Source: Strigamia acuminata (taxonomy: Eukaryota). From it: a DNA stretch of 64,000 nucleotides. Numbering within the stretch: position 1 is the first letter of the stretch; each line of letters starts with the position of its first letter. Below are positions 1 to 64,000 of this stretch, piece after piece. The stretch lies in contig OX442314.1 in assembly GCA_949358305.1 (NCBI GenBank), positions 23,808,001 to 23,872,000 on the forward strand. The letters run 5' to 3'. Under the pieces are notes generated by a model that was not told the origin of the DNA, did no database searches, and was given only the letters and a program-made list of their open reading frames with translations. The position numbers were made by a program, and so were the translations under genes.

Positions 1-101
1 TGTACGGGTACGGGTAGGGTAGGGTATGGGTAAGAACTTTTAAGGGGAGACGGGTAACGGGCGGGTAACGGGTAGAAATTTTACGCCAATGCTCCTCTCT
101 G
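1..101. mobile_element. Right end of a GGGTA(C)-rich hAT-type MITE, same family as 15201-15503; runs off the window start
   Basis: GACGGGTAACGGGCGGGTAACGGGTA...CGCCAATGCTCCTCTCTG matches the right end of the complete copy (…CGCCAATGTTATTCTCTG). It interrupts the pol 3' end of element 1 and supplies the last residues QRGALA*. Confidence 0.8.
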
Positions 102-2582
102 GTCTTCGGCTTCTGGAGCAATGTCGGGAAGTGGTATCAAGTGAAATCGGTTCCGTCGGATCGTTCTCTTATCGGTTTCGACGATGTATGATCGGGGTGA
201 TGTATCGAGTTGTTTTATACGTCCTTCGCGTCGTAGATCGGTGATCCAAACAGTTTCGCCGATTTTTAGTGGATGTAGTTCTCGTACGCCGTGGTGTCTG
301 TCGTAATTCGTTTTCTGTGTTTTCCGTCTGTTTTCTTCCTTCTGGCGTAACGTTGATTCGTTCGGTGTTTTCGGATTTAATTTCGAGCTGATGATAGGGA
401 CTGACAAATTTCGAATAGCTCTTCCGTTCAGCAGTTCGGCTGGTGAAAATCCGTTTGCAAGAGGAGTTGCGCGGTAAAGCTGCAGTGCGCGATAGCCGTC
501 ATCCGCTTTTTTCAAGCTTCGTTTTATGATTTTCACCGCTGCTTCGACGAATCCGTTACTTTGAGGAAATCCGGGGCTACTCGTGACGTGAGTAAATTGC
601 CATTCTTTGGCGAACGTCCGAAATTCCGAATTCAATAATGGTCCAAAATGTGTTCCGTTGTCGCTGTAGACGACTTCGGGCGATCCTTGTTCCGAAAATA
701 AAGATTTTAAATGCGTTATTGTCGTTTTCTCGTGAAGGCTTGTCATCGGAAAAATAAATGGAAATCGTGAGAAGTAATCGGTAACGAGGAGATACCATTT
801 GTTCTCCAGTTTAAATAAATCCATCGCAATCTTTTGCCATGGTCGCTTTGGAAATTCGGATGGCATCAACGGCTCGTGTTGATTATTCGTCTCCTTGATG
901 CATTCGGGACAGGTTTTAATCAATTCTTCAAGCTGCGTCGACAAACCTGGCCACCAAACCGATTGTTTTGCCAAGGCTCTGCATTTAGTTATTCCAAGAT
1001 GGGCGCCGTGAATTTTTGCTAACATTTCCTTCTGGAGAGCCGCCGGAATCACGATACGAGACGCTTTGAGCAAAATTCCGTCATCAACAGTGAGATCCGT
1101 TCGATGTTGCCAATAGTCTTTAACGAGTGCGGGAACTTCGTTTTTTGGCGGCCAATAATGTTGTGAAAATCTGATGAGATGTCTGCAAATTTCGTCTTCT
1201 TGCTGTGTTTTCGTGATTTGTTGTAGACGTTCGTCCGTGGCTGGAAGTGATCTGGTCACCAAATGTACGTACGCGACTATTTCTTGGTCTAGATCGTAAT
1301 CGCCCTCCGTTCTTTCGATTGGTCGGCGAGAGAGAGCGTCGGCGAGTCCCAAATCTTTTCCCGCGATGTGAACCACTGTATAGGCATGACGCTGGAGTCG
1401 TAACCGCATTCTCTGGAGTTTCGGGGTTAATTCGTCGAGTGGTTTGGTCATGAAGATCGGAACCAGCGGCTTGTGATCGGTTTCTAATCGGATCGGGATG
1501 CCTGTAATAAAATCTTGAAAACGGTCGCATGCCCAGGTAAGTGCGTATCCCTCTTTATCGATCTGTGCCCACTTAGTTTGAGCCGATGTGAATGTCTTCG
1601 CTGCGTATGCAATAGGCCGAAACTCGCCGCTATCTTGTTTTTGTTTTAACACGGCTCCAACCCCGTAACTTGATGCGTCGGAGGAGATTACAGTTTCTCG
1701 TTTCGGGTCGAACCAAGCGAGGACGGGTTTTGCTGATAATGCGAGTTTCAGTTTTTCGAACGCTTCGTTTTGTATCGGGCTCCACAAGTATTCGTTTTTC
1801 TCTCGTAGTAAATCGTTTAGTGGGTGTGCTAACGTAGCTAGGTGTGGAATAAAACGCCCTAAGTAATTGATTGTACCGAGAAAACTACGAAGTTCCGATT
1901 TGTTTTGTGGCGCAGGCATTTTAGCTATCGCCTCAATTCGATCGTCGTCGATGTGTACCCCTTCCGAATCGATAATATGGCCCAAAAACTTGATGCTTGT
2001 CACACCGAAAACGCACTTCTCTTTGTTCATCGTCACGTTTTTTTCAAATAAACGTTTCAAAACGGCCCGTAATCGTTCGTCGTGCTCCTCGATCGTGTCT
2101 CCGTAAACCAAAATACCGTCAACGTTACACTGGACGCCGATTAATCCTTCTAGAATTTCCGTCATCCGTTTCTGAAATACCTCCGGAGCCGCAACGATGC
2201 CGAATGGTAAACGAGTGAATTTAAAACGTCCGAATGGTGTGATGAATGTGGTGAGGAGTTGTGATTCTTCGTCCAATTCGCATTGCCAAAATCCGTGGTT
2301 AGCGTCCAATTTCGAAAAATACTTCGCTTTCCCGAGGCGTCCAAATAGATTTTCCGTGTTTGGCATCGGAAAAATTTCTCGTTTGATGTAAACGTTGAGT
2401 GGAACGTAGTCAACGCACATTCGGATGGATCCGTCGGGTTTCGGAACTGTGACGAGACCGGAACACCAGTCGGTTGGCTCGTCCACCGGCACGATAACGC
2501 CCAAAAGCAACATTTTGTCTAAACTTTTCTTGATCTCGTTTAGTTTCGGAATCGGGGCCCGGCGCGGTGTGGTTAGAGCGTC
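102..2582 (-). pseudogene. pol: Element 1 pol (RT, RNase H, integrase); protease missing and RT catalytic motif mutated
   Basis: Motifs MCVDY, KLDANHGFWQ, LPFG, SDASSYGVGAVL, TDHKPL, ADALSR, H..HLG..C..C, SDNG, NGFVE. YxDD reads NVDG at 2115-2126. The frame opens at 2582 (DALTTPRRAPIP). Confidence 0.9.
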
Positions 2583-3153
2583 CTACTTCTGTTTTAATGT
2601 CGAGCGTTTGTCGTAATTCTACTTGTTGTCGTCGAACTTGTTCGTTCATTCGAACCGTATCGATAGCTTTTTTTAACGTTAGATCGTCCGCCAACTGTAA
2701 TTTTTCACATAATTGACGATTTCGCAAACCCACGACGATCCGATCGCAGATCAATGTTTCGCGGAGATTATCGCTGGTCAACTTGTCCAATTCGCAATTG
2801 TCGGCCAATTCGTATAACGCGGTGATAAAATCGTCCACCGATTCGTCTTCATGTTGGATTCGTTGATTGAAACGCGCTCGTTCGAAGATCAGGTTTTTCT
2901 TTGCGACGAATAATTTATCGAAAGCTGCGATGACAGAATCGAACTTTTTTAATTGTTTCGGAGTCAGATTCGCTTTTTTTAAAACGTGTTCCGCCTTCCT
3001 GCCCATGCTGTATAACAAACCGTCGATCTTGTCTTCGTCTGTTTTCTCGCGGAGTCCAGAAAAGTTCAAAAATCGTACGAATCTCGTTTTCCATTCGGGC
3101 CAGTCGGATGGAGTTGAAAAGTCGAATTGTTCGGGAAACGGAGTGGTCGTCAT
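2583..3153 (-). pseudogene. gag: Element 1 gag, 3'-truncated (no zinc knuckle)
   Basis: PEQFDF..WPEWKTRF, FERARFNQRIQ..ESVDDFITALYELADNC and DRIVVGL are typical of Mag-like Gag. It joins pol out of frame near 2580. Confidence 0.85.
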
Positions 3154-3201
3154 CGTAGCGAAATTTCACGAATGATTTGAGTTTAATTTTAAGTCGGTTT
3201 A

Positions 3202-3214
3202 ACCGCTGCCACCA
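3202..3214 (-). promoter_or_regulatory. Primer-binding site, tRNA-Leu
   Basis: Minus-strand TGGTGGCAGCGGT directly after the LTR; complementary to the tRNA-Leu 3' end (ACCGCTGCCA-CCA). Confidence 0.85.
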
Positions 3215-3358
3215 TGTGTTATCAGGAATGACGAATGAATGACAGGTCAGTGTGAAGTCTAACTAACAAGTGATTTATTATAAGTACAAGTACAATTTAT
3301 ATATGTCGGGAATACGTCATATGTTCGTATGACGTAAATACAATTAGCCAATTACACA
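3215..3358 (-). repeat. 5' LTR of element 1 (about 144 bp)
   Basis: TGTGT...ACACA termini, minus-strand AATAAA, abuts the PBS. The partner LTR is not in the window. Confidence 0.75.
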
Positions 3359-3379
3359 GTTATTCTAGATTTTTAAACC

Positions 3380-4199
3380 TGTGGTGACCCAGTTGGATAA
3401 GTGTCCCCCCAGGGCGGATACTTGTCCTATGAGTCACTATGATTAAAGAGTCGTTCCCCCCCGAGTTGGCTCCACCTCCCCATGGCAGGTGTGTGCCCCG
3501 AGGGGGAGGAAGCGGCTGGTGGTCAGCCCCCATTGGTTGATCGCCGGCCCTTCACCCCACTGCATAAAAGGCTGTGTTTCCCGCCTAAAGACAGAACTTA
3601 CACAAACGACACCAAGAACACAGCAACTACCTCACCGTCAGGCCAACTTCAACTACAAGTTAGGATTGATCGAGGATCGCTGAGTAAAGTGCAAACTGTA
3701 ACTCTCACGAAGTCACTTGCGAGCTATTCCTGCGAAAGCACGAGAATAGCCCTTGTGAAATCACCCAGAATAATCGCCCAGACGATTATTCGCCGAAGTA
3801 AGTGTCCGAGTGCTTTGTAGGGAACCCCAAAGTTCCTAGACGAGGCCTCTGCGACGCTAAACAAACCCTAGACAACAGGCACGGATAGAAGACTCGAAAG
3901 AGCATTCCACCGCGTCCGTGAAGACGAATCCGTGACGAATTAACGACAACTCGAGACGCCGCCTTTGTTCCGCCGACCACGCGGAATCGACGACGCCATC
4001 TTGAGAAATCCTTTGTTCGACGCTGACCACGTCGACTCTAGAATTATTACTGAGTGTATTTTAAAGGCATAAAGCCTGGTGAATAAATTACCTGTTTATT
4101 TACATACATTTGGTATTCATTTGGGTATTTACATAATTGATCACAGGTAAAGTATTACACGTTAGCGCTATTTAAACCTATACCAAGTAGGACGCGACA
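3380..4199 (+). repeat. 5' LTR of element 2
   Basis: Direct repeat of 15738-16557 (offset 12358); TGTGGTG...CGCGACA. Confidence 0.97.
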
Positions 4200-4201
4200 C
4201 G

Positions 4202-4219
4202 TGGGGGTCTGTCCGGGAT
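4202..4219 (+). promoter_or_regulatory. Primer-binding site, tRNA-Pro-like
   Basis: TGGGGGTCTGTCCGGGAT, 2 nt after the LTR, versus canonical TGGGGGCTCGTCCGGGAT (3 mismatches). Confidence 0.8.
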
Positions 4220-4293
4220 TTAGAAATAAATCTCAAATCTGAACTTGTGATCTCTCAATAAGATAACCCAAATCGTAGAATTACCGAAAGAAA

Positions 4294-7200
4294 ATGTCAG
4301 ACAAAGACGAGCAATCCACGTCTGAAACCGAGCAGAGAATGCCCGAGAAGGGAAAAAGGACCTCCGACTACCACCTGAGATCGGATGGTCCCGTCCCTGA
4401 AATGTCCGCAAAGGCGAAAGCCCGAGCGAATAAAAGGAGAGCGAAGGCGCAGAAAGAGGAGCAAGCTGCATCGCTCGCGGCCCTAGACGGGCCAGAGCGA
4501 GAGCGGGTTCCCTTGAATATGCAACCCTTCGAAGATACCGATCCGGAAGCCATAGAAAATCGAGAAGAAATTCGCGAGATATCGCCAGGACGAGTATCGA
4601 TATTGATGACCGAGGAGACGAATGAAGCTCCGAAAATAACGGTCACGGTCGGCACGAACCCATCGCCACCCACGGCTCAGACGTCCGTGGAGCAAACCCC
4701 ACGAAAAAACGACGGCGGGACCCCGATAACCCCCCGAGTTACGGCGAGTCCTGCGGTTGTTTCCTTCGAGGTATCTCACCTAATTCGGTTGACACGGCAA
4801 GCTGCCCAACTGAAAGCGATGATAGACATTCCAGTAGGAACGTCAGTCTGGGAATCGATTACTCTACTCACTGACGCTATCTGTGCGGCACAAGCCCCGA
4901 CGCCGGTCGCAAGACCAGCAGCGGAGACGCCCATGCCCCAGGTAACGCCCAGTGACACCGGAGGTTTCGCGCCAGACCCCAACCGAACACTTCACGAATC
5001 CAGAGAGAAGGCCCGCGAGGAAGCCAGACAAGAAGCGACTAGTCGCCAACGAAGGCTGAGCGCAGAGCGGCGAGAACTCTGGAAGGAAGAGGAAGAAAGG
5101 GAGCAACGCGAGAGAAGAACCACCGAGAGAACAGAGAAACTGGTCCAAAAAATGAGGGAAGAACGAGAAGCTAAAATTCGAAAAGAATGGAACGCAACAG
5201 TAGAAGGGCGACATCGAGAAGCTCAAGAGTACGAGGACCAATTTCAAGCGCTAATAGCTCAAAGAAAAACAGAAAAACTACAAATGTTGCGAAAAGAGGC
5301 CATTCTACAACATCAGAAATGGGAAGAACAACATCGCGAGAGGTTGAGAGAAGAGGAAGCCAGAAAAGAAAAAGAACAGTTTCTGAAAGAGAAAGAAGAG
5401 TGGGATCGAGTCAGATGGACCGAAGAGTACAAAGCGAAGAAACAAGCTATAATAGATGAGCAAAAAAGATGGGAAGCCGAAAACTGGGAGAAGGAGACAG
5501 AAAAGTTCCAGAAAGAGTACGCACAAGACGTCTCGGACAGGAAGAAAAATGAAGAAAACCTGAAACGGAAACCAGAACCCCCCAGCGGCTCTGATACCGA
5601 CACAGGAGAAGGTGCAACAAAGCCGGCAAAAACGGCGAAAAGGGGGAAATCTCAAAAGAGAGACGAGTCGGTCCCAAAAACAAAGGACCGTCACCCCTCA
5701 AAAAGATCCGAGACGGGAGCAGCCATCGACGCGTTACTCGAAAAGAAAAACGCAAATAAAAATCGGGAACGCCCCGAAAGCGAGGAAAACAGATGGCATT
5801 CTTTTTACGAGAACAACGACGGAGGGGAGCCGCCGCCATCCGGAGGCTCGAAACAGAAGAAGGCTGGCGGAGAGACCCCACCGAGAGGGCCGAGGTTTCA
5901 CCCCCAAGGAGATCCCTCCGAGCCCTCCGATTCGTCGGACGACGACCATCCGAGTCGACCGTCTACAGGGAGGAGTCAAGAAGACAGCGATGGGCACCGG
6001 TCGAACCGGCCGAATGCTTCAGACCGCTCCTCCCGGAGCTCCAACCCTCGTTCGGAGGAAGGGAACTTTCAGGACTCATCTGGCCGACATTACACGATGT
6101 CTGAGCTAGGCCGAGCCCTGCTGAACTCTTTCAGAAGAGAAGGAATCGATCTAGGCCATCCAGGCGACGAACATAATCGCGCTGGAGAGAGGGTTAAGCG
6201 TAAATATGGCGTACGAAACGAACCAAGCAGCGAAGCCACGGGTAACATCCGTTGGCAACACTACATACAAACACGATTCGACGGTTCGTGGAAGGCCGGA
6301 GACCGCTTCCTAGACGAAGTAATGCGTATCAAGAAAGCGACAAAAGCCACCGTCGCCGACATGCTAACCCACGGTCTAGTGGAGCTAACCACGGGGTCAG
6401 CTCGAGAATGGTATCAGGGACTGAAAAACCCAACCTGGGACGATTTTCTCGTCCGTTTCGATCTCCGATACGGCGAGACTCCAGACGAGATCAGTAACAA
6501 ATTACGTGGTCTACGGCAAGCCCCAGGAGAAACATTAGCCGACTACGACGCCCGAGCGAAACTCCTGTTTGCAAGAGCGCCGTACGAAATAAACCCCGCT
6601 GGTTTTACGATGATCTTTTACGGAGGATTATCGGCCCACTCGCAAAGAATTCTGCTAGACATGCGTGCACCCCGCACTGGCGATTACCAAGATGTCAGTA
6701 ACTATCTTCTAACAAACACGTTAGAAATAGAACAGCGGTATTACGCCACTCTGCCCCCGGAGGAAGCTGACGCGCACGAGAAGCGGTTGCAGACGAGCGC
6801 CGAACGCCACAAGACCTCAGAAAAATTAATGAGGCCAAGTGAATATTTGAGCGGCATAATGAGTCTCACCGAAGCATCCTTCGGACGAATGCTGACGCCT
6901 AAAGCAGGCAGTATTCTTCCAGCCAACCCGATAGCTGCCCCAAAGAAAGCACCGGCAGCGACGGCGATGCAGGTGACCTCGACGGACTCCACCCAGATGG
7001 AGAAAGTCGAAGAGACAACACCTCTCGCCACGGCTAAAGAAGAGGAGCCAGCATCGAGCGACGAGGAAGCCCTAAATGAGCACCTCGAAAACTTATCGAC
7101 GGGATGCGACGATCAAGGTCCCTATTTGCACCATGCACACCGGGCCTTGGCAATCGCACAATTCAGAGCACACGTGCAGGCAACAAAAGCGAGAGGGGCA

Positions 7201-7434
7201 TTGGGAGGAAAAAGACGATTCCCGACGCCCTTCGTCCCGAAAAAACCGGGATTCACTCCCACAGGGGATAAAAGTAACATCAAATGTTACAGCTGTGGAG
7301 AATACGGCCACTACTCAGATAAATGTGAGAAAACCGTCAAAGAAAAGGACATCATGCAAACCATGATGAAAATGATGATGGAGTTAAGAACTGATCTGGC
7401 AAAAAACTTCCAAGCGCAGGCGTCGCCGAAATAA
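4294..7434 (+). CDS. gag: Gag, 1046 aa (long coiled coil, capsid-like domain, CCHC knuckle)
   Basis: FDGSW..G..FLDEV, LRQAPGETLADY, CYSCGEYGHYSDKC; homologous to element 3 Gag. Confidence 0.92.
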   Translation: MSDKDEQSTSETEQRMPEKGKRTSDYHLRSDGPVPEMSAKAKARANKRRAKAQKEEQAASLAALDGPERERVPLNMQPFEDTDPEAIENREEIREISPGRVSILMTEETNEAPKITVTVGTNPSPPTAQTSVEQTPRKNDGGTPITPRVTASPAVVSFEVSHLIRLTRQAAQLKAMIDIPVGTSVWESITLLTDAICAAQAPTPVARPAAETPMPQVTPSDTGGFAPDPNRTLHESREKAREEARQEATSRQRRLSAERRELWKEEEEREQRERRTTERTEKLVQKMREEREAKIRKEWNATVEGRHREAQEYEDQFQALIAQRKTEKLQMLRKEAILQHQKWEEQHRERLREEEARKEKEQFLKEKEEWDRVRWTEEYKAKKQAIIDEQKRWEAENWEKETEKFQKEYAQDVSDRKKNEENLKRKPEPPSGSDTDTGEGATKPAKTAKRGKSQKRDESVPKTKDRHPSKRSETGAAIDALLEKKNANKNRERPESEENRWHSFYENNDGGEPPPSGGSKQKKAGGETPPRGPRFHPQGDPSEPSDSSDDDHPSRPSTGRSQEDSDGHRSNRPNASDRSSRSSNPRSEEGNFQDSSGRHYTMSELGRALLNSFRREGIDLGHPGDEHNRAGERVKRKYGVRNEPSSEATGNIRWQHYIQTRFDGSWKAGDRFLDEVMRIKKATKATVADMLTHGLVELTTGSAREWYQGLKNPTWDDFLVRFDLRYGETPDEISNKLRGLRQAPGETLADYDARAKLLFARAPYEINPAGFTMIFYGGLSAHSQRILLDMRAPRTGDYQDVSNYLLTNTLEIEQRYYATLPPEEADAHEKRLQTSAERHKTSEKLMRPSEYLSGIMSLTEASFGRMLTPKAGSILPANPIAAPKKAPAATAMQVTSTDSTQMEKVEETTPLATAKEEEPASSDEEALNEHLENLSTGCDDQGPYLHHAHRALAIAQFRAHVQATKARGALGGKRRFPTPFVPKKPGFTPTGDKSNIKCYSCGEYGHYSDKCEKTVKEKDIMQTMMKMMMELRTDLAKNFQAQASPK

Positions 7435-7451
7435 ATTCAGCTTCGTCTGCG
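7401..7451 (+). promoter_or_regulatory. Predicted -1 ribosomal frameshift signal (gag-pol)
   Basis: A AAA AAC in the gag frame, a 6-nt spacer, then stem GCGCAGGCG/CGTCTGCGC. The -1 frame stays open into pol. Confidence 0.8.
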
Positions 7452-10400
7452 CCAGCCGCGGAAATTAAAAAGAAGAAATATCACACTGGACCCGCAGGTC
7501 ATGCCTTGGCAGAGGCACAGATCAAAGACCGCATACAGATCGTTCCGAAGAAGGAGGAAAAAGTGACGTTAACGAGTATGCAAGTGAGAACGAAACCGGA
7601 GGTCGACATGGATTGGACGGACCTTCCGTTCAATCTGGAGGTTGAGCCCCAGACATTACGCGTATTTCACTGCAATGTCACGAAAGCACATTGCGAAACT
7701 CTGTGTATGCTGCCAGTGGAGATAGAAAGCCAAAAATTGTTCGGTCTACTGGATTCAGGAGCGGATCGTTCATTCATATCCGAAGATATAGTAAAAGACT
7801 TGGATATTGGAAAGAAGGTGGCACAAGTGAACGCGAACGTAGAATTGCTCACCGCCAACGGCTACGTCAAGCCGAAGGGCGTAGTTCGCATCATGATCGA
7901 CTGGACGGGGGGGAACCTGTCCCACCCCTTCATAGTCTTGCCATCCCACGACAAAGTATTCCTCCTAGGGATGGACATCATGGCGAAACTGAAAATTCAG
8001 CCAAACCCGATAACCCGTTCATGGAACTGGATAAGTCCCGAGGGAGAACGGTCAGTCCCCGTAGTTCCCCAAAAATTACTGGACGAAGCCAAGGACAAAG
8101 AGGAATACGGAAGAGGATTGCGAAAATTCGTCCAAGATTACGATTTCGCAGCCTTCACTCTGGAATTACAGAGGAGTAACGTCGTGGACACCCTGGTCGA
8201 GGAGGCAGCACTGCGTGTTAACGAGGCATCGCTACTAAGGCGAGTGCTTCGAAAGCATGAAAGAATTCTGACCAAGACACCTGGTCGAACGACGGAAGCA
8301 ACACACGAAATAGTCTTAACCACAGACAAGCCGATTCGAGTGCCTTACAAGGGGATGAACCCCCAGAAAAGAGACATCGTGACGCAAATGTGCCAAGACA
8401 TGCTCGACAAGGGCATAGTAACGCAAGCCCTGGGCGAATACGCGATGCGGATCGTCCTGGTAATGCGTCCAGGCTCGGAGCCTCGACTATGCATTGATTA
8501 TCGCCCCCTGAATGCGATAACAGTTATAGACCCGATTCAGATGCCGTCTATAGACTCGATCCTCCGGGAACTGAGCCCGTTCAAGTGGGTAACCACCATG
8601 GACCTGTCAAAGGGGTATTGGCAAGTGGAGCTAAAACCCGAAGACAAACTAAAAACGGCTTTCTACTCCCCGATAGGAAGACTAATGTTCAACGTGATGC
8701 CGTTCGGGCTTGTAAACGCCCCGAGCACGTTCCAGAAACTGATCGAAAGCGTGTTGGGAGATATGCTGCACGACTTCGTGTGGGCGTATCTCGACGACAT
8801 CATAATAACGTCGGACACATTCGAAGAACATATAGACCACATCGATAGAGTGGTCTCTCGCCTAGCCAAGGCAGGACTCCACATCCATCCAGGGAAGAGC
8901 AAGTTTTGCAGGAAAGAGCTTGCCTTCCTAGGATATCGAATAGGAGTCGAGGGAATCGCGATTGACCCCGAAAAAGTCAAAGCAATAAACGGATTCCCCG
9001 CCCCCGAAGATATAAAAGGTGTCCAAAGATTCATGGGCATGGTCAATTTCTTCGGCCGACTACTCTCTGGTCTGGCTGAGGTGGCCGCGCCTATAACGGA
9101 TCTCTTACGAACGGATAAAGAGTTTGAGTGGACGGTCCAGTGCGAGGCCGCATTTAGCACTATCAAGCAAATGCTGGCTGACGTCGAAAAGATGCCATTG
9201 CCGGACCTAAACCGACCGTTCGTGTTGCACACCGACGCGAGTAAAATCGGACTGGGTGCAGCCCTTCTGCAGACCCACGTGTACAACGGAATCTCGCAAG
9301 AAGTACCCTGTATGTTTATAAGCAGAAAAATACAGGGCGCGGAGAAAAATTATACGGCAACGGAACTAGAATGCCTAGCCGTAATTTGGGCTGTTCGGAA
9401 ATTTCGCGACTATCTGGAGTACACGAACTTCGAGGTTCAGACAGATCACCAGGCACTAAGCTGGTTGATGAAGCTCAAGGAACCTTCCGGCCGACTCGCA
9501 AGATGGCAACTGGAGTTAATGGCGTGCGATATAACAATTACGTACCGCCCCGGGAAGTACAATCATGTGGCCGACGCCCTCTCGAGAGCCCCAGCCTCTG
9601 ACCCCCAGGGACCAGACGACGACGGCGAGGACGACACCCACCTCTTGTACTGCCCGACTCCACGGAGAATATGGCGTTTGCGAAAGGCGAACGAGCTACC
9701 AGTGATGGAGCCTGAAGATAGAACGTTTTGTGGTTTTTGGACTCGAACATACCAGCCAGCTGGGACAAACAATTCAACATCCGAAATTCAATCTCCGCCC
9801 CCCGGAGAAACCCACAAAACACTACTACGCGCCTTCACAGCAAAAATTGAAGAAAAAACACAATACGCTCCACCCACGAGACGTGAGTTCGTCGAACACC
9901 AGGCAGCAGACACAAAATGTCAAATTATAACGCAATATTTGCTGAACGGCGAATTTCCGGAAGGGATGACAAACCCACACCGCCGGAAACAGTTCGTCAA
10001 AGAAGCAACAAGCTACCTCATAGATGATGAACTCCTGGTAAAATACCACCCGACGTTTCAAGATGACCTCAGCGGAGCGGGAAACTCGGTTAAAGTGGTC
10101 GTACCGGCATCACTGCACAACCGACTGTTGTGGCTGATGCACGGACACCCGCTCGCCAGCCATTCCGGCATAGCGAGAACCCTTTATCGAGTAAAGCAAC
10201 TTTTCTTCTGGCCGGGCGCGCGGCAAAAGATAACGAAATTTATCCGACACTGCCCCCGGTGCCAAGCATGCAGACCGCGAGATAAAGTAGCCAGAAACGC
10301 CATGTCTCTCGGACCCTACGCACCGTTTGACTGCTTAAGCATAGACTTGATGGGCCCCAAGCCCACAACGGGAAACAAGAACATGTATATTCTCGTAATT

Positions 10401-11537
10401 ATGGACGTGGCCACCCGATGGCCGGAGCTGTACGCCCTCGCGAAGCCCTCGGCTGAAAACATAGTCGAGTGCCTTTACGACGTGGCAATGCGATTTGGGT
10501 TTCCCAGAAAACTCATTTCGGATAACGGCCCCCAATTCCGATCAAGAATATATAAGGACTTCTGTAGGAAATTTAAAATGGATGCATCGAACACCTCCAC
10601 ATATAATCCTCAGACAAACCCAGTCGAGAGATTAAATAAAGATATAAAATATGCGCTGACAGTATTCACCGACATTCACAATCGATGGGACGAATACCTG
10701 CGAGAAATCGCTTTCAGCATTCGCTCAACCGTGTCACGAACACGCGAATTCTCACCGGCGTACCTCAACTTCGCCCGCGAATTAAGGATGCCATGGGACC
10801 CACGCGTTGCCGAAGCTGTTAACGTATTAGACCCGTCGAGCCCACATGAGTACGTGTGCCGGTTGGAACAGACTATATCCGACACGTACCAGCATATGAT
10901 GGCGCATATTTTCAACATGAGAGAGAGAATCGCAGATAAAGAAGGCGATCTCGCTTTCGCGAACTTTAAAGTGAATGATCTAGTGTGGAAGGAGGCACAC
11001 ACGTTGTCCAATGCAGCGAGGGGCATCGCCGCCGGTTTAGCCGACAAGAGGGACGGTCCCTACGTAATTGTGGCCGAACACGGAGGCAACGCATACCAAC
11101 TACGCCGCCTAGAGGACAACAAAAATTTTCAGTCGATACATGGCCGAGATTTAAGGCCATATCTGCCAGAATTTCCACAGGAAATTTGGCTGGAAGGTCA
11201 GACACACAGCGGCCAAGGGGGCACCGTGGTCGACACGTTCCAAAAAACAAATGAAGCTGAAAATATAGCGGAGAGCGAGGATGAATTCTTCGACGCCGAA
11301 TCCCCAGCCGACGAGGCTCCAGCTCAGCCGGAGCAAGCAATTTCGGAGAGGGAGGAAGCAGAAGAATGTACTTCTGAAATGGAAAATAAAAAAATTAATA
11401 ATGAGAAAAATGCCAACACATCGGAGATGAACGAGCAAGTAGAGTCACGATCTACGAGCACGTCGAAAATCAACCTTCGACCACGACGAAGCAATAATCC
11501 GTTCATTCGGGACGGCAAAGTCGTGGGGAAGAACTAA
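7407..11537 (+). CDS. pol: Pol (protease, RT, RNase H, integrase with GPY motif), reached by -1 frameshift
   Basis: LLDSGA, LCIDYR, YLDD, TDASK, TDHQAL, HHCC, D-D-E (SIDLMG, SDNG, PVER), RDGPY. Confidence 0.96.
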   Translation, partial: LPSAGVAEINSASSAPAAEIKKKKYHTGPAGHALAEAQIKDRIQIVPKKEEKVTLTSMQVRTKPEVDMDWTDLPFNLEVEPQTLRVFHCNVTKAHCETLCMLPVEIESQKLFGLLDSGADRSFISEDIVKDLDIGKKVAQVNANVELLTANGYVKPKGVVRIMIDWTGGNLSHPFIVLPSHDKVFLLGMDIMAKLKIQPNPITRSWNWISPEGERSVPVVPQKLLDEAKDKEEYGRGLRKFVQDYDFAAFTLELQRSNVVDTLVEEAALRVNEASLLRRVLRKHERILTKTPGRTTEATHEIVLTTDKPIRVPYKGMNPQKRDIVTQMCQDMLDKGIVTQALGEYAMRIVLVMRPGSEPRLCIDYRPLNAITVIDPIQMPSIDSILRELSPFKWVTTMDLSKGYWQVELKPEDKLKTAFYSPIGRLMFNVMPFGLVNAPSTFQKLIESVLGDMLHDFVWAYLDDIIITSDTFEEHIDHIDRVVSRLAKAGLHIHPGKSKFCRKELAFLGYRIGVEGIAIDPEKVKAINGFPAPEDIKGVQRFMGMVNFFGRLLSGLAEVAAPITDLLRTDKEFEWTVQCEAAFSTIKQMLADVEKMPLPDLNRPFVLHTDASKIGLGAALLQTHVYNGISQEVPCMFISRKIQGAEKNYTATELECLAVIWAVRKFRDYLEYTNFEVQTDHQALSWLMKLKEPSGRLARWQLELMACDITITYRPGKYNHVADALSRAPASDPQGPDDDGEDDTHLLYCPTPRRIWRLRKANELPVMEPEDRTFCGFWTRTYQPAGTNNSTSEIQSPPPGETHKTLLRAFTAKIEEKTQYAPPTRREFVEHQAADTKCQIITQYLLNGEFPEGMTNPHRRKQFVKEATSYLIDDELLVKYHPTFQDDLSGAGNSVKVVVPASLHNRLLWLMHGHPLASHSGIARTLYRVKQLFFWPGARQKITKFIRHCPRCQACRPRDKVARNAMSLGPYAPFDCLSIDLMGPKPTTGNKNMYILVIMDVATRWPELYALAKPSAENIVECLYDVAMRFGFPRKLISDNGPQFRSRIYKDFCRKFKMDASNTSTYNPQTNPVERLNKDIKYALTVFTDIHNRWDEYLREIAFSIRSTVSRTREFSPAYLNFARELRMPWDPRVAEAVNVLDPSSPHEYVCRLEQTISDTYQHMMAHIFNMRERIADKEGDLAFANFKVNDLVWKEAHTLSNAARGIAAGLADKRDGPYVIVAEHGGNAYQLRRLEDNKNFQSIHGRDLRPYLPEFPQEIWLEGQTHSGQGGTVVDTFQKTNEAENIAESEDEFFDAESPADEAPAQPEQAISEREEAEECTSEMENKKINNEKNANTSEMNEQVESRSTSTSKINLRPRRSNNPFIRDGKVVGKN

Positions 11538-11914
11538 AAATAAAAGAAAAGGTGATAACATGGAGCGGAGGCCTTGTAAAATAAAAAGATTTACTTACGA
11601 GAGCTGCTGCACATGTTGAGACGCGAAAATTTGGCTAAGTCCAAACTTCGCAACGAATTGTCGCAGTCACCACTAACAGACGAGAAGTTATGACGTATCG
11701 GGCGACCACGTGACAATGAAACCACGCGGTCGACCCCGTAGCATCATTGCCAGCACGGCGGATCTCGCAAAATACGAGACGCGTTCGAGACCCACAATTC
11801 TCAGCGTCGATGGGCCCAGTTTCCGACTGTTTTTAACACGACGAGACGTGTTTTTTGCTTCTCCCCAAAGAGAAAACAAAGACCTCTCAAAAAACTTCAC
11901 TTTCCTAAATTGAA

Positions 11915-12031
11915 ATGGCCGATCGACGCAACCCACGATTAGAGCCGAGCGCATCGTCGAGAGACGAGAGCGACGGCCTAATCGTAAATGCAGAAGAAGA
12001 TGAGAATTGGGACGAACAACCGCCGCTGCAG
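11915..12031 (+). CDS. Element 2 ORF3, predicted coding exon 1 (MADRRNPRLE...WDEQPPLQ, 39 aa)
   Basis: ATG in an AAATGG context; ends at CAG|GTAAAT donor in phase 0, matching the phase-0 acceptor at 12592. Element 3 has the same layout. Confidence 0.65.
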
Positions 12032-12592
12032 GTAAATTAGTGTGATTTCCCCAGAGAAATCACATAATTCTTTGAATCTGTTGCATCCAACCCAGATTGG
12101 AGCGTGACTTGTGACTGATATATTTCTTTCTGTTTTATTGTTGATTTAAGGCTGGCTAAAAACCCGAGAGTGGACCCAGATTCACCTCGGAGTCAAGGCC
12201 GCCAAAAAACTAGAACAAAGGAAGTGTTCGCGGAATGGCGTCGTGGCAAACCAAAACCAAAACTAAAGGTTTTCTTTCTTTTAAATTTAAACATCGTAAT
12301 AAATTAAAATACGATTAGAGTTAAAATAAAAAAGTTTAACGTAAGAAATTAAAATTTAACGATCGGTTTTGCCTGCGACCCCTTCCAAAAAAGCGGATCA
12401 CCTGAGTTCAAAAGTAGTGTTGGATCAGCGCTACGACGGCAGAGATCATCGCAGAACTGCGAAACAAGAAAATAAGACCGACGGCCGCAACAAAAGAAAG
12501 GAGTTGCTGCCACCGTCGATCTTGAGCATATTTCTGATCCCCATCGTTAACTGGGATTTATTATATTAATCTTGTGATCTAAAATTATTCAG

Positions 12593-15500
12593 GTCGACCC
12601 GCTAGAATCGTGGGACGCCCTGCCTCCGACGGCGTCAACCGCCAACAACATCTTTCGCGGAGCCCTGCCGATTTACCTGCGGCAGGCCTATCCTGCAGAG
12701 ACCAGCGCCTGGAAAATCCGATTGATGTATTCCAGGACCCTCGAGGAAAAATTCGAGCGATCAAAAACGCTGGTCGAGTGCATGACGAAGGAGATGAGGG
12801 AGCGAGTGGGGCCGCGGATCCCACCCGATGCGGATCCGCCGAGCCCCGTTTACTCCGGGTACCTGGAAGAGGCTTACCCAGGCACGGTGGCCGAGCTGCA
12901 CACCTCCCATAGGTGGAGCGAGGCCCCGACCTTGGCAGCCCGCCAGAGAATAGTGGACGACGAGATCAAACGCTTAAAGCGCACCGAGACTCACGGAGTA
13001 ACCCGAGTTCTCGAGAGAAACGGTTTCTCCCCCGAAGAAATCCGTAGATGGCTTCGCGACATCGAAGAAGATCATCTGACACCCAGATGGATACCGCCGG
13101 CGAATTTTACGGCCACGCAGTCTGAGATGTGGCAGTTATACCACGCTGGTATCCTGGGAAGTCGCCGCCATCACAGAAGATCGAAGCGTCCGGCGGAGTC
13201 CGCCCCACGCGGACCCGCACGAAGAAGACAGGCCGTCTCCCCAATAGAGGCCGGCCCGTCAACGAGCCGCGACTACCGCAGCCGCTCGAGCAGCTCCAGT
13301 TCCCGAACTCGAGTTGTCGTGCGCTCGGAGTGTCGCCGAGTAGTAACGCTCGAGCCTGCCTCGCCAGACGACGCGCGGGCTGAGCGAACAGTCGAATCTT
13401 CCGCCCACTGGGCTGCGAGGACCGAGACACACCAAGATCGAGGAAAGAAAAGATCCTCGTTGTTCATGGCGATTACCACACAGTCGTCAGATCAATCCTC
13501 GTCGCGACGAACCGTCTCATCACACCAGAGACCGAATTCTCCGACGGACGTCCCCCAGAGGACGGCCCAACGAAGATCCGTCGCAGCCAGCACCCGGAGG
13601 AATCGAAAGCGCAAAGTACGTCAGAAGTTGCGAGCACAATCCCTGATAGCTAAGGGATTAGAGAAGGAGCGAGAGATGGCCGCCGCGAAACGGTCCGAAC
13701 CCCAGAGTCTCGGACCCACGGCTGGACCGTCCAGGCGCCAAGCAGAGATTGATTTGGGAGAGTTGACGGAAGAGCAAATGTCCCCAGATGAGTCGGACAA
13801 AGATGGGCCGGTTACAAAACAGGATCTGGCCGTAGCATTGAAGAACGCCTTCCGAGGATACGCGGCCAACCGGCCGTCGGGCTCAACACCGGCTGTGCCC
13901 ACCGCGCTTGTGCCCCCACAAGTGCAATCGCGATGGCCGCCACTCCTCGAGGGTACAAACCCAGCCGTGACCGCTTGGACCCCTCCCCGGATGATTCCGG
14001 TGGGGAATCCAGCTCCGAAGCGGGTCAGATACGATAATCTACCCGGGCTGGGCCGTCCACCGTCACCCCCAACGCCACGAGTGTGTCGACCTTATCGCAA
14101 CGCCGAATGGTACGCCCAGCGAGAGATGGACGCTCGATGCCGGCGTGAAGCGGCCTATCCCCCACTCAGCGAGCTACAAGAATATCTGGCCGAATACGAG
14201 AACCCCGCGATTGCCGAGTTGGCCATACGACAGGCCGACGCCGCCCAAACCCACCACATCAATTGGGCGATCGAACAGATGCGGACGCTGTCACAACAAT
14301 TCAGTGGCAATCCGGACCGCGCTCACCCCTGCCATCGGAGCAGTTTGAATTTGGCAGTGACGAACGTCATGGCCCAGCTGCTATCCCTGGGCGTCTTCTT
14401 GGACAGTCGGCAAGCTATGGCGGCCTGGACAATCGTCGACCGTGAGGGAGTTCACCTTCCTCGGGCGTTGTACCAGGTATGGGCCGGATGGACTCCTGAG
14501 CCCGCCTCGCTGCGCTTCGACCTGGCCAGAAATACGGAAAACCCAGGCCTACAGTTTTCAAAGATGCGTTCGTTAGCATTCCGCTACCGGAACCCCGGAG
14601 TCCACCCTTCCTTGTTGCGAACAATTCGGGAGGTTCCGGAGATACCGGGAACGGCGGCGAGCCTTCCACAGGCCATCGAGACCGCCCCCCCAGAGGCGGC
14701 GGTCCAACCATACATACCGACCCCAAAGCCGGTATTCCCGAAGGAGAAGCGACACGCGAATCGACCCATATTGATTCCGAAGCGTTCCAAGCGAGGACCC
14801 CGAACTCCTCCGCTGCCCTCTCCTTCACCACCAGCGGCAGGGCTGGCCGCTCTCTCTGCAGAGCCGGCTACGCCACCGTTGGAGAGCCCAATGGAGATTC
14901 CGCTCCCACCATCGCCTCCGCCGCCCCCAGCAGCGCAGCTTTATTTGAGGCTGGGAGTGGAATACCCCTTCCTTCAGATGTCGGAGTTCACGCGACAACG
15001 CATCATTGACTCCGACGATCACGGCGAATCAATCCTCAAATGGCTAAACAGAGAAGCCCGATCCACCATGGACGCCGTCTTCCATCGCCGTATCCTACGG
15101 GCCCACAGGAAACCCGGATCGAGCGCCGAGTCGCGAAGGATCCGACTCGTCCCCGATCGATTCCCCGCGTCTACCCGGATTTGGATCCATGAGCGTACGG
15201 CAGAGAATAACATCGGGTACCCGTACCCGTACCCGTAACCGTACCCGCCCGTACCCGTAGGGTACGGGCGGGTACGGTTATAGATCTCCCGCGACTCCCG
15301 GTTACGGGTCGGGTACGGGTACGTTTTTTGTTCGTTTTTTGTACGTTTTTTGTCCTGCTGGCCACGTAATCGCGGGTACGGGTAGGGTAGGGTAGGGGGA
15401 TTCCGGGATAGCCCGGGTACGGGCGGGTACGGGTACGAAATTGTTTCGGTGACGGGTAACGGGCGGGTAACGGGTAAACTTTTTTCGCCAATGTTATTCT

Positions 15501-15690
15501 CTGGCGTACGGGGTTGGTTGGCGAGCCAGCCGGCAGTCACCCGCAGTACTTCATCAACGAGCGACAAAATCCTGCGGATCTGACAACCTCTCTGCCCCCG
15601 GATTTACCACCGCCGCCACCGGCAGTGCCACCCGTGATCCTCCGCCCATGCAGAGGAGTGCTGCCGGCTCTTCGCAGAGGAGAGCGATGA
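12593..15690 (+). CDS. Element 2 ORF3 main exon: non-Env accessory protein of unknown function, C-terminus interrupted by a MITE
   Basis: TTATTCAG acceptor, then an open frame VDPLESWDALP... continuous with ORF 12722-15238. Removing the MITE and one TSD restores WIHERTGLVGEP...GER* with the stop at 15688-15690. Homologous to 60870-63143. Confidence 0.85.
15201..15503. mobile_element. hAT-type MITE (303 bp) inserted in ORF3
   Basis: TIRs CAGAGAATAACAT/ATGTTATTCTCTG, 8-bp TSD GCGTACGG (15193-15200 and 15504-15511), internal TACCCG/CGGGTA repeats. Confidence 0.93.
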
Positions 15691-15725
15691 GAAAATTGAG
15701 ATCGCTCCGATCCGAGATCGAAGCT

Positions 15726-15737
15726 GGAGGAGGGACG
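15726..15737 (+). promoter_or_regulatory. Polypurine tract of element 2
   Basis: GGAGGAGGGACG immediately before the 3' LTR. Confidence 0.8.
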
Positions 15738-16557
15738 TGTGGTGACCCAGTTGGATAAGTGTCCCCCCAGGGCGGATACTTGTCCTATGAGTCACTATGA
15801 TTAAAGAGTCGTTCCCCCCCGAGTTGGCTCCACCTCCCCATGGCAGGTGTGTGCCCCGAGGGGGAGGAAGCGGCTGGTGGTCAGCCCCCATTGGTTGATC
15901 GCCGGCCCTTCACCCCACTGCATAAAAGGCTGTGTTTCCCGCCTAAAGACAGAACTTACACAAACGACACCAAGAACACAGCAACTACCTCACCGTCAGG
16001 CCAACTTCAACTACAAGTTAGGATTGATCGAGGATCGCTGAGTAAAGTGCAAACTGTAACTCTCACGAAGTCACTTGCGAGCTATTCCTGCGAAAGCACG
16101 AGAATAGCCCTTGTGAAATCACCCAGAATAATCGCCCAGACGATTATTCGCCGAAGTAAGTGTCCGAGTGCTTTGTAGGGAACCCCAAAGTTCCTAGACG
16201 AGGCCTCTGCGACGCTAAACAAACCCTAGACAACAGGCACGGATAGAAGACTCGAAAGAGCATTCCACCGCGTCCGTGAAGACGAATCCGTGACGAATTA
16301 ACGACAACTCGAGACGCCGCCTTTGTTCCGCCGACCACGCGGAATCGACGACGCCATCTTGAGAAATCCTTTGTTCGACGCTGACCACGTCGACTCTAGA
16401 ATTATTACTGAGTGTATTTTAAAGGCATAAAGCCTGGTGAATAAATTACCTGTTTATTTACATACATTTGGTATTCATTTGGGTATTTACATAATTGATC
16501 ACAGGTAAAGTATTACACGTTAGCGCTATTTAAACCTATACCAAGTAGGACGCGACA
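15738..16557 (+). repeat. 3' LTR of element 2
   Basis: Copy of 3380-4199, followed by TSD AACC. Confidence 0.97.
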
Positions 16558-17382
16558 AACCTTATTTGATTCACGGCACGCTGTATGTCTGTCACGGCGC
16601 ACACTGAATTCAAAAACGCCAGCACATTAATTTTTGAAATTTTTATTTTGTTATTTCTTGTATTATACTTCAATTGCAGTTTAATTTAACCTTTAGCTAT
16701 ATTTAACCACTAGCTGTATTCAAAAAGTTGAGTTTTTTAAGGGTTTTTTCGTGTTTGTCTTTTTGTTTTTCTATTTTGTAACATCACAAAACAGAAAAAA
16801 AAACACCTAAAACACGCGTCGTATCACGACTTTTTTGAATGCATTTCTATTTTTCTATTTTTTTCTCTATTCAGAGAGGTCAGAAATTCGCGCTTCGTTG
16901 GCAATTGATATTGTGAGCAGTTTTGTATTTTGTCATTAGTAAAAAAAATACGTCATATGTGGTCATAACATTATACTAGCCTCAAACATGGTATATATTA
17001 ATTAAACATCAAAATATCACAACAATAGAGGATAAATTTGCTGTGTTTGACTTCACTGTTATTTTGTGACGCTATTTCCACAGCGATCCCTATATTGCAA
17101 CCTGTAAATAAACCAGTTATGTAAATTTCCATTACACCAACGGTCACGTTATTTCCCGCTCTCCACCTGATTCCAGTTTTGATTGGACCCCGCAGATTGG
17201 GATTATTTCGGAAGAACGTTTGCTGGTTGGCTTACCAGTCTGTGAACGACTAGTCAACGTCACTAGTCCATCCTACTATTTAATCAGGTATTTTCTTTGT
17301 AAAAATCAGTTTAGACACGATCTCGAAGCTGACTACTTGTGCCAACCTTTCTTTTGATTATCCGAGTCTGATCGCATCCGAA

Positions 17383-18417
17383 ATGACATCGTCCGACGAC
17401 TACTACCAAAAGGGCAACGAAGCTTTTGTTAGAGAAGAATATGAGTCAGCGATTAATTTGTACACAGAAGCCATTGGGATGGACTCGACGCAAACGAATT
17501 ATTATGTCAATCGGGCGAATTCCAACTTGAAACTTGAAAAGTACGAAGAAGCTAAATACGACGCCAATAAAGCCTTGGAATTAGGAACGAAAGAACCTAG
17601 ATTAAGGCTGTGGAAAGGTGTTGCGTGCTTCCATTTAGGTGAATACAAAGACGCGGAGAATGCATTTTTGGAAGGAAAAACTTTAAGCGAGAGTAAAGAT
17701 ACTTTTGGCGTGTGGTTGGATCGGTGCGCAGTCAAACTGCAAGAAATTGCAGTCAGAGAATCGAAAATCGTTCGTCCTATCGCTACACCTAGTCTTATCA
17801 TCGCTACACCTAGTCTTATCATCGCTACGCCTAGTCTTATCAAGGTGAGACACGAATGGTACCAAACCGAAATTAACGTGATCGTAACTATTCTGGTTAA
17901 AAATGCGAAGCCGGGCGAAGTTTCTGTGCAAATTGGCAGTCAAAGTTTGCGATGCAGCGTGGAAGGAAACGATAAACGTGTTGCCTACGAATTGGACGTT
18001 AATTTGGCGCATACGGTTAATCCCGCGCACAGCAAATGGAACGTTAGGCAAACGAAAATCGAAATTCAAATGGAAAAATTGGAAGGCGGATTGTGGAAAA
18101 CGTTGGAAGAAGCGCAGGTAATTGCCAAAACAGCGAGCGTGTCGTCGAAAAAGAATTGGGACAAAGTTGTGACCGACATTACGGAAAATGACGAAAAAGA
18201 ATCGGAAGCCGGTGGTGATGATCTGATGGGTCAGCTGTTTGGTCAATGTTCGGACGAAATGAGAAGAGCGATGAATAAATCGTTCGTCGAGTCTGGGGGG
18301 ACAGTTTTAAGCAACAACTGGGAAGATGTTCGCAAGAGAAAAGTTAAACGCGAAACACCAACTGGAATGCAATGGACGCAGTGGGATGGAAAGTTTGTTG
18401 ACCAGTCTGAATTGTAA
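17383..18417 (+). CDS. SUGT1: SGT1 (SUGT1) Hsp90 co-chaperone homolog with an intronless CDS, 344 aa
   Basis: N-terminal TPRs, CS domain (VRHEWYQTE...TKIEIQMEK..W..LE) and SGS domain (KNWDK, RAMNKSFVESGGTVLSNNW). AATAAA downstream near 18596 and 18680. Confidence 0.93.
   Translation: MTSSDDYYQKGNEAFVREEYESAINLYTEAIGMDSTQTNYYVNRANSNLKLEKYEEAKYDANKALELGTKEPRLRLWKGVACFHLGEYKDAENAFLEGKTLSESKDTFGVWLDRCAVKLQEIAVRESKIVRPIATPSLIIATPSLIIATPSLIKVRHEWYQTEINVIVTILVKNAKPGEVSVQIGSQSLRCSVEGNDKRVAYELDVNLAHTVNPAHSKWNVRQTKIEIQMEKLEGGLWKTLEEAQVIAKTASVSSKKNWDKVVTDITENDEKESEAGGDDLMGQLFGQCSDEMRRAMNKSFVESGGTVLSNNWEDVRKRKVKRETPTGMQWTQWDGKFVDQSEL
17779..17841 (+). repeat. 21-bp tandem repeat x3, in frame (IATPSLI)
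   Basis: ATCGCTAC(A/G)CCTAGTCTTATC repeated three times in the TPR-CS linker. Confidence 0.97.
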
Positions 18418-20055
18418 ATTTTATTTTCTAGTTTATTAACTTGTATTTTTGCGTTAAAAAGCTAATATGAATTGTTTATACCGGTACTAATATTTTGGTT
18501 ATGAATATTCCTTTCAATTAGCCCTGGGTATGGTATGAATTGTGAATTTTGTATTTTCCTCTTTTCTTTTAAGTATTTGTAATTGTATCTAAACTAATAA
18601 AAATAATTTATTAAAGATTCATACTAATATTTGGTTCTGAGAATTCAATTCAATTGGCCCTGAGTATTTTTAATTGATCAATAAAAATTAAAACCTCTAA
18701 AACATTTACATTTTCCACACACCAAGTCATCAGGTATCCACTTTTGTCTTGTGCGACACTGTTAAGTTGCGTCGCTATTCTGGTGTTTTCTGGTTTGAGG
18801 CCCTAGCTCATAATTGTAGTCTACACATTAAATAAACATTTCGGAACTTGGAGCCCTTCCTCTTCGAGAACCAACAAATCAGCCTCCGCTCGCATGAATA
18901 TCAAAAGCCTGTAGATGTTTAATTGTAATTTCCTTTAATCAATCTGGTGTTGATTGTCTTCATTAATGTCATACAGCTAAAAATGCTCATTCTGCAGTTG
19001 GCCAAAAATGATTTTTCTTGCGCTGATTATTAGTTTTTATAGCAGTGGCAAGAAATCTCATCAAATATTTAGTTCAAATTACTTTTATTTAAAAATAAAT
19101 CTGTAAATTGCAGAAATATAAATTGTAAAAAATATTGGCTTACGTTTTCACAAAAGTAACGAGAAAATTGAATTTAAAATCATCACACTCCGAGAAAGCA
19201 AATGCATATAATAAACTTTATGGTAATAATGAGTATTACAAAAAAATCCACTTGCAATCTTACTCCATAATTGGCTCACGCAATCTTGACCTAAAACCCA
19301 TTATTGCACATGATAGAATCGCTCCTGAATCACTCCGCAGTTTGCCACAGAGACGAGGCCCTCCTGCATTGTGCCGCGGTTTGAATTTATACGAACATGC
19401 ACCATGATGATTTTGACTAATAATTTTGTGCACTGATTATAGTGCATGTACTCACAAATTATTTTAAATCAAATTATGTAGCCATAGTGCTGAGCAAACA
19501 ACATTCTGCATTTCTGCGAGTGCCAGTGAGAGAGAGAGGTTCTTATTCAGATAAAATTCTTGTTCGACTTAAACGTAAGTCCAATTACGCGTAATTTCTC
19601 AAAAATTCTACTCCGTATTAGTTTTCATTTTTATTCTCAATTGTCTTATGGGACAGTGGTATTTTTTTTTATAAAAATGGGTCTCAGTAATGCGAGACCA
19701 AAATGATGCTAAGTTTAATTGCGAAATGAGCGCGGAATAGTGTTCTGACCATATTTCATTTTAATTCGCAATTAAATACATAAAGTGTGTAACGGTTTGG
19801 AATCATAAAAGCCGAAAATTTTTGACATCAAAGCATACAATACAGTATGTATCACATATGTTTCACAACATCTCGGTAGGAATTACGTCATCCGTTCGTG
19901 ACCGGAACGTATTCTTTCTTAGGAATACCAGAGGCAGGACTCAGCCTAAAAACTGGGGCGACGAAATGAAGTGACTTCGTATATTACGGTTCCAAACTGT
20001 CACAAGTTTTATTTTAATTCTTTTCTAATTTATAGCACGAACAGTAAAAACAAGC

Positions 20056-23000
20056 ATGCGTGTCGAAAGAAAAAATAAAGTAATTAAAAAAATTACTAAA
20101 CAATATCAGGATTTGTACGAAGAAACAGATGTTTCGATACTAATGAATGTGATGAACACCAACTTTTCACCAATTTACCGCATGGGTTGGCTGATAATTG
20201 TTATCACTGCATTTTCTTTGTGCACATATCAGTGCTATGAAAGGATGGCTTATTACTTGAGTAAACCAATAAAAGTAAATTCTGAAATGGAAGAAAAGTC
20301 ATTGGATGATTTTCCTGTACTGCATCTAGCCACTATAGTTACGGATGACAGTCATGCTTATTATTCTGCCCGTAATGCTACTAAATACAAAGGTATTTAC
20401 TCATAACTAAACAGTAGTGTGCGTACAGTTAGTTTTCAGGCTCCATTTATTCCGGCACTAATTTCTCCCAGATTTCCACTGAATAAATATTGAATGACCC
20501 ACCAACTCCTTTTCCCACTAAACATTTGTTTTAGCCCACTTATTTAATTATATCCATAATAATTAAATTCTTCATTAAAAATAATTTATTTTTTATATTA
20601 TACAACTACTGCCATCTTAACTTTAGATGGTCTTTCGGTTATTGAATGACCCACCAACTCCTTTTCCCACTAAACATTTGTTTTAGCCCACTTATTTAAT
20701 TATATCCATAATAATTAAATTCTTCATTAAAAATAATTTATTTTTTATATTATACAACTACTGCCATCTTAACTTTAGATGGTCTTTCCCTTTTAATGGA
20801 GTATTCAATTTTTTAGGATATTGTAAAATAAGTGGACAAAAAAAATTTTTTAGTGGGAAAAATAGGGATTGAGACATTAAATATTTATTTAGTGGTAAAC
20901 TCAGGAAGAGTAGGGGTGTAATAATATATCTCTTAAGTTTTCTGACCAAGCTCAACAATCATTTACATTTAGTGCGCAAAAAATTCACATGAAATCATCT
21001 GGTGCATTTAATAATTGCAATGAAAAGTGACTTCTCTGAATAGCCTTACAGAAAATTAACTTGGCAAACCTTAGCTTAGGGAAAGGCAGGTCCAAAAGAA
21101 ATGCTGGATGCCATGGAGGTCATGGACCTTAGAATGGTCATTTAGTCGCAAGTATGTATTAATTGAGAGCAAGAAATGAATTTTTAAATTCATTTCTTGG
21201 ATATTTTGCTAAGTTATAATGCAAAATATAAATTATAAAGAGGCAATAAATGTTGTTAACTGTAGGCTCATCAATACATTGTTGGGTTTGGTCTTGTCAG
21301 CTAATTTGCCGATTGGGTTGCCTGATTGGAATAACTATAAAATCTAAACAATAGTCAATAAAATACTCGATAATAACTTATCTATTTTTTTCAGCATGCA
21401 CTCAAACCTTAACTTTTAAGTTGGATAATCACACATCACTGCGCAAAGTGATGGAATTAAGAAATTATACAAAAATGATTAAAAAAGTGTCCTTCCAATG
21501 GGTATGTAAACAGCAGTTACAGTCGGCCACTAGTGACAAAATTATGAAAAACCTGTTAAATGCAGAAATATTTCAATTGATATTTTTTCCCCATCTCATT
21601 ATAAGTTGCTAACATCTATTTTACAGGGAACCAAAGTGTACAACAATTTGTTTCAAGCATATGAAAAATATACCCTCTATTCCAGTGTAACAAAAATTGA
21701 AAGTGGTATGTCTTAACTTATTTTTACATATTGTATAAACAATGCCGCATTATCGTATCATTCGTATAGTCCAGGGTCCCAAATTTTTAGGGGGTCCCAT
21801 TTCACTCAATAAATTATCAAAAAATAAAAAGTTAATGAATTAGATATTCATTTGGTGCTTGAGGGCCTAGGGTCCCCAAACACCATGATGCGCCAGTGTG
21901 AGTAAATATAACAATATTTTGATTTTACAAAAATTCTCTAATTCTCTGATTACACAGTTAAAAAAGTATCGGTTGGTCCAAAAGCCAGGCTTACAGTTAA
22001 GACACACACAACTGAAAACTTTCCTAGGAATCAGTTAATTGTACATGTAAGTGGAAACTAAACCAATAAAACTTGTAAACTACAAACGAAATAAATATCT
22101 TCCAGACGTATCTGGCAGCAAAAAACTACCACCTGTCCTTTATACCTGCAACAGCATCTCGTTTGGGTCACATGTATTATCAAAATGAGCTTTCTTTTAC
22201 AAGTAGAAGAGTGAGTGAATAAAACATTGGAAAGTTTTATTATCAAATTCACTCATTTCAAATTTTCTAGTACTCATTTTTGAACAGGAAGACAGTTCCG
22301 TGTTGGAATATATCAGCCATGGAAGAGTGCCACGAAAAATGTTATTTAGACGAAATAAAGAAACAAAATTTTTCATGTCAGTAAGTACACTAGTGTTGGC
22401 AGTGGTGATTTTACAGCATTTGAGGCCAGTGCAAGGAGTACGAAATAGGTGTAAACTGTGTCCGAGATTCCTGATTCCCAAAGATTCCAACAGATTCTCA
22501 ACCATGAGAATTGAAATAGGTTGGAACAGATCACATGTTTTAAACATTGAAATAGATTAATCGATTAATCGAAAAGTTTATAAAAATCCAAATTTTCATG
22601 AGCACATCATTGTTTGAACTTGGTGCCGGTCGAGGTATCCCCTGTCATCGAGGACGTCGCGTACGTGTGTCCTGTATGCGGCCAGATGTTTTCGCTGCAC
22701 GACCGGCTCGCCAAACACATGGCGAGTCGGCACCGGCACCGCGGACCGCACCGGAACGCGTGCAGCGCGTCAGAAGTGCCTGGCGGACTGGGCGAGGGCG
22801 GCGGGTTGTTTTTTAAAATTCAGAGTGGAATTGGAACCACCCTAAACATCAAATATCGAATATTTTGGAGTGGAATTGAGAGGGGGCGGAATTGGGATGA
22901 GCTGATTTGAATTGCATCGAGGCGGAATTGCAACTTTTTTTTACTGAAAGGGGCGGTTTAGGAACTGGTGAAATTGATTCTGGCGGAAATGAACCCCGCC

Positions 23001-25371
23001 CATTGAAGCAACTCCACACCATTACTTTAGAAGAAATTTTTACAGTTTGTTGCAAGCCATCTGGGTGGCTAGTTTCATGTTTGAGTCTCCAAATATTCCC
23101 ACTAAAAACATGATTTTATCACTAAAGCAAACATCTTCCCATTGTTCAACTATGAAATGCTTACATTTTTAGATCTAATTAGCAAAATGCAAAATACGAC
23201 CAATAAGCGTGATTCTAGTGAAGCTAATTTTGTTTGTTAGTTAAGCCAACAGTAGCCTTTAATAGAAAAATAAAATGCCCCCCTCCCTTTCTATAATCTT
23301 AAGATTGTTTGTACAACATTTCAGCCTACCATTCCTGCCGAAGGAAACTGATAATGAAGAATGCATCTCAAATCAAATAGCGTGTAACTACACAGAAACA
23401 CTTGGGACAATTCGAATTAATATCAACCCACCATACTCCTGCAATTGTGCGAGAGAATGTGAAAAAACAGTCATCATGTCTCATTACAGCTATGATAAAC
23501 TCCAAACAAACAAAACAATCGTTACATCCTACAGCAACTGGATACTTGAATTGAAAGAATATTACTGCTACGACTTTATCGCTTTCCTGTGTGATGTTGG
23601 GGGTTATTTAAGTCTCTACACAGGAGTATCCTGTATCGCTATTGTTCATTTGTTGTTTTACGACGTCAAGAAAACAATTCAAAAGTTATTATTTGTTGCC
23701 AGAAAAAACCGATTCGAAACCAAAATTATTTCCAAAATTCAAAGTATAATGTTGAAAAGAAAACGTCGTGCAGAAAAGCAGATTCAGTCAGATGACAAGC
23801 AGCTGGCGAAAATCAAAACAATTTTCATACTATTGTCATTCATTTTCAGCTGCTATTTAATATACATCCGAGTCGTAGACTATTTTCGATTTCCTGTATA
23901 TGTTACTATTGAACTTGTTCAAGATCGGTATGTTCAGCCACCAACCATAGTATTTTGCTCTGAACATTCAAACATACACGAGGAAAAAGAAAAGTTCATG
24001 AATACTTCTCGAAGTAATGCCTCAAATACTTCTGCTAATGCTTCATGCGTTGATGATGTAGACATATTAGATTTGCTCGATCAATTCGAAAATGATGCTG
24101 AAGAATTGTGGGATGCAACGGGTGATTTAGAGAGCTACGAATATTTCGTGGTAAGAAATGTCGATTATTAAATAGACAGTTGCATTCAAACACGTTACAA
24201 ATATTTACAATTTCAGGAGTTGGGGAAACTGTTCGGAGCATCTTCAGCAATGTTTAGATTCATCTATGGAAATATGTCCTATATTGATACCGTATTTGGA
24301 AAATGCATCAAAGTAGAATCAGGTACTGTAAATCAAATACATTACAGTACTATAAGGGAGTATAGCATCTGTCTTGTGCATTAAACTTCAGACTGAACAA
24401 AGATTTCTAATTCCCCTTCTATTCTTACATTTTTATAGGGCGTGTAGAATATAATCCTGTAAGTGCTGTAAACAGTATGGGGTTCATAGGTGGAGGAATT
24501 CGTTGCAACGCACACACCAAGGTAACTCATAATATATTTCAGTCACTAGTTTCGAATGATTCACTTGATGGCTTTTAATTTAGTTATTTTTAATGAAATC
24601 AGAAGAACGATTGGATTTTATATCGTATAATATTCAGCCGCACGACGTATTAATGTACATACAATTCTCAAGAAAAACAGTAAGAGCAGAGAAAATAGAA
24701 CTTATCTTCTTTTTATACTAATTAATTTTATACTTATTAATTTTATACTAATTTTAAAAAATAGACAGATAAATTAAATACACCAAAAAACCCATGTACT
24801 ACTTTAGACATATACACAAAGTGTGAAGAAGACTGTATCAACACTAAAATGGAGAATGAAAATATAGCATGCAGGTGTGTATACTGTACAATGGGTATTA
24901 TCCGACACACGTTTTAATTGTAAATGATTAAAATGTATTAGCTTGCCATTTCTTAACTGGACCACTTTACCTAAGTGCAAAACACCAGCCGATGCCAAAG
25001 CAACAAGAAAATCGTTTATTAAAGTGCACAGTGATGGACTTCGCGATTGCAACTGCCACCCTCCGTGTTATTATACTGCTCACTCAAGTTTGATTGACTA
25101 TTTACCAACAAATATTGATTTGGATGTCAAAGATTTAGTTTTAACAGTCTATGAATTTGACGGTAACATTCGCGAGATTTTTAAAGACGAGTCAGCTGTG
25201 CCATTTATCAAATTACTGTGTGATATTGGATCGATTTTTGGCTTTCTTCTCGGACTTTCTATTCTGTTATGCTTTGAATTGCTCGATAAGTTTCTGCACC
25301 AAATTAAATTAATGCAATTAAAGTTGCACTTATTTTATAAGTCAACTCTTAACAGCACTTTGAAAATCTGA
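20056..25371 (+). CDS. Tandem two-subunit DEG/ENaC (pickpocket-like) channel, copy A, about 825 aa, 12 exons
   Basis: GT-AG phase-consistent exons: 20056-20392, 21395-21501, 21627-21705, 21958-22046, 22106-22210, 22271-22380, 23325-24150, 24217-24322, 24439-24521, 24584-24679, 24765-24874, 24942-25371. TM1 (RMGWLIIV..), FP motif, CxCxxxC and TM2 DVGGYLSLYTGVS are followed by a second TM1/ECD/TM2 (DIGSIFGFLLGLS). Confidence 0.88.
20488..20788. repeat. 149-bp direct tandem duplication in intron 1 of copy A
   Basis: 20488-20636 is repeated at 20640-20788. Confidence 0.93.
22662..22733 (+). pseudogene. Isolated C2H2 zinc-finger coding fragment inside intron 6 of copy A
   Basis: YVCPVCGQMFSLHDRLAKHMASRH in a GC-rich island (about 22621-22806); no further fingers. 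Confidence 0.75.
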
Positions 25372-25898
25372 ATGTTTAATTCTTATGAAAACTTATTCTG
25401 GTCTTGTCTGAAAAGACAAGCCACAAAAATCTTTTTCGTATTTTAAATTCTTTTTCTGATAACTAGTAATAAGATTACTAAAATATTTTTAAAGTTTACG
25501 TGTTTTTAAAAATAATTTATTTAAACAATTTTTTCTCACTAAAAATAGTGATTTCTATTATATAAATTATCATAAACAGAAAAGAGGAATGTAAAATTGA
25601 CACCAAAGTTCTAAAATAGTAATCACAGACACTCACAAATGAAGTTTATTGAAAAAATGGGTGTTAACGAAATAAATAAATTTCATTAAAAAATCAATCC
25701 AATTTCTTTCGACTGCATTTAGGCGTACATATTTTACCGATTATGATATGTAGCTATAGTTTTAAGAAAAATAAAACAGAAACCGGCAAACGTTCAAAAG
25801 TGAACATCAAACTGAGACAACTCTCAAACTTTACGAACACTATTCAAACGCAAGTCTTTTCAGTTAAAATTTTCATTTTCCACCTACCAGTATTAATC

Positions 25899-28800
25899 AT
25901 GCTTTTCGGAAGAAAACTAAAAGTTGTTAAAAAAATCATCAAACAGCATCAGCATTTGTACGAAGAAAAACAAGCGGAGAGCTCGATATTCACGAATGTT
26001 TTCAATACAAACATTTCACTCCCGTCTCGAATTGGTTGGCTGATAATAATAATCACAGCATTTTCTTTCTGTTTTTATCAGTGCTATGAAAGAATGGCTT
26101 ATTTCAAGACTAAACCAATCAAAGTAAATGCTAACATTGAAGAAAAACCAATTGACGACTTTCCTGCAATGCATTTAACTTCATTAGTTACAGACGACAG
26201 CACTGCTTATTATGAAGCCTACAGTCGGGGAAAGAAAGGTATTTTTATATCCGATGATACGAGTTCATAGTCCAAAACAATTTTTTTCGTATTCAATAAT
26301 TTGTCTGTCTTTCAGGTTGTAGTCAAGCCTTACGATTTTTGGTTGATGATCATACCCCACTTCGGAAGGTAATGGAATTACGAAACTTTACCAAAATGAT
26401 TAAGACGATTTCTTTAAAAAGGGTAAGTTCAGACTTCATTTACTGTTCTGAATGTCACTTTCTGAGCCAAAAGATGCTACCATTGTTTTGAAACTCTTGG
26501 TTATACGAAATCTTTTTCCCAGAACTTATCAGTTTTCTGCTTCCTATGCAATAATAATTATGTTAGCAGACAATATTTGTAGTAGTGAGGTGACAGAGCG
26601 GACAACAGGGTCGCTGGAAGAGCCGATTGTACTAACAAGGAAAACACATGAATAAGATACTCACAGATTGTTGCAATATTAAATGTGAAGGATTGTTATG
26701 TCATGCTGAATGAGATCCCAAAATAATTTCATTCCATAAACAGCCAACAATGTAAACAATGCGCTGAAAGTTGGCACTATTTTGTCTGTGTATTTATTCA
26801 ATTTGAACAATCAGGCCTAGTGTATGAATACTGTAAACAACATGACTGCCTGCACGAAGACAATAATAGTTTGTAGTGCCAACTTTCAGCTCATTGTTTA
26901 GATTGTTGGCTGTTTATGGAATAAAATTATTTTGGGATCTCATTCAGCATGACATAACAATCCTTCACATTTACTATTGCAACAATCTGTGAGTATCTTA
27001 TTCAAGTGTTCTCCTTGTAAGTTGAATACAGGGGTCCCCCAACAGCTTCAGAAAACATTTTTATTGCGATTCGCAGAACTGCACCCGGGACAGTTCTAGA
27101 TCTGCATGGTCATAGAGCAACCTATACTCTGGCCGAGTATACGAGTGCGCTATTTCCTATTGGCTCAGCCTGATTACTCCTAACTGAGGACTGTGTACTT
27201 CCACCAAGAAAAGTAGTCTTGTTCTATTTTTAATTTATTTGATTATTTTAATGATTGAAATGATGCAAGTTTATTTCTTTCTGTAATAAAATGTTTTTTA
27301 AAATAGTGTTTTATGCTGGTTTAATTTCTAAATACGTTAGTTCAGATTGTTGAGTTTATTGGTTGCTTTGTCAGGAAAGCAAGCAGTATGTATTTTGATC
27401 GATTTTTGGGATCACTACACGAGTGAAAAGGCTGGGCCAATAGGAAATAGCGCACTCTTATACTTGGCCAGAGTATAGATAATAATTAAGCCGAGTTGAC
27501 GAAATTTGCCAACATTTTGAGGACCCTAGCATGAATAAAAAAAGTTACAACCAAAAAAATCATTTGTCCCATCACTTAAAAACAGTGCTGCACATGTTAT
27601 CGTGATAAAGTCTCTTTTCTATAATTTATTTCACAGGGCCGTACATCATATGACAAGATGTTTGATACGAAAGAAATTTACACTGTTTACTCAACTATAA
27701 CACGGATTGAAAATAGTACGTTTTTAAAAATTATTCACTAAACTTGCGGGACTAGCATTGGGATGACAGCGATAAGTATGTGACGGCATGGTCTTAACCA
27801 GGGCAGCTAGGGGCCAGTTGGCCTGGTGTGGGACGCACGGAAAATTAGAGGCAGTGACTCCAGAATGTTGGGTTGGTGGCCTTTAAACCGTTGTCAAAGT
27901 TCCCAGTCTACCCACATGCTGGCAATGCCACTTGGGCCATTGGGCAGTGTGTAACATTAACGCAGGTCACCCTTAGGTGGCCAAGCGGTCACAAGGAAAA
28001 AGTGGACATTCCCCCTTCGGTTTTTTGCCAATAACGCCCCCAACAAGCAGAGATAAAACTATTCCACAAACTGACTATTACCACCCAACCTAATCGCGTC
28101 ACGAGTTTTTTTTACCTTTTGTTGGGTATGTGATTAATGTGTGTCGAGCCAATGCTTCCCCGCGACTTAAAACGTGTAGATTATTCTCACTAATTAACAT
28201 AAATAAACTACATTCACTTGTAACATTACATCCGACAGTTAAAAAGGTATCAATTGGTCCCGAAGCCAGACTTGTTGTAAAGATGCAAATTACTGGGCGT
28301 TATAATCCACGCAAATCACTTCTGCCAGTAAGTGAAAAAAGAAAAGAAAATTAAACATTACGAAAATTAAAAACCATGAAAATATCTCCCAGATATTCGT
28401 TACAGCAAGAGACTACATCTTTTCATTCATAGCAGTTGCAGCAGTTCGCGTGGGTCATTTGTATAATCAAAATGAAATGTCTTTTACAAGCAGAAAAGTG
28501 AGTGAATATTGTCAAAGTTTGAAAACCAAATTCTCACTTTTCATATATTTTTTTAGTATTCATTTTTGAACAGGAAGTCGTCTCCCTGTGTAAGTATATC
28601 TGTTATGGAAGAGTGTCACCAAAAATGTTATTTAAACGAGATAAAACGACAAAACTTTGCATGCCAGTGAGTTCTCTAACATGTTCTTTTATTGTTTAGA
28701 TTATAACTATTTGCGTTATAGATTCCCATTTCTACCTAAAGAAACTGACGAGGAATGTATTTCTAATAAATTGACTTGTAACTACACACGAACACTTGGG

Positions 28801-31062
28801 GAAATTCGATTTAAAGTCAATCCTCCATACACCTGCAACTGTATGAGAGAATGTGAAAAGACAGTCATTACCTCTCACTACAGTTTTGATGAACAGAAGT
28901 CACAGACGGCGATCTTTTACTCCTACAGTAACTGGATACTGGAACTGAAAGAATATTACAGCTACGACTTTATCGCTCTCCTGTGTGATGTTGGAGGCTA
29001 TTTGAGCCTCTACACCGGAATATCCTGCATAGCGATTGTTAAATTATTGTTTCACGACACCCTTGAAACGGTCCAAAAGCTATTGTTCCCGGTCAAAAGA
29101 AGTCGATTCGATAAAAAGATTATTTCTAAAATCGAAAGTATAATGTTGAAGAGAAAACGTCGTGCAGGAAGAAAGAATCAACCAGATGTCAAACAGTTGG
29201 GAAAAATCAAAATAATTTTCATTTTATTGTCATTCATTTTGAGCTGCTATTTAATATTCATCCGAGTCGTAGAATATTTTGGATTTCCTGTGTATGTGAC
29301 TATCGTACTTGTTCAAGATCGGTATGTTCAACCACCTACCATCGTATTTTGCTCTGAAAGTTCCAACATGTACAAAGAAAAAGAAATGTTCATGAATGGT
29401 CCTCGAAGTAACGCCTCAAATACTTCTGCTAACGGTAAATGCGTTGAAGATGTAGACATATTAGATTTGCTCGATCAATTCGAAAATGATGCTGAGGAAT
29501 TATGGGAAGCAACAGGTGATAAGGAAAACTACGAAGCGGTAGTGGTAAGAAATGTCGAATATCATACGGACAGTTGCATTCAAAAAAGTGTAAATGTAAA
29601 CAATTTCAGGAGATGGGAAAAAAGTTTCGCAAAGATTCGGCATTGTTTGTTTCAAATTTTGGAAACCTGTCCTATCTAGATACCGTATTTGGAAAATGTA
29701 TCAAAGTGGAATCGGGTCAGTTTGAATACTTAAACTTATATTCTCATTCGGATTTAGGTTACGTTACAATCGAAGCAATACTCACATAATCAGATTTTTG
29801 TTGGGCCCTCAATAATTGAGTGATTACGATTATTGCAATAATCAACTAATCACAATAATCGCTCATTTAATGTAACCCCTTATTGTGCCGGTTTGGAGTA
29901 TAGTCACAGCCAATGTAGTGTACAGTAGCGTGATCAATTGTGAGCAAAATTGTACATTGCAGATTCCCCTATCTGTGGGACATTCCAACATAAGTTATTG
30001 GTCATGCGTATACATCCCCCATTTACGGTTTTACCAATCGTTCTATTTATAAAAATTCATAAAAAAAATGAAAAATGCAAAACAATTTCCGAGCAAATTC
30101 CTTAATTTTTTTTTTGAATTTTTACAGGGAGTGTGGAATACAATCCTGTAAGTGCTATGTTCCACGTGGGCTTCTTTGGTGAAGGAATACGTTGCAACAC
30201 ACATACTAAAGTAAATCATAATTTGTTGAAAGGCAATCATTTCAAAAGTTTAATTCCAACGTTTTTTATTCAGCTGTTTTTAATGAAATCAGAAGAAAGA
30301 ATTGATTTTTTAACATACAACATTCATCCTCATGACGTTCAAATGAACATAAAATTCTCAAGACAAACAGTAAAAAAAATTGTTTTCAGAATGGAAATAA
30401 CGTTACAAATATAAAACTGACTGCCACGCAGCCCCATGCACAATCCCACAATTTCCTATGTAAAAAATGTTTATACTTTCTCTAACTTTTCAAAATTTTA
30501 GTTAGATAAATTAGACACGCCTACAAATCCATGTACGTCATTAGAAGAATTCAAAAAGTGCGAAGAAATCTGCGTGAATACTAAAATGGAAATGGAAAAT
30601 ATATCTTGCAAGTACGGTTTAAAAAATACTTTGATTTGATTGGAAATAATTTAAATGTATTACAAATTTACTAGATTGCCATTTCTAAACTCAACCAACT
30701 TACCGATGTGCAAAACAGCAGCCGATGCTAAATCAACAAAAAGATCGTACATTAAGGTGCACTCAAACACTGATGCCCATCGCGATTGCGATTGCCACCC
30801 CCCGTGTTATTATACCATTTACACAAATGTAGTTGATTATTCCGTTGCCATCACTGAGAAACAAATGTTAGTCGTAACTTCATATGAATTCGACAGTAAC
30901 ATTCGCGAGATTTTCAAAGAAGAATTAGCTGTGCCTTTTATCAAATTACTGTGTGACATTGGATCAATTTTGGGCTTTTTTCTCGCGCTATCTATTCTTT
31001 CGTTCTTCGAATTACCTGGAAAGTTTCTGCACAATTTTAAAATTAAGATGCGGTTAAATTAA
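25899..31062 (+). CDS. Tandem two-subunit DEG/ENaC channel, copy B (intact, 12 exons)
   Basis: Exons 25899-26238, 26316-26422, 27637-27715, 28239-28327, 28393-28497, 28557-28666, 28722-29544, 29610-29715, 30128-30210, 30274-30369, 30502-30611, 30675-31062. Internal exon lengths match copy A (exon 7 is one codon shorter). Confidence 0.88.
26635..27018. mobile_element. Foldback/MITE-like long inverted repeat (arms about 145 bp) in intron 2 of copy B
   Basis: ACAAGGAAAACAC...TTGGCACTA is near-complementary to TAGTGCCAA...GTGTTCTCCTTGT. No clear TSD. Confidence 0.8.
27122..27478. mobile_element. MITE-like element with about 50-bp terminal inverted repeats
   Basis: CTATACTCTGGCCGAGTATA..GAGTGCGCTATTTCCTATTGG versus CCAATAGGAAATAGCGCACTC..TATACTTGGCCAGAGTATAG. 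Confidence 0.8.
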
Positions 31063-31101
31063 GTATTTTCTATTTCATCCTAAATGTCCACTCAATAAGA
31101 C

Positions 31102-31235
31102 TGTGAGAATGATTTAGACATACGGTTAAGTTGAATGTCTGAACTAGACTGATTTATTATCTCAAAGCATAGAACAAATCCAAATTACATAGAACAAGTC
31201 ATCGAAAAGACCCCCAGGGGGCGCTATCGCTTACA
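31102..31235 (-). repeat. 3' LTR of element 4
   Basis: Direct repeat of 36108-36241 with TG...CA termini. Confidence 0.96.
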
Positions 31236-31285
31236 CGACCCCCCTTTTGGGTTGTCGTCCTCGACAACAATACAAAATTACAAAA

Positions 31286-34200
31286 TTATGGTACACTTCG
31301 ATTTCTCAAAACGTATCGAGCCTCCGATGGCTCCTCGCTGCTCTTTGCCGCTCCCTCATCTCCCGTGACGATCTCCTCTTGGTGCTCGGCGAAAAATCTC
31401 TTTAGTTGGGATGCATGTGTTTTCCACGATCTTGATTCCGCGACGTCCGTTATGAGGAACACCTCCTCGCCCAACTTCCTCACCACCTCAAACGGACCGG
31501 AGAAGAGCGTGTCAAACTTTTTGTTGCGCGGTCCCTTCGAATACAACACCTTGTCTCCCTTCTTGAGATCGGAAGGCTTTCGACCGCTGTCGAATCTCTG
31601 TTTCTGCTCGGTCTGCGAACTCGCCAGATTTTCCTCGGCCTCTCTGCGTTTATGCCACATTTCTTCCAAGTCGAATCCGTCTTCCAAAGCCTCCAACCAA
31701 GCCGACTCCAAATTTTCTGAAGGCCAGAAGCTGTGTACCAACTCGAAAGGCGTGAATCCAAGCGAGGACTGGATGTTGGTGTTGATGGCCCAAACTGCTG
31801 CGTCCAGATCCTCCGACCACTTCTTCCCCGAATTCCCCAGTTTTCTCAATTTCTGCAAAACGTTCTGAATCTCGCGTTCCGCCAAACCGTTCGACGCGTG
31901 GTGATATGGTGGCGATTCTTCCAACAAAATTCCATTTGCCTGCGCGAAAGAACTGAACTCACGAGACATGAAAGCCGTTCCCTCATCCGAAATAATTTTC
32001 TTTGGAATTCCGAATCGACCAATTACGCCCTCCTCCAACGCGCGAATGGTGTTTTTTGTTGAAACGTCTCTCACTGGGACCGCTACCACGAATCGAGAAT
32101 AGCAGTCAACCGCCACTAAAATGTGTGTAAAGCCGAAACTGCTAGTGTACGGACCTCCGTGATCCACCGCGATCGTGTGAAACGGCCTCGGTGGAATAGC
32201 TCTCGACTTCAACAAACCGTCCGCTTTTCTGGTTCTATGATTGTGAAGCTGACACTGTGTGCAGTTCCTGACGAAATCACGCACGTCCTTGCTCATCCCT
32301 TCCCACCAGTTTCTGCGCTGAATTCTACTACGCGTCTGAAAAGCGTCGCAGTGCCCGCCCTTAACGTGTGCCTCCCTCATTATCTGTACTCTCATCCTCT
32401 CAGGAATAACTACTCTCCAGATCTCCTTACCCTTAAATGTCTTCTTTTTGCACAAAACCCCGCTCTTCAATTCAAACTTATCCCCCAATTTCTGAATTAA
32501 TTCAGCACACCGTTCATCTGAATCCTGATGCTCCTTCAACCTCTCTCCCCCAACCCTCAATGCCGCTGCAATCAACACGTTCGATTTATCAATACTAACT
32601 GCTCTAGATAACGCATCCGCAACCACGTTCAGACTCCCTGCCTTATGCTTGATAGTAAAGTCAAATTCTTGCAAATCTAATATCCAACGAGCAAATTTCC
32701 TATTCAATTCCTTCTTTGCGAGTAAATGAGAGACCGACCAGTTGTCGGTGAAAACCACGAACTTAATGCCCGAAAGATAGAAGCGAAACTTTTCAGTGAC
32801 GCTCCAGTGAACAGCTAAACATTCCAATTCGTTCGAATGCGCACTCGAATACGATTCTGGAACGCCCTTGCTCGCGAACGCTATAGTGACCAATTTTCCT
32901 CCCTGTCGCTGCTGCAAAATTACCCCAAGACCTTCGTACGACGCGTCCACGTGCAGAATGGTCTCGGCATCCCTACGGAAACTCCCCAACCAATTGCACG
33001 ACTTTAATTCCGATTTTATCAGATCGACGGCGCGCTGATGCTCGTCCAACCACTCAAACCTAGTCCCTTTTCTTGTTAATAAAGTCAAACACCTTACTTT
33101 CGACGCGAAACCCTTAATGAATTGTCTATGATAACCTGCGAATCCCAAGAAACCCCTAACGTCCTTAACGTTCTTAAAAAACTTGAATTTATCGATGTCC
33201 GACAATCGTTCCGGGTCCGGTCTCCTCCCCTCTTTCGAAATGATGTAACCCAAGAAACTAATCTCTGCTCTTAATAGCTTACACTTTGTCAAATTTAATT
33301 TAAACCCCTTTTGAATTACTAAACCCAAAAATTCGTCCCAAGACATTATCAACTCACCCGCTGACCTCCCCGACTGCCCCACGTCGTCCAAATATGGTTT
33401 GGTCCGCTTAACCTCGCTGCACATCCTGTCCATCGCCCTCTGCATCACGAACGGAGCCAATTTGTAGCCGACCGGCATACGCAGCAACTCCATAAGACCT
33501 TCGGGCGTGAAAAACGCGATCTTGTGACAGTCCGCTTGTCTTAGCAAAATATTGTAGTACGCCATCGCAATGTCACCCGAATTAAACAAACGCGGCTCGT
33601 CTTCCAACAGAAACTCCAAAACCTCATCGATCGTCGGCATCCGATATACTGTCATATCCACCGCCTCGTTCAGACGCCTCAAATCGATTACAGGGCGCCA
33701 TGGTGTGGTGGGGTGATGTGGCTGGTCCACGGTGAAGAAAGGAAAATTGTAATTCGAGTTCGATTCTCTACAAATTCCCAACCTCCTCCACTTTGCCACG
33801 GTCTCTCGTAACCGAACTTCTTCTTGAACCGAAAATCGCCTCGGCTTGCACCGAATCGGACGGTCGTGGGTCAGAGGAACCTCGCACTCTTCGTCCGTGT
33901 ACAGTCCCAGCGAACCGTCGATGTTGAATGCCTCCTTCCGCTTGTGAAACACCGCTCTCAACTGTAACTTCTCCTCCTGAGAAACCGAACTATCCACCGA
34001 CTCGACGATTTCGTCGACCTCTTTCGCGAACTTCTCGTCCTCGGAAACTGCCACGAGACACTCCCCTCCACGATCGATTGCTTCGTTAAAAATTGCGCAA
34101 TTTCCCAATCTGACCGACTCCGTCGCCCTGGAGATATTCACGTCGCCATTTGGCTCCAACACGAGACGCAAACCCTCCTGTCTCCGCCAGTCGGTACCGA

Positions 34201-35806
34201 CGATGACCGGAAACGGCAAATCGGACGAGACAGCCACGTTCTTCATGCTGGATTCGAAGTCTCCGATTTTAAACGTGATGTCCAAAAACCCGTCGATCTT
34301 CAGTGATCCATTAACAGCCCGAAAACTGGCCCCCGATTTATTTGCCCGCAATTCCGTATCGTTCTTCAAAAATCTGCCATCGATAATTGTTAAATTTGCG
34401 CCCGGATCGATCAGCGCCTCAACGTCCGTGTCAAACTCCTCCACGCTACACGTAACGACCGTTAAATTCATTTCCGGTTTCCTTGTCTTGACAACACAAG
34501 CTGCGACCTTCTCCGGCGTCTTCTCCGTCGTCGCTCCCGCGCTTGCCAGTAAACAGTCGAACGACACGTGTCCGATCTTGCCACACTTAAAACACGTGAG
34601 AGTTGACTTATCCATCCCGTATTTATATTGTACGTGACGCTGAGAGTTCTTGTTCGTCGACGCCGCTGACAACGCTTCCTTCGTCGATTCCTTCCCTACG
34701 TCCCTTGCTGCTCGTTTAACTTCAACGTTGTTAATATTCTTGTCCTTTGGCTTAATCTTCCTCGCCCCGTCCAAACCCCTCGCGCGATGTATCAGCTCCT
34801 CAACCGAACCGATATTGCCAGATGCCAAAGGAAATGACACCAACTCCTCGCCGATTCCGCCCAAAATCATCGACACTCGATCCGATTCGCTTATCCGATT
34901 CGCGCAACGCTCCAGTATTGTATTTTTCGAGTAAATGTAATGGACGATCGACTCTGACGCCTCTAGTTTTCTTTTAGATTGCAATTCGAAGAATTCGTGA
35001 AAGTTCATGCGGCTTTTAAATCTCTCCTCCAACGACCACATCCAACCTTCCAGACTAATAATTTTCTTTCCTTCGGTCTTCTGCCAGTCGCTGGCGTGAC
35101 CTTCCAACCTAGTTGCTGCGTTCAACAACGTTAATTCGTCCGTCCAAGACGAAAGCTTCGCCACGCGTTTCACCTCCTTCAGCCACGCTTGAACACTTTC
35201 CATATCGTCACCCGAAAATGACGAAATAGCCTTCACGGTGTCGACTGTCGAATGCATCTGCACCACCGTGGTCGCGGGAACCGTCTGCGGACACTGAGAC
35301 GAAATGAGGCGGTTCATCACCAAAGTATTTTGTGCCAACAACTCCGAATTACGCGTCTCCGTTTCCGCATTACGCGCCGCCGTCTCCGACTTGTCCCGCA
35401 TCAACATCTTCATCATCTCGGCCATTTGAAAAACCATCAATTCGGCGGACGATGCCCCACTTCCGCCGGCCGGACGTGCCGCCTCCTCCGCTTCCAGTTT
35501 CTCCGCCTCCAACCTTTCTTTCGCCAATTCCTCCGCTGACGTTTTCTCTACGATCTCCGCATCGTCTTCCACCAACTTCTCCGCCGCGATTCTCTCCGCC
35601 TCCGCCGCCTCAAACGCAACGATTTCCTTGTTATTTTGCAAAAGTACCGTCATCAAGTCTTGCTTCAAATTGCTCGTCGATTCCAATCCGCGCCTGTCGA
35701 TTTCTCCTTTCAAAATCGTCACCGTGAATACGTTCAGGACGTCCTCGACGACGGACAAAAGCGACGAACGACATCCTTGCAAAATCACCGCCAAATTTTC
35801 CGCCAT
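31286..35806 (-). CDS. Single-ORF Gag-Pol polyprotein (about 1506 aa from the first ATG)
   Basis: CFKCGKIGHVSFDC, LIDPGA, VIDLRRLN, YLDD, VDASY, ADALSR, HHCC, D-D-E and SGPF in one uninterrupted frame. Confidence 0.95.
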   Translation of the reverse strand: MAENLAVILQGCRSSLLSVVEDVLNVFTVTILKGEIDRRGLESTSNLKQDLMTVLLQNNKEIVAFEAAEAERIAAEKLVEDDAEIVEKTSAEELAKERLEAEKLEAEEAARPAGGSGASSAELMVFQMAEMMKMLMRDKSETAARNAETETRNSELLAQNTLVMNRLISSQCPQTVPATTVVQMHSTVDTVKAISSFSGDDMESVQAWLKEVKRVAKLSSWTDELTLLNAATRLEGHASDWQKTEGKKIISLEGWMWSLEERFKSRMNFHEFFELQSKRKLEASESIVHYIYSKNTILERCANRISESDRVSMILGGIGEELVSFPLASGNIGSVEELIHRARGLDGARKIKPKDKNINNVEVKRAARDVGKESTKEALSAASTNKNSQRHVQYKYGMDKSTLTCFKCGKIGHVSFDCLLASAGATTEKTPEKVAACVVKTRKPEMNLTVVTCSVEEFDTDVEALIDPGANLTIIDGRFLKNDTELRANKSGASFRAVNGSLKIDGFLDITFKIGDFESSMKNVAVSSDLPFPVIVGTDWRRQEGLRLVLEPNGDVNISRATESVRLGNCAIFNEAIDRGGECLVAVSEDEKFAKEVDEIVESVDSSVSQEEKLQLRAVFHKRKEAFNIDGSLGLYTDEECEVPLTHDRPIRCKPRRFSVQEEVRLRETVAKWRRLGICRESNSNYNFPFFTVDQPHHPTTPWRPVIDLRRLNEAVDMTVYRMPTIDEVLEFLLEDEPRLFNSGDIAMAYYNILLRQADCHKIAFFTPEGLMELLRMPVGYKLAPFVMQRAMDRMCSEVKRTKPYLDDVGQSGRSAGELIMSWDEFLGLVIQKGFKLNLTKCKLLRAEISFLGYIISKEGRRPDPERLSDIDKFKFFKNVKDVRGFLGFAGYHRQFIKGFASKVRCLTLLTRKGTRFEWLDEHQRAVDLIKSELKSCNWLGSFRRDAETILHVDASYEGLGVILQQRQGGKLVTIAFASKGVPESYSSAHSNELECLAVHWSVTEKFRFYLSGIKFVVFTDNWSVSHLLAKKELNRKFARWILDLQEFDFTIKHKAGSLNVVADALSRAVSIDKSNVLIAAALRVGGERLKEHQDSDERCAELIQKLGDKFELKSGVLCKKKTFKGKEIWRVVIPERMRVQIMREAHVKGGHCDAFQTRSRIQRRNWWEGMSKDVRDFVRNCTQCQLHNHRTRKADGLLKSRAIPPRPFHTIAVDHGGPYTSSFGFTHILVAVDCYSRFVVAVPVRDVSTKNTIRALEEGVIGRFGIPKKIISDEGTAFMSREFSSFAQANGILLEESPPYHHASNGLAEREIQNVLQKLRKLGNSGKKWSEDLDAAVWAINTNIQSSLGFTPFELVHSFWPSENLESAWLEALEDGFDLEEMWHKRREAEENLASSQTEQKQRFDSGRKPSDLKKGDKVLYSKGPRNKKFDTLFSGPFEVVRKLGEEVFLITDVAESRSWKTHASQLKRFFAEHQEEIVTGDEGAAKSSEEPSEARYVLRNRSVP

Positions 35807-36107
35807 TACGTCCGCCACGTGTTTCGCAAAATTTTCAACAACAATCACCGATCTCGTCAACCACCGACAATGATCACCAACAACTTTTCAACTGCTTATA
35901 TACGTCTCCGTCTCCAAATCGAACGTTATCTGGACGTTTTCCACGTGTAACGCGCGTCGTCTCCTTCGTCTCCGTCCCCAAATTTCTCCGCAACTCGATT
36001 TTCGAAAATGTTAAGCCCACGCGCTCTTCATCCAAATCGCCGTCATCAATTTCCAACTGTTTCAACTATTTCACCTTCCCCAAAGTCTTTTTATGTCGAC
36101 TGCGCCA

Positions 36108-36241
36108 TGTGAGAATGATTTAGACATACGGTTAAGTTGAATGTCTGAACTAGACTGATTTATTATCTCAAAGCATAGAACAAATCCAAATTACATAGAA
36201 CAAGTCATCGAAAAGACCCCCAGGGGGCGCTATCGCTTACA
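36108..36241 (-). repeat. 5' LTR of element 4
   Basis: Adjacent to the PBS; TSD AAGAC at 36242-36246. Confidence 0.96.
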
Positions 36242-36929
36242 AAGACACGTCCATTCACTTCGGAATACTCACACATTCTCGTCCGTTTATTCTAGTTGTC
36301 ATAGTTACATCAATAATTTGCATAATAATCATTTCGATAACATCCTGACATTGTCACAATTCATTAATTATCACTTCAATGCACTGCAAAACTTGCACTT
36401 ACAATTATTAAAGAAAGTTAACATTGTTATACAAATATTTCGATTATCTGTATTGTTTGGCACTGTGTGAAATTAAACAAGATACTATCTATATTATTAA
36501 CAATTAATAATCTGCAATGTATTTTGTCTGTTATAATAAAGGATTCATCATTTTTCGTGAAATATGCGGATTAATTACTGAAACAACCTTCCAGTTTATT
36601 AAAATCATCATTATTTTTCTGCAAGGTCTATTTTTGCGCACATAATTATTTGAAAAATTAAAAGTATACCGTTGAAAAGAAGTTTTACCCTGCATGAAAA
36701 CAGAATCAGCCAGAAGTCAAGCAGTTGGAGAAAATCTAACAAGTAAGTAATCTTCATTTGATTTTATGCTTTAAAATTTTAAAAATCTTTTATCTACAGT
36801 AATCCTAGTGATAAGATCTATAAAATATTTTTAAAGTATCACTTGTTTTTAAAAATAATTTCTTATGTAATGAGTAATAAGAAACAGAAAAGAGGAATGG
36901 CGAATTGACACCTTACTTTAACTTAACTT

Positions 36930-37436
36930 AACTTATTCTGCTCTTGTCTGAAAAGACAAGCCAAAAAAATATTTTTTGTATTTTAAATTCTTTTTCTGAT
37001 AACTAGTGATTTATTAATAAAATATTTTTAAAGTTTGTGTTTTTAAAAATAATTTAATTAAATAATATTTCCTCACTAAAAAAATTGATTTCTATTATAT
37101 AAATTATCATAAACAGAAAAAAGGAATTTAAAATTGACACCAAAGTTCTAAAATAGTAATCACAGACACTCACAAATGAAGTTTATTGAAAAAATGAGTG
37201 TTAACGAAATGAATAAATTTCATTAAAAAATAAATCCAATTTCTTTCGACTGCATTTAGGCGTACATATTTTACCGATCATGATATGTAGCTATAGTTTT
37301 GAGAAAAATAAAACAGAAACCGGCAAACGTTGAAGAGTGAGCATCAAACTGAGAAAACTCTCATAATTAACAGACAAATATTGAAACTCAAATCCGTTAA
37401 GATTTTTATTTTTAGTCCACTCTGCCTGTATTAATC
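36930..37436 (+). repeat. Duplicated upstream flank shared by channel copies B and C
   Basis: Closely similar to about 25390-25898 (AACTTATTCTG..TCTTGTCTGAAAAGACAAGCC...). The 3' flanks are also similar (about 36385-36570 versus 43596-43810). Confidence 0.85.
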
Positions 37437-40400
37437 ATGCTATTTGGAAGAAAACTAAAAGTTGTTAAAAAAATCATCAAGCAGCACCAGGGTTTGTACG
37501 AAGAAAAACAAACGGAGACCTCGATATTGACGAATGTTTTCAATACAAACTTTTCACTCCCGTCTCGCATTAGTTGGCTGATAATAATAATCACAGCATT
37601 TTCTTTCTGTTCTTATCAGTGCTACGAAAGAATGGTTTATTTCATGACTAAACCAATCAAAGTAAATGCTAACATTGAAGAAAAATCAGTTGACGACTTT
37701 CCCGCAATGCATTTAACTTCATTAGTTACAGACGAAAGTACTGCTTATTATGATGCCCACAGTCCGGGAAAGAAAGGTATTTTTATATCCGATGGCGCGA
37801 GTTTATAGTACAAAACAATTTTTTTCGTATTCAATAATTTGTCTGTCTTTCAGGTTGTAGTCAAGCCTTACGATTTTTGATTGATGATCATACCCCTCTT
37901 CGAAAGGTAATGGAATTACGAAACTTTACCAAAATGATTAAGACAATTTCTTTAAAGAGGGTAAGTTCATACTTCAATTACTATTATAAATGCTAACCTC
38001 TGGTACCAGTGTCGTGACCACGTTTTAAACATGGCCAGTTTTGAAAATGTTGTTGAATAAGAGCTCAAGGCAGTGGGCCAATGAAAATACTGTATAGTTG
38101 CACAGTTTCGTCGAGATTTGGTGTGACCAACCAGGGCTGGACTGGGTACAAATTTAGTACCGGGAAATCTAGATGGGTAGGGCCACAAGCACAGGCTACA
38201 GTGTGCCAGGGACGGTCCACAGTGGGCTCATCACCGGGCCACCAGGCCACAGGCCACCGGGAAACTCCCGGTAGCCCGCCGGGCCAGTCCAGCACTGTGA
38301 CCAACTGTCTATGTGCATAAAGGCCAAGATTGTGCTTGTGGTAGAAATGAACTTACAAAGAACACCAACACTCGGCCAAACAAAAATATTGCAACAAGTA
38401 TTTCGTTATCATAAATGGCAACAAAATGATAAGCGACGAAATGAAGAGACCCTGTTTAGTGTGAAGGAGCTGCCAACGGCGAATTATTAGTGAGGCAAGT
38501 GACCATTGGTCACTACAACTAAAATTTCAAAACGGTTGTTATTTGCAAACTTGTAATGACGTATTATAATGATGATAGATTATCACCAAGCACAGCTGAC
38601 AAAATTTGCCAAAATTTGAGGTTCCTAGCACGAATAGAAAAAAATTAGAAAGGCAAAGTTAGTAATAAACTATGCCGCAACGTAAAACTAATTGGGAGAG
38701 GGTTGTTTATGTTTTTCGATTTCAAATTGTGACCAACTCCCACCAGTTGGCACGGGCAATGATGTTGAGAGGAAGTTATTTCCGTCTATCGTTAGAAATT
38801 GTTTTCCATTGAGGCATTGTAAATTCCCGACATTTCGAGTTGGTGCTGGGACAAGAGGTCATTTAGTCATTTAGAATTTCACTTTGTCAACGCCGTTTTG
38901 TCAAAGTGTGAAACTCAAAAATCCTTCAAAATGTAATCTCAAATTCGAACAATCAGGGCCGTTTCGACCTATGAGGCGAAGAGGCGGCCGCCAGGTGGCC
39001 ATGCCTTGGTAAAGTTACTTACCACGGCATGGCCACCTGCCGGCCGCCTCTTCGCCTCATAGGTCGAAACGGCCCTGCGAACAATAAACAAAAATACACT
39101 TATTTTAAAACATAATACATTCAAAAATTAATCCATTCCGCATTGTTTCGAACACCAGCATTGCTTCTGCAATGTCACAGCCTTTGTCAGCATATCTGCG
39201 CCCATCTGGTTGGTTCCAGTGTGCAGCAACTCTACTTCTCCGTTCATGATCTCCTCCTTAGCAAAACAACACCTTAAATTAATATGTTTTGAGCGTTAGT
39301 GTTGCGCCAATCCTCACGCCAGCATCTCGGCCGACTCGCTTTAGTCTGCAGTCGTGCACAATTCCCCATCAATTCGCTCAATTCAAATTCTTGAAAAAAG
39401 TCCCTCTTTCATCGCGATAAACTCGCAATCAGACTCGCAGCTCGACATCCCAACACAAGTTTGTTTCGACGACTTCTAGACTACTCTGGCTCCCGATAGC
39501 AAATATATGGAACTGGTAGTTGACTTCCTGTCCTCAATGTTGCAGTTCCAGCTTCCCGTCCACATAGCCGCTCATATGGTCCTCGTTCCGCATAAATTGC
39601 AACTTTTTCCCTTTCGTTCCTTTCAAGTAATGTAAAATTAGCTTACCCATTTTGCAGTGCGTCAAACCGTGGCTGTGGTTGTAGCGACACAGGTAATGGG
39701 TGGCGTACGCAATGTCCGGCCTCGTCCCTTGTCAGAGTACATTAGCGACCACATCAGGCTCTGGTAGAGCACCTCCTCGGAGTTTACATCCGTCTCCAAA
39801 CTCGGTTGGTCGCATTTTACAATCGGCGTTTAAACCAGCTTGCACGAGCTGATTTCAAAATTCTCCAGTACCTTCTCGATGTATGCTTCCTGCGACACGG
39901 TTATCATCCCGCTCTCATTGTCGCACTTCACGACAAAGCCCAATATTCGCGTCGGCGTTCTGAGGTCCTTGATTTCGACGGATTTTCATAGCAACTCGCA
40001 CGTCCATTCCTCAATCTCAATGCTCGATGTAACATTTAACATGTCGTCCACGAAAATCCCCAATGTGGTTGTTCCACTTCAAACATCTCAAAAAAGTCGC
40101 GATTAACCATCATATTGCATGTTGCGCCCAAGTCCAGTTTCCACTGTCGCCCCTCCACCTTGTTGATTCAAACTTGAAAAGCAAATTTGTCCTTGGCTTT
40201 CACAGCACTGACGGTCGCATCCGGCTGCTGGTCCTTCTTTGCGTTCGACTTTGACTTCTTGTGGTTGGTGTTCCCCTTGGTCTCGTTGCTCGCTTGGCTC
40301 CTGCAGTCCCTGGCCATATGCCCGAACTTTTGGCTGTTGTAGCACTTCACATGCTTCATATCTCGCTTGCATTCACCGCTCAACTCGCTGATCTGTTAAC

Positions 40401-43400
40401 CGCCCTGTCGGTTTACCTTCGTGCGGTGCGAAAAGTTTACCTTGTGAAGCTTCCCGATCACGTATTCGATCAAGTCTTCTGGCGGGAAGAAAAAACAGAA
40501 AATAAACACTACAATAATTAAAAACCCTAAAAATATCTTCCAGATATTCCTTACAGCAAAAGACTACATCTTTTCATTCATAGCGGTTGCAGCAGTTCGC
40601 TTGGGTCATTTATATAATCAAAATGAAATTTCCTTTACAAGCAGAAAAGTGAGTGAATATTGTCGAAGTTTGAAAACCAAATTCTCACTTTTCATATATT
40701 TTTTTTTAGTATTCATTTTTGAACAGGAAGTCGTCTCCCTGTGTAAAAATATCTGTTATGGAAGAGTGTCACCAAAACTGTTACTTAACCGAAATAAAAC
40801 GACAAAATTTTACATGCCAGTAAGTTATCGGATTTGTCCTTTACTTGTTTGTATTCTAACTATTAGGCGTAATACGTTATAGATTCCCATTTCTACCTAA
40901 CGAATTTCACGAGGAATGTATTTCTAATCAATTGACTTGTAACTACACACGAACACTTGGCGAAATTCGAAGTAATGTCAACCCACCATACCTCTGTAAC
41001 TGTGTGAGAGAATGTGAAAAGACAGTCATTACCTCTCACTACAATTTTGATAAACAGAAGTCACAGACGACGACCTTTTACTCCTACAGCAACTGGATAC
41101 TAAAATTGAAAGAATATTACAGCTACGACTTTATCGCTCTCCTGTGTGATGTTGGAGGCTATTTGAGCCTCTACACCGGAATATCCTGCATAGCGATTGT
41201 TAAATTATTGTTTCACGACACCCTTGAAACGGTCCAAAAGCTATTGTTTCCAGTCAAAAGAAGTCGATTCGAGAAAAAGATTATTTCGAAAATCGAAAGT
41301 ATAATGTTGAAGAGAAAACGTCGTGCAGGAAGAAAGAATCAACCAGATGTCAAACAGTTGGGAAAAATCAAAATAATTTTCGTTTTATTGTCATTCATTT
41401 TGAGCTGCTATTTAATATTCATCCGAGTCGTAGAATATTTTGCATTTCCTGTCTATGTTACTATTGTACTTGTTCAAGATCGGTACGTTCAACCACCAAC
41501 CATGACATTCTGCACTGAAAATTCCGAAGTGTACGAAAAAAAAGAAAAGTTCATGAATGATTTTCGAAGTAATGCCTCAAATATTTCCGCTAACGTTAAA
41601 TGCGTTGAAGATATAGATATATTAGATTTGCTCGATCAGTTTGAAAATGATGCTGATGAATTATGGGAAGCAACGGGTGATTTAGACAACTACGAAACCA
41701 TAAACGTAAAAAATGTCGATGATTTAATGGACAATTACAGTCAATCAGTTGTAAATATGAACAATTTCAGGAACTGGGGAAGCAGTTTGGCAAAGATACG
41801 GCATTGTTCATACCAAATTTTGGAAACATGTCCTATCTGGATACTGTATTTGGAAAATGCATCAAAGTGGAAACGGGTCAGTTTACATAATTAAAATAAA
41901 ATTCTGTTCTGTTTTATACGTCCACAACAAAATTTTCACAGGTATTGTGGAGTACAATCCTGTAACGGCTGTGCACCATATGGGCTTCAAGAGTGGAGGA
42001 ATACGTTGCAACTCACATACTAAGGTTAATCATAATTTATTGAAAACAATCATTTCAGAATTTTAACTCCGGGCTTTTTTATTCAGCTATTTTTAATGAA
42101 ATCTGAAGATAGAATTGATTTCCTAACATACAATATTCACCCTCACGACGTTTCAATGACCATGAAATTCTCAAGACAAACGGTAAAAACGTTGAATACA
42201 GAATAGAAGTATCGTATTTTATCAAATAAAAACCGCGGCTGTTATTCAAAACGGGCACTCTGAGCCGCGGCTCTTAATCAAAGGTGGCTCTTTATTACAA
42301 CTGTTTACCATATTTTGATTGGAATTTCAATTTCTCGATTAAAATTTTAGTTTTTTCCATTGAAATTCACTTTTTCCCATTGAAATTTCCCTTTCATTAA
42401 CCGTTTCCAGTTTGGTTATAAAAACCCTCAAATAGTAGCCGTGGCTACTATTCGAGGGCTCTTGTGGTTCTTATTCCAAACCGCATCTCTGAGGCGCAGC
42501 TACTATTCGAGGGCGGCTACAAAACGAGGACGACTCATAATTGGTAAAATACGGTAATTAATTTTATATTGAGACTATTTGTTTACGAGTTTCGAGACAT
42601 AGTATTGCAAATTAGCTGACACCCATTTGATGGCACCACAATACAAAACAAAAGTTAACATTACGCAAATTATCCACTTCCAATTTCTGTTTCTAAGACG
42701 AGAACCCGTTGGACTTGGGCGTCACCTTATGCCAACTGGCTCCAATAGTCCCCCCTCTCACTTGCCCTGCACAACATTACAAATAAAAAACTGACAATTG
42801 TCAAACATGCACAATCTCTACGACGTAGTAGACTTACGACGCGGTGATGTAATGATAATAATGCCCTCTGGGGTTAACCACTGTCATCACTCATTCACGA
42901 GTGTAACATGTGTTTCCCTCAACAGTAAAGATGGAAGTATTCTATTTGGACTTTTTATTTATCAACTACACAACAAACTCATATTTAAGAAAGTTTTTAT
43001 AGTCTTACTTTCTCTGACTTTTCAAAATTTAGTTAGATAAATTGGACACCCCTACAAATCCATGTACGTCATTAGAAGAATTCAAAAAATGCGAAGAAAT
43101 CTGCGTGAATACTAAAATGGAAATGGAACATATATCTTGCAGGTATAACGGTTTAAAAAATACTTTGATTTGATTGGAAATAATTTAAATGTATTACAAA
43201 TTTACTAGATTGCCATTTCTGAACTTAACCAACCTACCAATGTGCAAAACAGCAGCCGATGCTAAATCAACAAAAAGATCGTACATTAAGGTGCACTCAA
43301 ACACTGATGCCCATCACGATTGCAATTGCCATCCCCCGTGTTATTATACCCTCTACACAAATTTAATTGATTATTCCACCGCCAACGATAAAGCAATGGT

Positions 43401-43590
43401 AGTCGTAACATCATATGAATTCGACAGCAACATTCGCGAGATTTTCAAAGAAGAGTTAGCTGTTCCTTTTATCAAATTACTGTGCGACATTGGATCAATT
43501 TTGGGCTTTTTTCTTGCACTGTCCATTCTTTCGTGTTTCGAAATACTTGAAAAGTTCCTGCACAGTATTAAGATGCGATTAAAAACTTAA
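37437..43590 (+). CDS. Tandem two-subunit DEG/ENaC channel, copy C; exons 3-4 lost in frame, possibly a pseudogene
   Basis: Exons 37437-37776, 37854-37960, 40544-40648, 40710-40819, 40883-41705, 41771-41876, 41942-42024, 42087-42182, 43033-43142, 43209-43590. The 79- and 89-nt exons were not found; a Copia fragment sits in their place. Confidence 0.75.
38132..38297. mobile_element. hAT-type MITE (166 bp)
   Basis: TIRs CAGGGCTGGACTGG/CCAGTCCAGCACTG; 8-bp TSD TGACCAAC. Confidence 0.9.
38954..39077. mobile_element. Palindromic hAT-type MITE (124 bp)
   Basis: Near-perfect hairpin CAGGGCCGTTTCGACC.../...GGTCGAAACGGCCCTG; 8-bp TSD CGAACAAT. Confidence 0.93.
39120..40480 (-). mobile_element. Degenerate Ty1/copia fragment (knuckle, protease start, RT C-terminal part, RNase H); boundaries approximate
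   Basis: Minus-strand peptides CYNSQKFGHMARDC, WKLDLGATCNM, GIFVDDML, TRPDIAYATHYL, HYLKGTK, KHINLR and QMGADMLTKAV, with frameshifts and no integrase. Confidence 0.85.
42210..42556. mobile_element. Tc1/pogo-type MITE in the copy C intron after the 96-nt exon
   Basis: Termini TATCGTATTTTATCAAAT / ATTGGTAAAATACGGTA (TA flanks), internal GCGGCT..TATTC repeats. The left part recurs at about 47153-47211. Confidence 0.7.
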
Positions 43591-44799
43591 GCCAAACTTG
43601 CACTTACAATTATCAAAAACAGTTAACACCATATAAAATATTTCTATGATTGTTTGTCACTTTGTGAAAATAAACGTAATGTCAACATTTTTAACCTAAA
43701 ATTACACTTGCACATTGACAATAATTAATTATCTGTAATGTAATTATATTTTGTCTGTTATTATAAAGAATGCATTTGTTTCTCGTGAAATGCGTGTATT
43801 AATTACTCGAAAAACCTTACACTTTAATAAAATTATTATTATGTCTCCGCACTTTGCGCCAAAATGTGTATTTGTATATATAAAATTTATTATTGCGGCT
43901 AAATAATGCAATTTTCCTCGTAAGAAAATTGCCCATTCTTTTTGCCAAGCAGGACCATTTCTTAGACTAATTTCTGAAGTATGTGGTGCATAATTATGAA
44001 AAAAGTACACAATATGCAAATCTTGCAAATTTAGAATCCAATCGCCATTTGTCTTGGAAAAAAGTAAGATCGTGACTGGAGACAGAATTGCCACTACATA
44101 AACCAAATAACTTTCTTATAAAATGTAAAAATAATGAACAATCATCTCAATCTCAATCCCTAGCCCTTTATTTTTTATTTCATACTACTAAGATGCACCT
44201 GGATAGAAGATGCATCGAGAAAAACCCACTGAAAATCCCTCTAAAAAATTACCTCACTTGACCAATGGGCAGTTGTCACCCTTGGAAAAAACTCGGAAGG
44301 AGATACCTTAATCTGTCAATTTTGGAACTTACCATTATTGTTCCGTCAATCTCGTGTCTTAATTGTCACGAAGCCTTCATAACTGAATCATTGCTGACAG
44401 AAATTTATGCTCATCACCAGATGATCCTCGGTAATTCACACAACCAACTAAGAATGAGAATAAATGAAAACAAAAAATTAGCAGCTAAACAAAAGCTTTT
44501 GTCACCACAGAACAAGATTTCGTAACAAACCTGTTGTAATTGAATGTTTGTTGTACCGCCAGGTGAACGTTTCACCTGCGCACCTGTAACGTCTAATGGA
44601 TGTATTTGGCGCCGACCAATCAGAGTCGTGTGCGCTATTTACTGCTGAATATTGCAAGCCACGCGTTGTTACTTTGTGTCACCCAACTTTCGAACATTTA
44701 AAACTACCACTGCGCTTAATATCGAGATTTGGAACGAAACGATCGGAGAAGTTAAAAAGTTTTGAAACGAACCGTTTTCAAGGAACAAACTCAAAAATA

Positions 44800-45900
44800 A
44801 TGGCGAACGCAGGCGGAAATTCGGCTAAAATCGAAGCTTTGGGGAAGGAGAACTTCGACACGTGGAAAATCCAAATGGAAGCGATTTTGGGAAAAAACCT
44901 CCTTTTAAAGATCGCGGACGGAACATTGGAGCGACCAATCGTCGTACCACACAATGAAAAAACGAGACAAGCCGCCGAAATTTGGGACGTGGGTGACAGA
45001 AACACGAAATACGTTATATTGTTCAACATGAAACCGTCCGAACTCCAACATACGAAGAACTGCAATACCGCAAACGAACTGTGGAAGAAATTGCACAACG
45101 TTTACCAATCGAGAGAACCTGCGAAGAAGACTACTTTGTTAAAAAGACTTGCGACGCACCGAATGGCCGACGGAGAAACCGTAGAGAATCACCTAAAAGA
45201 ATTTTTTGAATTAGTAGACAAACTACAAGAGATGGAGTTTAAAATGCCCGAAGATTTTACAACGATCTTGCTGTTACGCAGTTTGCCTGATTCCTACGAC
45301 AATTTCCGATGCGCGATCGAATCCCGAGATGAATTACCATCACTAGAAGTTCTAGAAAAAGAAATAAAAGACGAATGGAACGCACGCGGAAAAGCAAAGA
45401 GAGACGCGTTTGTCCGCGAAAGAAACGAGATGGCACTAAGAAGCGAGAAGTCAAGACCGAAGATTTGGTGTTTGGACAGTGGTGCAAGTTCGCACTCGTG
45501 TTTGAACGATTCGACTTTTTCAACGATCGAATTCCTGAAAAACCAAAAAGCGAATTTGGCCTGTGTAAAGACGACTATGAACATCAACGGAAAAGGAACC
45601 GCGCACATTATCGTCAAGACCGAGCACGGAAATATGAAATTGGATTTAAAAGAGACTCTTCTAGCGCGAGATTTGCGAATGAATCTAATGTCGGTCGGGA
45701 AGATCACAGAGTTGGGACACACAGTAATTTTTGACAACAAGTCAGCGAAAATCGTAAATTCGAAGGGAGAAATCGTGTTCACCGCCGAAAAACAAAGCGG
45801 ATTGTATTATATCGTCGACAAGACCGAGAACGCTGCAGAGGAAGTCAAGATCGGAACTGAATCGAAAACTGATAAAACGGAAACTGCAAGTAGTTTGAAA
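44800..45900 (+). mobile_element. Ty1/copia gag-protease fragment, truncated before integrase; 3' boundary approximate
   Basis: IEALGKENFDTWKIQMEAIL, LLLRSLPDSYDNF, WCLDSGASSH, NLMSVGKI and GLYYI. No zinc knuckle; the ORF tail runs into unrelated AT-rich DNA. Confidence 0.88.
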
Positions 45901-46019
45901 ACTGCAAGTACGAAATTAAACATAAAACAAATTTTTCTTCAAAAAACAATTTTATATTTTTTTATTTTTTATTTTGCAAGACAATTGTCAAAACGATATA
46001 ATTGAACAGAATTGTTCTT

Positions 46020-47126
46020 GGTATTCTTATGGAAGAGTGTCACCAAAACTGTTACTTAACTGAAATAAAACAACAAAATTTAACATGCCAGTGAGTTATC
46101 TGTTTTGTCCTTTACTTGTTTAGATTCTAACGTTGTGCAGAAAAGCAGATTCAGCCAAACGACAAGTAGTTGGGAAAAATCAAAATAATTTTCATTTTAT
46201 TGTCATTCATTTTGAGCTGCTATTTAATATTCATCCGAATCGTAGAATATTTTGGATTTCCTATCTATGTTATTATTGTACTTGTTTAAGATCGGTATGT
46301 TCAACCACCTACCATAGTATTTTGCTCTGAACATTCCGACGTGTACGAAAACAAAGAAAAGCTCATAAATGATTTTAGAAGTAATGCCTCAAATATTTCT
46401 ACTAACGTTAAATGCGTTGCAGATATAGATATATTAAATTTGCTCGATCAGTTTGAAAATGATGCTGATGAATTATAGGAAGCAACGGATGATAAGGAAA
46501 ACTACGAATTCATAATGGTAAAAAATGTCGATTATCTAATTGCGGTCAATCAGTTGTAAATATGAACAATTTCAGGAAGTGGGAAAGCAGTTTGGTAAAG
46601 ATACGGCATTGTTCATACCAAATTTTGGAAATATGTCCTATCTGGATACTGTATTTGGAAAATGCATCAAAGTGAAAACGGGTCAGTTTACATAATTAAA
46701 ATAAAATTCTGTTCTGTTATATACGTCCACAACCAGAAAGTTGTGCAGACGTAACTGCCTTTCTGAGCATTGTAATACATTTTTGCCTCCGTTCTATTTT
46801 ATAAGAATTCATAAAATGTGCAAATGACAAAATAATTTCTGAATTCCTTCGTTATTTTGACAAATTTTCGAAGGCAGTGTGGAGTACAATCCTGTAACGG
46901 CTGTGCACCATATGGGCTTCAAGATTGGAGGAATGCGTTGTAACTCGCATACTAAGGTTAATCATAATTTATTGAAAACAATCATTTCAGTATTTTAACT
47001 CCCCCCCCCCCCCCCAGGGTATTTTATTCAGCTATTTTTAATGAAATCTGAAGATAGAATTGATTTCCTAACATACAATATTCACCCTCACGACGTTTTA
47101 ATGACCATGAAATACTCAAGACAAAC
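46020..47126 (+). pseudogene. DEG/ENaC copy D remnant (parts of exons 6-10)
   Basis: Close to copy C sequence, but with in-frame stops (GAATTATAG, AAGTAG), indels, deleted module-1 TM2 and a missing donor after exon 10. Confidence 0.87.
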
Positions 47127-47924
47127 CACATTGAATACAGAATAGGAGTACTGTACCGGTATTTTACCAAATTAAAAACCGCGGCTGTTATTCAAAACGG
47201 GCACTCTGAGCGACATTTTTAGCAAACAAAAACGACATTTTTTGCAAACAAAAACGACATTTTTTACCTGAAAGATAGACCGGTCAAATAATGATATATA
47301 AACTTAAAACAGCCAAACTGAAGGGAAGTTTTTTTTTGTCCATGACTATACACAAACAGAGCGTTTCTTCAAGAAATGCTTGCTGCGACTCCGGGAATTT
47401 CAATTAATAACAATACAGTATTATTAATTATTCGCAGTTGATATGCCGTATTAGGGTGAAGTGTGCCTAGGGAGTTTTCACCCCCAAGTTACACTTGGCT
47501 TGTGCTTCGCGTGTGCCAAATTAAGGCAAAATAAAACCAATTCTGTAGTGGTGAAAATAATTTTATTCAAAATAAAATCAAGATCACCACATGCTCTAAC
47601 AATGTATGGTTCCCGTCGTAATTGTAATTGTAATGGTAATTGTAGCGGCTTCGCCTCACCCTTCTAGTCGACCCTAAGCATACCTGCTGCAATTTTCAAA
47701 GACAATGTAGGTTTTCTAGACACGTTGATTGCTAAAAACAAAACCCAGGATTAAAAAAGTGAACAATAAGTGTTTTAAATCCGAAAAATACAACTTAATT
47801 GCATCAAATTAATGCAAAAACTTCCGGAAGAGTATAGTAGTTCATACTTGTTTATTTACAACTGACTGATCTTTAAAATCACAAAAACAAAACACATTTG
47901 CTATTTCTACCTACACTTTCCTAC

Positions 47925-49346
47925 TTAAATTTCGACGCTACAATTAACCAACCTTAAATTCATCCCCTCAGATCTACACTTAGAATGATAAACATGAACA
48001 CTTTGATTAATCCACTTAACAAATGCAGACATTTCACATTTTGTACAATCGAGTGGATTGCCATCTAAATAAACATACTTCAACTCCCTAAAATCAGCCA
48101 ACATCTCTGCTGTCACAATGTTCAATTTATTATTACCAATATACAACTTCTGTAACGCCATGTTTTTCTTATGCACCACGCTTCGATGCCAAGAAACAAC
48201 AAAATTGTAAGAAATTTGCATAGTTTCCAATTTGGCTAACCCAATCTCGTACAAAAGCAGATTGTGAGTAATATTGTTGTTGCTCAAATCCAAATAACTC
48301 AAATTCGGCACCGAAGTGAAAAAAGCACGTCGCTTAACCAAGTGTATGTGGTTATGCGACAAATCCAAATGGACCAATTTATTCATTTGCAGCGACACAC
48401 TCAGAGGTATTTGAGTCAAACGGTTTGAACTCAGATATAACTTCTCCAAATTCGGCCATTTGATGAAAACAGAACTATCAATCGTCTCCAATTGGTTGTC
48501 GGATAAATCAAGTTTCTTCAGATTCAACATGAGTGGAAAACTCTCGTTCCTAATCAACTTCAAGTTATTTCCTTCCAATATCAATTCCTCCAAATTCGTA
48601 CGGGATAAACCAAAAAGCTCATCTCTCGGAATATTCGTCAAATTGATTCTTTTCAGCCACAGCACTGTAAGACGAGGCGAGATATGATACAAAGCATTCG
48701 ATATGTCACTCGCTAATAAGTGATTTTCACTCAGAATTAAATGCGTTAAGTTCTTCAGGTGGGAAAACACGCCTTTGGCCACATTTTTCAGATTGCATTT
48801 AGTAAAATCGATGTAATTTACGGGCGAATTCTCCAGTGCAATTAAATCATCCGCAGCGAGCGATTCCAGCTTGGGATTGTCGGAGAAAATCAACTTGGTT
48901 AAATACATCAACGGTTTAGCTGCAATCGCTATGCTATTGAGCGTCGTTATTTTGTTGGACGAAAAATCGACGATTTCTAAGAGCGGACAAGGTTTCAAGC
49001 TGTTTTCTTCGAAGGATTTCAATAACGCTTTGATTTTCAGTCGTTTCAAGTTCGTCAAGCCTTCAAACGCCGAGTTTTTAACATTTTCCAAGTTCTCGCT
49101 GACTATATTTAAAGTTTTCAGTTGTATAAATTTGATAAATGGTCTTCCTTGAAGGTTTGGATATCTTCCACCAATAATACTCAGCTCAATCGGATCTGAT
49201 GGAAGTCTGGGCAATAGCATGTCATAAATGTTGCTGTTTATAAAACAAATAAAACTTCTTGCTCCAGTTGATTCGCAAATTCTTCTATTAGTTATCAATG
49301 CAGTCGTCAAAAGCGGAAATATAAGAATACAGATGAGTTTGTCCAT
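47925..49346 (-). CDS. Secreted leucine-rich-repeat protein, Toll-ectodomain-like, 473 aa, single coding exon
   Basis: Signal-peptide-like N-terminus (MDKLICILIFPLLTTA), many LxxLxLxxNxL repeats and an LRR-CT (NPLDCTKC..F.KW..C..C). No TM or TIR domain before the stop. Confidence 0.9.
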   Translation of the reverse strand: MDKLICILIFPLLTTALITNRRICESTGARSFICFINSNIYDMLLPRLPSDPIELSIIGGRYPNLQGRPFIKFIQLKTLNIVSENLENVKNSAFEGLTNLKRLKIKALLKSFEENSLKPCPLLEIVDFSSNKITTLNSIAIAAKPLMYLTKLIFSDNPKLESLAADDLIALENSPVNYIDFTKCNLKNVAKGVFSHLKNLTHLILSENHLLASDISNALYHISPRLTVLWLKRINLTNIPRDELFGLSRTNLEELILEGNNLKLIRNESFPLMLNLKKLDLSDNQLETIDSSVFIKWPNLEKLYLSSNRLTQIPLSVSLQMNKLVHLDLSHNHIHLVKRRAFFTSVPNLSYLDLSNNNITHNLLLYEIGLAKLETMQISYNFVVSWHRSVVHKKNMALQKLYIGNNKLNIVTAEMLADFRELKYVYLDGNPLDCTKCEMSAFVKWINQSVHVYHSKCRSEGMNLRLVNCSVEI

Positions 49347-49352
49347 ATTCTT

Positions 49353-49471
49353 CTATGCAATGAGGAAATAAATGTAATTAGTACAAATTGTTGGAGAATT
49401 AAAGTGTGGACGAGCATACCTCTTTCTTCTGCGGAGTGCTTTATTGATGTGTTCACCAGCTGGTTTTATAG
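49353..49471 (-). promoter_or_regulatory. Putative TATA box and 5'-UTR intron of the LRR gene
   Basis: Minus-strand CTATAAAA at 49471-49464; GTATGC...TAG 67-nt intron at 49419-49353, just upstream of the ATG. Confidence 0.5.
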
Positions 49472-50450
49472 TAAAAGACAAGGTCACAAATGAAAGGGTT
49501 AATTCAAGTTGATCTCAATGAAATCTGGTTCGTAGAGGAAGTGAATTGAATTCAAGGTTGGTTTGATTATACGCTATTTTTACTGTCATGGTCAGAAAAA
49601 TCAAAACAAATAAATGAAATGACCAGTACCATATACAAACAAACACTCGATTAATTTTTTGTGACTAGAAAATAATTAAATAATTTAATAATTTCACAAA
49701 CTTTTGTCTGACAATTTTGATTGAATTTTTAAAACAAAAATTGTGGGCGGCATTTCTCAAGTCATTTAGACTAAACGGCGTTTTAAATCACATATTTACG
49801 CTGCTTTTGAAACTGCACGTCTTTATCTAACTTGAAAAATGGCGGCCGATTTTTCTGTTTTCAGTCGCAATGGGCATGCGCAGACATTTTAACAGCAATA
49901 CGAAAATCACAAATTCTGGAAAATAATCACGTTCCAAAGACAGGATCAATTATAGAAGAGTGAGCCTACACACTGACCCGATCGTGGGTGGGAAATAATA
50001 ACATTTAAACCCAAAATTGTAGTGCAATTAAACGATAACAAGGACTTTGAAGACATTTGGGTTCATCGGCTGCTGTTATGGAGTTTCATTCGATCGAATA
50101 AATTATTTCAAAGGTTTTAAATTCAACCACGAACTGAGTCCGTGATTCAACAGAACCAGTCAAAGTAAAAATAATATTCTAATATATTAACTTGGTACTC
50201 ACAACTCAACGGATTTCATCAGACGTTTATCCTAGTGTGCTTAAACACATCGTTTGAAACGATAAACAAGATTTGAATCTTTCGGTCAAAAGTCATGCGA
50301 GACTTGAAATATTTTAGACATTCACACCTGAAAATTAGATTATTCACGTTCTTTATTCAAAATATATATTGACGTAGAATAAATGTTATAATTGTTTCGT
50401 TAATTACCATTTCGCGAGCCACTTCGGTACGTTGATCCCGCTGCTACTAT

Positions 50451-51906
50451 TGCAGTGGCCATGATGGTCACTGAGTGATTCGAAAAGAACAATTTAATAT
50501 TCTTATCATAATTTGTGTGCTTTATCGTGTTTTTTCCAAGTGTTTTAATATTTATTGGACAGAGAAATTGAGAATTCCAGAGCAATCATCACGTTTTTCC
50601 AAATATCATTATGCTGTATCTAAAAGAATAAATATTTTGATGTTTTATTTCTTATATAAAAAAGACTAATTTCTTTATTCTCTCAATCATACTTGATATT
50701 GCACCACATTGAGCAAGGAGAACAGGTGATGCAAAATCACCACAGCAACCAGCCCTGGATGGTGCACAGGATGTGCATCCTGCTCCCGGATAAAGGGTTA
50801 TGGCGCAATCTAAATTCGTATAAGGAGTTGTGGTGCAATTCACCTAGGAGTTCTGGGGAAAATTGCTCTCACAACTTCAGTTCAAGTCTCCTTTTCACCA
50901 GTACCAGTCATGTCATATTTTGCTCCAGTGTTTCTACAAACCCAGTAATAATATGATTGTGATTATCCTGCACCAAAGGAATTTGGATTCACCTTGCTGA
51001 TAGGGTTAAGCAGCTAGGTGTCATCTTGCCAACAGGGATTCTTTGGCTAGATTTTGTCTTGCTATTTGGGATTCAATAGCTAGATTTATCTTGCTCAAAC
51101 AGCCAGTTTGAGTTGAGATTTCAGAGTTTTGAAGCCAAATTGTGTGTAACAATTTGGGAGTTTATCTTTGCACTCAGAGCAAGGGAGTCTTAGCCTTGGA
51201 CTTTAACAAGCGGGCGCCACCTTGAGCGTTTAATCAAGAAGGAATCAAGTACTTGTACGAGATTCACTGTGTGAGACGCACGAGAGACGGACGACATCGC
51301 CGCGACTTACGGAACCACCACGGGACCCGAATTGCGAGACGCCGCCCGAGACGAACCACGACGACCAGCCGCCAAGGAATTTCTCAAGCCCGAGAAATTA
51401 CCCGAACCACTGACCGTCGAGGAGGAGTTTGCAGAAGCGTGAGTAGTGTTGAACAGTGCGAAAGCACGTCCTTTCCGGATTTCCCGGCACTATTCTCGCC
51501 TTTGCGAGTGTTATTTGTCGCCATTCGTAATAATAAGGAGAAGCGCGACGTCGACAAGCCAGCCACGCCGTGGGAGAAGATTGTTTTCCTCATTTTCCAT
51601 TATTACTAACATTTCGATTATTTTAAGTAGTATTGTTTAAATTACGCATTATTTGTATAATTAACCCAATTTTCCCCGAATAAATAACAAATATTCATTT
51701 TAAGCAACCACAGTGTATTTTATTAATAGGTTAAATATTTTAGTCAGTTTAGTCTTGAGAAGGAATATTAATTTAAACATTAATATTTCTCCTCATTAGT
51801 GAAATTATTTGTTTTAGAATATTAGAAGAATATTCAGGTTTTGATAAGACCCGTCGTGGCAACCCGTTGTATCTCATTGGCAAAGGTGACATTTGAGATC
51901 ACAACA
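50451..51906 (+). repeat. 5' LTR of element 3
   Basis: TGCAGTGG...ACAACA. The first 760 bp match 63241-64000; the right end is inferred from the PBS position. Confidence 0.88.
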
Positions 51907-51908
51907 CT

Positions 51909-51921
51909 TGGGGGCCTGGCC
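51909..51921 (+). promoter_or_regulatory. Primer-binding site, tRNA-Pro-like
   Basis: TGGGGGCCTGGCC, 2 nt after CA; same spacing as element 2. Confidence 0.7.
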
Positions 51922-52030
51922 TTTAGATTTGAACCTTAAAAAGTTTTGAATTAACTGAGGGACCTCCATCTTTTATTATTTTAGCATTAAAAGTCTGTTT
52001 CTTTCTTCTCTGTCATTTTCTTGACTAACA

Positions 52031-55000
52031 ATGCCACCGAAGAAAGACAGAACACGTCAACGAGGTGCGAGTACTTCACGTCGTGCAAAGACGCGAGGAA
52101 GAGCGACAGGTGCGGACGGCGCTGAATGTTTTTTCATGCCCTCTCGTACACCGTCCACTGAGTCTGAACATGGACAAGCAGAGGGCGGACAACAGTCGCC
52201 AAATTTACTGACGCAAGATATGCAGACGGGAGAAACTCAAAAAGATGTTGCGCTGACACCTACCAAAACCACTGAATTTCGGCAAGAAGATTACGTGACT
52301 CCAACACATTCACGAGCGAGTAGTGTGAAGTCCAAAGACAGTAAGCCGTATGATAAATGGTCAAAAGAAGAGTTATTAGCGATGGTCAGAGCAACGAGAA
52401 AACGGGTGAAGGAACTGGAAAGTCGGCGCGCGACGCCATCGTCCAGTAGAAGCATTTCCACGTCGGGGACAACGTCACCAACACGTGAACTATTACGTGA
52501 AGTTAGATTTCGGATGCAGCAATTGTTTAATGAGACACAAGATGCAGTTGACGATACAGCACGAAGATATGAAGAAGGCGTACCGCTAACACAAGCAGGT
52601 GCAACTGCGGCAGTAGAAGATGCTGAGAGGAGAACAAAAGAATTTCACGGATTACGGTTGCAAGAAGATCAGCTGATAAAGCAGTATCACATGGAAGATC
52701 GTCATGCGAGAAAACATCGTAAAGATCGTGAAAACCTCAAATTGGCATTAGATAAGCAGCTAAAAGACGTGCAGGACCAGATGGCCGTCGAAAAGGCGCG
52801 ACTTGCGGATGCACAAAACGAAATCACGAAACAAATGGATATCGGGAAAACTCGACTTGCGGATGTGCAAAGAGAAATGACGAGACAAGTGCTATTAGAT
52901 AAAAAAAGGATGGAAGATGATGATTTGCGCCATAAGGAAGCTATGCGAAAAATGGACGAAAACCTTCTGGAAGAAAGAAAGAAAATAGAAGTTGAACGAG
53001 TACGTGTAGAAACAGAACGTAAGCGTGTCCAAGCAGAAAGGGCAAAGTTGGAAACAGCCGTACAAGATGAGAATGATTATTTGCGAAGAGCGACCCTCGA
53101 AGCTCAAGAAGAAGCAGAGAGAGCAAAGCAAGCTTTGTTAGAAATAAAGTATTTGGCGCAACTACAGTATTCTCAGTCGCAACAAGAAGTTCCTACAGAA
53201 TTTGTGATTGAAGACTCGTCAGCTCCAATCAAAAGGGGGAAAGTGAGTGGAATAATTCCACCAGACGACAAAAAATCAACAGCTTCACCCACGAGAAATA
53301 AAAATTTGCTGAATGTTATTGATCAACGAAATCAGAAGCATAACACACCAGGAAAAGATAAATGCAATCCGGAAAATCCGTCAAGACAAGGGGACTGGTC
53401 TGAAACAGAAGGAACGGATTACAAAAGCGATTATCCAAAAAACCTGAGCAAAGAATTATTAAAAGATCAACTTGATGCGAACAGAGAAGGGAAAATGAAC
53501 CTAGATAACACAAGTGGAGGACGAGGAATTACTTTCACTGCACAGTCAGCTGAGAATCGTGAAAAAAGGAAGTATTCACCCGAGCATAGAGCTGGAAGAG
53601 GTGCACAATTTCACGAAGAAAGTGATTATTCGCCAGAGCGCGAAAGAGAACCTCGTAAACATATTAGGACGGGTCAACCTTTTGAAAGAGGCAGAAATGA
53701 AGAAAATTCTCGTCAAAATTACGACCAAAGTCGAAGCGAGTGGGGTTCTTACAGAGAAAACGAACAGAACTACCAAGGACGAAACTCACGTCAACAGCAT
53801 GATCAAGGTCGGGACAGAGGTCCACCACCGGGAGGTTCTTATCGTGATCGACAGGACAGGAATCACTCGAGCCACGATCGAAGCAGGTCAAGAGACAGAA
53901 GTAGAGGCTCAAGGGAGAGTCACAGTCGGTCAAGATCGAGACAAGGCGGATCAATGCATGACGACGATCAAGATGCACAGTTGGGGAGAGAATGGCTAGA
54001 AAAATTTATTTCAGACAAGATTCAAGAAGGGTTGACAGGGAAGTCTGCAAGACAAAAGGCAATGGAAGCAGCTTTGCAGAAGAAAATTAGAAAATATTGC
54101 GCAGTCAATTGGGTACATCGCATAGTGCGAGCAAGTGAAATTAAGTGGGATAGAATAAATCCAGATTTGTTTGACGGCAGTTGGTTGGCAGGAACACAAT
54201 TTCTGGATGAAATTCTAAGATTGGCAAGGAGCCATGGAGCCGATCCACAAGATGCATTGGAGAGAATAATTCCAAAGGCATTAACGGGAGGAGCAGCAGA
54301 TTGGTTTTGCGAAAGTAGATTTACAAATTGGGATAAATTTGCAGCAGGATTCATCAAAGAATATGGCGAGTCTGGAGAGACTTTAATGAAATATTGGGAC
54401 GATTTGCACCAAATGCCAGGTGAAGACATTAGAGAATTCTTAAAGAGAACTGAGGAATTAGTGAAACGTCTGCCCGATCATCAGAGTGATTCGACAATAG
54501 ACAGACAGTTTCGAAAAGGCCTAACAGAATATTCTAAAAGTGTTCTTTTAACCACACACGTACCAGTGGAAAGTTCATTCAAGAAGTTAGCAGAATTCCT
54601 TAGAGATAATCAAGAATTAATTGATGAAACATTTTTAAAATATCTGCCATTTATGGAACAAGAAGCTCGAAAAGACTTCTTACAACAGCAACTGGAATTC
54701 ACCAGAGCAAACTCCAAAATGATGCAACCTCGTTCGAGATTTCAAGCCAACCAAAAAGAAACTAAAGCGATAACGGCAAGAGGTTCGGGAGCTTCACCAC
54801 ACCCACCACCCAGAGTTCCGATGACACCATCAGCAAAATGGGTGCATGACGTGGACGACGACGGTGAACCAACTGGACACACTTTATATCAGATGAACTT
54901 GCCAACGCGACAGGATGTGGACGACTTGATAGAAGCAGCTCAAGCATTCTTTACAAAAAGTAATGTAACGGCGCCGAAGTATCAACCGCCCACTCAACCA

Positions 55001-55330
55001 AAATCTGTACCAGACACGATAACGCCAACAAAGAAAGCCGCTAGGGTGGACATAAGAAAGACACCGCAAGAAATGGTGACGTCAATGCCGCCTGAGCCAG
55101 CTAAACCCACCGAGGAAGATAAGCAACCGGTCAAAGTTGACACTGGAAAGGCGGAAGAGATGCCTGAAGCAACTCCACGTGTCAAATTAACGCCCGAAAC
55201 TTCACCTTGCCACAACTGTGGTCAAATAGGACATTGGGCGAGACAATGCACGCAGCCGCCCAAGCCAGTATCCAAAGAGGAGATGCGCAAGGCAATTCGT
55301 ACATTGACGGAATGCCTAAAAAACATGTAA
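52031..55330 (+). CDS. gag: Gag, 1099 aa (coiled coil, RS-rich tract, capsid-like domain, CCHC knuckle)
   Basis: FDGSWLAGTQFLDEI, LHQMPGEDIREF, CHNCGQIGHWARQC. Confidence 0.92.
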   Translation: MPPKKDRTRQRGASTSRRAKTRGRATGADGAECFFMPSRTPSTESEHGQAEGGQQSPNLLTQDMQTGETQKDVALTPTKTTEFRQEDYVTPTHSRASSVKSKDSKPYDKWSKEELLAMVRATRKRVKELESRRATPSSSRSISTSGTTSPTRELLREVRFRMQQLFNETQDAVDDTARRYEEGVPLTQAGATAAVEDAERRTKEFHGLRLQEDQLIKQYHMEDRHARKHRKDRENLKLALDKQLKDVQDQMAVEKARLADAQNEITKQMDIGKTRLADVQREMTRQVLLDKKRMEDDDLRHKEAMRKMDENLLEERKKIEVERVRVETERKRVQAERAKLETAVQDENDYLRRATLEAQEEAERAKQALLEIKYLAQLQYSQSQQEVPTEFVIEDSSAPIKRGKVSGIIPPDDKKSTASPTRNKNLLNVIDQRNQKHNTPGKDKCNPENPSRQGDWSETEGTDYKSDYPKNLSKELLKDQLDANREGKMNLDNTSGGRGITFTAQSAENREKRKYSPEHRAGRGAQFHEESDYSPEREREPRKHIRTGQPFERGRNEENSRQNYDQSRSEWGSYRENEQNYQGRNSRQQHDQGRDRGPPPGGSYRDRQDRNHSSHDRSRSRDRSRGSRESHSRSRSRQGGSMHDDDQDAQLGREWLEKFISDKIQEGLTGKSARQKAMEAALQKKIRKYCAVNWVHRIVRASEIKWDRINPDLFDGSWLAGTQFLDEILRLARSHGADPQDALERIIPKALTGGAADWFCESRFTNWDKFAAGFIKEYGESGETLMKYWDDLHQMPGEDIREFLKRTEELVKRLPDHQSDSTIDRQFRKGLTEYSKSVLLTTHVPVESSFKKLAEFLRDNQELIDETFLKYLPFMEQEARKDFLQQQLEFTRANSKMMQPRSRFQANQKETKAITARGSGASPHPPPRVPMTPSAKWVHDVDDDGEPTGHTLYQMNLPTRQDVDDLIEAAQAFFTKSNVTAPKYQPPTQPKSVPDTITPTKKAARVDIRKTPQEMVTSMPPEPAKPTEEDKQPVKVDTGKAEEMPEATPRVKLTPETSPCHNCGQIGHWARQCTQPPKPVSKEEMRKAIRTLTECLKNM

Positions 55331-55363
55331 GCGCGATTCCTGCACGGCCAGAGGAACTCGCGC
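55318..55363 (+). promoter_or_regulatory. Predicted -1 ribosomal frameshift signal (gag-pol)
   Basis: A AAA AAC in the gag frame, a 6-nt spacer, then stem GCGCGATTCCT/AGGAACTCGCGC; pol is in the -1 frame. Confidence 0.8.
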
Positions 55364-58300
55364 CAGAAAAAATTTCGGAACTGGCCATAACAGAGGAATG
55401 TCGGATGGAAGAGATATTTGTCGCCCCATTTAGCGTAGCCCCACTGAAAATGGTTTTGACCCCTCCAGAAGCCATTGGAACTATGAGAAAGAAGGGTGAG
55501 ATAATTTATACAATGAAGAAAGGTCAAATTGTCGGAATACAGTTTCCACCGACAGAATTATCACTTTTGACGAAAATTAAAGAGGCAATAAACGCTGGTG
55601 AATCATTTTTTAAAGAGAAAGTTTACGAAGTGTTAAAAGAAGTAAAACTAGTAGAAGAAAATGAAGCTTTAGTGTTTTGGTCGAAAGTGAAGGAAAATTT
55701 TGAAAATGAGCCAACTATCGAAGCTCACGTGATGGAAGCACCATGCACGTGGACAGATGTAGACGCATGTATTGAAGAAATGACCAAACTTCCGTCAATA
55801 CCACAAAGAGTAAGAGTTTTTAAGGTCATAATACCTGAAGACGAAATTTTGGAAAATATGACGACAATGGAGATTGTGACGGAACACGGGAGTGTAATGA
55901 CCAATTTGGATTCAGGTGCGAATCGGAGCTGCATTTCATTGCCTGTAGTGCGAGCATTGGGAATGGAGAAGTTTGTTACTAAAGTAAGACCCAACATGGC
56001 AATAAACACCGCAGATAAGAAGGTGCAACCCCTGGGTTCAATACGAATACCTTTTCGGTGGTCGCATGGGGCAATGATTCATTCATTTCTGGTGCTGCCC
56101 CATGAAGTAAAATTTGTATTAATGGGCAACGACATCATGAAACAAATGGGAGTACAACCGAACCCCGTCACAGGAAAATGGAACTTTGTCACCAATTTTA
56201 AAATTCCATGCGAATATGTTCCACAAGAAGTGCTAGATCGACTAGAAAAGAAAAAAGAACATGCTGAATCAACTTATCGCACATTCAAGAAAGACTCGAA
56301 TTTTGCAGCATTTCAGGCTCGACTTAAAGTAGGAAATGGAGTGTCGAATTTAGTCGAAGAAGCGAAGCTTCAATTGAATGAAGCCGCGCAATTAGAAACA
56401 GTGCTAAAAAGATATGAGAAAATTCTGACAAAAACGCCCGGCAGAACGCACATTCTGCAGCATTCCATCGAATTGGACACAGAAAGACCAATTAGAGTGC
56501 CCTTTCGAAGCTGGAATCCGCAGAAGAGGGAAATTTTGCGACAAATGTGTCAAGAATTAAAAGACAAGGGCTACGTGTCGGAGGCAGAGGGAGATTATGC
56601 AGCAAGGATTGTGCTAGTGTCGAAAGCAGGGTCAGACCCAAGACTGTGTATCGATTACAGGCCAATTAATGAGCACACCCGCTATGACCCACCACAAATG
56701 CCGACGATAACAGAAATACTACGAGAACTTGGCGAATTCCAATGGGTTTCCACAATCGATTTGACCAAAGGCTACTGGCAAATCGAACTACGGCCAGAGG
56801 ATCGGCCAAAGACAGCCTTCTGGAGTCCCATTGGGAGATTGATGTTTAATGTAATGCCATTTGGATTGGTAAATGCGCCTACTACATTTCAACGCTTAAT
56901 TGAGAAAGTTTTAGGAGATGCATTCCATAGCTACGCTTGGGCTTACTTAGATGACATCGTCATAGTTTCACAGACATACGAGCAGCACATGAAACATCTA
57001 AATTCAGTGCTAAAAAAGTTAGAAAAGGCAAACTTGCATGTGAACCCAGAGAAATCAAAGTTTTGTAGAAAGCAACTAAAATTTCTTGGATTTAGTTTGG
57101 GAGTGGAAGGAGTGGCAGCCGACCCAAAGAAAGTCAGTGCCATTGCGGATTTTCCACCACCAACAAATCTGACCGAACTACAACGCTTCTTGGGAATGGT
57201 CAATTTCTTCCACCGGCTGTTGAAGAACTTGGCCACCATTGCAGAGCCACTGCGACCATTACTCAAGAAAGGAGTAAATTTTGAGTGGAAGGAAGAACAT
57301 CAAACTGCATTCGACCAAATTAAACTTCTGCTAACCGACTCAAAAACAATGATGTTACCCGACCTTAACAAGCCGCTGATTGTCCACACGGATGCGAGCA
57401 AAAAGGGGTTAGGAGCTGCATTAATGCAAGAGAAAGAAATTGACGGCCAAATGATTGAGGTTCCATGTGTGTACATCAGCAGGAGTCTGCAGCAAGCAGA
57501 AAATAACTATAGTGCAACCGACTTAGAGTGTTTGGCGGTCATCTGGGCTCTACGCAAATTTAGAGCATATTTGGAGTTTACTTCATTTACAGTCCAGACG
57601 GACCACCAGGCCCTTCGATGGTTAATGCGACTTGAGGAACCTGCAGGAAGACTCGCAAGATGGCAGATGGAACTCATGTCATATAATTTCCAAATACAAT
57701 ACATAAAAGGACCAGCCAATGTTCTTGCAGACGCCATGTCAAGAGCACCAGTGGACTTGCCCGAAAATGATGAAGATAGTGGTGAAGCTGACGGTGACAC
57801 TTCCTACTGTCCGACAGGGTCAAGCCACTGGAAATTCAAGAACTGGAATCAGCTGCCAGTTCAAGAAGAAAAGCCGTCTAGTGACGACCAATTTGTCGCA
57901 CATTGGTGCAATGTTTACAATGTAGGAGAAGCTCACAGTGAAGTGGAGAAAGAAGAGGAAGAATGGCAATATCTTCCGAGTACCAAGAATGAGATGATCA
58001 GTGCATTTATTGCCAAGGTGACGGATCAGATGGATTGTCATCCACCAACAAGGCAGGACTTTATTGATCACCAAATCGCTGACAAACAATGTCAACGAAT
58101 ACGTCATTACTTGGAAACTCAGCAGTTCCCACCACACATCACCACGAGACTCCAGCGTAGAAAGTTTTGTAAAAGGACATCGCAACATATTCTAGAAGAA
58201 GGTTTATTGATGAGATATCATCCCACGATTACGGACGAATTTGATGATAGCAACAGGGCATTGAAGGTGGTAGTACCAAAGTCGCTGAAACATCGAGTGT

Positions 58301-60093
58301 TGTGGTTAATGCACGGCCACCCTTTGGCGAGTCACTGCGGAATTTCAAGAACGATGTATCGAATAAAGCAGATTTACACTTGGGAGAGCATGAAAGCAGA
58401 TGTGTCACGATTCATCCGACACTGCACAAGATGTCAGGCGTGCAAGCCGAGAAAAAAGACAACAACTGAGTCAGCGAACATTGGACCCTACGCTCCTTTC
58501 GAATGCCTAAGTGCAGATTTAACAGGACCTAAACCTCGGACCAAAGAAGGCAATAACTACATCTTCGTCGTAATCGACATTGCGACAAGATGGCCGATAT
58601 TATTTCCAATGGACGGACCGACAGCTCAGCTAGTGGCAGACTGCATTTACGACGTATCAATGGATTGGGGCTTTGCACAAAAAATTATTTCGGACAATGG
58701 CCCGCAATTTAAAGCAGCATTTTACAAAGAATTTTGCAAAAAGTACAAAATGACTCCGAAATTCACGTCACCTTACCACCCACAAGCCAACCCGGTGGAG
58801 CGCCTTAATAGAGATATAAAATATATCATTGCAATTTTTACATCAATCCACAACCGGTGGGATGAATTTTTAAGAGAAATTGCCTTCAGTATTAGAACCA
58901 CGGACACAAGAGGTCGTGGCTATTCTCCCGCCTACTTGAATTGCGCAAGAGAGTTTCGCATCCCGTGGGACCCGAGAATACTTGATGGAATGCTAAAAAT
59001 TGATCCAGATCGTCCGGAAATTTATGTGCAAAAATTAGAGAGAATAATTAGCGACACCTATCAACATATGCAGGCGCATATCACGGATTTACGAGAGCGT
59101 GTCGAAGGTCACAAGTTGGACAGCAAGTTTGAAAACTTCCGAGTAAACGACCTAGTATGGCGAGAGAATCATGCACTATCAAGAGCAGCGAGAGGATTTT
59201 CCGCCAGTATTGCGGACAAAAGGACGGGACCTTACGTGATCACACAAGTGCATCAAGGAGGCGCCGTGAAATTAAGACGCTTAAAGGACAATAAAGTTTT
59301 CACCTCAATTCACACATCGGAATTAACGCCCTATTTCCCGGAATTCAACCAAGAAATTTGGGTGGAGGGCCAAACTGAAAGTAATCCCGACGCAGAAGTT
59401 ATCAACACATTGTTAGACGACATTCCACCAACAAAAGAAATCGTGCAAGAAAACACAGGAATCTCAGAGGAAACTTCACCGCTAGAAAATGAAATACGAG
59501 TGCAAAAGGACACTGAAATTCAAGAAAATGCACAAATTTCAGAAGAAAATGCGCAAACAGAGTTAGAAAGTTCGGAAAACATAAATAAAGGCGATGAAGT
59601 CGAGACGCAGTTGCAAGTGCCACCGGTAGATGTCGCTCAAAATCAAGCGAAGCAACCGGAGTCGAGAAATGAGGAGAATGACAAAGTCGAAACGCAACTA
59701 CAGATGTTGCCGGAAGATGTCGCCCAAGTACAGGCACATTCTCAAAAACAAAAAGACGTCGAAATTCAAAACGACGAAGTCAGAATAGGAAGTGGGCAAG
59801 GAGAAATACAAGCACAAGAGGATGCCGAAATTCAAAACGACGAAAGCTCACAAAACACGGGAAATGTAGCGGAAAAGGAGAATTCTATTTTATTTCCACT
59901 TAAAGAGTTTTTTGGAGGTGAAGAGCAATTAAAATCACTCCAAAAAAGGGGGGAAGAGTGGAGTGGAAAAGAAAAACGCAAAAACAAATACAAAAATTTA
60001 TTAAAAACTTCGCCAAGAGAGAAGAAAACTGCCTCGAAATATACATTAAGAGACAGAGCGAAGTTGAAAGCCCCGAGCAAGCTGAGGGACTAA
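55324..60093 (+). CDS. pol: Pol (protease, RT, RNase H, integrase, long acidic tail)
   Basis: NLDSGA, LCIDYR, YLDD, TDASK, TDHQAL, HHCC, D-D-E, RTGPY. Confidence 0.96.
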   Translation, partial: HVSAIPARPEELAPEKISELAITEECRMEEIFVAPFSVAPLKMVLTPPEAIGTMRKKGEIIYTMKKGQIVGIQFPPTELSLLTKIKEAINAGESFFKEKVYEVLKEVKLVEENEALVFWSKVKENFENEPTIEAHVMEAPCTWTDVDACIEEMTKLPSIPQRVRVFKVIIPEDEILENMTTMEIVTEHGSVMTNLDSGANRSCISLPVVRALGMEKFVTKVRPNMAINTADKKVQPLGSIRIPFRWSHGAMIHSFLVLPHEVKFVLMGNDIMKQMGVQPNPVTGKWNFVTNFKIPCEYVPQEVLDRLEKKKEHAESTYRTFKKDSNFAAFQARLKVGNGVSNLVEEAKLQLNEAAQLETVLKRYEKILTKTPGRTHILQHSIELDTERPIRVPFRSWNPQKREILRQMCQELKDKGYVSEAEGDYAARIVLVSKAGSDPRLCIDYRPINEHTRYDPPQMPTITEILRELGEFQWVSTIDLTKGYWQIELRPEDRPKTAFWSPIGRLMFNVMPFGLVNAPTTFQRLIEKVLGDAFHSYAWAYLDDIVIVSQTYEQHMKHLNSVLKKLEKANLHVNPEKSKFCRKQLKFLGFSLGVEGVAADPKKVSAIADFPPPTNLTELQRFLGMVNFFHRLLKNLATIAEPLRPLLKKGVNFEWKEEHQTAFDQIKLLLTDSKTMMLPDLNKPLIVHTDASKKGLGAALMQEKEIDGQMIEVPCVYISRSLQQAENNYSATDLECLAVIWALRKFRAYLEFTSFTVQTDHQALRWLMRLEEPAGRLARWQMELMSYNFQIQYIKGPANVLADAMSRAPVDLPENDEDSGEADGDTSYCPTGSSHWKFKNWNQLPVQEEKPSSDDQFVAHWCNVYNVGEAHSEVEKEEEEWQYLPSTKNEMISAFIAKVTDQMDCHPPTRQDFIDHQIADKQCQRIRHYLETQQFPPHITTRLQRRKFCKRTSQHILEEGLLMRYHPTITDEFDDSNRALKVVVPKSLKHRVLWLMHGHPLASHCGISRTMYRIKQIYTWESMKADVSRFIRHCTRCQACKPRKKTTTESANIGPYAPFECLSADLTGPKPRTKEGNNYIFVVIDIATRWPILFPMDGPTAQLVADCIYDVSMDWGFAQKIISDNGPQFKAAFYKEFCKKYKMTPKFTSPYHPQANPVERLNRDIKYIIAIFTSIHNRWDEFLREIAFSIRTTDTRGRGYSPAYLNCAREFRIPWDPRILDGMLKIDPDRPEIYVQKLERIISDTYQHMQAHITDLRERVEGHKLDSKFENFRVNDLVWRENHALSRAARGFSASIADKRTGPYVITQVHQGGAVKLRRLKDNKVFTSIHTSELTPYFPEFNQEIWVEGQTESNPDAEVINTLLDDIPPTKEIVQENTGISEETSPLENEIRVQKDTEIQENAQISEENAQTELESSENINKGDEVETQLQVPPVDVAQNQAKQPESRNEENDKVETQLQMLPEDVAQVQAHSQKQKDVEIQNDEVRIGSGQGEIQAQEDAEIQNDESSQNTGNVAEKENSILFPLKEFFGGEEQLKSLQKRGEEWSGKEKRKNKYKNLLKTSPREKKTASKYTLRDRAKLKAPSKLRD

Positions 60094-60353
60094 TGACGTC
60101 AGTAGGGATCCAGGAAGTGGATGACGTCGCGAGCTCGAAGATGATTGGAGGTTCAGAGTTCACATGTGAGTTCGAAGACGACGAAGCGCACGCAAAGTCG
60201 GAAAATTGGATAAGCAATAGTTTCGATATTAAGAGAAAGGAGATATCACAATTGGTGAGTGAAATCGATTCAAAACAGAAGGAAAATTCACCAAGATTAA
60301 CGCAATCAAACTTTCGGCAACTTTAGATCATCGATCGGCTACAAAAAACAAGG

Positions 60354-60422
60354 ATGGCCGGACGAAAAAGATCACATGAGAAGTACGAGGACAGCGAACT
60401 TGCAGCAATGTCGCCCGAAGCA
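60354..60422 (+). CDS. Element 3 ORF3, predicted coding exon 1 (MAGRKRSHEK...MSPEA, 23 aa)
   Basis: AGGATGG start context; GCA|GTAAGG phase-0 donor compatible with the acceptor at 60869. Confidence 0.68.
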
Positions 60423-60869
60423 GTAAGGAATATAAAAAACTTGTGATCGGGGAAAAGAAAATATTATTAAAATGTGGCGACACCGTTTCTAAACCGAGTG
60501 AATCGTGGAAAATTTAACGAAAGCAAATTCGATAAAAAAGAAAGAAAAACTCGTAAGGAGGCCGGGAAAAGATTAAGTTTAGTAACTTCAACATAAAAGA
60601 AGCGAATCAAACAAATATTTAAGTCAGCAAAGCGAGAATATTAAACGGGTTTATGCAAAACAGAGATTCCGGAAAATGTTCAAAGCCGCCTCGTGATTTA
60701 AAGCGTCGCGAGCGCCATCTAGTGTTGAAATGGATAAACTCGGGCGATAGAACGGCGTTGTTGGCGCCATCTAGTATCCAAATAGACAAACTCGAATAGA
60801 AAACGATGTCGCGCGCAACCATTTAAAGGAAATAAAAGGCAAAATATTGAAAGTAAAATCTAATTGCAG

Positions 60870-63143
60870 GCGAAAATTTTGTCAACATCATGGGATGCGC
60901 TGCCAAACAGTGTTGTCACCAAACGAAGTATTTTTCGGGGCCGGCTGCCAAGGAAATACAAGAAAGTCTGCCAGGAGAAGGATTACACAGCATATCGAGC
61001 GAGGAGAATATTTACATCGGCGACCAACAAAAGATTCGGGACCAAAAGGAGGTTGGCTCAATGCACAAATGGAGAATTGAGAGAGGAACTGCGAGTCATC
61101 GCTTGGGCAGATGACCCGCCAGGACCATTTGGGTCGAAGATGCTGCAGGATGCATTCCCTCTAACAGAAGAAGAGTTGGAGGATTTAGAAATATTCCTCC
61201 GTCCGGAAACTGACAAGAGAGAATTCCAGGAGAAAATTATGGCAAAGCTCAGGACCAACATGCACCAAGTTGCAGAAGAGTACCTCCAGGAGGAGCAAGA
61301 ATATGAGCAAACAGGCGGGAAATTAGAAGACGGGACGTATCGATTACCACCCTACTACAGGCAAACACAGTATAAGCTGCATCAGCTCAAAATGGTTGGA
61401 GTGCTAGACAGAGACTACATTCCTGTGCCGATACCGCCAGAATTTCTGCAGCAAGCGGAACAGCAAAACACCGAGCATTGGCAGGGGAGCAGCGGCACCT
61501 ATCACGAGCGCCCACAGGAGTCCACATCCAGAGACGTTGAGTGGAAAGTATTGTCGCAGTACAGAGTGGATCGTAAAGTCTCTCCACTTTCATTGGTGCG
61601 GGCCAGTCAAGAGGAAGAGTTCCTTTCCGTGGACGTCAATGAAGACATTGACATGAGGTCAACCGCGAGCAGACGGCCATCGGGAGAGTCGCGAGCAAAG
61701 AGTGGAGAACCAGAGACAGTGCGGAGCGTCCCATCGCCGATAATATGGAGTGCATCGCCGCCACCGCCGCCGCGTTCAGGGATTCTCGAACCCAAAGTGG
61801 AAGCAAACATGTTGCACCTAAAACGAAAAGATGAGTTTACCAAGTTGGAAGCCAAAGAGGAAGTGCGAGTAAACAACAAGCATCCACACACAGAGCCCGT
61901 GGTAGGGGGAGTTCAGAGGATGGACCACTCGATCCCCATGCCGGATACGGCAGTCATGAACTACTCCAGCAACATGGCAATGAGGCCAGTGAAGGGCTAT
62001 GACAAACACTACTACGACCTATGGGACTGCTGTCTTCGTTTCCCAGCGTCCATATTGGAACAGTTTAAGGAAAGGATGGATCCTTATCAGCAAGCGCAAC
62101 TGAAAGAGGCGCAGGCCGATTTAATTCGACGGGCAAAGGAATTTGTTGAGTGGCCTTTAAACGAGCAAACCCAAAAGCGATTGCAGAAATTCCAAAAACT
62201 AACAGTTCCGGCCCAGCAGAGACTTCTGTTCCCCGGGGTATTTACAACAGATGAGGACGCCTTCACAGCCGCGAGCCTCCTTTGGGGCACACACTTGGGC
62301 ATGACCGAGGAGAAGTTGGAGAATTGGCTCTCCGTGCTGTACGATCCGGTTCTGCTGCGAAGTGATCTTATCTTGAGAGCCTTGGAGAATGGGGAAACCG
62401 TGGATCAGTGCTTTGTCAGGCTGCGACTCGAGTGGGATCTACGCCGAGAAGAAATGGAGCTAAGGAGGGACTCCGAGACTTTTGGGGGGCGTCCAATGCC
62501 AAATGTTCAGCCAGCAGGGTCCGAAACAAGATGGCGACCGGTGAGAACGTCAAGTTTGGCCTCCTCCACCTCCACAAGGTTGGAAACCTCATTCGCATCA
62601 TGTTCAAGTTATGAGCAGGGGTATGGATCAGCCGGTGCGGGGAATCATGTGGTGCCTCATCTGTCGAGGTTGGAGCTTAGCCACCAAAGCGGGGAGACCA
62701 CAACCTCAAGTCAGGATCCCACACGAGAGTGTGCCGAGTCAGCAGAGATTAAGCCCCGACAGAAAAGCGATAACGACAACTACGGGAAGATCCGCCGTCA
62801 CTATCCTCGGCTGCAATTTGGGCGAGGGACACGCACGCTTCTCATTTTCAACCCGAAGCTGTGCAAGGAAGCCTTTGCCTGGCTGGAGCGAGCGTTGAGA
62901 GAGCCCGGAAACCCGACCCAACGGCAAAGAGTGGTATTTGCGCACCGCCCGCCGAAAAGCCGTAGGGAGTTGTTTGAAATGGATTACATTAACCTAATCG
63001 ATAAGATCGCGCACGTCCAAGGCGTTTGGATGCACGTTAACACGGGAGTACAGTCGGGACCCACAGTGGGTTTGCCGAAATTTTCGGTGTCGGAAGAAGA
63101 ACGGCCACCACTGCCGCCATTCCCCAGGGTAAAGGCAGTTTAG
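60870..63143 (+). CDS. Element 3 ORF3 main exon: intact non-Env accessory protein of unknown function (about 780 aa with exon 1)
   Basis: CTAATTGCAG acceptor, then AKILSTSWDALP...; three blocks homologous to element 2 ORF3; no hydrophobic signal or TM stretch. Confidence 0.88.
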   Translation, partial: AKILSTSWDALPNSVVTKRSIFRGRLPRKYKKVCQEKDYTAYRARRIFTSATNKRFGTKRRLAQCTNGELREELRVIAWADDPPGPFGSKMLQDAFPLTEEELEDLEIFLRPETDKREFQEKIMAKLRTNMHQVAEEYLQEEQEYEQTGGKLEDGTYRLPPYYRQTQYKLHQLKMVGVLDRDYIPVPIPPEFLQQAEQQNTEHWQGSSGTYHERPQESTSRDVEWKVLSQYRVDRKVSPLSLVRASQEEEFLSVDVNEDIDMRSTASRRPSGESRAKSGEPETVRSVPSPIIWSASPPPPPRSGILEPKVEANMLHLKRKDEFTKLEAKEEVRVNNKHPHTEPVVGGVQRMDHSIPMPDTAVMNYSSNMAMRPVKGYDKHYYDLWDCCLRFPASILEQFKERMDPYQQAQLKEAQADLIRRAKEFVEWPLNEQTQKRLQKFQKLTVPAQQRLLFPGVFTTDEDAFTAASLLWGTHLGMTEEKLENWLSVLYDPVLLRSDLILRALENGETVDQCFVRLRLEWDLRREEMELRRDSETFGGRPMPNVQPAGSETRWRPVRTSSLASSTSTRLETSFASCSSYEQGYGSAGAGNHVVPHLSRLELSHQSGETTTSSQDPTRECAESAEIKPRQKSDNDNYGKIRRHYPRLQFGRGTRTLLIFNPKLCKEAFAWLERALREPGNPTQRQRVVFAHRPPKSRRELFEMDYINLIDKIAHVQGVWMHVNTGVQSGPTVGLPKFSVSEEERPPLPPFPRVKAV

Positions 63144-63240
63144 TGAGAGCAGAAATGCCACTGCTACCCTTAGTCCGGAGGGCTAAGCGGTTTGTTGAAG
63201 GGAAAATTTGGATGGCGCATCAATGCAAAAAGAGGGGAAG

Positions 63241-64000
63241 TGCAGTGGCCATGATGGTCACTGAGTGATTCGAAAAGAACAATTTAATATTCTTATCATA
63301 ATTTGTGTGCTTTATCGTGTTTTTTCCAAGTGTTTTAATATTTATTGGACAGAGAAATTGAGAATTCCAGAGCAATCATCACGTTTTTCCAAATATCATT
63401 ATGCTGTATCTAAAAGAATAAATATTTTGATGTTTTATTTCTTATATAAAAAAGACTAATTTCTTTATTCTCTCAATCATACTTGATATTGCACCACATT
63501 GAGCAAGGAGAACAGGTGATGCAAAATCACCACAGCAACCAGCCCTGGATGGTGCACAGGATGTGCATCCTGCTCCCGGATAAAGGGTTATGGCGCAATC
63601 TAAATTCGTATAAGGAGTTGTGGTGCAATTCACCTAGGAGTTCTGGGGAAAATTGCTCTCACAACTTCAGTTCAAGTCTCCTTTTCACCAGTACCAGTCA
63701 TGTCATATTTTGCTCCAGTGTTTCTACAAACCCAGTAATAATATGATTGTGATTATCCTGCACCAAAGGAATTTGGATTCACCTTGCTGATAGGGTTAAG
63801 CAGCTAGGTGTCATCTTGCCAACAGGGATTCTTTGGCTAGATTTTGTCTTGCTATTTGGGATTCAATAGCTAGATTTATCTTGCTCAAACAGCCAGTTTG
63901 AGTTGAGATTTCAGAGTTTTGAAGCCAAATTGTGTGTAACAATTTGGGAGTTTATCTTTGCACTCAGAGCAAGGGAGTCTTAGCCTTGGACTTTAACAAG
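63241..64000 (+). repeat. 3' LTR of element 3 (partial)
   Basis: Matches 50451-51210; preceded by a PPT. Confidence 0.95.

Follow-up and report, generated by a model that had tools for sequence, protein, structure and literature searches.

A 64,000-nt window of Strigamia acuminata DNA contains, at positions 11915-15690, a third open reading frame (ORF3) that is a post-pol gene of a 13.2-kb Ty3/gypsy-type LTR retrotransposon, hereafter element E2. ORF3 is a real gene whose frame is under purifying selection among the family copies of E2, and it represents a new orphan family that occupies a known slot; the open reading frame annotated for it, 12722-15238, has neither the right start nor the right end. 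The full reading that we propose, in which ORF3 is a selected, non-envelope third gene that is interrupted by a miniature inverted-repeat transposable element (MITE) and predicted to be expressed solely from a spliced mRNA, is in our judgment poised evenly between right and wrong. ORF3 is an accessory gene of a known kind that does not encode an envelope protein, and its product may be a basic nuclear helper.

The extra genes of LTR retrotransposons are a source of new biology, with captured envelopes, factors for RNA export, and enzymes among them, and most of these genes escape ORF finders or are given wrong limits by them. ORF3 comprises ~970 codons, is selected in a very young family, and has essentially no relatives among 1.8 billion representative proteins. 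Were its product a nuclear RNA regulator, it would represent a second, independent Rev-like solution in Ty3/gypsy elements beside the CERV protein of Cer1.

The carrier element

E2 is a very young, freshly inserted Ty3/gypsy-type LTR retrotransposon, and all of its own features given below lie on the plus strand. Its 820-bp LTRs (5' LTR, 3380-4199, TG...CA, reading TGTGG...GACA; 3' LTR, 15738-16557, delimited by self-BLAST and sequence) have 0 mismatches over 820 positions, and a 4-bp target duplication, AACC, flanks the element at 3376-3379 and 16558-16561. The youth of the family follows from the identity of these LTRs together with the numerous near-identical copies. The primer-binding site (TGGGGGTCTGTCCGGGAT, 4202-4219), which we take to resemble the 3' end of tRNA-Pro, begins 2 bases past the 5' LTR, and the polypurine tract (GAAGCTGGAGGAGGGACG, 15720-15737) adjoins the 3' LTR; both were read in the sequence. 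The gag gene (ORF1) occupies 4294-7434 within a frame open over 4279-7434 and its residues 1001-1016 match zf-CCHC weakly, under the Pfam cut-off (E 0.0021), and pol (7395-11537) follows in the -1 frame relative to gag with a 40-nt overlap. Pfam matches in pol to an aspartyl protease (8e-7), RVT_1 (5e-30), RT_RNaseH (9e-35), Integrase_H2C2 (2e-16), and rve (9e-14) confirmed the Ty3/gypsy order of protease, RT, RNase H, and integrase, which, together with the TG...CA LTRs and their duplication, the primer-binding site, and the polypurine tract, places E2 in this Metaviridae-type group. The window holds another such element (E1), whose gag is 23% identical to that of E2 over 470 aa and whose pol is 50% identical over 1308 aa; in both of these gypsy-type elements ORF3 lies between pol and the 3' LTR.

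Reading frame and selection

The main body of ORF3 up to the MITE spans 12593-15200. A default ORF finder returned the same interval as the ORF track of the initial annotation, 12722-15238, with a TTG start, and the proposal that the frame is already open from an acceptor at 12593 agrees with a stop-to-stop frame that is open from 12578. The SWDALP / IFRG.LP block that had been placed past this acceptor was found at residues 6-26 after it, the basic tract that had been pointed out (RRNRKRKVRQKLR) is present in ORF3, and a recount gave 967 residues for the protein that had been put at about 967 aa with exon 1 included. The protein is laid out as a conserved N-domain (~1-112), a long, low-complexity basic middle, a helical mid-domain (~525-644), a Pro-rich stretch, and a conserved C-domain (~784-869).

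Family copies were compared using contigs from two runs of the same study (X1 and X2), neither of which is on record as RNA. Across 12593-15200, 25 of the 35 variants listed among these copies were synonymous and 23 of the 35 fell at codon position 3 (binomial p = 9e-5), and no indel rows were found inside this interval among the family copies listed in the two runs.

Homologues of ORF3

ORF3 had been described as the second member of an ORF3 family, and its N-domain of roughly 100 residues is similar to that of the E1 ORF3 (60870-63143). The E2 and E1 proteins align in two segments, one of 92 aa with 34% identity (4e-12) and one of 88 aa with 26% identity (6e-5), and a metagenome protein (P0001) matches the E2 ORF3 at 30% in a segment of 104 aa (5e-13) and at 22.5% in one of 120 aa (2e-6). 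Pairwise E values for the N-domain among the three proteins run from 3e-10 to 5e-13, and their three-way alignment holds 23 invariant columns, with the pattern W..P, G.LP, A...R, L..C...E.R, D.DPP.P..S..L....P.T..E. Judged by sequence similarity, the N-, mid-, and C-terminal blocks of ORF3 are homologous in the two other proteins. ORF3 evolves as fast as gag, with 26-34% identity confined to short blocks between E2 and E1 vs 50% for pol.

P0001, a hypothetical protein from a cluster of 1 member on one 2.9-kb contig, was the sole match in an exhaustive phmmer search of 1.84 billion representatives. A profile of the N-domain run against longer proteins recovered P0001 again and nothing else, word-indexed searches with the whole ORF3 protein and with a 3-sequence full-length profile returned no match, the ESM Atlas yielded no usable match for ORF3 and generic retroelement clusters alone for pol, and the metagenome and viral contigs that were scanned contained no ORF3 relative. 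ORF3 is likewise without similarity to the gag and pol of E2 and E1, and an origin of the gene by internal duplication was rejected on this ground.

The upstream exon and the predicted intron

As the initial annotation had proposed, the true start of ORF3 lies upstream of the ORF-finder start: the first in-frame ATG is at 12725, the conserved domain precedes it, and a start there would lose 7 invariant positions. An in-frame stop (12575-12577) lies 11 codons ahead of the conserved N-domain with no ATG between, and the acceptor TTATTCAG|G sets the exon start at 12593, 6 codons ahead of this domain. E2 and E1 are alike in this arrangement: in both, the invariant Trp follows an in-frame stop by 11-12 codons, and the interval contains a (Y)nCAG|G acceptor and no ATG. 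An upstream exon is needed because the conserved N-domain follows an acceptor and an in-frame stop without an ATG.

Such an exon would be superfluous if ORF3 were translated from unspliced RNA, starting at ATG 12725 or at a near-cognate codon past the stop at 12575-12577, with the open frame ahead of ATG 12725 being in that case a relic. P0001 requires no intron, its frame being continuous upstream of the domain with a Met at residue 20, and both elements offer ATT and TTG codons in the stretch that leads from the stop to the conserved block. However, the invariant positions forfeited by a start at 12725 belong to a domain common to three ~30%-identical proteins, the first in-frame ATG of the E1 ORF3 is more than 100 codons in, and a consensus acceptor sits inside the same 33-nt gap in E2 and E1; we therefore regard translation from unspliced RNA as very unlikely.

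The best candidate for the upstream part of the gene is a predicted exon 1 at 11915-12031 (117 nt, 39 codons, starting MADRR), followed by a predicted phase-0 intron at 12032-12592 (561 nt, GT..AG, AT-rich). The sequence features of a GT-AG intron are present at these positions, namely a consensus donor and acceptor, a fitting phase (the 12031/12593 junction is phase 0), and an open exon 1. ATG 11915 carries A at -3 and G at +4. No donor from the pol stop to the acceptor outscores CAG|GTAAAT at 12032, which ranks in the top 0.3% of the 3223 GT sites of the window with a score of 5.3 on a crude matrix. GC content is 0.56 in exon 1 vs 0.39 in the predicted intron, and codon usage in exon 1 has a log-odds of +0.26 per codon in the 11915 frame and is negative in the other two frames. 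Exon 1 has a single listed variant, the synonymous 12026 C>T, and is free of listed indels: of the 11 indel rows among the family copies, 7 fall in the predicted intron and the other 4 in 11851-11890, upstream of the ATG. Chance alone would place only ~1.2 of 11 rows in 117 nt, however, which makes the indel-free exon a weak argument. In one diverged contig the match breaks off 5 nt short of the acceptor junction, with a loose end at 12588. The X1 and X2 contigs are without a joint from 12031 to 12593, an observation that says nothing on splicing.

E1 has two in-phase candidates for exon 1, at 60141-60254 (with the better donor) and at 60354-60422, both of which are coding-like, and the exon-1 peptides of E2 and E1 are unalignable past their starts (MADRR vs MAGRK). 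Since there are two candidates in E1 and the peptides do not align, the comparative support favors an upstream exon in general and not the exon at 11915-12031 in particular. The spacers between pol and ORF3 of E2 and E1 could not be aligned as DNA. The motif TGACGT, which stands just past the pol stop in both elements, was considered as a sign of an internal promoter and set aside, as its 20 occurrences in the window vs 12.4 expected are not telling.

In the expression model that we propose, translation of ORF3 would start at ATG 11915 within exon 1 and the 561-nt intron would be spliced out. The transcript would most likely be subgenomic, arising either by initiation downstream of pol or by an extra splice that adds the LTR leader.

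Alternative routes of expression

A retrovirus-style route would instead join the 12593 acceptor, or one just upstream of ATG 11915 (for example TTGCTTCTCCCCAAAG|A near 11871), to a donor in the LTR leader or in early gag. This would yield a classical subgenomic spliced RNA from the LTR promoter or, from a gag donor, a fusion of the Gag N-terminus to ORF3 as in CERV. Donor-like sites exist in the leader (3798, GAA|GTAAGT, 4.6; 4147, CAG|GTAAAG, 4.1) and in gag (4942, CAG|GTAACG, 3.4), the last of these being phase 0 with respect to the gag ATG at 4294. There are also precedents, as exons 1-3 of cerv are described as lying in the gag reading frame (PMC10309623) and spliced messages are described as typical for the ORF3s of LTR retrotransposons (PMC5408684). 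In E1, however, the only early-gag donor scoring at least 3 is out of phase (52110, phase 1), and a direct splice from the leader to 12593 would not account for the well-placed ATG and the coding-like codon usage of exon 1. Our main explanation is compatible with splicing from the leader to an acceptor ahead of 11915, which is no true rival to it. We consider the retrovirus-style route, taken as a whole, to be rather unlikely.

A second route had been suggested in the initial annotation, with a start at ATG 11988 and exons at 11988-12031, 12151-12268, and 12593 onward, which would give a very basic N-terminus. Its exons are indeed frame-consistent (44 + 118 nt), and the donor of the middle exon, AAG|GTTTTC, is as weak as had been stated, with a crude score of -4.1; as a competitor to exon 1 the route is disfavored by this donor and by codon usage. 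The candidate middle exon (12151-12268) is frame-consistent only with ATG 11988, and joining it to exon 1 in the 11915 frame leads to stops. The stretch right before the conserved Trp is basic in P0001 as well, and 12151-12268 is without indel rows among the copies, with one contig being homologous up to 12263 and diverging thereafter. Codon usage over 11988-12031, however, scores +0.44 per codon in the 11915 frame vs -0.09 in the 11988 frame, the middle exon scores about 0, and ATG 11988 lies downstream of ATG 11915, whose context is good. We find the second route highly improbable and retain exon 1 at 11915-12031 as the predicted start.

Protein properties and possible function

The ORF3 protein has a pI of 10.0, basic NLS-like clusters, and a Cys content of 0.6%. 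AlphaFold2 models built on 3-row alignments had a mean pLDDT of 39.8 (869-aa model) and 56.5 (190-aa model), and the predicted structure is mostly helical or disordered, at the low confidence of the model. Foldseek against the PDB with the 190-aa low-confidence model returned a best hit with an E of 1.2 and a TM of 0.24, which is meaningless. NES-like patterns in ORF3 are unspecific, and the idea of an RS domain was dropped, the 22 RS/SR dipeptides vs 18.4 expected from composition not constituting an enrichment.

The env genes of insect errantiviruses (gypsy) and of retroviruses follow pol and are expressed by splicing, and ORF3 resembles them in its post-pol position and in its predicted splicing. 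Its location between pol and the 3' LTR, the place of env in these groups, could suggest a degenerate or atypical envelope-type gene. A Kyte-Doolittle hydropathy scan with a 19-residue window, however, peaked at 1.65 in E2 and 1.09 in E1 and revealed neither a signal peptide nor a membrane span in ORF3, the N-terminus is acidic/basic and not hydrophobic, and the high pI is a further point against an envelope protein. No match of any kind, and hence no env family, was found in Pfam at E <= 10 for the E2 ORF3, the E1 ORF3, or P0001, and a PDB sequence search gave no ORF3 match at E <= 1. Lacking a signal peptide and a membrane anchor, ORF3 is not an Env, and we hold the envelope reading to be extremely unlikely.

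Rev and Rex of complex retroviruses are small basic nuclear regulators that handle intron-containing genomic RNA. ORF3 is far larger than Rev, and any arginine-rich motif or NES in it would be putative. A further parallel is CERV of the Caenorhabditis elegans element Cer1, described as a nuclear non-Env protein that is expressed from a spliced mRNA and needed for genomic-RNA export (PMC10309623). The same source gives CERV as a protein of 517 aa encoded by 5 exons, the first three in the frame of gag, with a G-protein-like domain, a Cys-rich loop, and a candidate NLS, and portrays it as lineage-restricted and fast-evolving, with no homology beyond close relatives (PMC10309623). In the respects described there, ORF3 is like CERV in being a non-envelope accessory protein of a Ty3/gypsy-type element, in its spliced mRNA (predicted for ORF3), in its NLS-like basic clusters, and in being fast-evolving and narrowly restricted, and unlike CERV in lying wholly downstream of pol, in its length of ~970 aa, in being Cys-poor, and in its mostly helical or disordered predicted structure. 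The ORF3s of LTR retrotransposons in bdelloid rotifers, reported as typically "expressed from spliced messages" and as Env-like fusion proteins, GDSL esterases, or DEDDy exonucleases (PMC5408684), share with our ORF3, on that description, the status of an additional ORF placed after pol and ahead of the 3' LTR, diverse non-env content, and an expectation of splicing; ORF3 differs from them in matching no Pfam family. ORF3 had no likeness to CERV, Rev, or another known regulator by sequence (phmmer, PDB) and no fold match (Foldseek, low-confidence model).

We hypothesize that the ~970-residue, very basic, largely disordered ORF3 protein works inside the nucleus on RNA of the element itself, with a role in the export, splicing balance, or packaging of unspliced genomic RNA comparable to that of CERV in Cer1 or Rev in HIV. 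A nuclear RNA-handling role, like the nuclear or nucleic-acid-binding function that the initial annotation had read from the basic tract, is suggested by composition only (pI 10, basic clusters) and is possible but on the doubtful side. The more specific proposition, that ORF3 founds an undescribed family of nuclear regulators, an independently evolved CERV/Rev-like factor in an animal Ty3/gypsy lineage with its own intron-containing unit downstream of pol and with control over genomic-RNA export or splicing, appears unlikely to us. A tentative place must also be given to other functions, such as a cofactor for the structure or assembly of the particle, a factor that directs integration to chromatin, or a suppressor of host silencing. 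Purifying selection tells only that the element needs ORF3, a basic disordered protein with NLS-like clusters would fit chromatin tethering or nucleic-acid chaperoning equally well, and the gag-like pace of its evolution would fit an arms race with the host; against this, nothing specific favors any of these roles, no domain was found, and a likeness to the gag or pol of either element is lacking.

The MITE and the displaced 3' end

The end of ORF3 is displaced by a 303-bp MITE at 15201-15503, which has perfect 13-nt terminal inverted repeats (CAGAGAATAACAT) and an 8-bp target-site duplication read in the sequence (GCGTACGG, 15193-15200 and 15504-15511); the terminal-repeat sequence has only these 2 matches in the window. 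The insertion adds 311 bp, which is not a multiple of 3, and the displaced 3' end of ORF3 lies at 15512-15690 on the plus strand (59 codons and TGA 15688-15690), 47 nt ahead of the 3' LTR. The frame is open over 15514-15690 in the phase that the upstream frame would have without the insertion. The MITE brings a stop at 15236-15238 into the E2 copy, the protein of which would terminate after 13 codons of MITE sequence, without its last 59 residues. The ORF3 tail past the MITE has no significant similarity to the tail of the E1 ORF3, both being Pro-rich.

The displacement had been proposed in the initial annotation, and insertion-free copies were found in both runs. An X2 contig joint from 15192 to 15504, with a depth of 5096 and 8 shared bases, skips exactly 311 bp, and loose ends at 15504 in X1 carry 9 bases that precede the first copy of the duplication. 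Depth across the MITE is ~10-fold below that of its flanks, and contigs also join across it.

MITEs of the hAT superfamily have 8-bp target duplications and terminal repeats starting YARNG, and the MITE in ORF3 resembles them in its 8-bp duplication, its 13-nt repeats starting CAGAG, and its 303 bp of non-coding sequence, which suggests that it is hAT-like. Since its insertion postdates a very recent retrotransposition, the hAT-type and retrotransposon families have likely both been recently active. In the contigs, the MITE was also seen with internal variants and with other flanks.

The element and its third gene

The 13.2-kb element under study, E2, is a full-length, very recently inserted Ty3/gypsy-type LTR retrotransposon, as indicated by its 820-bp LTRs (3380–4199 and 15738–16557) with TG...CA ends and 0 mismatches, the 4-bp duplication AACC on each side, a primer-binding site 3' of the 5' LTR (4202–4219), a polypurine tract adjoining the 3' LTR (15720–15737), a gag-like ORF1 (4294–7434), and an ORF2 in the −1 frame (7395–11537) that encodes protease, reverse transcriptase (RT), RNase H, and integrase. 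A second gypsy-type element in the window, E1 (LTRs at 50451–51210 and 63241 to the window end), has the same layout, with pol 50% identical between the two over 1308 aa.

ORF finders misplace both boundaries of ORF3, the gene that follows pol, in the E2 copy, the cause being a predicted intron on the 5' side and a recently inserted MITE on the 3' side. All sequence statements of the initial annotation were reproduced, including the default ORF call (12722–15238, within a frame open already from 12578) and a total of 967 residues when a proposed first exon is included; its interpretation was partly supported, as detailed for each end of the gene below.

Relatives of the ORF3 protein

The E2 gene had been proposed as a second member of an ORF3 family, and this was borne out by two blocks common to it and the E1 ORF3 (60870–63143), one N-terminal (34% identity over 92 aa, E 4e-12) and one C-terminal (26% over 88 aa, E 6e-5). 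Searched exhaustively with phmmer, 1.84 billion representatives returned one match only, P0001, a 525-aa hypothetical protein on a 2.9-kb metagenome contig; E2 ORF3 resembles it in the N-domain (E 5e-13) and, at E2 residues 525–644, in a mid-domain (E 2e-6). The N-domain alignment of the three proteins contains 23 invariant columns. Word-indexed, profile, ESM Atlas, metagenome-contig, and viral-contig searches yielded no further relative, and there was no match in Pfam at E ≤ 10 or among PDB sequences at E ≤ 1. Kinship with gag or pol was considered and rejected, ORF3 being unrelated to either; its rate of divergence equals or exceeds that of gag. A text search of the literature, which is blind to sequence-level matches, found no description of the family. 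ORF3 is a new orphan family of proteins that occupies an architectural slot already known.

Variation among family copies

ORF3 is a real gene. Among the 40 variants listed of 84 in family copies, 35 fell in 12593–15200, one in the candidate first exon, one upstream, and three in the LTR; of the ORF3 variants, 23/35 were at codon position 3 and 25/35 were synonymous (binomial p = 9e-5). No indels within ORF3 were among the listed variants; the sole one near its end removes 3 nt at the stop codon. The initial annotation would have been refuted by family copies lacking an open frame over 12593–12721; the two variants listed there, a Pro>Ser change and a C>T at 12718 that is synonymous when read by hand (ATC>ATT), both leave it open.

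The GC content of ORF3 is ~0.09–0.10 above that of pol in both elements (12593–15199; 60870–63140), with third-position values of 0.64 vs. 0.56 in E2 and 0.57 vs. 0.42 in E1, a hint that its origin, or the constraint on it, differs.

The 3' end of ORF3

A MITE with perfect 13-nt terminal inverted repeats occupies 15201–15503 and is flanked by the 8-bp target duplication GCGTACGG; the inserted 311 bp shift the ORF3 frame, and reading in this E2 copy ends after 13 codons of MITE sequence. The region was compared with contigs of two public sequencing runs from one study, X1 and X2. In a contig of X2, 15192 is followed directly by 15504, with 311 bp missing and 8 bases common to both sides, the pattern left by an empty site that has a single duplication copy, and two X1 records ending at 15504 bear the 9 bases immediately 5' of the first duplication copy. 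Sequencing depth on the MITE was roughly ten-fold below that beside it. The MITE is an insertion and not part of ORF3. The claim that it hides the gene's end was upheld both by these insertion-free copies and by the displaced 3' frame, which is open over 15514–15690 and, with the insertion taken out, exactly in phase with the upstream frame, and which ends 47 nt 5' of the 3' LTR.

The MITE's 8-bp duplication and repeats starting CAGAG are consistent with hAT-type elements. Its body is composed of GGGTAC/CGGGTA-like short repeats. In run contigs it occurs between other flanks too and in several versions of different internal length, which places it in a family present elsewhere in the genome.

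The 5' end of ORF3

In both elements an in-frame stop lies 11–12 codons 5' of an invariant Trp, the gap between them has no ATG, and the same short gap contains a consensus acceptor (TTATTCAG/G in E2, giving the exon start at 12593 that had been proposed, and TAATTGCAG/G in E1). Starting at 12725, where E2 has its earliest in-frame ATG, would lose seven invariant positions. An upstream coding exon would therefore be required, and this is the strongest part of the initial annotation's interpretation; which exon it is remains a matter of prediction.

The predicted exon 1 of E2 runs from the ATG at 11915 to 12031, in phase 0 with donor CAG/GTAAAT. On a crude scoring matrix, this donor was the best of the 1-kb interval between the pol stop and the acceptor (5.3, top 0.3% of 3223 GT sites). 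The candidate exon has a GC content of 0.56 vs. 0.39 for the predicted intron, codon usage that is positive in its own frame only (+0.26 per codon), and a single listed variant, which is synonymous. All 11 of the 11 indels recorded over 11480–12780 in family copies fall outside it (four upstream of the ATG, seven in the predicted intron), a weak argument given that about one would be expected in the exon by chance. One diverged contig loses homology 5 nt 5' of the acceptor junction, as would be expected for an intron–exon border. Within the predicted intron, some family copies have unrelated sequence in place of an AT-rich stretch (12264–12390), the contigs diverging past 12263 and regaining homology at 12391.

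An alternative splicing route through 11988–12031 and 12151–12268 to 12593 is frame-consistent, as had been stated, but is disfavoured by its weak donor (−4.1) and by the codon usage of 11988–12031, which speaks for the 11915 frame. ORF3 could instead be spliced from a donor in the LTR leader or early gag, where donor-like sites occur, the one at 4942 being in phase with the gag ATG. These sites, together with the continuous frame of P0001 (Met 47 residues ahead of the Trp) and the presence of two in-phase, coding-like exon candidates in E1 (60141–60254, donor TTG/GTGAGT; 60354–60422, donor GCA/GTAAGG), call for caution in choosing 11915–12031 as exon 1.

The first E1 candidate, from the ATG at 60141 to the donor at 60255, spans 114 nt in phase and is coding-like in its own frame only. 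An open stretch of 96 nt (60327–60422) could bridge the gap between it and the acceptor at 60870, and a reading with three exons would thus also be in frame. The CRE-like motif TGACGT occurs just 3' of the pol stop in both elements (11691, 60094, and 60122); with 20 occurrences over the window vs. 12.4 expected, it shows no enrichment and does not count as evidence for an internal promoter.

Possible role of the ORF3 protein

Pro, Arg, Ala, and Ser abound in the ORF3 protein, which has a pI of 10.0 and contains several basic clusters (e.g., RRNRKRK and KRSKR). Neither a signal peptide nor a membrane span is present, and an envelope protein was rejected on these grounds. RS dipeptides were not enriched, and NES-like patterns were unspecific. 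Low-confidence AlphaFold models suggest helical conserved blocks with long disorder between them, and a Foldseek search of PDB with one of these models found no fold match.

The closest functional precedent is CERV of Cer1, described as a nuclear, non-Env product of a spliced mRNA that is needed to export unspliced genomic RNA (PMC10309623). A study in bdelloid rotifers describes ORF3 slots as housing very diverse genes, with ORF3s typically expressed from spliced messages (PMC5408684). On these grounds it is tentatively proposed, with rather low confidence, that the ORF3 protein acts within the nucleus on RNA of its own element; chromatin tethering, particle assembly, or suppression of silencing are rival functions.

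Surroundings of the elements

Host DNA of the window is AT-rich (GC 0.31–0.40 at 16–30 kb) and contains animal-type genes, namely an SGT1-like gene, a tandem array of ASC/ENaC-channel fragments, and an LRR protein; the several retroelements are richer in GC. Next to the 5' LTR of E2, a gypsy-type pol with RT, RNase H, and integrase (81–3165, − strand) heads to the window start and is truncated, and a small 5.1-kb gypsy-type element (31102–36241, − strand) has identical 134-bp LTRs and a single 1533-aa gag-pol frame without a third ORF. The ASC/ENaC-channel exon unit is present in four diverged tandem copies over 22000–47200 (73–92% identity, spacing 5–12 kb), the fourth preceded by a copia-type gag/Pol_BBD frame at 44590–46005. 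The window also contains a perfect 149-bp tandem duplication (20488–20636 / 20640–20788) and a 149-bp inverted repeat of 95% identity (26631–26779 / 26874–27022).

What the first reader, a model, noticed from the sequence alone, without database searches (positions are those of the whole stretch)
23575..23958. Natural head-to-tail fusion of two DEG/ENaC subunits, with the junction inside one exon
Seen: one stop-free exon encodes TM2 of module 1 (FLCDVGGYLSLYTGVS), a basic linker of about 52 aa, then a new TM1 and post-TM1 motifs (IFILLSFIFSCYLIYIRVVDYFRFPV...PPTIVFC). The same occurs in copies B (28722-29544) and C (40883-41705), so it is not a gene-merging artefact. Both modules have a 110-nt Cys-rich exon followed by a phase-2 intron before (L/F)PFL, which indicates an ancient internal duplication. 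Known: DEG/ENaC subunits have two TMs and assemble as trimers. Inference: a 4-TM covalent dimer must take a third subunit (2+1), leave a module out, or link pores together, which would be an unusual architecture.
Basis: partly seen in the sequence, partly recalled or inferred. Interest (0 to 1): 0.87.

Follow-up and report, generated by a model that had tools for sequence, protein, structure and literature searches.

The report
Natural two-subunit DEG/ENaC channel genes
Three neighbouring genes of a centipede-like genome each carry two complete DEG/ENaC sodium-channel subunits joined head to tail in one open reading frame, an arrangement conserved across a large centipede gene family that would likely force an unusual assembly on a channel normally built from three separate subunits.

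Summary
Window 23325-24150 is one stop-free 826-nt exon. It encodes the end of one DEG/ENaC module with its TM2, a 51-aa basic linker, then a new TM1 and the start of a second module. Pfam ASC hits it twice, profile end first, then profile start. My gene models, all with GT-AG introns, give 825, 811 and 753 aa for three tandem copies, each with TM1-TM2-TM1-TM2. The linker has no stop and no indel in any of the three, and dN/dS is about 0.22 at dS about 1. A fourth, decayed copy has stops there. In a search of 1.84 billion representatives, 28 of 50 hits span the same junction. Of the 26 looked up, 25 are uncharacterised Strigamia maritima proteins and one is an unnamed contig. In a tree, 18 of 18 upstream modules and 11 of 11 downstream modules form separate clades, so the fusion is old and happened once. 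The closest solved relatives are the centipede channels BRTNaC1 and PDPNaC1, both single-module homotrimers. No RNA data were available, so a single transcript, and how a two-module chain fits a trimeric pore, remain untested. Six literature searches found no report of a natural tandem DEG/ENaC.

The parts
20056..25371 (+). Gene copy A, predicted 825-aa two-module DEG/ENaC protein, 12 exons
   Evidence: Exons 20056-20392, 21395-21501, 21627-21705, 21958-22046, 22106-22210, 22271-22380, 23325-24150, 24217-24322, 24439-24521, 24584-24679, 24765-24874, 24942-25371 (stop TGA 25369-71). All introns are GT-AG and the joined CDS is 2478 nt with no internal stop. My HMMs of the TM regions place TM1 at 45-83, TM2 at 353-388, TM1 at 440-479 and TM2 at 764-802.
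25899..31062 (+). Gene copy B, predicted 811-aa two-module protein, 12 exons
   Evidence: Exons 25899-26238, 26316-26422, 27637-27715, 28239-28327, 28393-28497, 28557-28666, 28722-29544, 29610-29715, 30128-30210, 30274-30369, 30502-30611, 30675-31062. Exon lengths and phases are as in A. 66.9% identical to A.
37437..43590 (+). Gene copy C, predicted 753-aa two-module protein, 10 exons found
   Evidence: Exons 37437-37776, 37854-37960, 40544-40648, 40710-40819, 40883-41705, 41771-41876, 41942-42024, 42087-42182, 43033-43142, 43209-43590. The counterparts of A's exons 3 and 4 (79+89 nt = 56 codons) were not found in the 2.6-kb intron. Their absence keeps the frame. 86.1% identical to B.
23325..24150 (+). 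Central exon of copy A (826 nt) holding the junction
   Evidence: One open frame. Pfam ASC hits it in two stretches. It encodes the last third of ectodomain 1, TM2a, the linker, TM1b and the start of ectodomain 2.
23563..23664 (+). Pre-TM2 and TM2 of module 1, copy A (YCYDFIAFLCDVGGYLSLYTGVSCIAIVHLLFYD)
   Evidence: Carries the G-V-S triplet at the place of the family's GxS motif. dN/dS 0.13 against B and C.
23665..23817 (+). Linker, copy A, 51 aa, basic, predicted cytosolic
   Evidence: 17 K+R against 5 D+E over 52 aa. No stop and no indel in A, B or C. dN/dS 0.22/0.21 (A-B/A-C) and 0.08 (B-C). The other two frames of this stretch hold stops.
23818..23958 (+). TM1 of module 2 and post-TM1 motif, copy A (TIFILLSFIFSCYLIYIRVV ... 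PPTIVFC)
   Evidence: Pfam ASC profile positions 27-98.
28722..29544 (+). Central exon of copy B (823 nt); linker 29059-29211
40883..41705 (+). Central exon of copy C (823 nt); linker 41220-41372
22271..22380 (+). 110-nt Cys-rich exon of module 1, copy A, followed by a phase-2 intron
   Evidence: Aligns with the module-2 exon inside the 25%-identity match between the modules.
24765..24874 (+). 110-nt Cys-rich exon of module 2, copy A, followed by a phase-2 intron
46029..47163 (+). Copy D: decayed fragment of a fourth copy
   Evidence: tblastn matches to A residues 256-276, 423-551, 547-588 and 583-660. In-frame stops at 'NDK*LGKIK' (in the linker), 'LV*DRYVQPPT' and 'DEL*EATDD', and the first half of the central exon is missing. 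It lies next to a copia-type gag ORF at 44590-46002.

Best explanation
Each of the three tandem genes is predicted to encode one chain of 753-825 aa holding two DEG/ENaC subunit modules (complete in copies A and B; module 1 of copy C lacks two exons) joined by a 51-aa basic linker, and the two modules would likely sit side by side, in fixed order, in one trimeric pore whose third place is taken by another subunit. Shown by the sequence and my calls: the open junction exon in three copies, canonical splice sites giving complete reading frames, purifying selection on both modules and on the linker, four membrane segments in the order TM1-TM2-TM1-TM2, and the same junction in a large Strigamia maritima family in which upstream and downstream modules are separate old clades. 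Inferred: the topology is N-terminus in, ectodomain 1 out, linker in (positive-inside rule; N-glycosylation sequons only in the two ectodomains), ectodomain 2 out, C-terminus in. This topology is what makes a head-to-tail fusion possible. Also inferred: the linker is far longer than needed to reach the neighbouring position in a trimer, so the fusion fixes a module1-module2 neighbour pair, as engineered ASIC concatemers do. The third place would be filled by a single-module paralogue or by a module of a second chain. By kinship with the antennal centipede channels BRTNaC1 and PDPNaC1, and from the tandem, fast-turning-over gene cluster, the likely role is sensory (inferred). My odds: two-module protein really made, about 0.85; side-by-side in one pore with a third subunit, about 0.45.
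For: Junction in one exon, Pfam ASC end then start. Gene models with 11, 11 and 9 GT-AG introns and no internal stop. dN/dS: module 1 0.19-0.22, linker 0.21-0.22, module 2 0.25-0.27 for A against B or C, at dS 0.65-1.06. Decayed copy D has stops in the same stretch. TM order by my HMMs. 28 of 50 hits span the junction in one aligned stretch; 25 of the 26 looked up are S. maritima and one is an unnamed 1154-nt contig. Four S. maritima models (P0010, P0011, P0017, P0022) show the full TM1-TM2-TM1-TM2 order, with 41-58 aa between the TM2 and TM1 model matches. Tree: 18 of 18 upstream and 11 of 11 downstream modules in separate clades, SH-aLRT 88 each, one change of state. AlphaFold2 model of the paralogue P0011 (pLDDT 70.4, pTM 0.66): residues 423-787 match BRTNaC1 (Z 21.5-21.8), residues 41-393 match chicken ASIC1 (Z 14.1), and the linker 393-422 is below pLDDT 50. 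Engineered covalently linked ASIC subunits form functional trimers (PMC10329638, passages read). Single-module relatives exist in S. maritima as possible third partners (for example P0035, 444 aa).
Against: No RNA or protein evidence was available, so one transcript is not shown. The fold was made on an S. maritima paralogue, not on the window's protein, and I could not read the relative placement of its two modules. A two-module chain does not divide evenly into a trimer, and nothing here shows which partner fills the third place. The twin-pore reading fits the same data. Module 2 of copies B and C has A-L-S where A has G-L-S, and module 2 has no recognisable pre-TM1 motif in the window's genes, so the modules may not be equivalent pore formers. 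Copy C lacks two module-1 exons. SH-aLRT 88 is moderate support, from a quick search without bootstrap.
Confidence: 0.5

Rival explanations
1. Twin pores: three two-module chains assemble into two adjacent trimeric pores, one made of three module 1 copies and one of three module 2 copies (or 2+1 and 1+2 mixes), tied together under the membrane by three linkers.
For: This is the only way to use every module of a homomeric complex (6 modules = 2 trimers). Module 1 and module 2 are old, separately conserved clades, as expected if each forms its own kind of pore. Linkers of 41-68 aa in the family could span the distance between neighbouring pores (my estimate, not computed).
Against: The far-side subunits would need linkers stretched over about 100 angstroms (my estimate from the size of solved ASIC trimers, recalled). 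The linker is no longer than the termini used in engineered same-pore concatemers.
Confidence: 0.25
2. Only one module conducts. The other is a tethered non-pore or regulatory module, or is left outside the pore.
For: Module 2 of B and C has A-L-S instead of G-x-S. Module 2 lacks a pre-TM1 motif. Copy C has lost 56 codons of ectodomain 1 and still keeps its frame.
Against: Both modules are under similar purifying selection (dN/dS 0.19-0.27). Both keep TM1, a Cys-rich ectodomain and TM2, and both fold as complete ASIC-like subunits in the paralogue model.
Confidence: 0.1
3. Single-module proteins are made after all: by an internal start (the conserved Met of 'SIMLKRKRR'), by alternative processing of the RNA, or by cleavage of the chain at the polybasic KRKRR site.
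For: A Met followed by a polybasic stretch is conserved in A, B, C and P0002.
Against: Module 1 has no stop codon anywhere before module 2 in any of the three copies. The more distant P0003 has no Met at that place. The whole linker is conserved as protein. The linker is predicted cytosolic, out of reach of secretory-pathway furin-type proteases (inference).
Confidence: 0.1
4. Artefact or dead genes: mis-assembly, or pseudogenes whose open frame is chance.
For: The cluster sits among recent retrotransposon insertions and contains one decayed copy.
Against: Probability of the open exon by chance is about 2e-9 per copy. Three copies have intact splice sites. dN/dS is well below 1. DNA contigs of two runs (X1, X2; one study, possibly the window's own sample, so not independent) cover the junction, and a variant contig with 6 listed differences stays open. 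The junction recurs in another species' proteome.
Confidence: 0.03

Closest known systems
[quoted passage not shown]
   Same: Nearest solved relative by sequence: E 2e-13 against P0002, and both modules of P0002 match it. Also nearest by fold: Z 21.5-21.8 over 329-336 residues against module 2 of P0011. Same DEG/ENaC fold, centipede origin, expressed in antennae (PMC9974506, passages).
   Different: BRTNaC1 is a 431-aa protein with two membrane segments in a family of trimeric channels. The window's proteins carry two such units in one chain. Heat activation was not tested and cannot be inferred here.
PDPNaC1, proton-dissociation-permeated sodium channel of the same centipede, PDB 9jf7
   Same: Second-nearest solved relative (E 1.6e-10; Z 19.8). 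A Gly and a Ser of its TM2 set selectivity and proton block (PMC12714832, synopsis). The window's modules keep G-x-S at the aligned place in three of four module types.
   Different: 421 aa, single module, assembles as a homotrimer.
Engineered ASIC concatemers (covalently linked ASIC1a, ASIC2a and ASIC3 subunits)
   Same: Subunits joined head to tail through their cytosolic ends fix order and stoichiometry and still form functional trimers (PMC10329638, passages). This is what the natural fusion would work like.
   Different: They are laboratory constructs of three linked subunits. Here the link is natural, joins two modules only, is old, and is inherited by a whole gene family.
ENaC alpha-beta-gamma heterotrimer
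   Same: A DEG/ENaC pore built from different paralogous subunits in a defined arrangement. Module 1 and module 2 are likewise old paralogues (25% identity).
   Different: ENaC subunits are separate gene products (established knowledge, recalled). Here two of them would be one chain.
Tandem-pore channels of other families (K2P, two-pore channels)
   Same: Covalent duplication of a pore-forming unit that changes how many chains build a pore (recalled, analogy only).
   Different: In those families two tandem chains divide evenly into a four-fold pore. Two modules do not divide into a three-fold pore.

Membership tests
DEG/ENaC (Pfam ASC, PF00858) | Match to the ASC profile above Pfam's gathering score | tested here: met
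   First exon of A 27.8 bits, central exons 38.5-43 bits, last exon of A 31.6 bits, against the cut-off of 23.6. The spliced whole proteins could not be sent to the tool.
DEG/ENaC (Pfam ASC, PF00858) | Subunit plan: TM1, large Cys-rich ectodomain, TM2 | tested here: met
   Met twice per chain: TM1 45-83, TM2 353-388, TM1 440-479, TM2 764-802 in A. Both modules of the paralogue P0011 superpose on whole ASIC or BRTNaC1 chains.
DEG/ENaC (Pfam ASC, PF00858) | G/S-x-S selectivity motif in TM2 (motif recalled; Gly378 and Ser376 of PDPNaC1 named) | tested here: met
   A has GVS and GLS. B and C have GIS in module 1 but ALS in module 2.
DEG/ENaC (Pfam ASC, PF00858) | His-Gly motif before TM1 (recalled; the paper on it is listed in the references seen) | tested here: not met
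   Module 1 has 'NTNFSPIYR' or 'NTNFSLPSR' at that place. Module 2 has nothing like it in A, B or C. Single-module arthropod relatives and the linkers of P0016 and P0025 have 'PG' instead of 'HG', so the clade as a whole departs from the motif.
DEG/ENaC (Pfam ASC, PF00858) | One module (two membrane segments) per polypeptide | tested here: not met
   Two modules per predicted chain in A, B and C and in at least four complete S. maritima models. This is the point of the finding.
DEG/ENaC (Pfam ASC, PF00858) | Assembly as a trimer around one pore | not testable with these tools
   The chains are too long for the complex predictor (limit 1000 residues). No experiment was possible.
Myriapod BRTNaC1/PDPNaC1 group | Closer to these centipede channels than to ASIC, ENaC or FaNaC | tested here: met
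   Sequence: E 2e-13 and 1.6e-10 against 0.005 or weaker for ASICs. Fold: Z 19.8-21.8 against 14.7 or lower for ASICs.
Myriapod BRTNaC1/PDPNaC1 group | Gating by heat or by proton dissociation; antennal expression | not testable with these tools
   No expression data and no functional assay.

The most novel reading that the evidence does not exclude
Geophilomorph centipedes have turned the subunit of a trimeric channel into covalent multi-module chains as a family-wide design. The two-module proteins seen here hard-wire a neighbour pair or tie two pores together. In a sister clade of Strigamia maritima, three modules appear to be strung in one chain: P0019 has modules a, b and the start of c, and P0018 has the end of a, then b and c. 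That would be a natural single-chain trimer.
Probability: 0.3. Interest if true: 0.9.

Novelty: new variant of a known kind. Interest (0 to 1): 0.72.

Why it matters
Every DEG/ENaC channel named in the papers I read or among the solved structures listed here (ASIC, ENaC, FaNaC, BRTNaC1, PDPNaC1) is a one-module subunit; I know of no studied exception (recalled). Order and stoichiometry in heteromers are hard to establish, and laboratories build concatemers to fix them. A natural, selected, family-wide concatenation would show that evolution used the same trick. It raises a sharp question that can be tested: how do two linked modules fit a three-fold pore? It also offers ready-made constructs for subunit-order studies. 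It means that counts of centipede DEG/ENaC genes based on one domain per gene are off, and that automated splitting of such models would be wrong.

Tried and rejected
- **RNA evidence.** No RNA holder was listed for window 20000-25500. The two runs that hold it (X1, X2, one study) are DNA contigs without spliced joints, so expression could not be addressed.
- **Whole genome.** None is held for this window.
- **Word-indexed search.** The search with the central exon among proteins of 150-480 aa found nothing. Among longer proteins it found only P0002.
- **Earlier notes of this scan.** None for this genome or this sequence.
- **ESM Atlas with P0011.** Only single-module arthropod ASC clusters of 376-485 aa came up. 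Clusters of fewer than 50 members cannot appear there, so this says little.
- **Literature.** Six searches found no report of a natural tandem DEG/ENaC. Searches returned mostly unrelated papers because of my choice of terms. The S. maritima genome paper has no occurrence of ENaC, pickpocket, degenerin, amiloride, 'sodium channel' or ASIC in its main text; its supplements were not read. The insect PPK paper mentions Strigamia once and no fusion. Vizueta et al. 2020, cited there for candidate PPK genes in Strigamia, is not in the library and was not seen.
- **Complex prediction.** Not sent. Three modules exceed the 1000-residue limit, and a module1-module2 pair would pass by likeness to solved trimers without telling the rival assemblies apart.
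- **Copy C.** A search for its missing exons 3 and 4 with peptides and DNA of A and B found nothing convincing.
- **Hydropathy scan.** My simple scan at a cut-off of 1.6 missed some TM segments. I replaced it with HMMs built from the TM regions.
Full report
**What is there.** The window is eukaryotic DNA (42.5% G+C), full of LTR retrotransposons. Between 20.0 and 43.6 kb on the + strand lie three paralogous genes. I read the exon as 23325-24150, with AG before it and GTAAGA after it. Its translation runs through the last third of a DEG/ENaC ectodomain, the pre-TM2/TM2 block 'YCYDFIAFLCDVGGYLSLYTGVSCIAIVHLLFYD', and a 51-aa linker. It then continues with a new hydrophobic helix 'TIFILLSFIFSCYLIYIRVV', the post-TM1 stretch ending in 'PPTIVFC', and about 65 residues of a new ectodomain. 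Pfam's ASC model hits the exon in two stretches, the end of the profile (318/319-453 of 455) and the start (27-98), all above the gathering score. With the exon's own base composition the chance of 275 codons without a stop is about 2e-9. The other two frames of the linker stretch contain stops.

**Gene models.** No RNA data could be had (see below), so I built the models from paralogue conservation and splice signals.
- Copy A has 12 exons, all introns GT-AG, a CDS of 2478 nt and 825 aa.
- Copy B has the same 12 exons with the same lengths and phases, and 811 aa.
- Copy C has 10 of them and 753 aa. The counterparts of exons 3 and 4 (79+89 nt) were not found in an intron that holds transposon remains, and their loss keeps the frame.

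My HMMs built from the TM regions find the order TM1-TM2-TM1-TM2 in all three. Each module has a 110-nt Cys-rich exon ending in a phase-2 intron just before (L/F)PFL. The two modules of A align over 163 residues at 25% identity (E 6e-11), across exactly these exons.

**Is the linker translated?** Between A and B or C, synonymous divergence is about 1, yet the 51 linker codons have no indel and no stop. Their dN/dS is 0.21-0.22, the same as module 1 (0.19-0.22) and module 2 (0.25-0.27). A fourth copy at 46029-47163, next to a copia-type gag ORF, serves as a natural control. It has lost the first half of the central exon and carries in-frame stops, one of them inside the linker. DNA contigs of two runs (X1, X2; one study, possibly the window's own sample, so not independent) cover the junction. 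A variant contig with six listed differences in this stretch, five of them changing the protein, stays open (further differences may not have been listed). So there is no stop by which module 1 could end as a protein of its own.

**Relatives.** A full HMMER search of the central exon against 1.84 billion representatives gave 50 hits at E up to 0.001. In 28 of them, one aligned stretch runs from TM2 through the linker into the next TM1.
- I looked up 32 of the hit proteins: 29 are Strigamia maritima UniProt entries (most called 'Uncharacterized protein'), one is a spiny lobster protein, one a mayfly protein, and one an unnamed 1154-nt contig.
- Of the 28 junction-spanning hits, 26 were looked up: 25 are S. 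maritima and one is the unnamed contig. P0024 and P0031 were not looked up.
- The lobster and mayfly proteins (434 and 457 aa) are ordinary single-module subunits.
- The best hit, T1JBK6 (P0002), is 60-65% identical to my models. The window therefore probably comes from a centipede related to Strigamia rather than from the annotated S. maritima gene itself (inference).
- Four S. maritima models (P0010, P0011, P0017, P0022; 791-907 aa) show the full four-segment order. Gaps between the TM2 and TM1 model matches in the family are about 41-68 aa.

These are automated gene models, so any single one could be a merger. The next point argues against that for the family as a whole.

**One old event.** I cut the 175 residues up to and including each TM2 out of all proteins that had one, which gave 51 modules. 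P0001, P0044 and P0052 were left out, as were pieces under 120 residues. I then built a maximum-likelihood tree.
- All 18 modules that are followed by a further module fall in one clade.
- All 11 modules that end their protein fall in another. Each clade has SH-aLRT 88 (quick search, no bootstrap).
- On the tree the trait changes once among these 29 modules.

Random merging of neighbouring single-module genes would not give this pattern. The fusion therefore predates the expansion of the family, and the two-module unit has been duplicated as a whole many times. Some relatives (P0016, P0025) still carry an 'FPGL' stretch in the linker, about 25 residues before the downstream TM1. I read it as a pre-TM1 motif, which suggests that the linker is the C-terminal tail of one subunit plus the N-terminal tail of the next (inference).

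**Structure.** The nearest solved proteins by sequence are the centipede antennal channels BRTNaC1 and PDPNaC1. An AlphaFold2 model of the paralogue P0011 (26-row alignment, mean pLDDT 70.4, pTM 0.66) contains two complete subunit folds:
- residues 423-787 against BRTNaC1, Z 21.5-21.8;
- residues 41-393 against chicken ASIC1, Z 14.1, and against ENaC, Z 11.7;
- a low-confidence linker at 393-422.

I had no access to the coordinates, so I cannot say how the model places the modules relative to each other.

**How it most likely works.** Shown: the two-module reading frame and its conservation.

Inferred topology: the linker is cytosolic. It has 17 K+R against 5 D+E, and the sequons lie only in the two ectodomains. 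That is the only topology in which TM2 of one module can be followed by TM1 of the next.

Inferred assembly: I favour the two modules as neighbours in one trimeric pore in fixed order, with a third subunit from elsewhere (odds about 0.45). The linker is of the length that works in engineered ASIC concatemers (PMC10329638, passages), and single-module paralogues exist. The main rival is a twin pore made of three chains (about 0.25). Lesser rivals are a silent or excluded module, and production of single modules by an internal start or by cleavage. Nothing I could run separates these.

**Novelty.** Six full-text searches and passages of five papers gave no description of a natural tandem DEG/ENaC subunit. 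The two characterised centipede relatives are a 431-aa two-TM protein of a trimeric superfamily and a 421-aa homotrimer. The library lacks most subscription journals, and one relevant paper (Vizueta et al. 2020) could not be read. The sequences have also sat in UniProt as uncharacterised entries. I therefore rate this a new variant of a known kind, not a new kind.

**A lead beyond the window.** In a third clade of the tree, modules within one S. maritima model are close to each other. P0019 (936 aa) holds modules a, b and the start of c. P0018 (856 aa) holds the end of a, then b and a complete c that stops shortly after TM2. The two overlap over 585 aligned columns at 76% identity, gaps included. 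Modules a and b run on past TM2 into similar 'KIKP(P/S)QLVTTF' linkers, whereas c ends. This would be a three-module chain, a natural single-chain trimer, unless the models merge three tandem genes. The genome DNA needed to decide was not available here.

Noticed in passing
P0018 and P0019 (Strigamia maritima T1IU28 and T1IZL2), not in the window: Two overlapping gene models together describe three DEG/ENaC modules in one chain. P0018 has three TM2 motifs; P0019 has two and the start of a third module. Modules a and b continue past TM2 into similar linkers, and module c ends. This is either a natural single-chain trimer or three merged tandem genes.
   Followed up: partly
window 37961-40543 (intron 2 of copy C): Copy C lacks the counterparts of exons 3 and 4 of copies A and B (56 codons of ectodomain 1). 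The intron instead holds a minus-strand ORF at 40171-40395 with a spacing of Cys and His that looks like a gag zinc knuckle (by eye; not scanned). The frame is kept, so C may make a shortened module 1 or be on the way to decay.
   Followed up: partly
window 3377-16175: Direct repeats, identical over the 300 nt reported (3377-3676 and 15735-16034; the repeated ORFs run on to 3817 and 16175), flank long open frames (4279-7431, 7395-11534, 12578-15235). This looks like a recently inserted LTR retrotransposon of about 12.8 kb. The inner ORFs were not scanned against Pfam.
   Followed up: no
window 50451-63743: A second pair of direct repeats, identical over the 300 nt reported (50451-50750 and 63241-63540; the repeated ORFs run on to 50953 and 63743), flanks long open frames (52025-55327, 55168-60090, 60864-63140). 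Probably another young LTR retrotransposon; not scanned.
   Followed up: no
window 31153-36467: A repeated ORF start at 31153 and 36159 flanks a 1533-aa open frame on the minus strand (31286-35887), inserted between copies B and C. Probably an LTR retrotransposon. It accounts for the wider spacing of B and C.
   Followed up: no
window 17284-18414 (+): A single uninterrupted open frame of 377 codons has TPR, CS and SGS domains (SGS 84.5 bits, CS 56.5 bits), the architecture of SGT1 (name recalled). It appears intronless, just upstream of the channel cluster.
   Followed up: partly
window 47928-49352 (-): A 475-codon open frame with eight LRR_8 stretches (151.5 bits): a leucine-rich-repeat protein gene downstream of the cluster.
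   Followed up: partly
window 44590-46002 (+): A copia-type gag ORF (Retrotran_gag_2, 149.7 bits) lies directly upstream of the decayed channel copy D, which may have been truncated by this insertion.
   Followed up: partly
window 23571-23877, runs X1 and X2: A variant contig across the junction of copy A differs at seven places in 307 nt. Of the six listed, five change the protein (R405P, S431P, L436W, A437E, T441I), and two of these match the residues of copies B and C. It could be an allele, a near-identical copy elsewhere, or gene conversion.
   Followed up: partly
window 25500-25799 and 37037-37336: The 300 nt upstream of the first exons of copies B and C are 95% identical, more conserved than most of their introns. 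These may be shared promoter or 5'-UTR sequence of the duplicated unit.
   Followed up: no

Follow-up and report, generated by a model that had tools for sequence, protein, structure and literature searches.

What does the long reading frame lying after pol and before the 3' LTR of two gypsy retrotransposons of Strigamia acuminata encode, and how is it expressed? The question was addressed in a window of 64,000 nt (GCA_949358305.1, OX442314.1 23,808,001-23,872,000, forward strand), to which all positions refer. Among the accessory proteins that animal LTR retrotransposons encode, few have a known function. The frame analysed here, ORF3, belongs to a family that is large and under selection, counts three known members and lacks any named relative; it is almost certainly a real non-Env accessory gene.

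Two sister elements carrying ORF3

The carriers, elements A and B, are Ty3/gypsy LTR retrotransposons in which Pfam and sequence inspection identified LTRs, PBS, PPT, gag and a pol ordered PR-RT-RH-IN (Table 1). Both were inserted very recently. In element A, 760/760 bases of the 5' LTR match 63241-64000, and element B has a 4-bp target duplication (AACC). The PBS-like motifs of the two elements follow the LTR after an identical 2-nt gap and both start with TGGGGG; that of element A we take to resemble a tRNA-Pro site. AAAAAAC slippery sites occur at 55318 in A and at 7401 in B. A first-pass annotation of this DNA had called the two divergent. Over pol they are 50% identical, and their RT-RNase H regions share at most 46% identity with any of 120 database matches examined. 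A and B are sister elements rather than distant lineages, so that ORF3 is an inherited gene of one lineage.

Table 1. Features of elements A and B in the window, with candidate and proposed ORF3 features
Feature	Positions	Strand	Remarks
Element B 5' LTR (TGT...ACA), 820 nt	3380..4199	+	sequence
Element B PBS-like motif	from 4202	+	sequence
Element B gag	4294..7434	+	Pfam
Element B pol	7395..11537	+	Pfam
Candidate ORF3 exon 1, element B	11915..12031	+	39 codons, MADR..., putative donor CAG/GTAAAT
Proposed phase-0 GT-AG intron, element B	12032..12592	+	561 nt, GC 0.39; AG at 12591-12592
ORF3 long exon, element B	12593..15238	+	881 aa, GC 0.60; first in-frame Met = residue 45
Element B 3' LTR	15738..16557	+	0 mismatches vs 5' LTR
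Element A 5' LTR	50451..51906	+	3' end approximate, set by contig-depth step and PBS-like motif behind
Element A PBS-like motif	51909..51935	+	2 nt past LTR
Element A gag (Retrotrans_gag, zinc knuckle)	52031..55330	+	Pfam
Element A pol (PR-RT-RH-IN)	55168..60093	+	Pfam; overlaps gag, -1 frame
Alternative candidate ORF3 exon 1, element A	60141..60254	+	38 codons, putative donor TTG/GTGAGT at 60255
Candidate ORF3 exon 1 of the first-pass annotation, element A	60354..60422	+	23 codons, MAGR..., putative donor GCA/GTAAGG
Proposed phase-0 GT-AG intron, element A	60423..60869	+	447 nt, GC 0.37; AG at 60868-60869
ORF3 long exon, element A	60870..63143	+	757 aa, GC 0.52; first in-frame Met = residue 91
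Conserved N block, residues 7-179 (helical by prediction)	60888..61406	+	common to A and B; in P0001 to about residue 105-130
Conserved central block, residues 392-507 (helical by prediction)	62043..62390	+	A-B shuffles; B-P0001 E=1e-6
C-terminal conserved block (residues 638-726)	62781..63047	+	A and B; absent from P0001
Element A polypurine tract	63225..63240	+	sequence
Element A 3' LTR	63241..64000	+	window end cuts LTR

Gene structure and the proposed splice

The coordinates, GT/AG boundaries and phase 0 of the exons and introns proposed in the first-pass annotation were all confirmed on the sequence in both elements, with SWDALP following the acceptor after 6 codons in A and 5 codons in B. 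Each proposed intron holds several in-frame stops, one of them 2 codons (A) or 5 codons (B) upstream of the acceptor AG, which is in both elements the sole in-phase YAG ahead of the conserved Trp. GC content rises across this AG from about 0.3 to 0.45-0.65. The first in-frame Met of the long exon falls inside the conserved block in A and in B, and the lack of any Met ahead of the conserved start strongly suggests that the start codon is drawn from an upstream exon. In P0001, the third family member (below), about 50 contiguous residues lie between Met and the conserved Trp, suggesting that an N-terminal extension is normal for the ORF3 family. Judged from these features ORF3 is probably expressed from a spliced mRNA, in which an upstream exon would, on strong grounds, join the long frame via the phase-0 AG at 60869 (A) or 12592 (B) and supply the start codon.

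The candidate first exon of B beats chance, as only 4/1000 shuffles do equally well. The donor of the annotated exon in A is weak and 146/1000 shuffles do equally well, in comparison to 81/1000 for the alternative exon, whose donor is stronger, lies upstream and is equally in-frame. Two routes are open to this alternative, a direct splice to 60870 and a 72-nt GT-AG intron (60255-60326) leading into 60327-60422, and all joins would be in phase 0.

Translation that bypasses this splice is rather unlikely; it would begin at an internal Met or a non-AUG codon, or use another donor within gag or the 5' leader (the first exons of CERV share the gag frame), a reading that concerns the start only and not the role. 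The weak donor of A and further phase-0 donors at 60255 and 53243 in A and 4942 in B would allow it, but support for those in gag does not exceed that for the post-pol exon, and the candidate exon of B holds the best donor among 47 in its spacer. The annotated first exons of both elements also begin with ATGGCCG..CGA, and initiation at an internal Met would remove the best-conserved residues. A natural difference at 60866, present in the deeper contig in runs X1 and X2 of one study, abolishes a near-cognate start codon and keeps the AG, and thus speaks against non-AUG initiation there. The contigs of X1 and X2, compared over element A, keep its intron without a join there; they evenly cover LTR, gag, pol and intron and look like genomic DNA, and therefore say nothing on splicing.

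Conserved blocks, selection and database searches

Three blocks had been reported to align between the two ORF3 proteins. The N and C blocks were upheld by BLASTP, with 34/98 (35%, E=7e-13) and 23/89 (E=4e-5) identical residues, and both beat chance, since none of 500 residue shuffles reached either score. The central block is weak between A and B, where 5/500 shuffles reach the observed local score, yet it aligns between B and P0001 at E=1e-6. By these alignments the ORF3 proteins of A and B are homologous. P0001 was recovered at E=2e-9 among 1.84 billion proteins in an exhaustive search with an N-block profile of A and B, and on alignment it confirms the N and central blocks. Conservation of the N block between A and B equals or exceeds that of the portion of Gag they have in common (27% over 269 aa). 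The description of the linkers between the blocks as Pro/Ser/Arg-rich fits B better than A. Conserved residues of the C block are Arg, His, Trp, His and Thr. Members of the 2H-phosphoesterases carry H-x-T/S motifs; the His residues of the C block do not lie in such motifs and this assignment was rejected.

All searches and folds used the long exon or its blocks, without the short first exon. A word-based search with A gave no homologs among 7998 candidates of near length, and a three-member profile returned P0001 alone among 7990, likewise of near length. No further copy was detected by ORF3 profile in the six frames of the window or in the 120 Pol matches, and locus searches gave no relative, neither among the 18 and 25 pattern matches from viral contigs nor among the 140 and 24 from metagenome contigs; P0001 is known as a protein only.

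Selection was assessed among copies of element A from two runs of a single study, where 83 differences were listed and the 40 with the best support were used. Of the 35 differences in ORF3, 23 were synonymous, in comparison to an expected share of 0.23-0.30 (P 6e-8 to 1e-5), indicating that ORF3 is under purifying selection, as had been proposed; omega was about 0.15-0.22. The synonymous share was 5/7 in the N block, 11/15 in the central region (residues 371-530), 4/4 in the last part and 3/9 in the first linker. An origin of ORF3 as a neutral passenger or as the decayed remnant of an envelope gene is thereby largely refuted and very improbable. The lack of a named homolog in anything searched would agree with such an origin, but the omega values speak against it, as do frames of 757 and 881 codons kept open in elements 50% identical over pol, and neither a signal peptide, a TM anchor nor the Cys pattern of an envelope is present. 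The neutral passenger was rejected on the purifying selection and the long open frames.

The highest 19-residue Kyte-Doolittle mean was 1.09 in A, 1.33 in P0001 and a borderline 1.65 in B, where the peak lies inside the central block and not near the C terminus, and hydropathy gave no C-terminal TM anchor in A or B. The candidate first exons are hydrophilic (best means -1.28 and -0.57), and no signal peptide was found in A or B as judged on these exons. Cys counts are 8, 5 and 7 in the three proteins, with one Cys conserved across them, and A and B have one N-x-S/T sequon each. The description of ORF3 as a protein with few Cys, no signal peptide and no clear TM segment thus stands, with B as the borderline case. 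Env was rejected as an identity on these properties and on the lack of any Env Pfam match at E<=1. Errantivirus Env proteins are of F-type or gB-type (PMC13524379), and in comparison to these ORF3 lacks signal peptide, TM anchor, Cys-rich ectodomain and Env Pfam match.

Pfam searches on whole proteins and blocks gave only DUF3410 at E=0.06, PHROGs gave no match (best E=0.036), and neither did PDB sequences (best E=0.71). The Atlas gave no usable match for A 1-200 or P0001, a blank that shows neither novelty nor absence. AlphaFold2 models from three-row alignments were mostly helical and unreliable (pLDDT 55 for the B N block, 38 for the whole A long exon); with these low-confidence models Foldseek returned nothing at E<=0.001 against PDB and viral structures, and the best VIA-align Z of 5.9 reflected generic helix pairs. 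No literature on the family was found, subscription journals and Repbase/GyDB being outside the search, where an unnamed ORF is possible. By these searches ORF3 is a protein family absent from the databases searched, and the first-pass view of a non-Env family without a recognised name was borne out for a soluble protein with no match in Pfam, PHROG, PDB or Atlas.

Possible roles of the ORF3 product

Non-Env third genes have already been described, as CERV and in rotifers and plants, and it is the ORF3 family itself that was not found in the databases searched. LTR elements of bdelloid rotifers carry ORF3s other than envelope, a GDSL esterase and a DEDDy exonuclease recognisable by intact motifs (PMC5408684); like these, the present ORF3 is a family-specific non-Env third ORF of animal LTR retrotransposons, but it matches no enzyme profile in Pfam with whole proteins or blocks. 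Additional ORFs of plant LTR retrotransposons, many antisense or with TM segments (PMC7264820), differ in their plant hosts, and no sequence match to ORF3 was found. The MDG1-group sORF1 and sORF2 of envelope-less insect gypsy elements are likewise selected accessory ORFs, reported as 70-110 aa, mostly upstream of gag and unspliced, with sORF1 seen in nuclei and sORF2 a TM fusogen (bioRxiv 10.1101/2025.03.14.642691); sORF2/FAST-like fusogens have 60-210 aa, one TM helix and an MGxxxS/T myristoylation motif. A FAST-like fusogen was rejected for ORF3, given long exons of 757/881 aa, MAGR/MADR starts and no clear TM.

The best explanation, to which we give a probability of roughly one in three, is by analogy a Rev/CERV-like nuclear factor for export of unspliced genomic RNA. 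CERV of C. elegans Cer1 is a spliced non-Env third gene with a shown role in RNA export; the protein, 517 aa encoded by five exons of which three lie in the gag frame, has a leucine zipper, a C4 Cys loop and a G-protein-like domain (PMC10309623). In comparison, ORF3 spans ~780-920 aa, its upstream exon apparently lies between pol and the ORF, and it has no Cys-rich finger and no GTPase-like match, the models being of low confidence. No homology is shown, and CERV was not among the matches from word-based, N-block-profile or three-member-profile searches. Pfam, Foldseek and VIA-align found no RNA-binding fold and no sequence or structure link to CERV or Rev.

Under the export reading, the product would be a soluble three-domain protein, likely made from spliced mRNA. 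As inserted copies keep the intron, the packaged and reverse-transcribed RNA would be unspliced there and the ORF3 mRNA spliced. By extension from CERV, this mRNA might leave the nucleus by the normal route, and the protein might re-enter the nucleus, bind full-length RNA and promote its export, with Gag and Pol switched on as a result. In envelope-bearing gypsy elements, however, the third gene is spliced and unspliced RNA is exported by cis elements. Simple retroviruses share this arrangement, as described for Mason-Pfizer monkey virus (PMC10309623), so splicing as such creates no need for an export protein. A stronger version is doubtful, in which an uncharted animal gypsy lineage would have evolved a large Rev-like regulator of its own, unrelated to CERV and retroviral Rev/Rex, with three new-fold domains and under splicing control of the post-pol intron; the export switch of complex retroviruses would then have been invented independently. 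If ORF3 exports unspliced RNA, a Rev-like switch would have arisen independently once more, in addition to CERV.

Alternatively, ORF3 may be a nuclear anti-silencing factor or transactivator that binds element DNA, chromatin or a piRNA/siRNA component and keeps its own LTR transcribed, which we consider unlikely. VANC of plant VANDAL transposons and foamy-virus Tas are precedents for such action on the own element. The same soluble, basic, multi-domain anatomy would serve this role, fast-changing linkers flank the selected blocks, and both elements are recent insertions. The A intron contains a CGCCATCTAGT motif twice, and these copies are possible protein-binding sites, but the motif is absent from B and reached by 8/100 shuffles, and no DNA-binding, chromatin-reader or dsRNA-binding domain was found in Pfam or PDB sequences. 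Were ORF3 to block silencing, it would be a case of an animal retrotransposon encoding its own counter-defence.

Two further readings are improbable. ORF3 could be a captured enzyme or host domain diverged past detection, with the two conserved His of the C block as a candidate active site among its conserved residues; precedent exists in the rotifer esterase and exonuclease (PMC5408684), and the GC content of ORF3 exceeds that of pol by 9-10 points in both elements, third positions included, as in a captured gene it might. The missing Pfam, PDB-sequence and Atlas matches, the absence of the C block from P0001 and the short blocks, predicted helical at low confidence, weigh against it. A part played on the particle in the cytoplasm, whether as RNA chaperone, as a cofactor in packaging or trafficking, or in helping soma-to-germline transfer without being a membrane protein, would suit the Env position of ORF3, and its basic stretches could bind RNA. 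MDG1-group elements transfer via non-Env accessory ORFs (bioRxiv 10.1101/2025.03.14.642691), but sORF2, the known transfer factor of this non-Env kind, measures about 70 aa and carries both a TM helix and a myristoylation motif, in contrast to ORF3 at ~800-900 aa with neither shown. For now ORF3 is one more orphan third gene of LTR elements.

Basic clusters occur at residues 190-199 and 333-348 of B and 23-32 of A, and K-K/R-x-K/R motifs number three in B, three in P0001 and none in the A long exon; the basic and export-like motifs are unaligned across members and were counted without a chance control. The A and B spacers share no DNA motif (best E=0.1), and an Rfam search of the window gave no match. 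A structured RNA is predicted after pol in B (z -3.5, chosen after a scan) but not at the corresponding place in A (z -1.6).

ORF3 protein family of two sister gypsy elements

The two complete-looking gypsy LTR retrotransposons of the window, elements A and B (coordinates in the table), are both on the plus strand and contain gag and pol (PR-RT-RH-IN, Pfam) with an identical slippery heptamer, AAAAAAC, at the gag-pol overlap, pointing to a putative -1 frameshift. Gag exceeds 1000 aa in each. Its N-terminal half is long, charged and of low complexity (52031-53900 in A; 4294-6200 in B) and did not align between the two elements; only the capsid-like part aligned (27% identity over 269 aa).

RT-RNase H identity between A and B was 63%, in comparison to at most 46% between either element and any of the 120 listed Pol matches (of 1080), and FastTree analysis of 113 rows (11 of 124 were dropped for short cover) placed A and B alone as a pair with support of 100 and a long stem of 0.66. 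Named Pol matches were, among those listed, mostly from arthropods, plus one fish and one coral record, which makes an arthropod host plausible. By sequence comparison A and B are sister elements, so that ORF3, the third gene, situated after pol and ahead of the 3' LTR, would most simply be an inherited gene of one lineage; they were described as divergent in the first-pass annotation, and their pol is 50% identical overall.

ORF3 is a real, selected and previously unnamed accessory protein family. The homology earlier proposed by eye was significant in BLASTP for the N block (34/98 identical, E=7e-13) and the C block (23/89, E=4e-5), residue shuffles equalling the observed A versus B score in 0/500 cases for each and in 5/500 for the central block, and the N block was conserved at least as well as the capsid region of Gag. 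When 1.84 billion representative proteins were searched exhaustively with an N-block HMM profile built from A and B only, the sole match was P0001 (E=2e-9), which is 525 aa long, is annotated as a 'hypothetical protein' and comes from a JGI contig of 2921 bases. Over the N block, P0001 matched both A (E=1e-8) and B (E=2e-13); over the central block it matched B (E=1e-6), and the C block was not found in it.

As first proposed, the family is without recognised relatives and is not Env: ORF3 gave no significant match in Pfam, PHROGs, PDB sequences or Atlas, neither candidate first exon encodes a signal peptide, no C-terminal TM segment was found, and the protein has one sequon and one Cys conserved across members. 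AlphaFold2 with three-row alignments gave mostly helical models of low confidence (pLDDT 55 and 38), with which fold searches returned no significant match or generic helix matches only. The product is predicted to be a soluble protein in which variable linkers lie between three conserved blocks. It has basic clusters at residues 190-199 and 333-348 in B and 23-32 in A; K-K/R-x-K/R occurs at three sites in B, at three in P0001 and nowhere in the long exon of A. Non-Env third genes as such are familiar, being reported in PMC10309623, PMC5408684 and PMC7264820 from nematodes, rotifers and plants. Of the family itself, no description was found in the literature searched, including the accessible text of PMC13524379, a survey of Env-bearing elements.

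Selection and splicing of ORF3

Variation in element A was scored in ORF3-covering contigs from two public sequencing runs of one study (X1 and X2, DNA-like coverage), using the best-supported 40 of 83 differences over 60300-63160, 4 in the intron and 36 in the long exon, one of the latter being left out as it falls between an insertion and a deletion that compensate each other. Among the 35 remaining in this best-supported set, 23 were synonymous (expected share 0.23-0.30; P from 6e-8 to 1e-5), 23 fell at third codon positions and none created a stop, and omega was ~0.15-0.22, which bears out the purifying selection initially suggested. Synonymous shares in the same set were 5/7 for the N block, 3/9 for the first linker, 11/15 for the central block and 4/4 for the remainder; corresponding values from the best 40 of 1003 rows for element A were 16/18 in pol and 8/16 in gag. 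The sole uncompensated indel in the ORF3 exon was one deletion in one shallow contig.

X1 and X2 contigs also contain pieces 85-90% alike to A over gag and pol (50300-63240), and therefore diverged subfamilies of A exist; ORF3 was covered by few diverged pieces (2 under 90% per run), and depth in LTR bins was ~3.5-5x that of internal bins. In the deepest X1 contig 2/689 bases differed across 60139-60827, which takes in the spacer, exon 1 and the greater part of the intron; most coding pieces differed more (e.g. 6/431), which may reflect constrained cis elements or merely one haplotype.

ORF3 is probably made from a spliced message, and the exon, donor and acceptor coordinates originally assigned were correct on re-check. 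The reading frame makes a good indirect case for the acceptor: the first in-frame Met of the long exon is residue 91 (A) or 45 (B), within the conserved block, an in-frame stop lies 2 (A) or 5 (B) codons ahead of the acceptor AG, this AG is in both elements the sole in-phase YAG ahead of the conserved Trp, and GC goes up across it. A natural difference at 60866 in X1/X2 contigs destroys a near-cognate start codon and leaves the AG intact. P0001 has ~50 contiguous residues between a Met and the conserved Trp.

Evidence for the donor side, scored with a rough donor matrix and dinucleotide shuffles, was uneven. The B donor was the best of 47 in its spacer, with an equally good Kozak-ATG exon in 4/1000 shuffles (24/1000 with any ATG); the proposed A donor was third of 35 and was equalled in 146/1000, in comparison to 81/1000 for an alternative using an upstream ATG (60141) and a stronger phase-0 donor (60255), whose exon a 72-nt GT-AG intron could join in frame to the proposed exon 1. 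The common start ATGGCCG..CGA of candidate exon 1 in A and B favours the first-pass model but is short; gag also has phase-0 donors. The proposed intron is kept in X1/X2 contigs, and since both fresh insertions keep it, the reverse-transcribed RNA would have to be unspliced there. Two copies of CGCCATCTAGT(G/A), presumably resembling the CTCF motif, lie in the proposed intron of A (60713-60724 and 60765-60776), where 0.36 matches were expected in the whole window and 2 observed, a count reached in 8/100 shuffles.

Possible function of ORF3

Our tentative main reading, with a probability of about 0.35, is that the ORF3 protein would be a nuclear factor enabling export of the element's unspliced genomic RNA, by analogy with CERV of Cer1; a probably spliced ORF3 message would come from an element that must export its unspliced genome too. 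According to PMC10309623, CERV is a spliced, non-Env, nuclear protein of three domains with flexible linkers that is required for genomic RNA export, and unspliced RNA can also be exported by cis elements alone. As far as the literature searched extends, CERV is the sole gypsy protein of such layout with a demonstrated function. ORF3 is likewise non-Env and built of three blocks with linkers, and its message is probably spliced, but it is without the Cys loop of CERV, and no G-like domain was detected in it by profile searches or in low-confidence models, the relation being one of analogy rather than homology.

An anti-silencing factor or transactivator is possible, if doubtful. That ORF3 is a remote captured enzyme is unlikely; PMC5408684 offers a precedent, and in both elements ORF3 is GC-richer and A-poorer than gag and pol, which fits separate handling of two messages but also a captured origin. 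A cytoplasmic particle cofactor (compare bioRxiv 10.1101/2025.03.14.642691) is similarly improbable, and a neutral passenger, set beside the omega of the long exon, is very hard to credit.

Other features of the window

Features of the window (positions in nt)
Feature	Position	Strand	Remarks
Element A	from 50451; 3' LTR from 63241, cut by window end	+	760/760 bases identical between LTRs
Element B	3380-16557	+	820-nt LTRs, 0 mismatches; 4-bp target duplication
AAAAAAC heptamers	55318-55324 (A); 7401-7407 (B)		
Partial gypsy element	81-3165	-	adjoins B on left; 52% to P0042
Further gypsy element, intact-looking	31102-36241	-	134-nt identical LTRs; one 1533-aa gag-pol frame
Copia-type gag fragment	44590-46005		Pfam
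SGT1-like ORF, intronless	17284-18417		TPR, CS, SGS domains; IATPSLI tandemly triplicated
Leucine-rich-repeat ORF, single exon	47925-49352	-	N-terminal hydrophobic stretch; Toll-type ectodomain-like
Small inverted-repeat elements	38954-39077, 26626-27027, 20447-20924		

No third ORF was found in the further gypsy element, which formed a long branch in FastTree. The inverted-repeat elements are probably non-autonomous DNA transposons, the SGT1-like ORF is possibly a retrocopy, and exons of the amiloride-sensitive sodium channel family (DEG/ENaC; Pfam ASC) recur at 22000-47200 in a cluster of repeated units spaced ~5 kb, showing a local expansion of this family. With the leucine-rich-repeat ORF nearby, this cluster marks the host as an animal. 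Directly 3' of the B pol stop, a structured RNA (11500-11790; z -3.5, 0/200 shuffles, at a site picked after a scan) was observed, and its equal was not found in A. The 3' untranslated region of B (15236-15470) holds many GGGTAC/GTACCC repeats, which form a short palindrome exactly at the ORF3 stop and also code for the tail YPYPYP.
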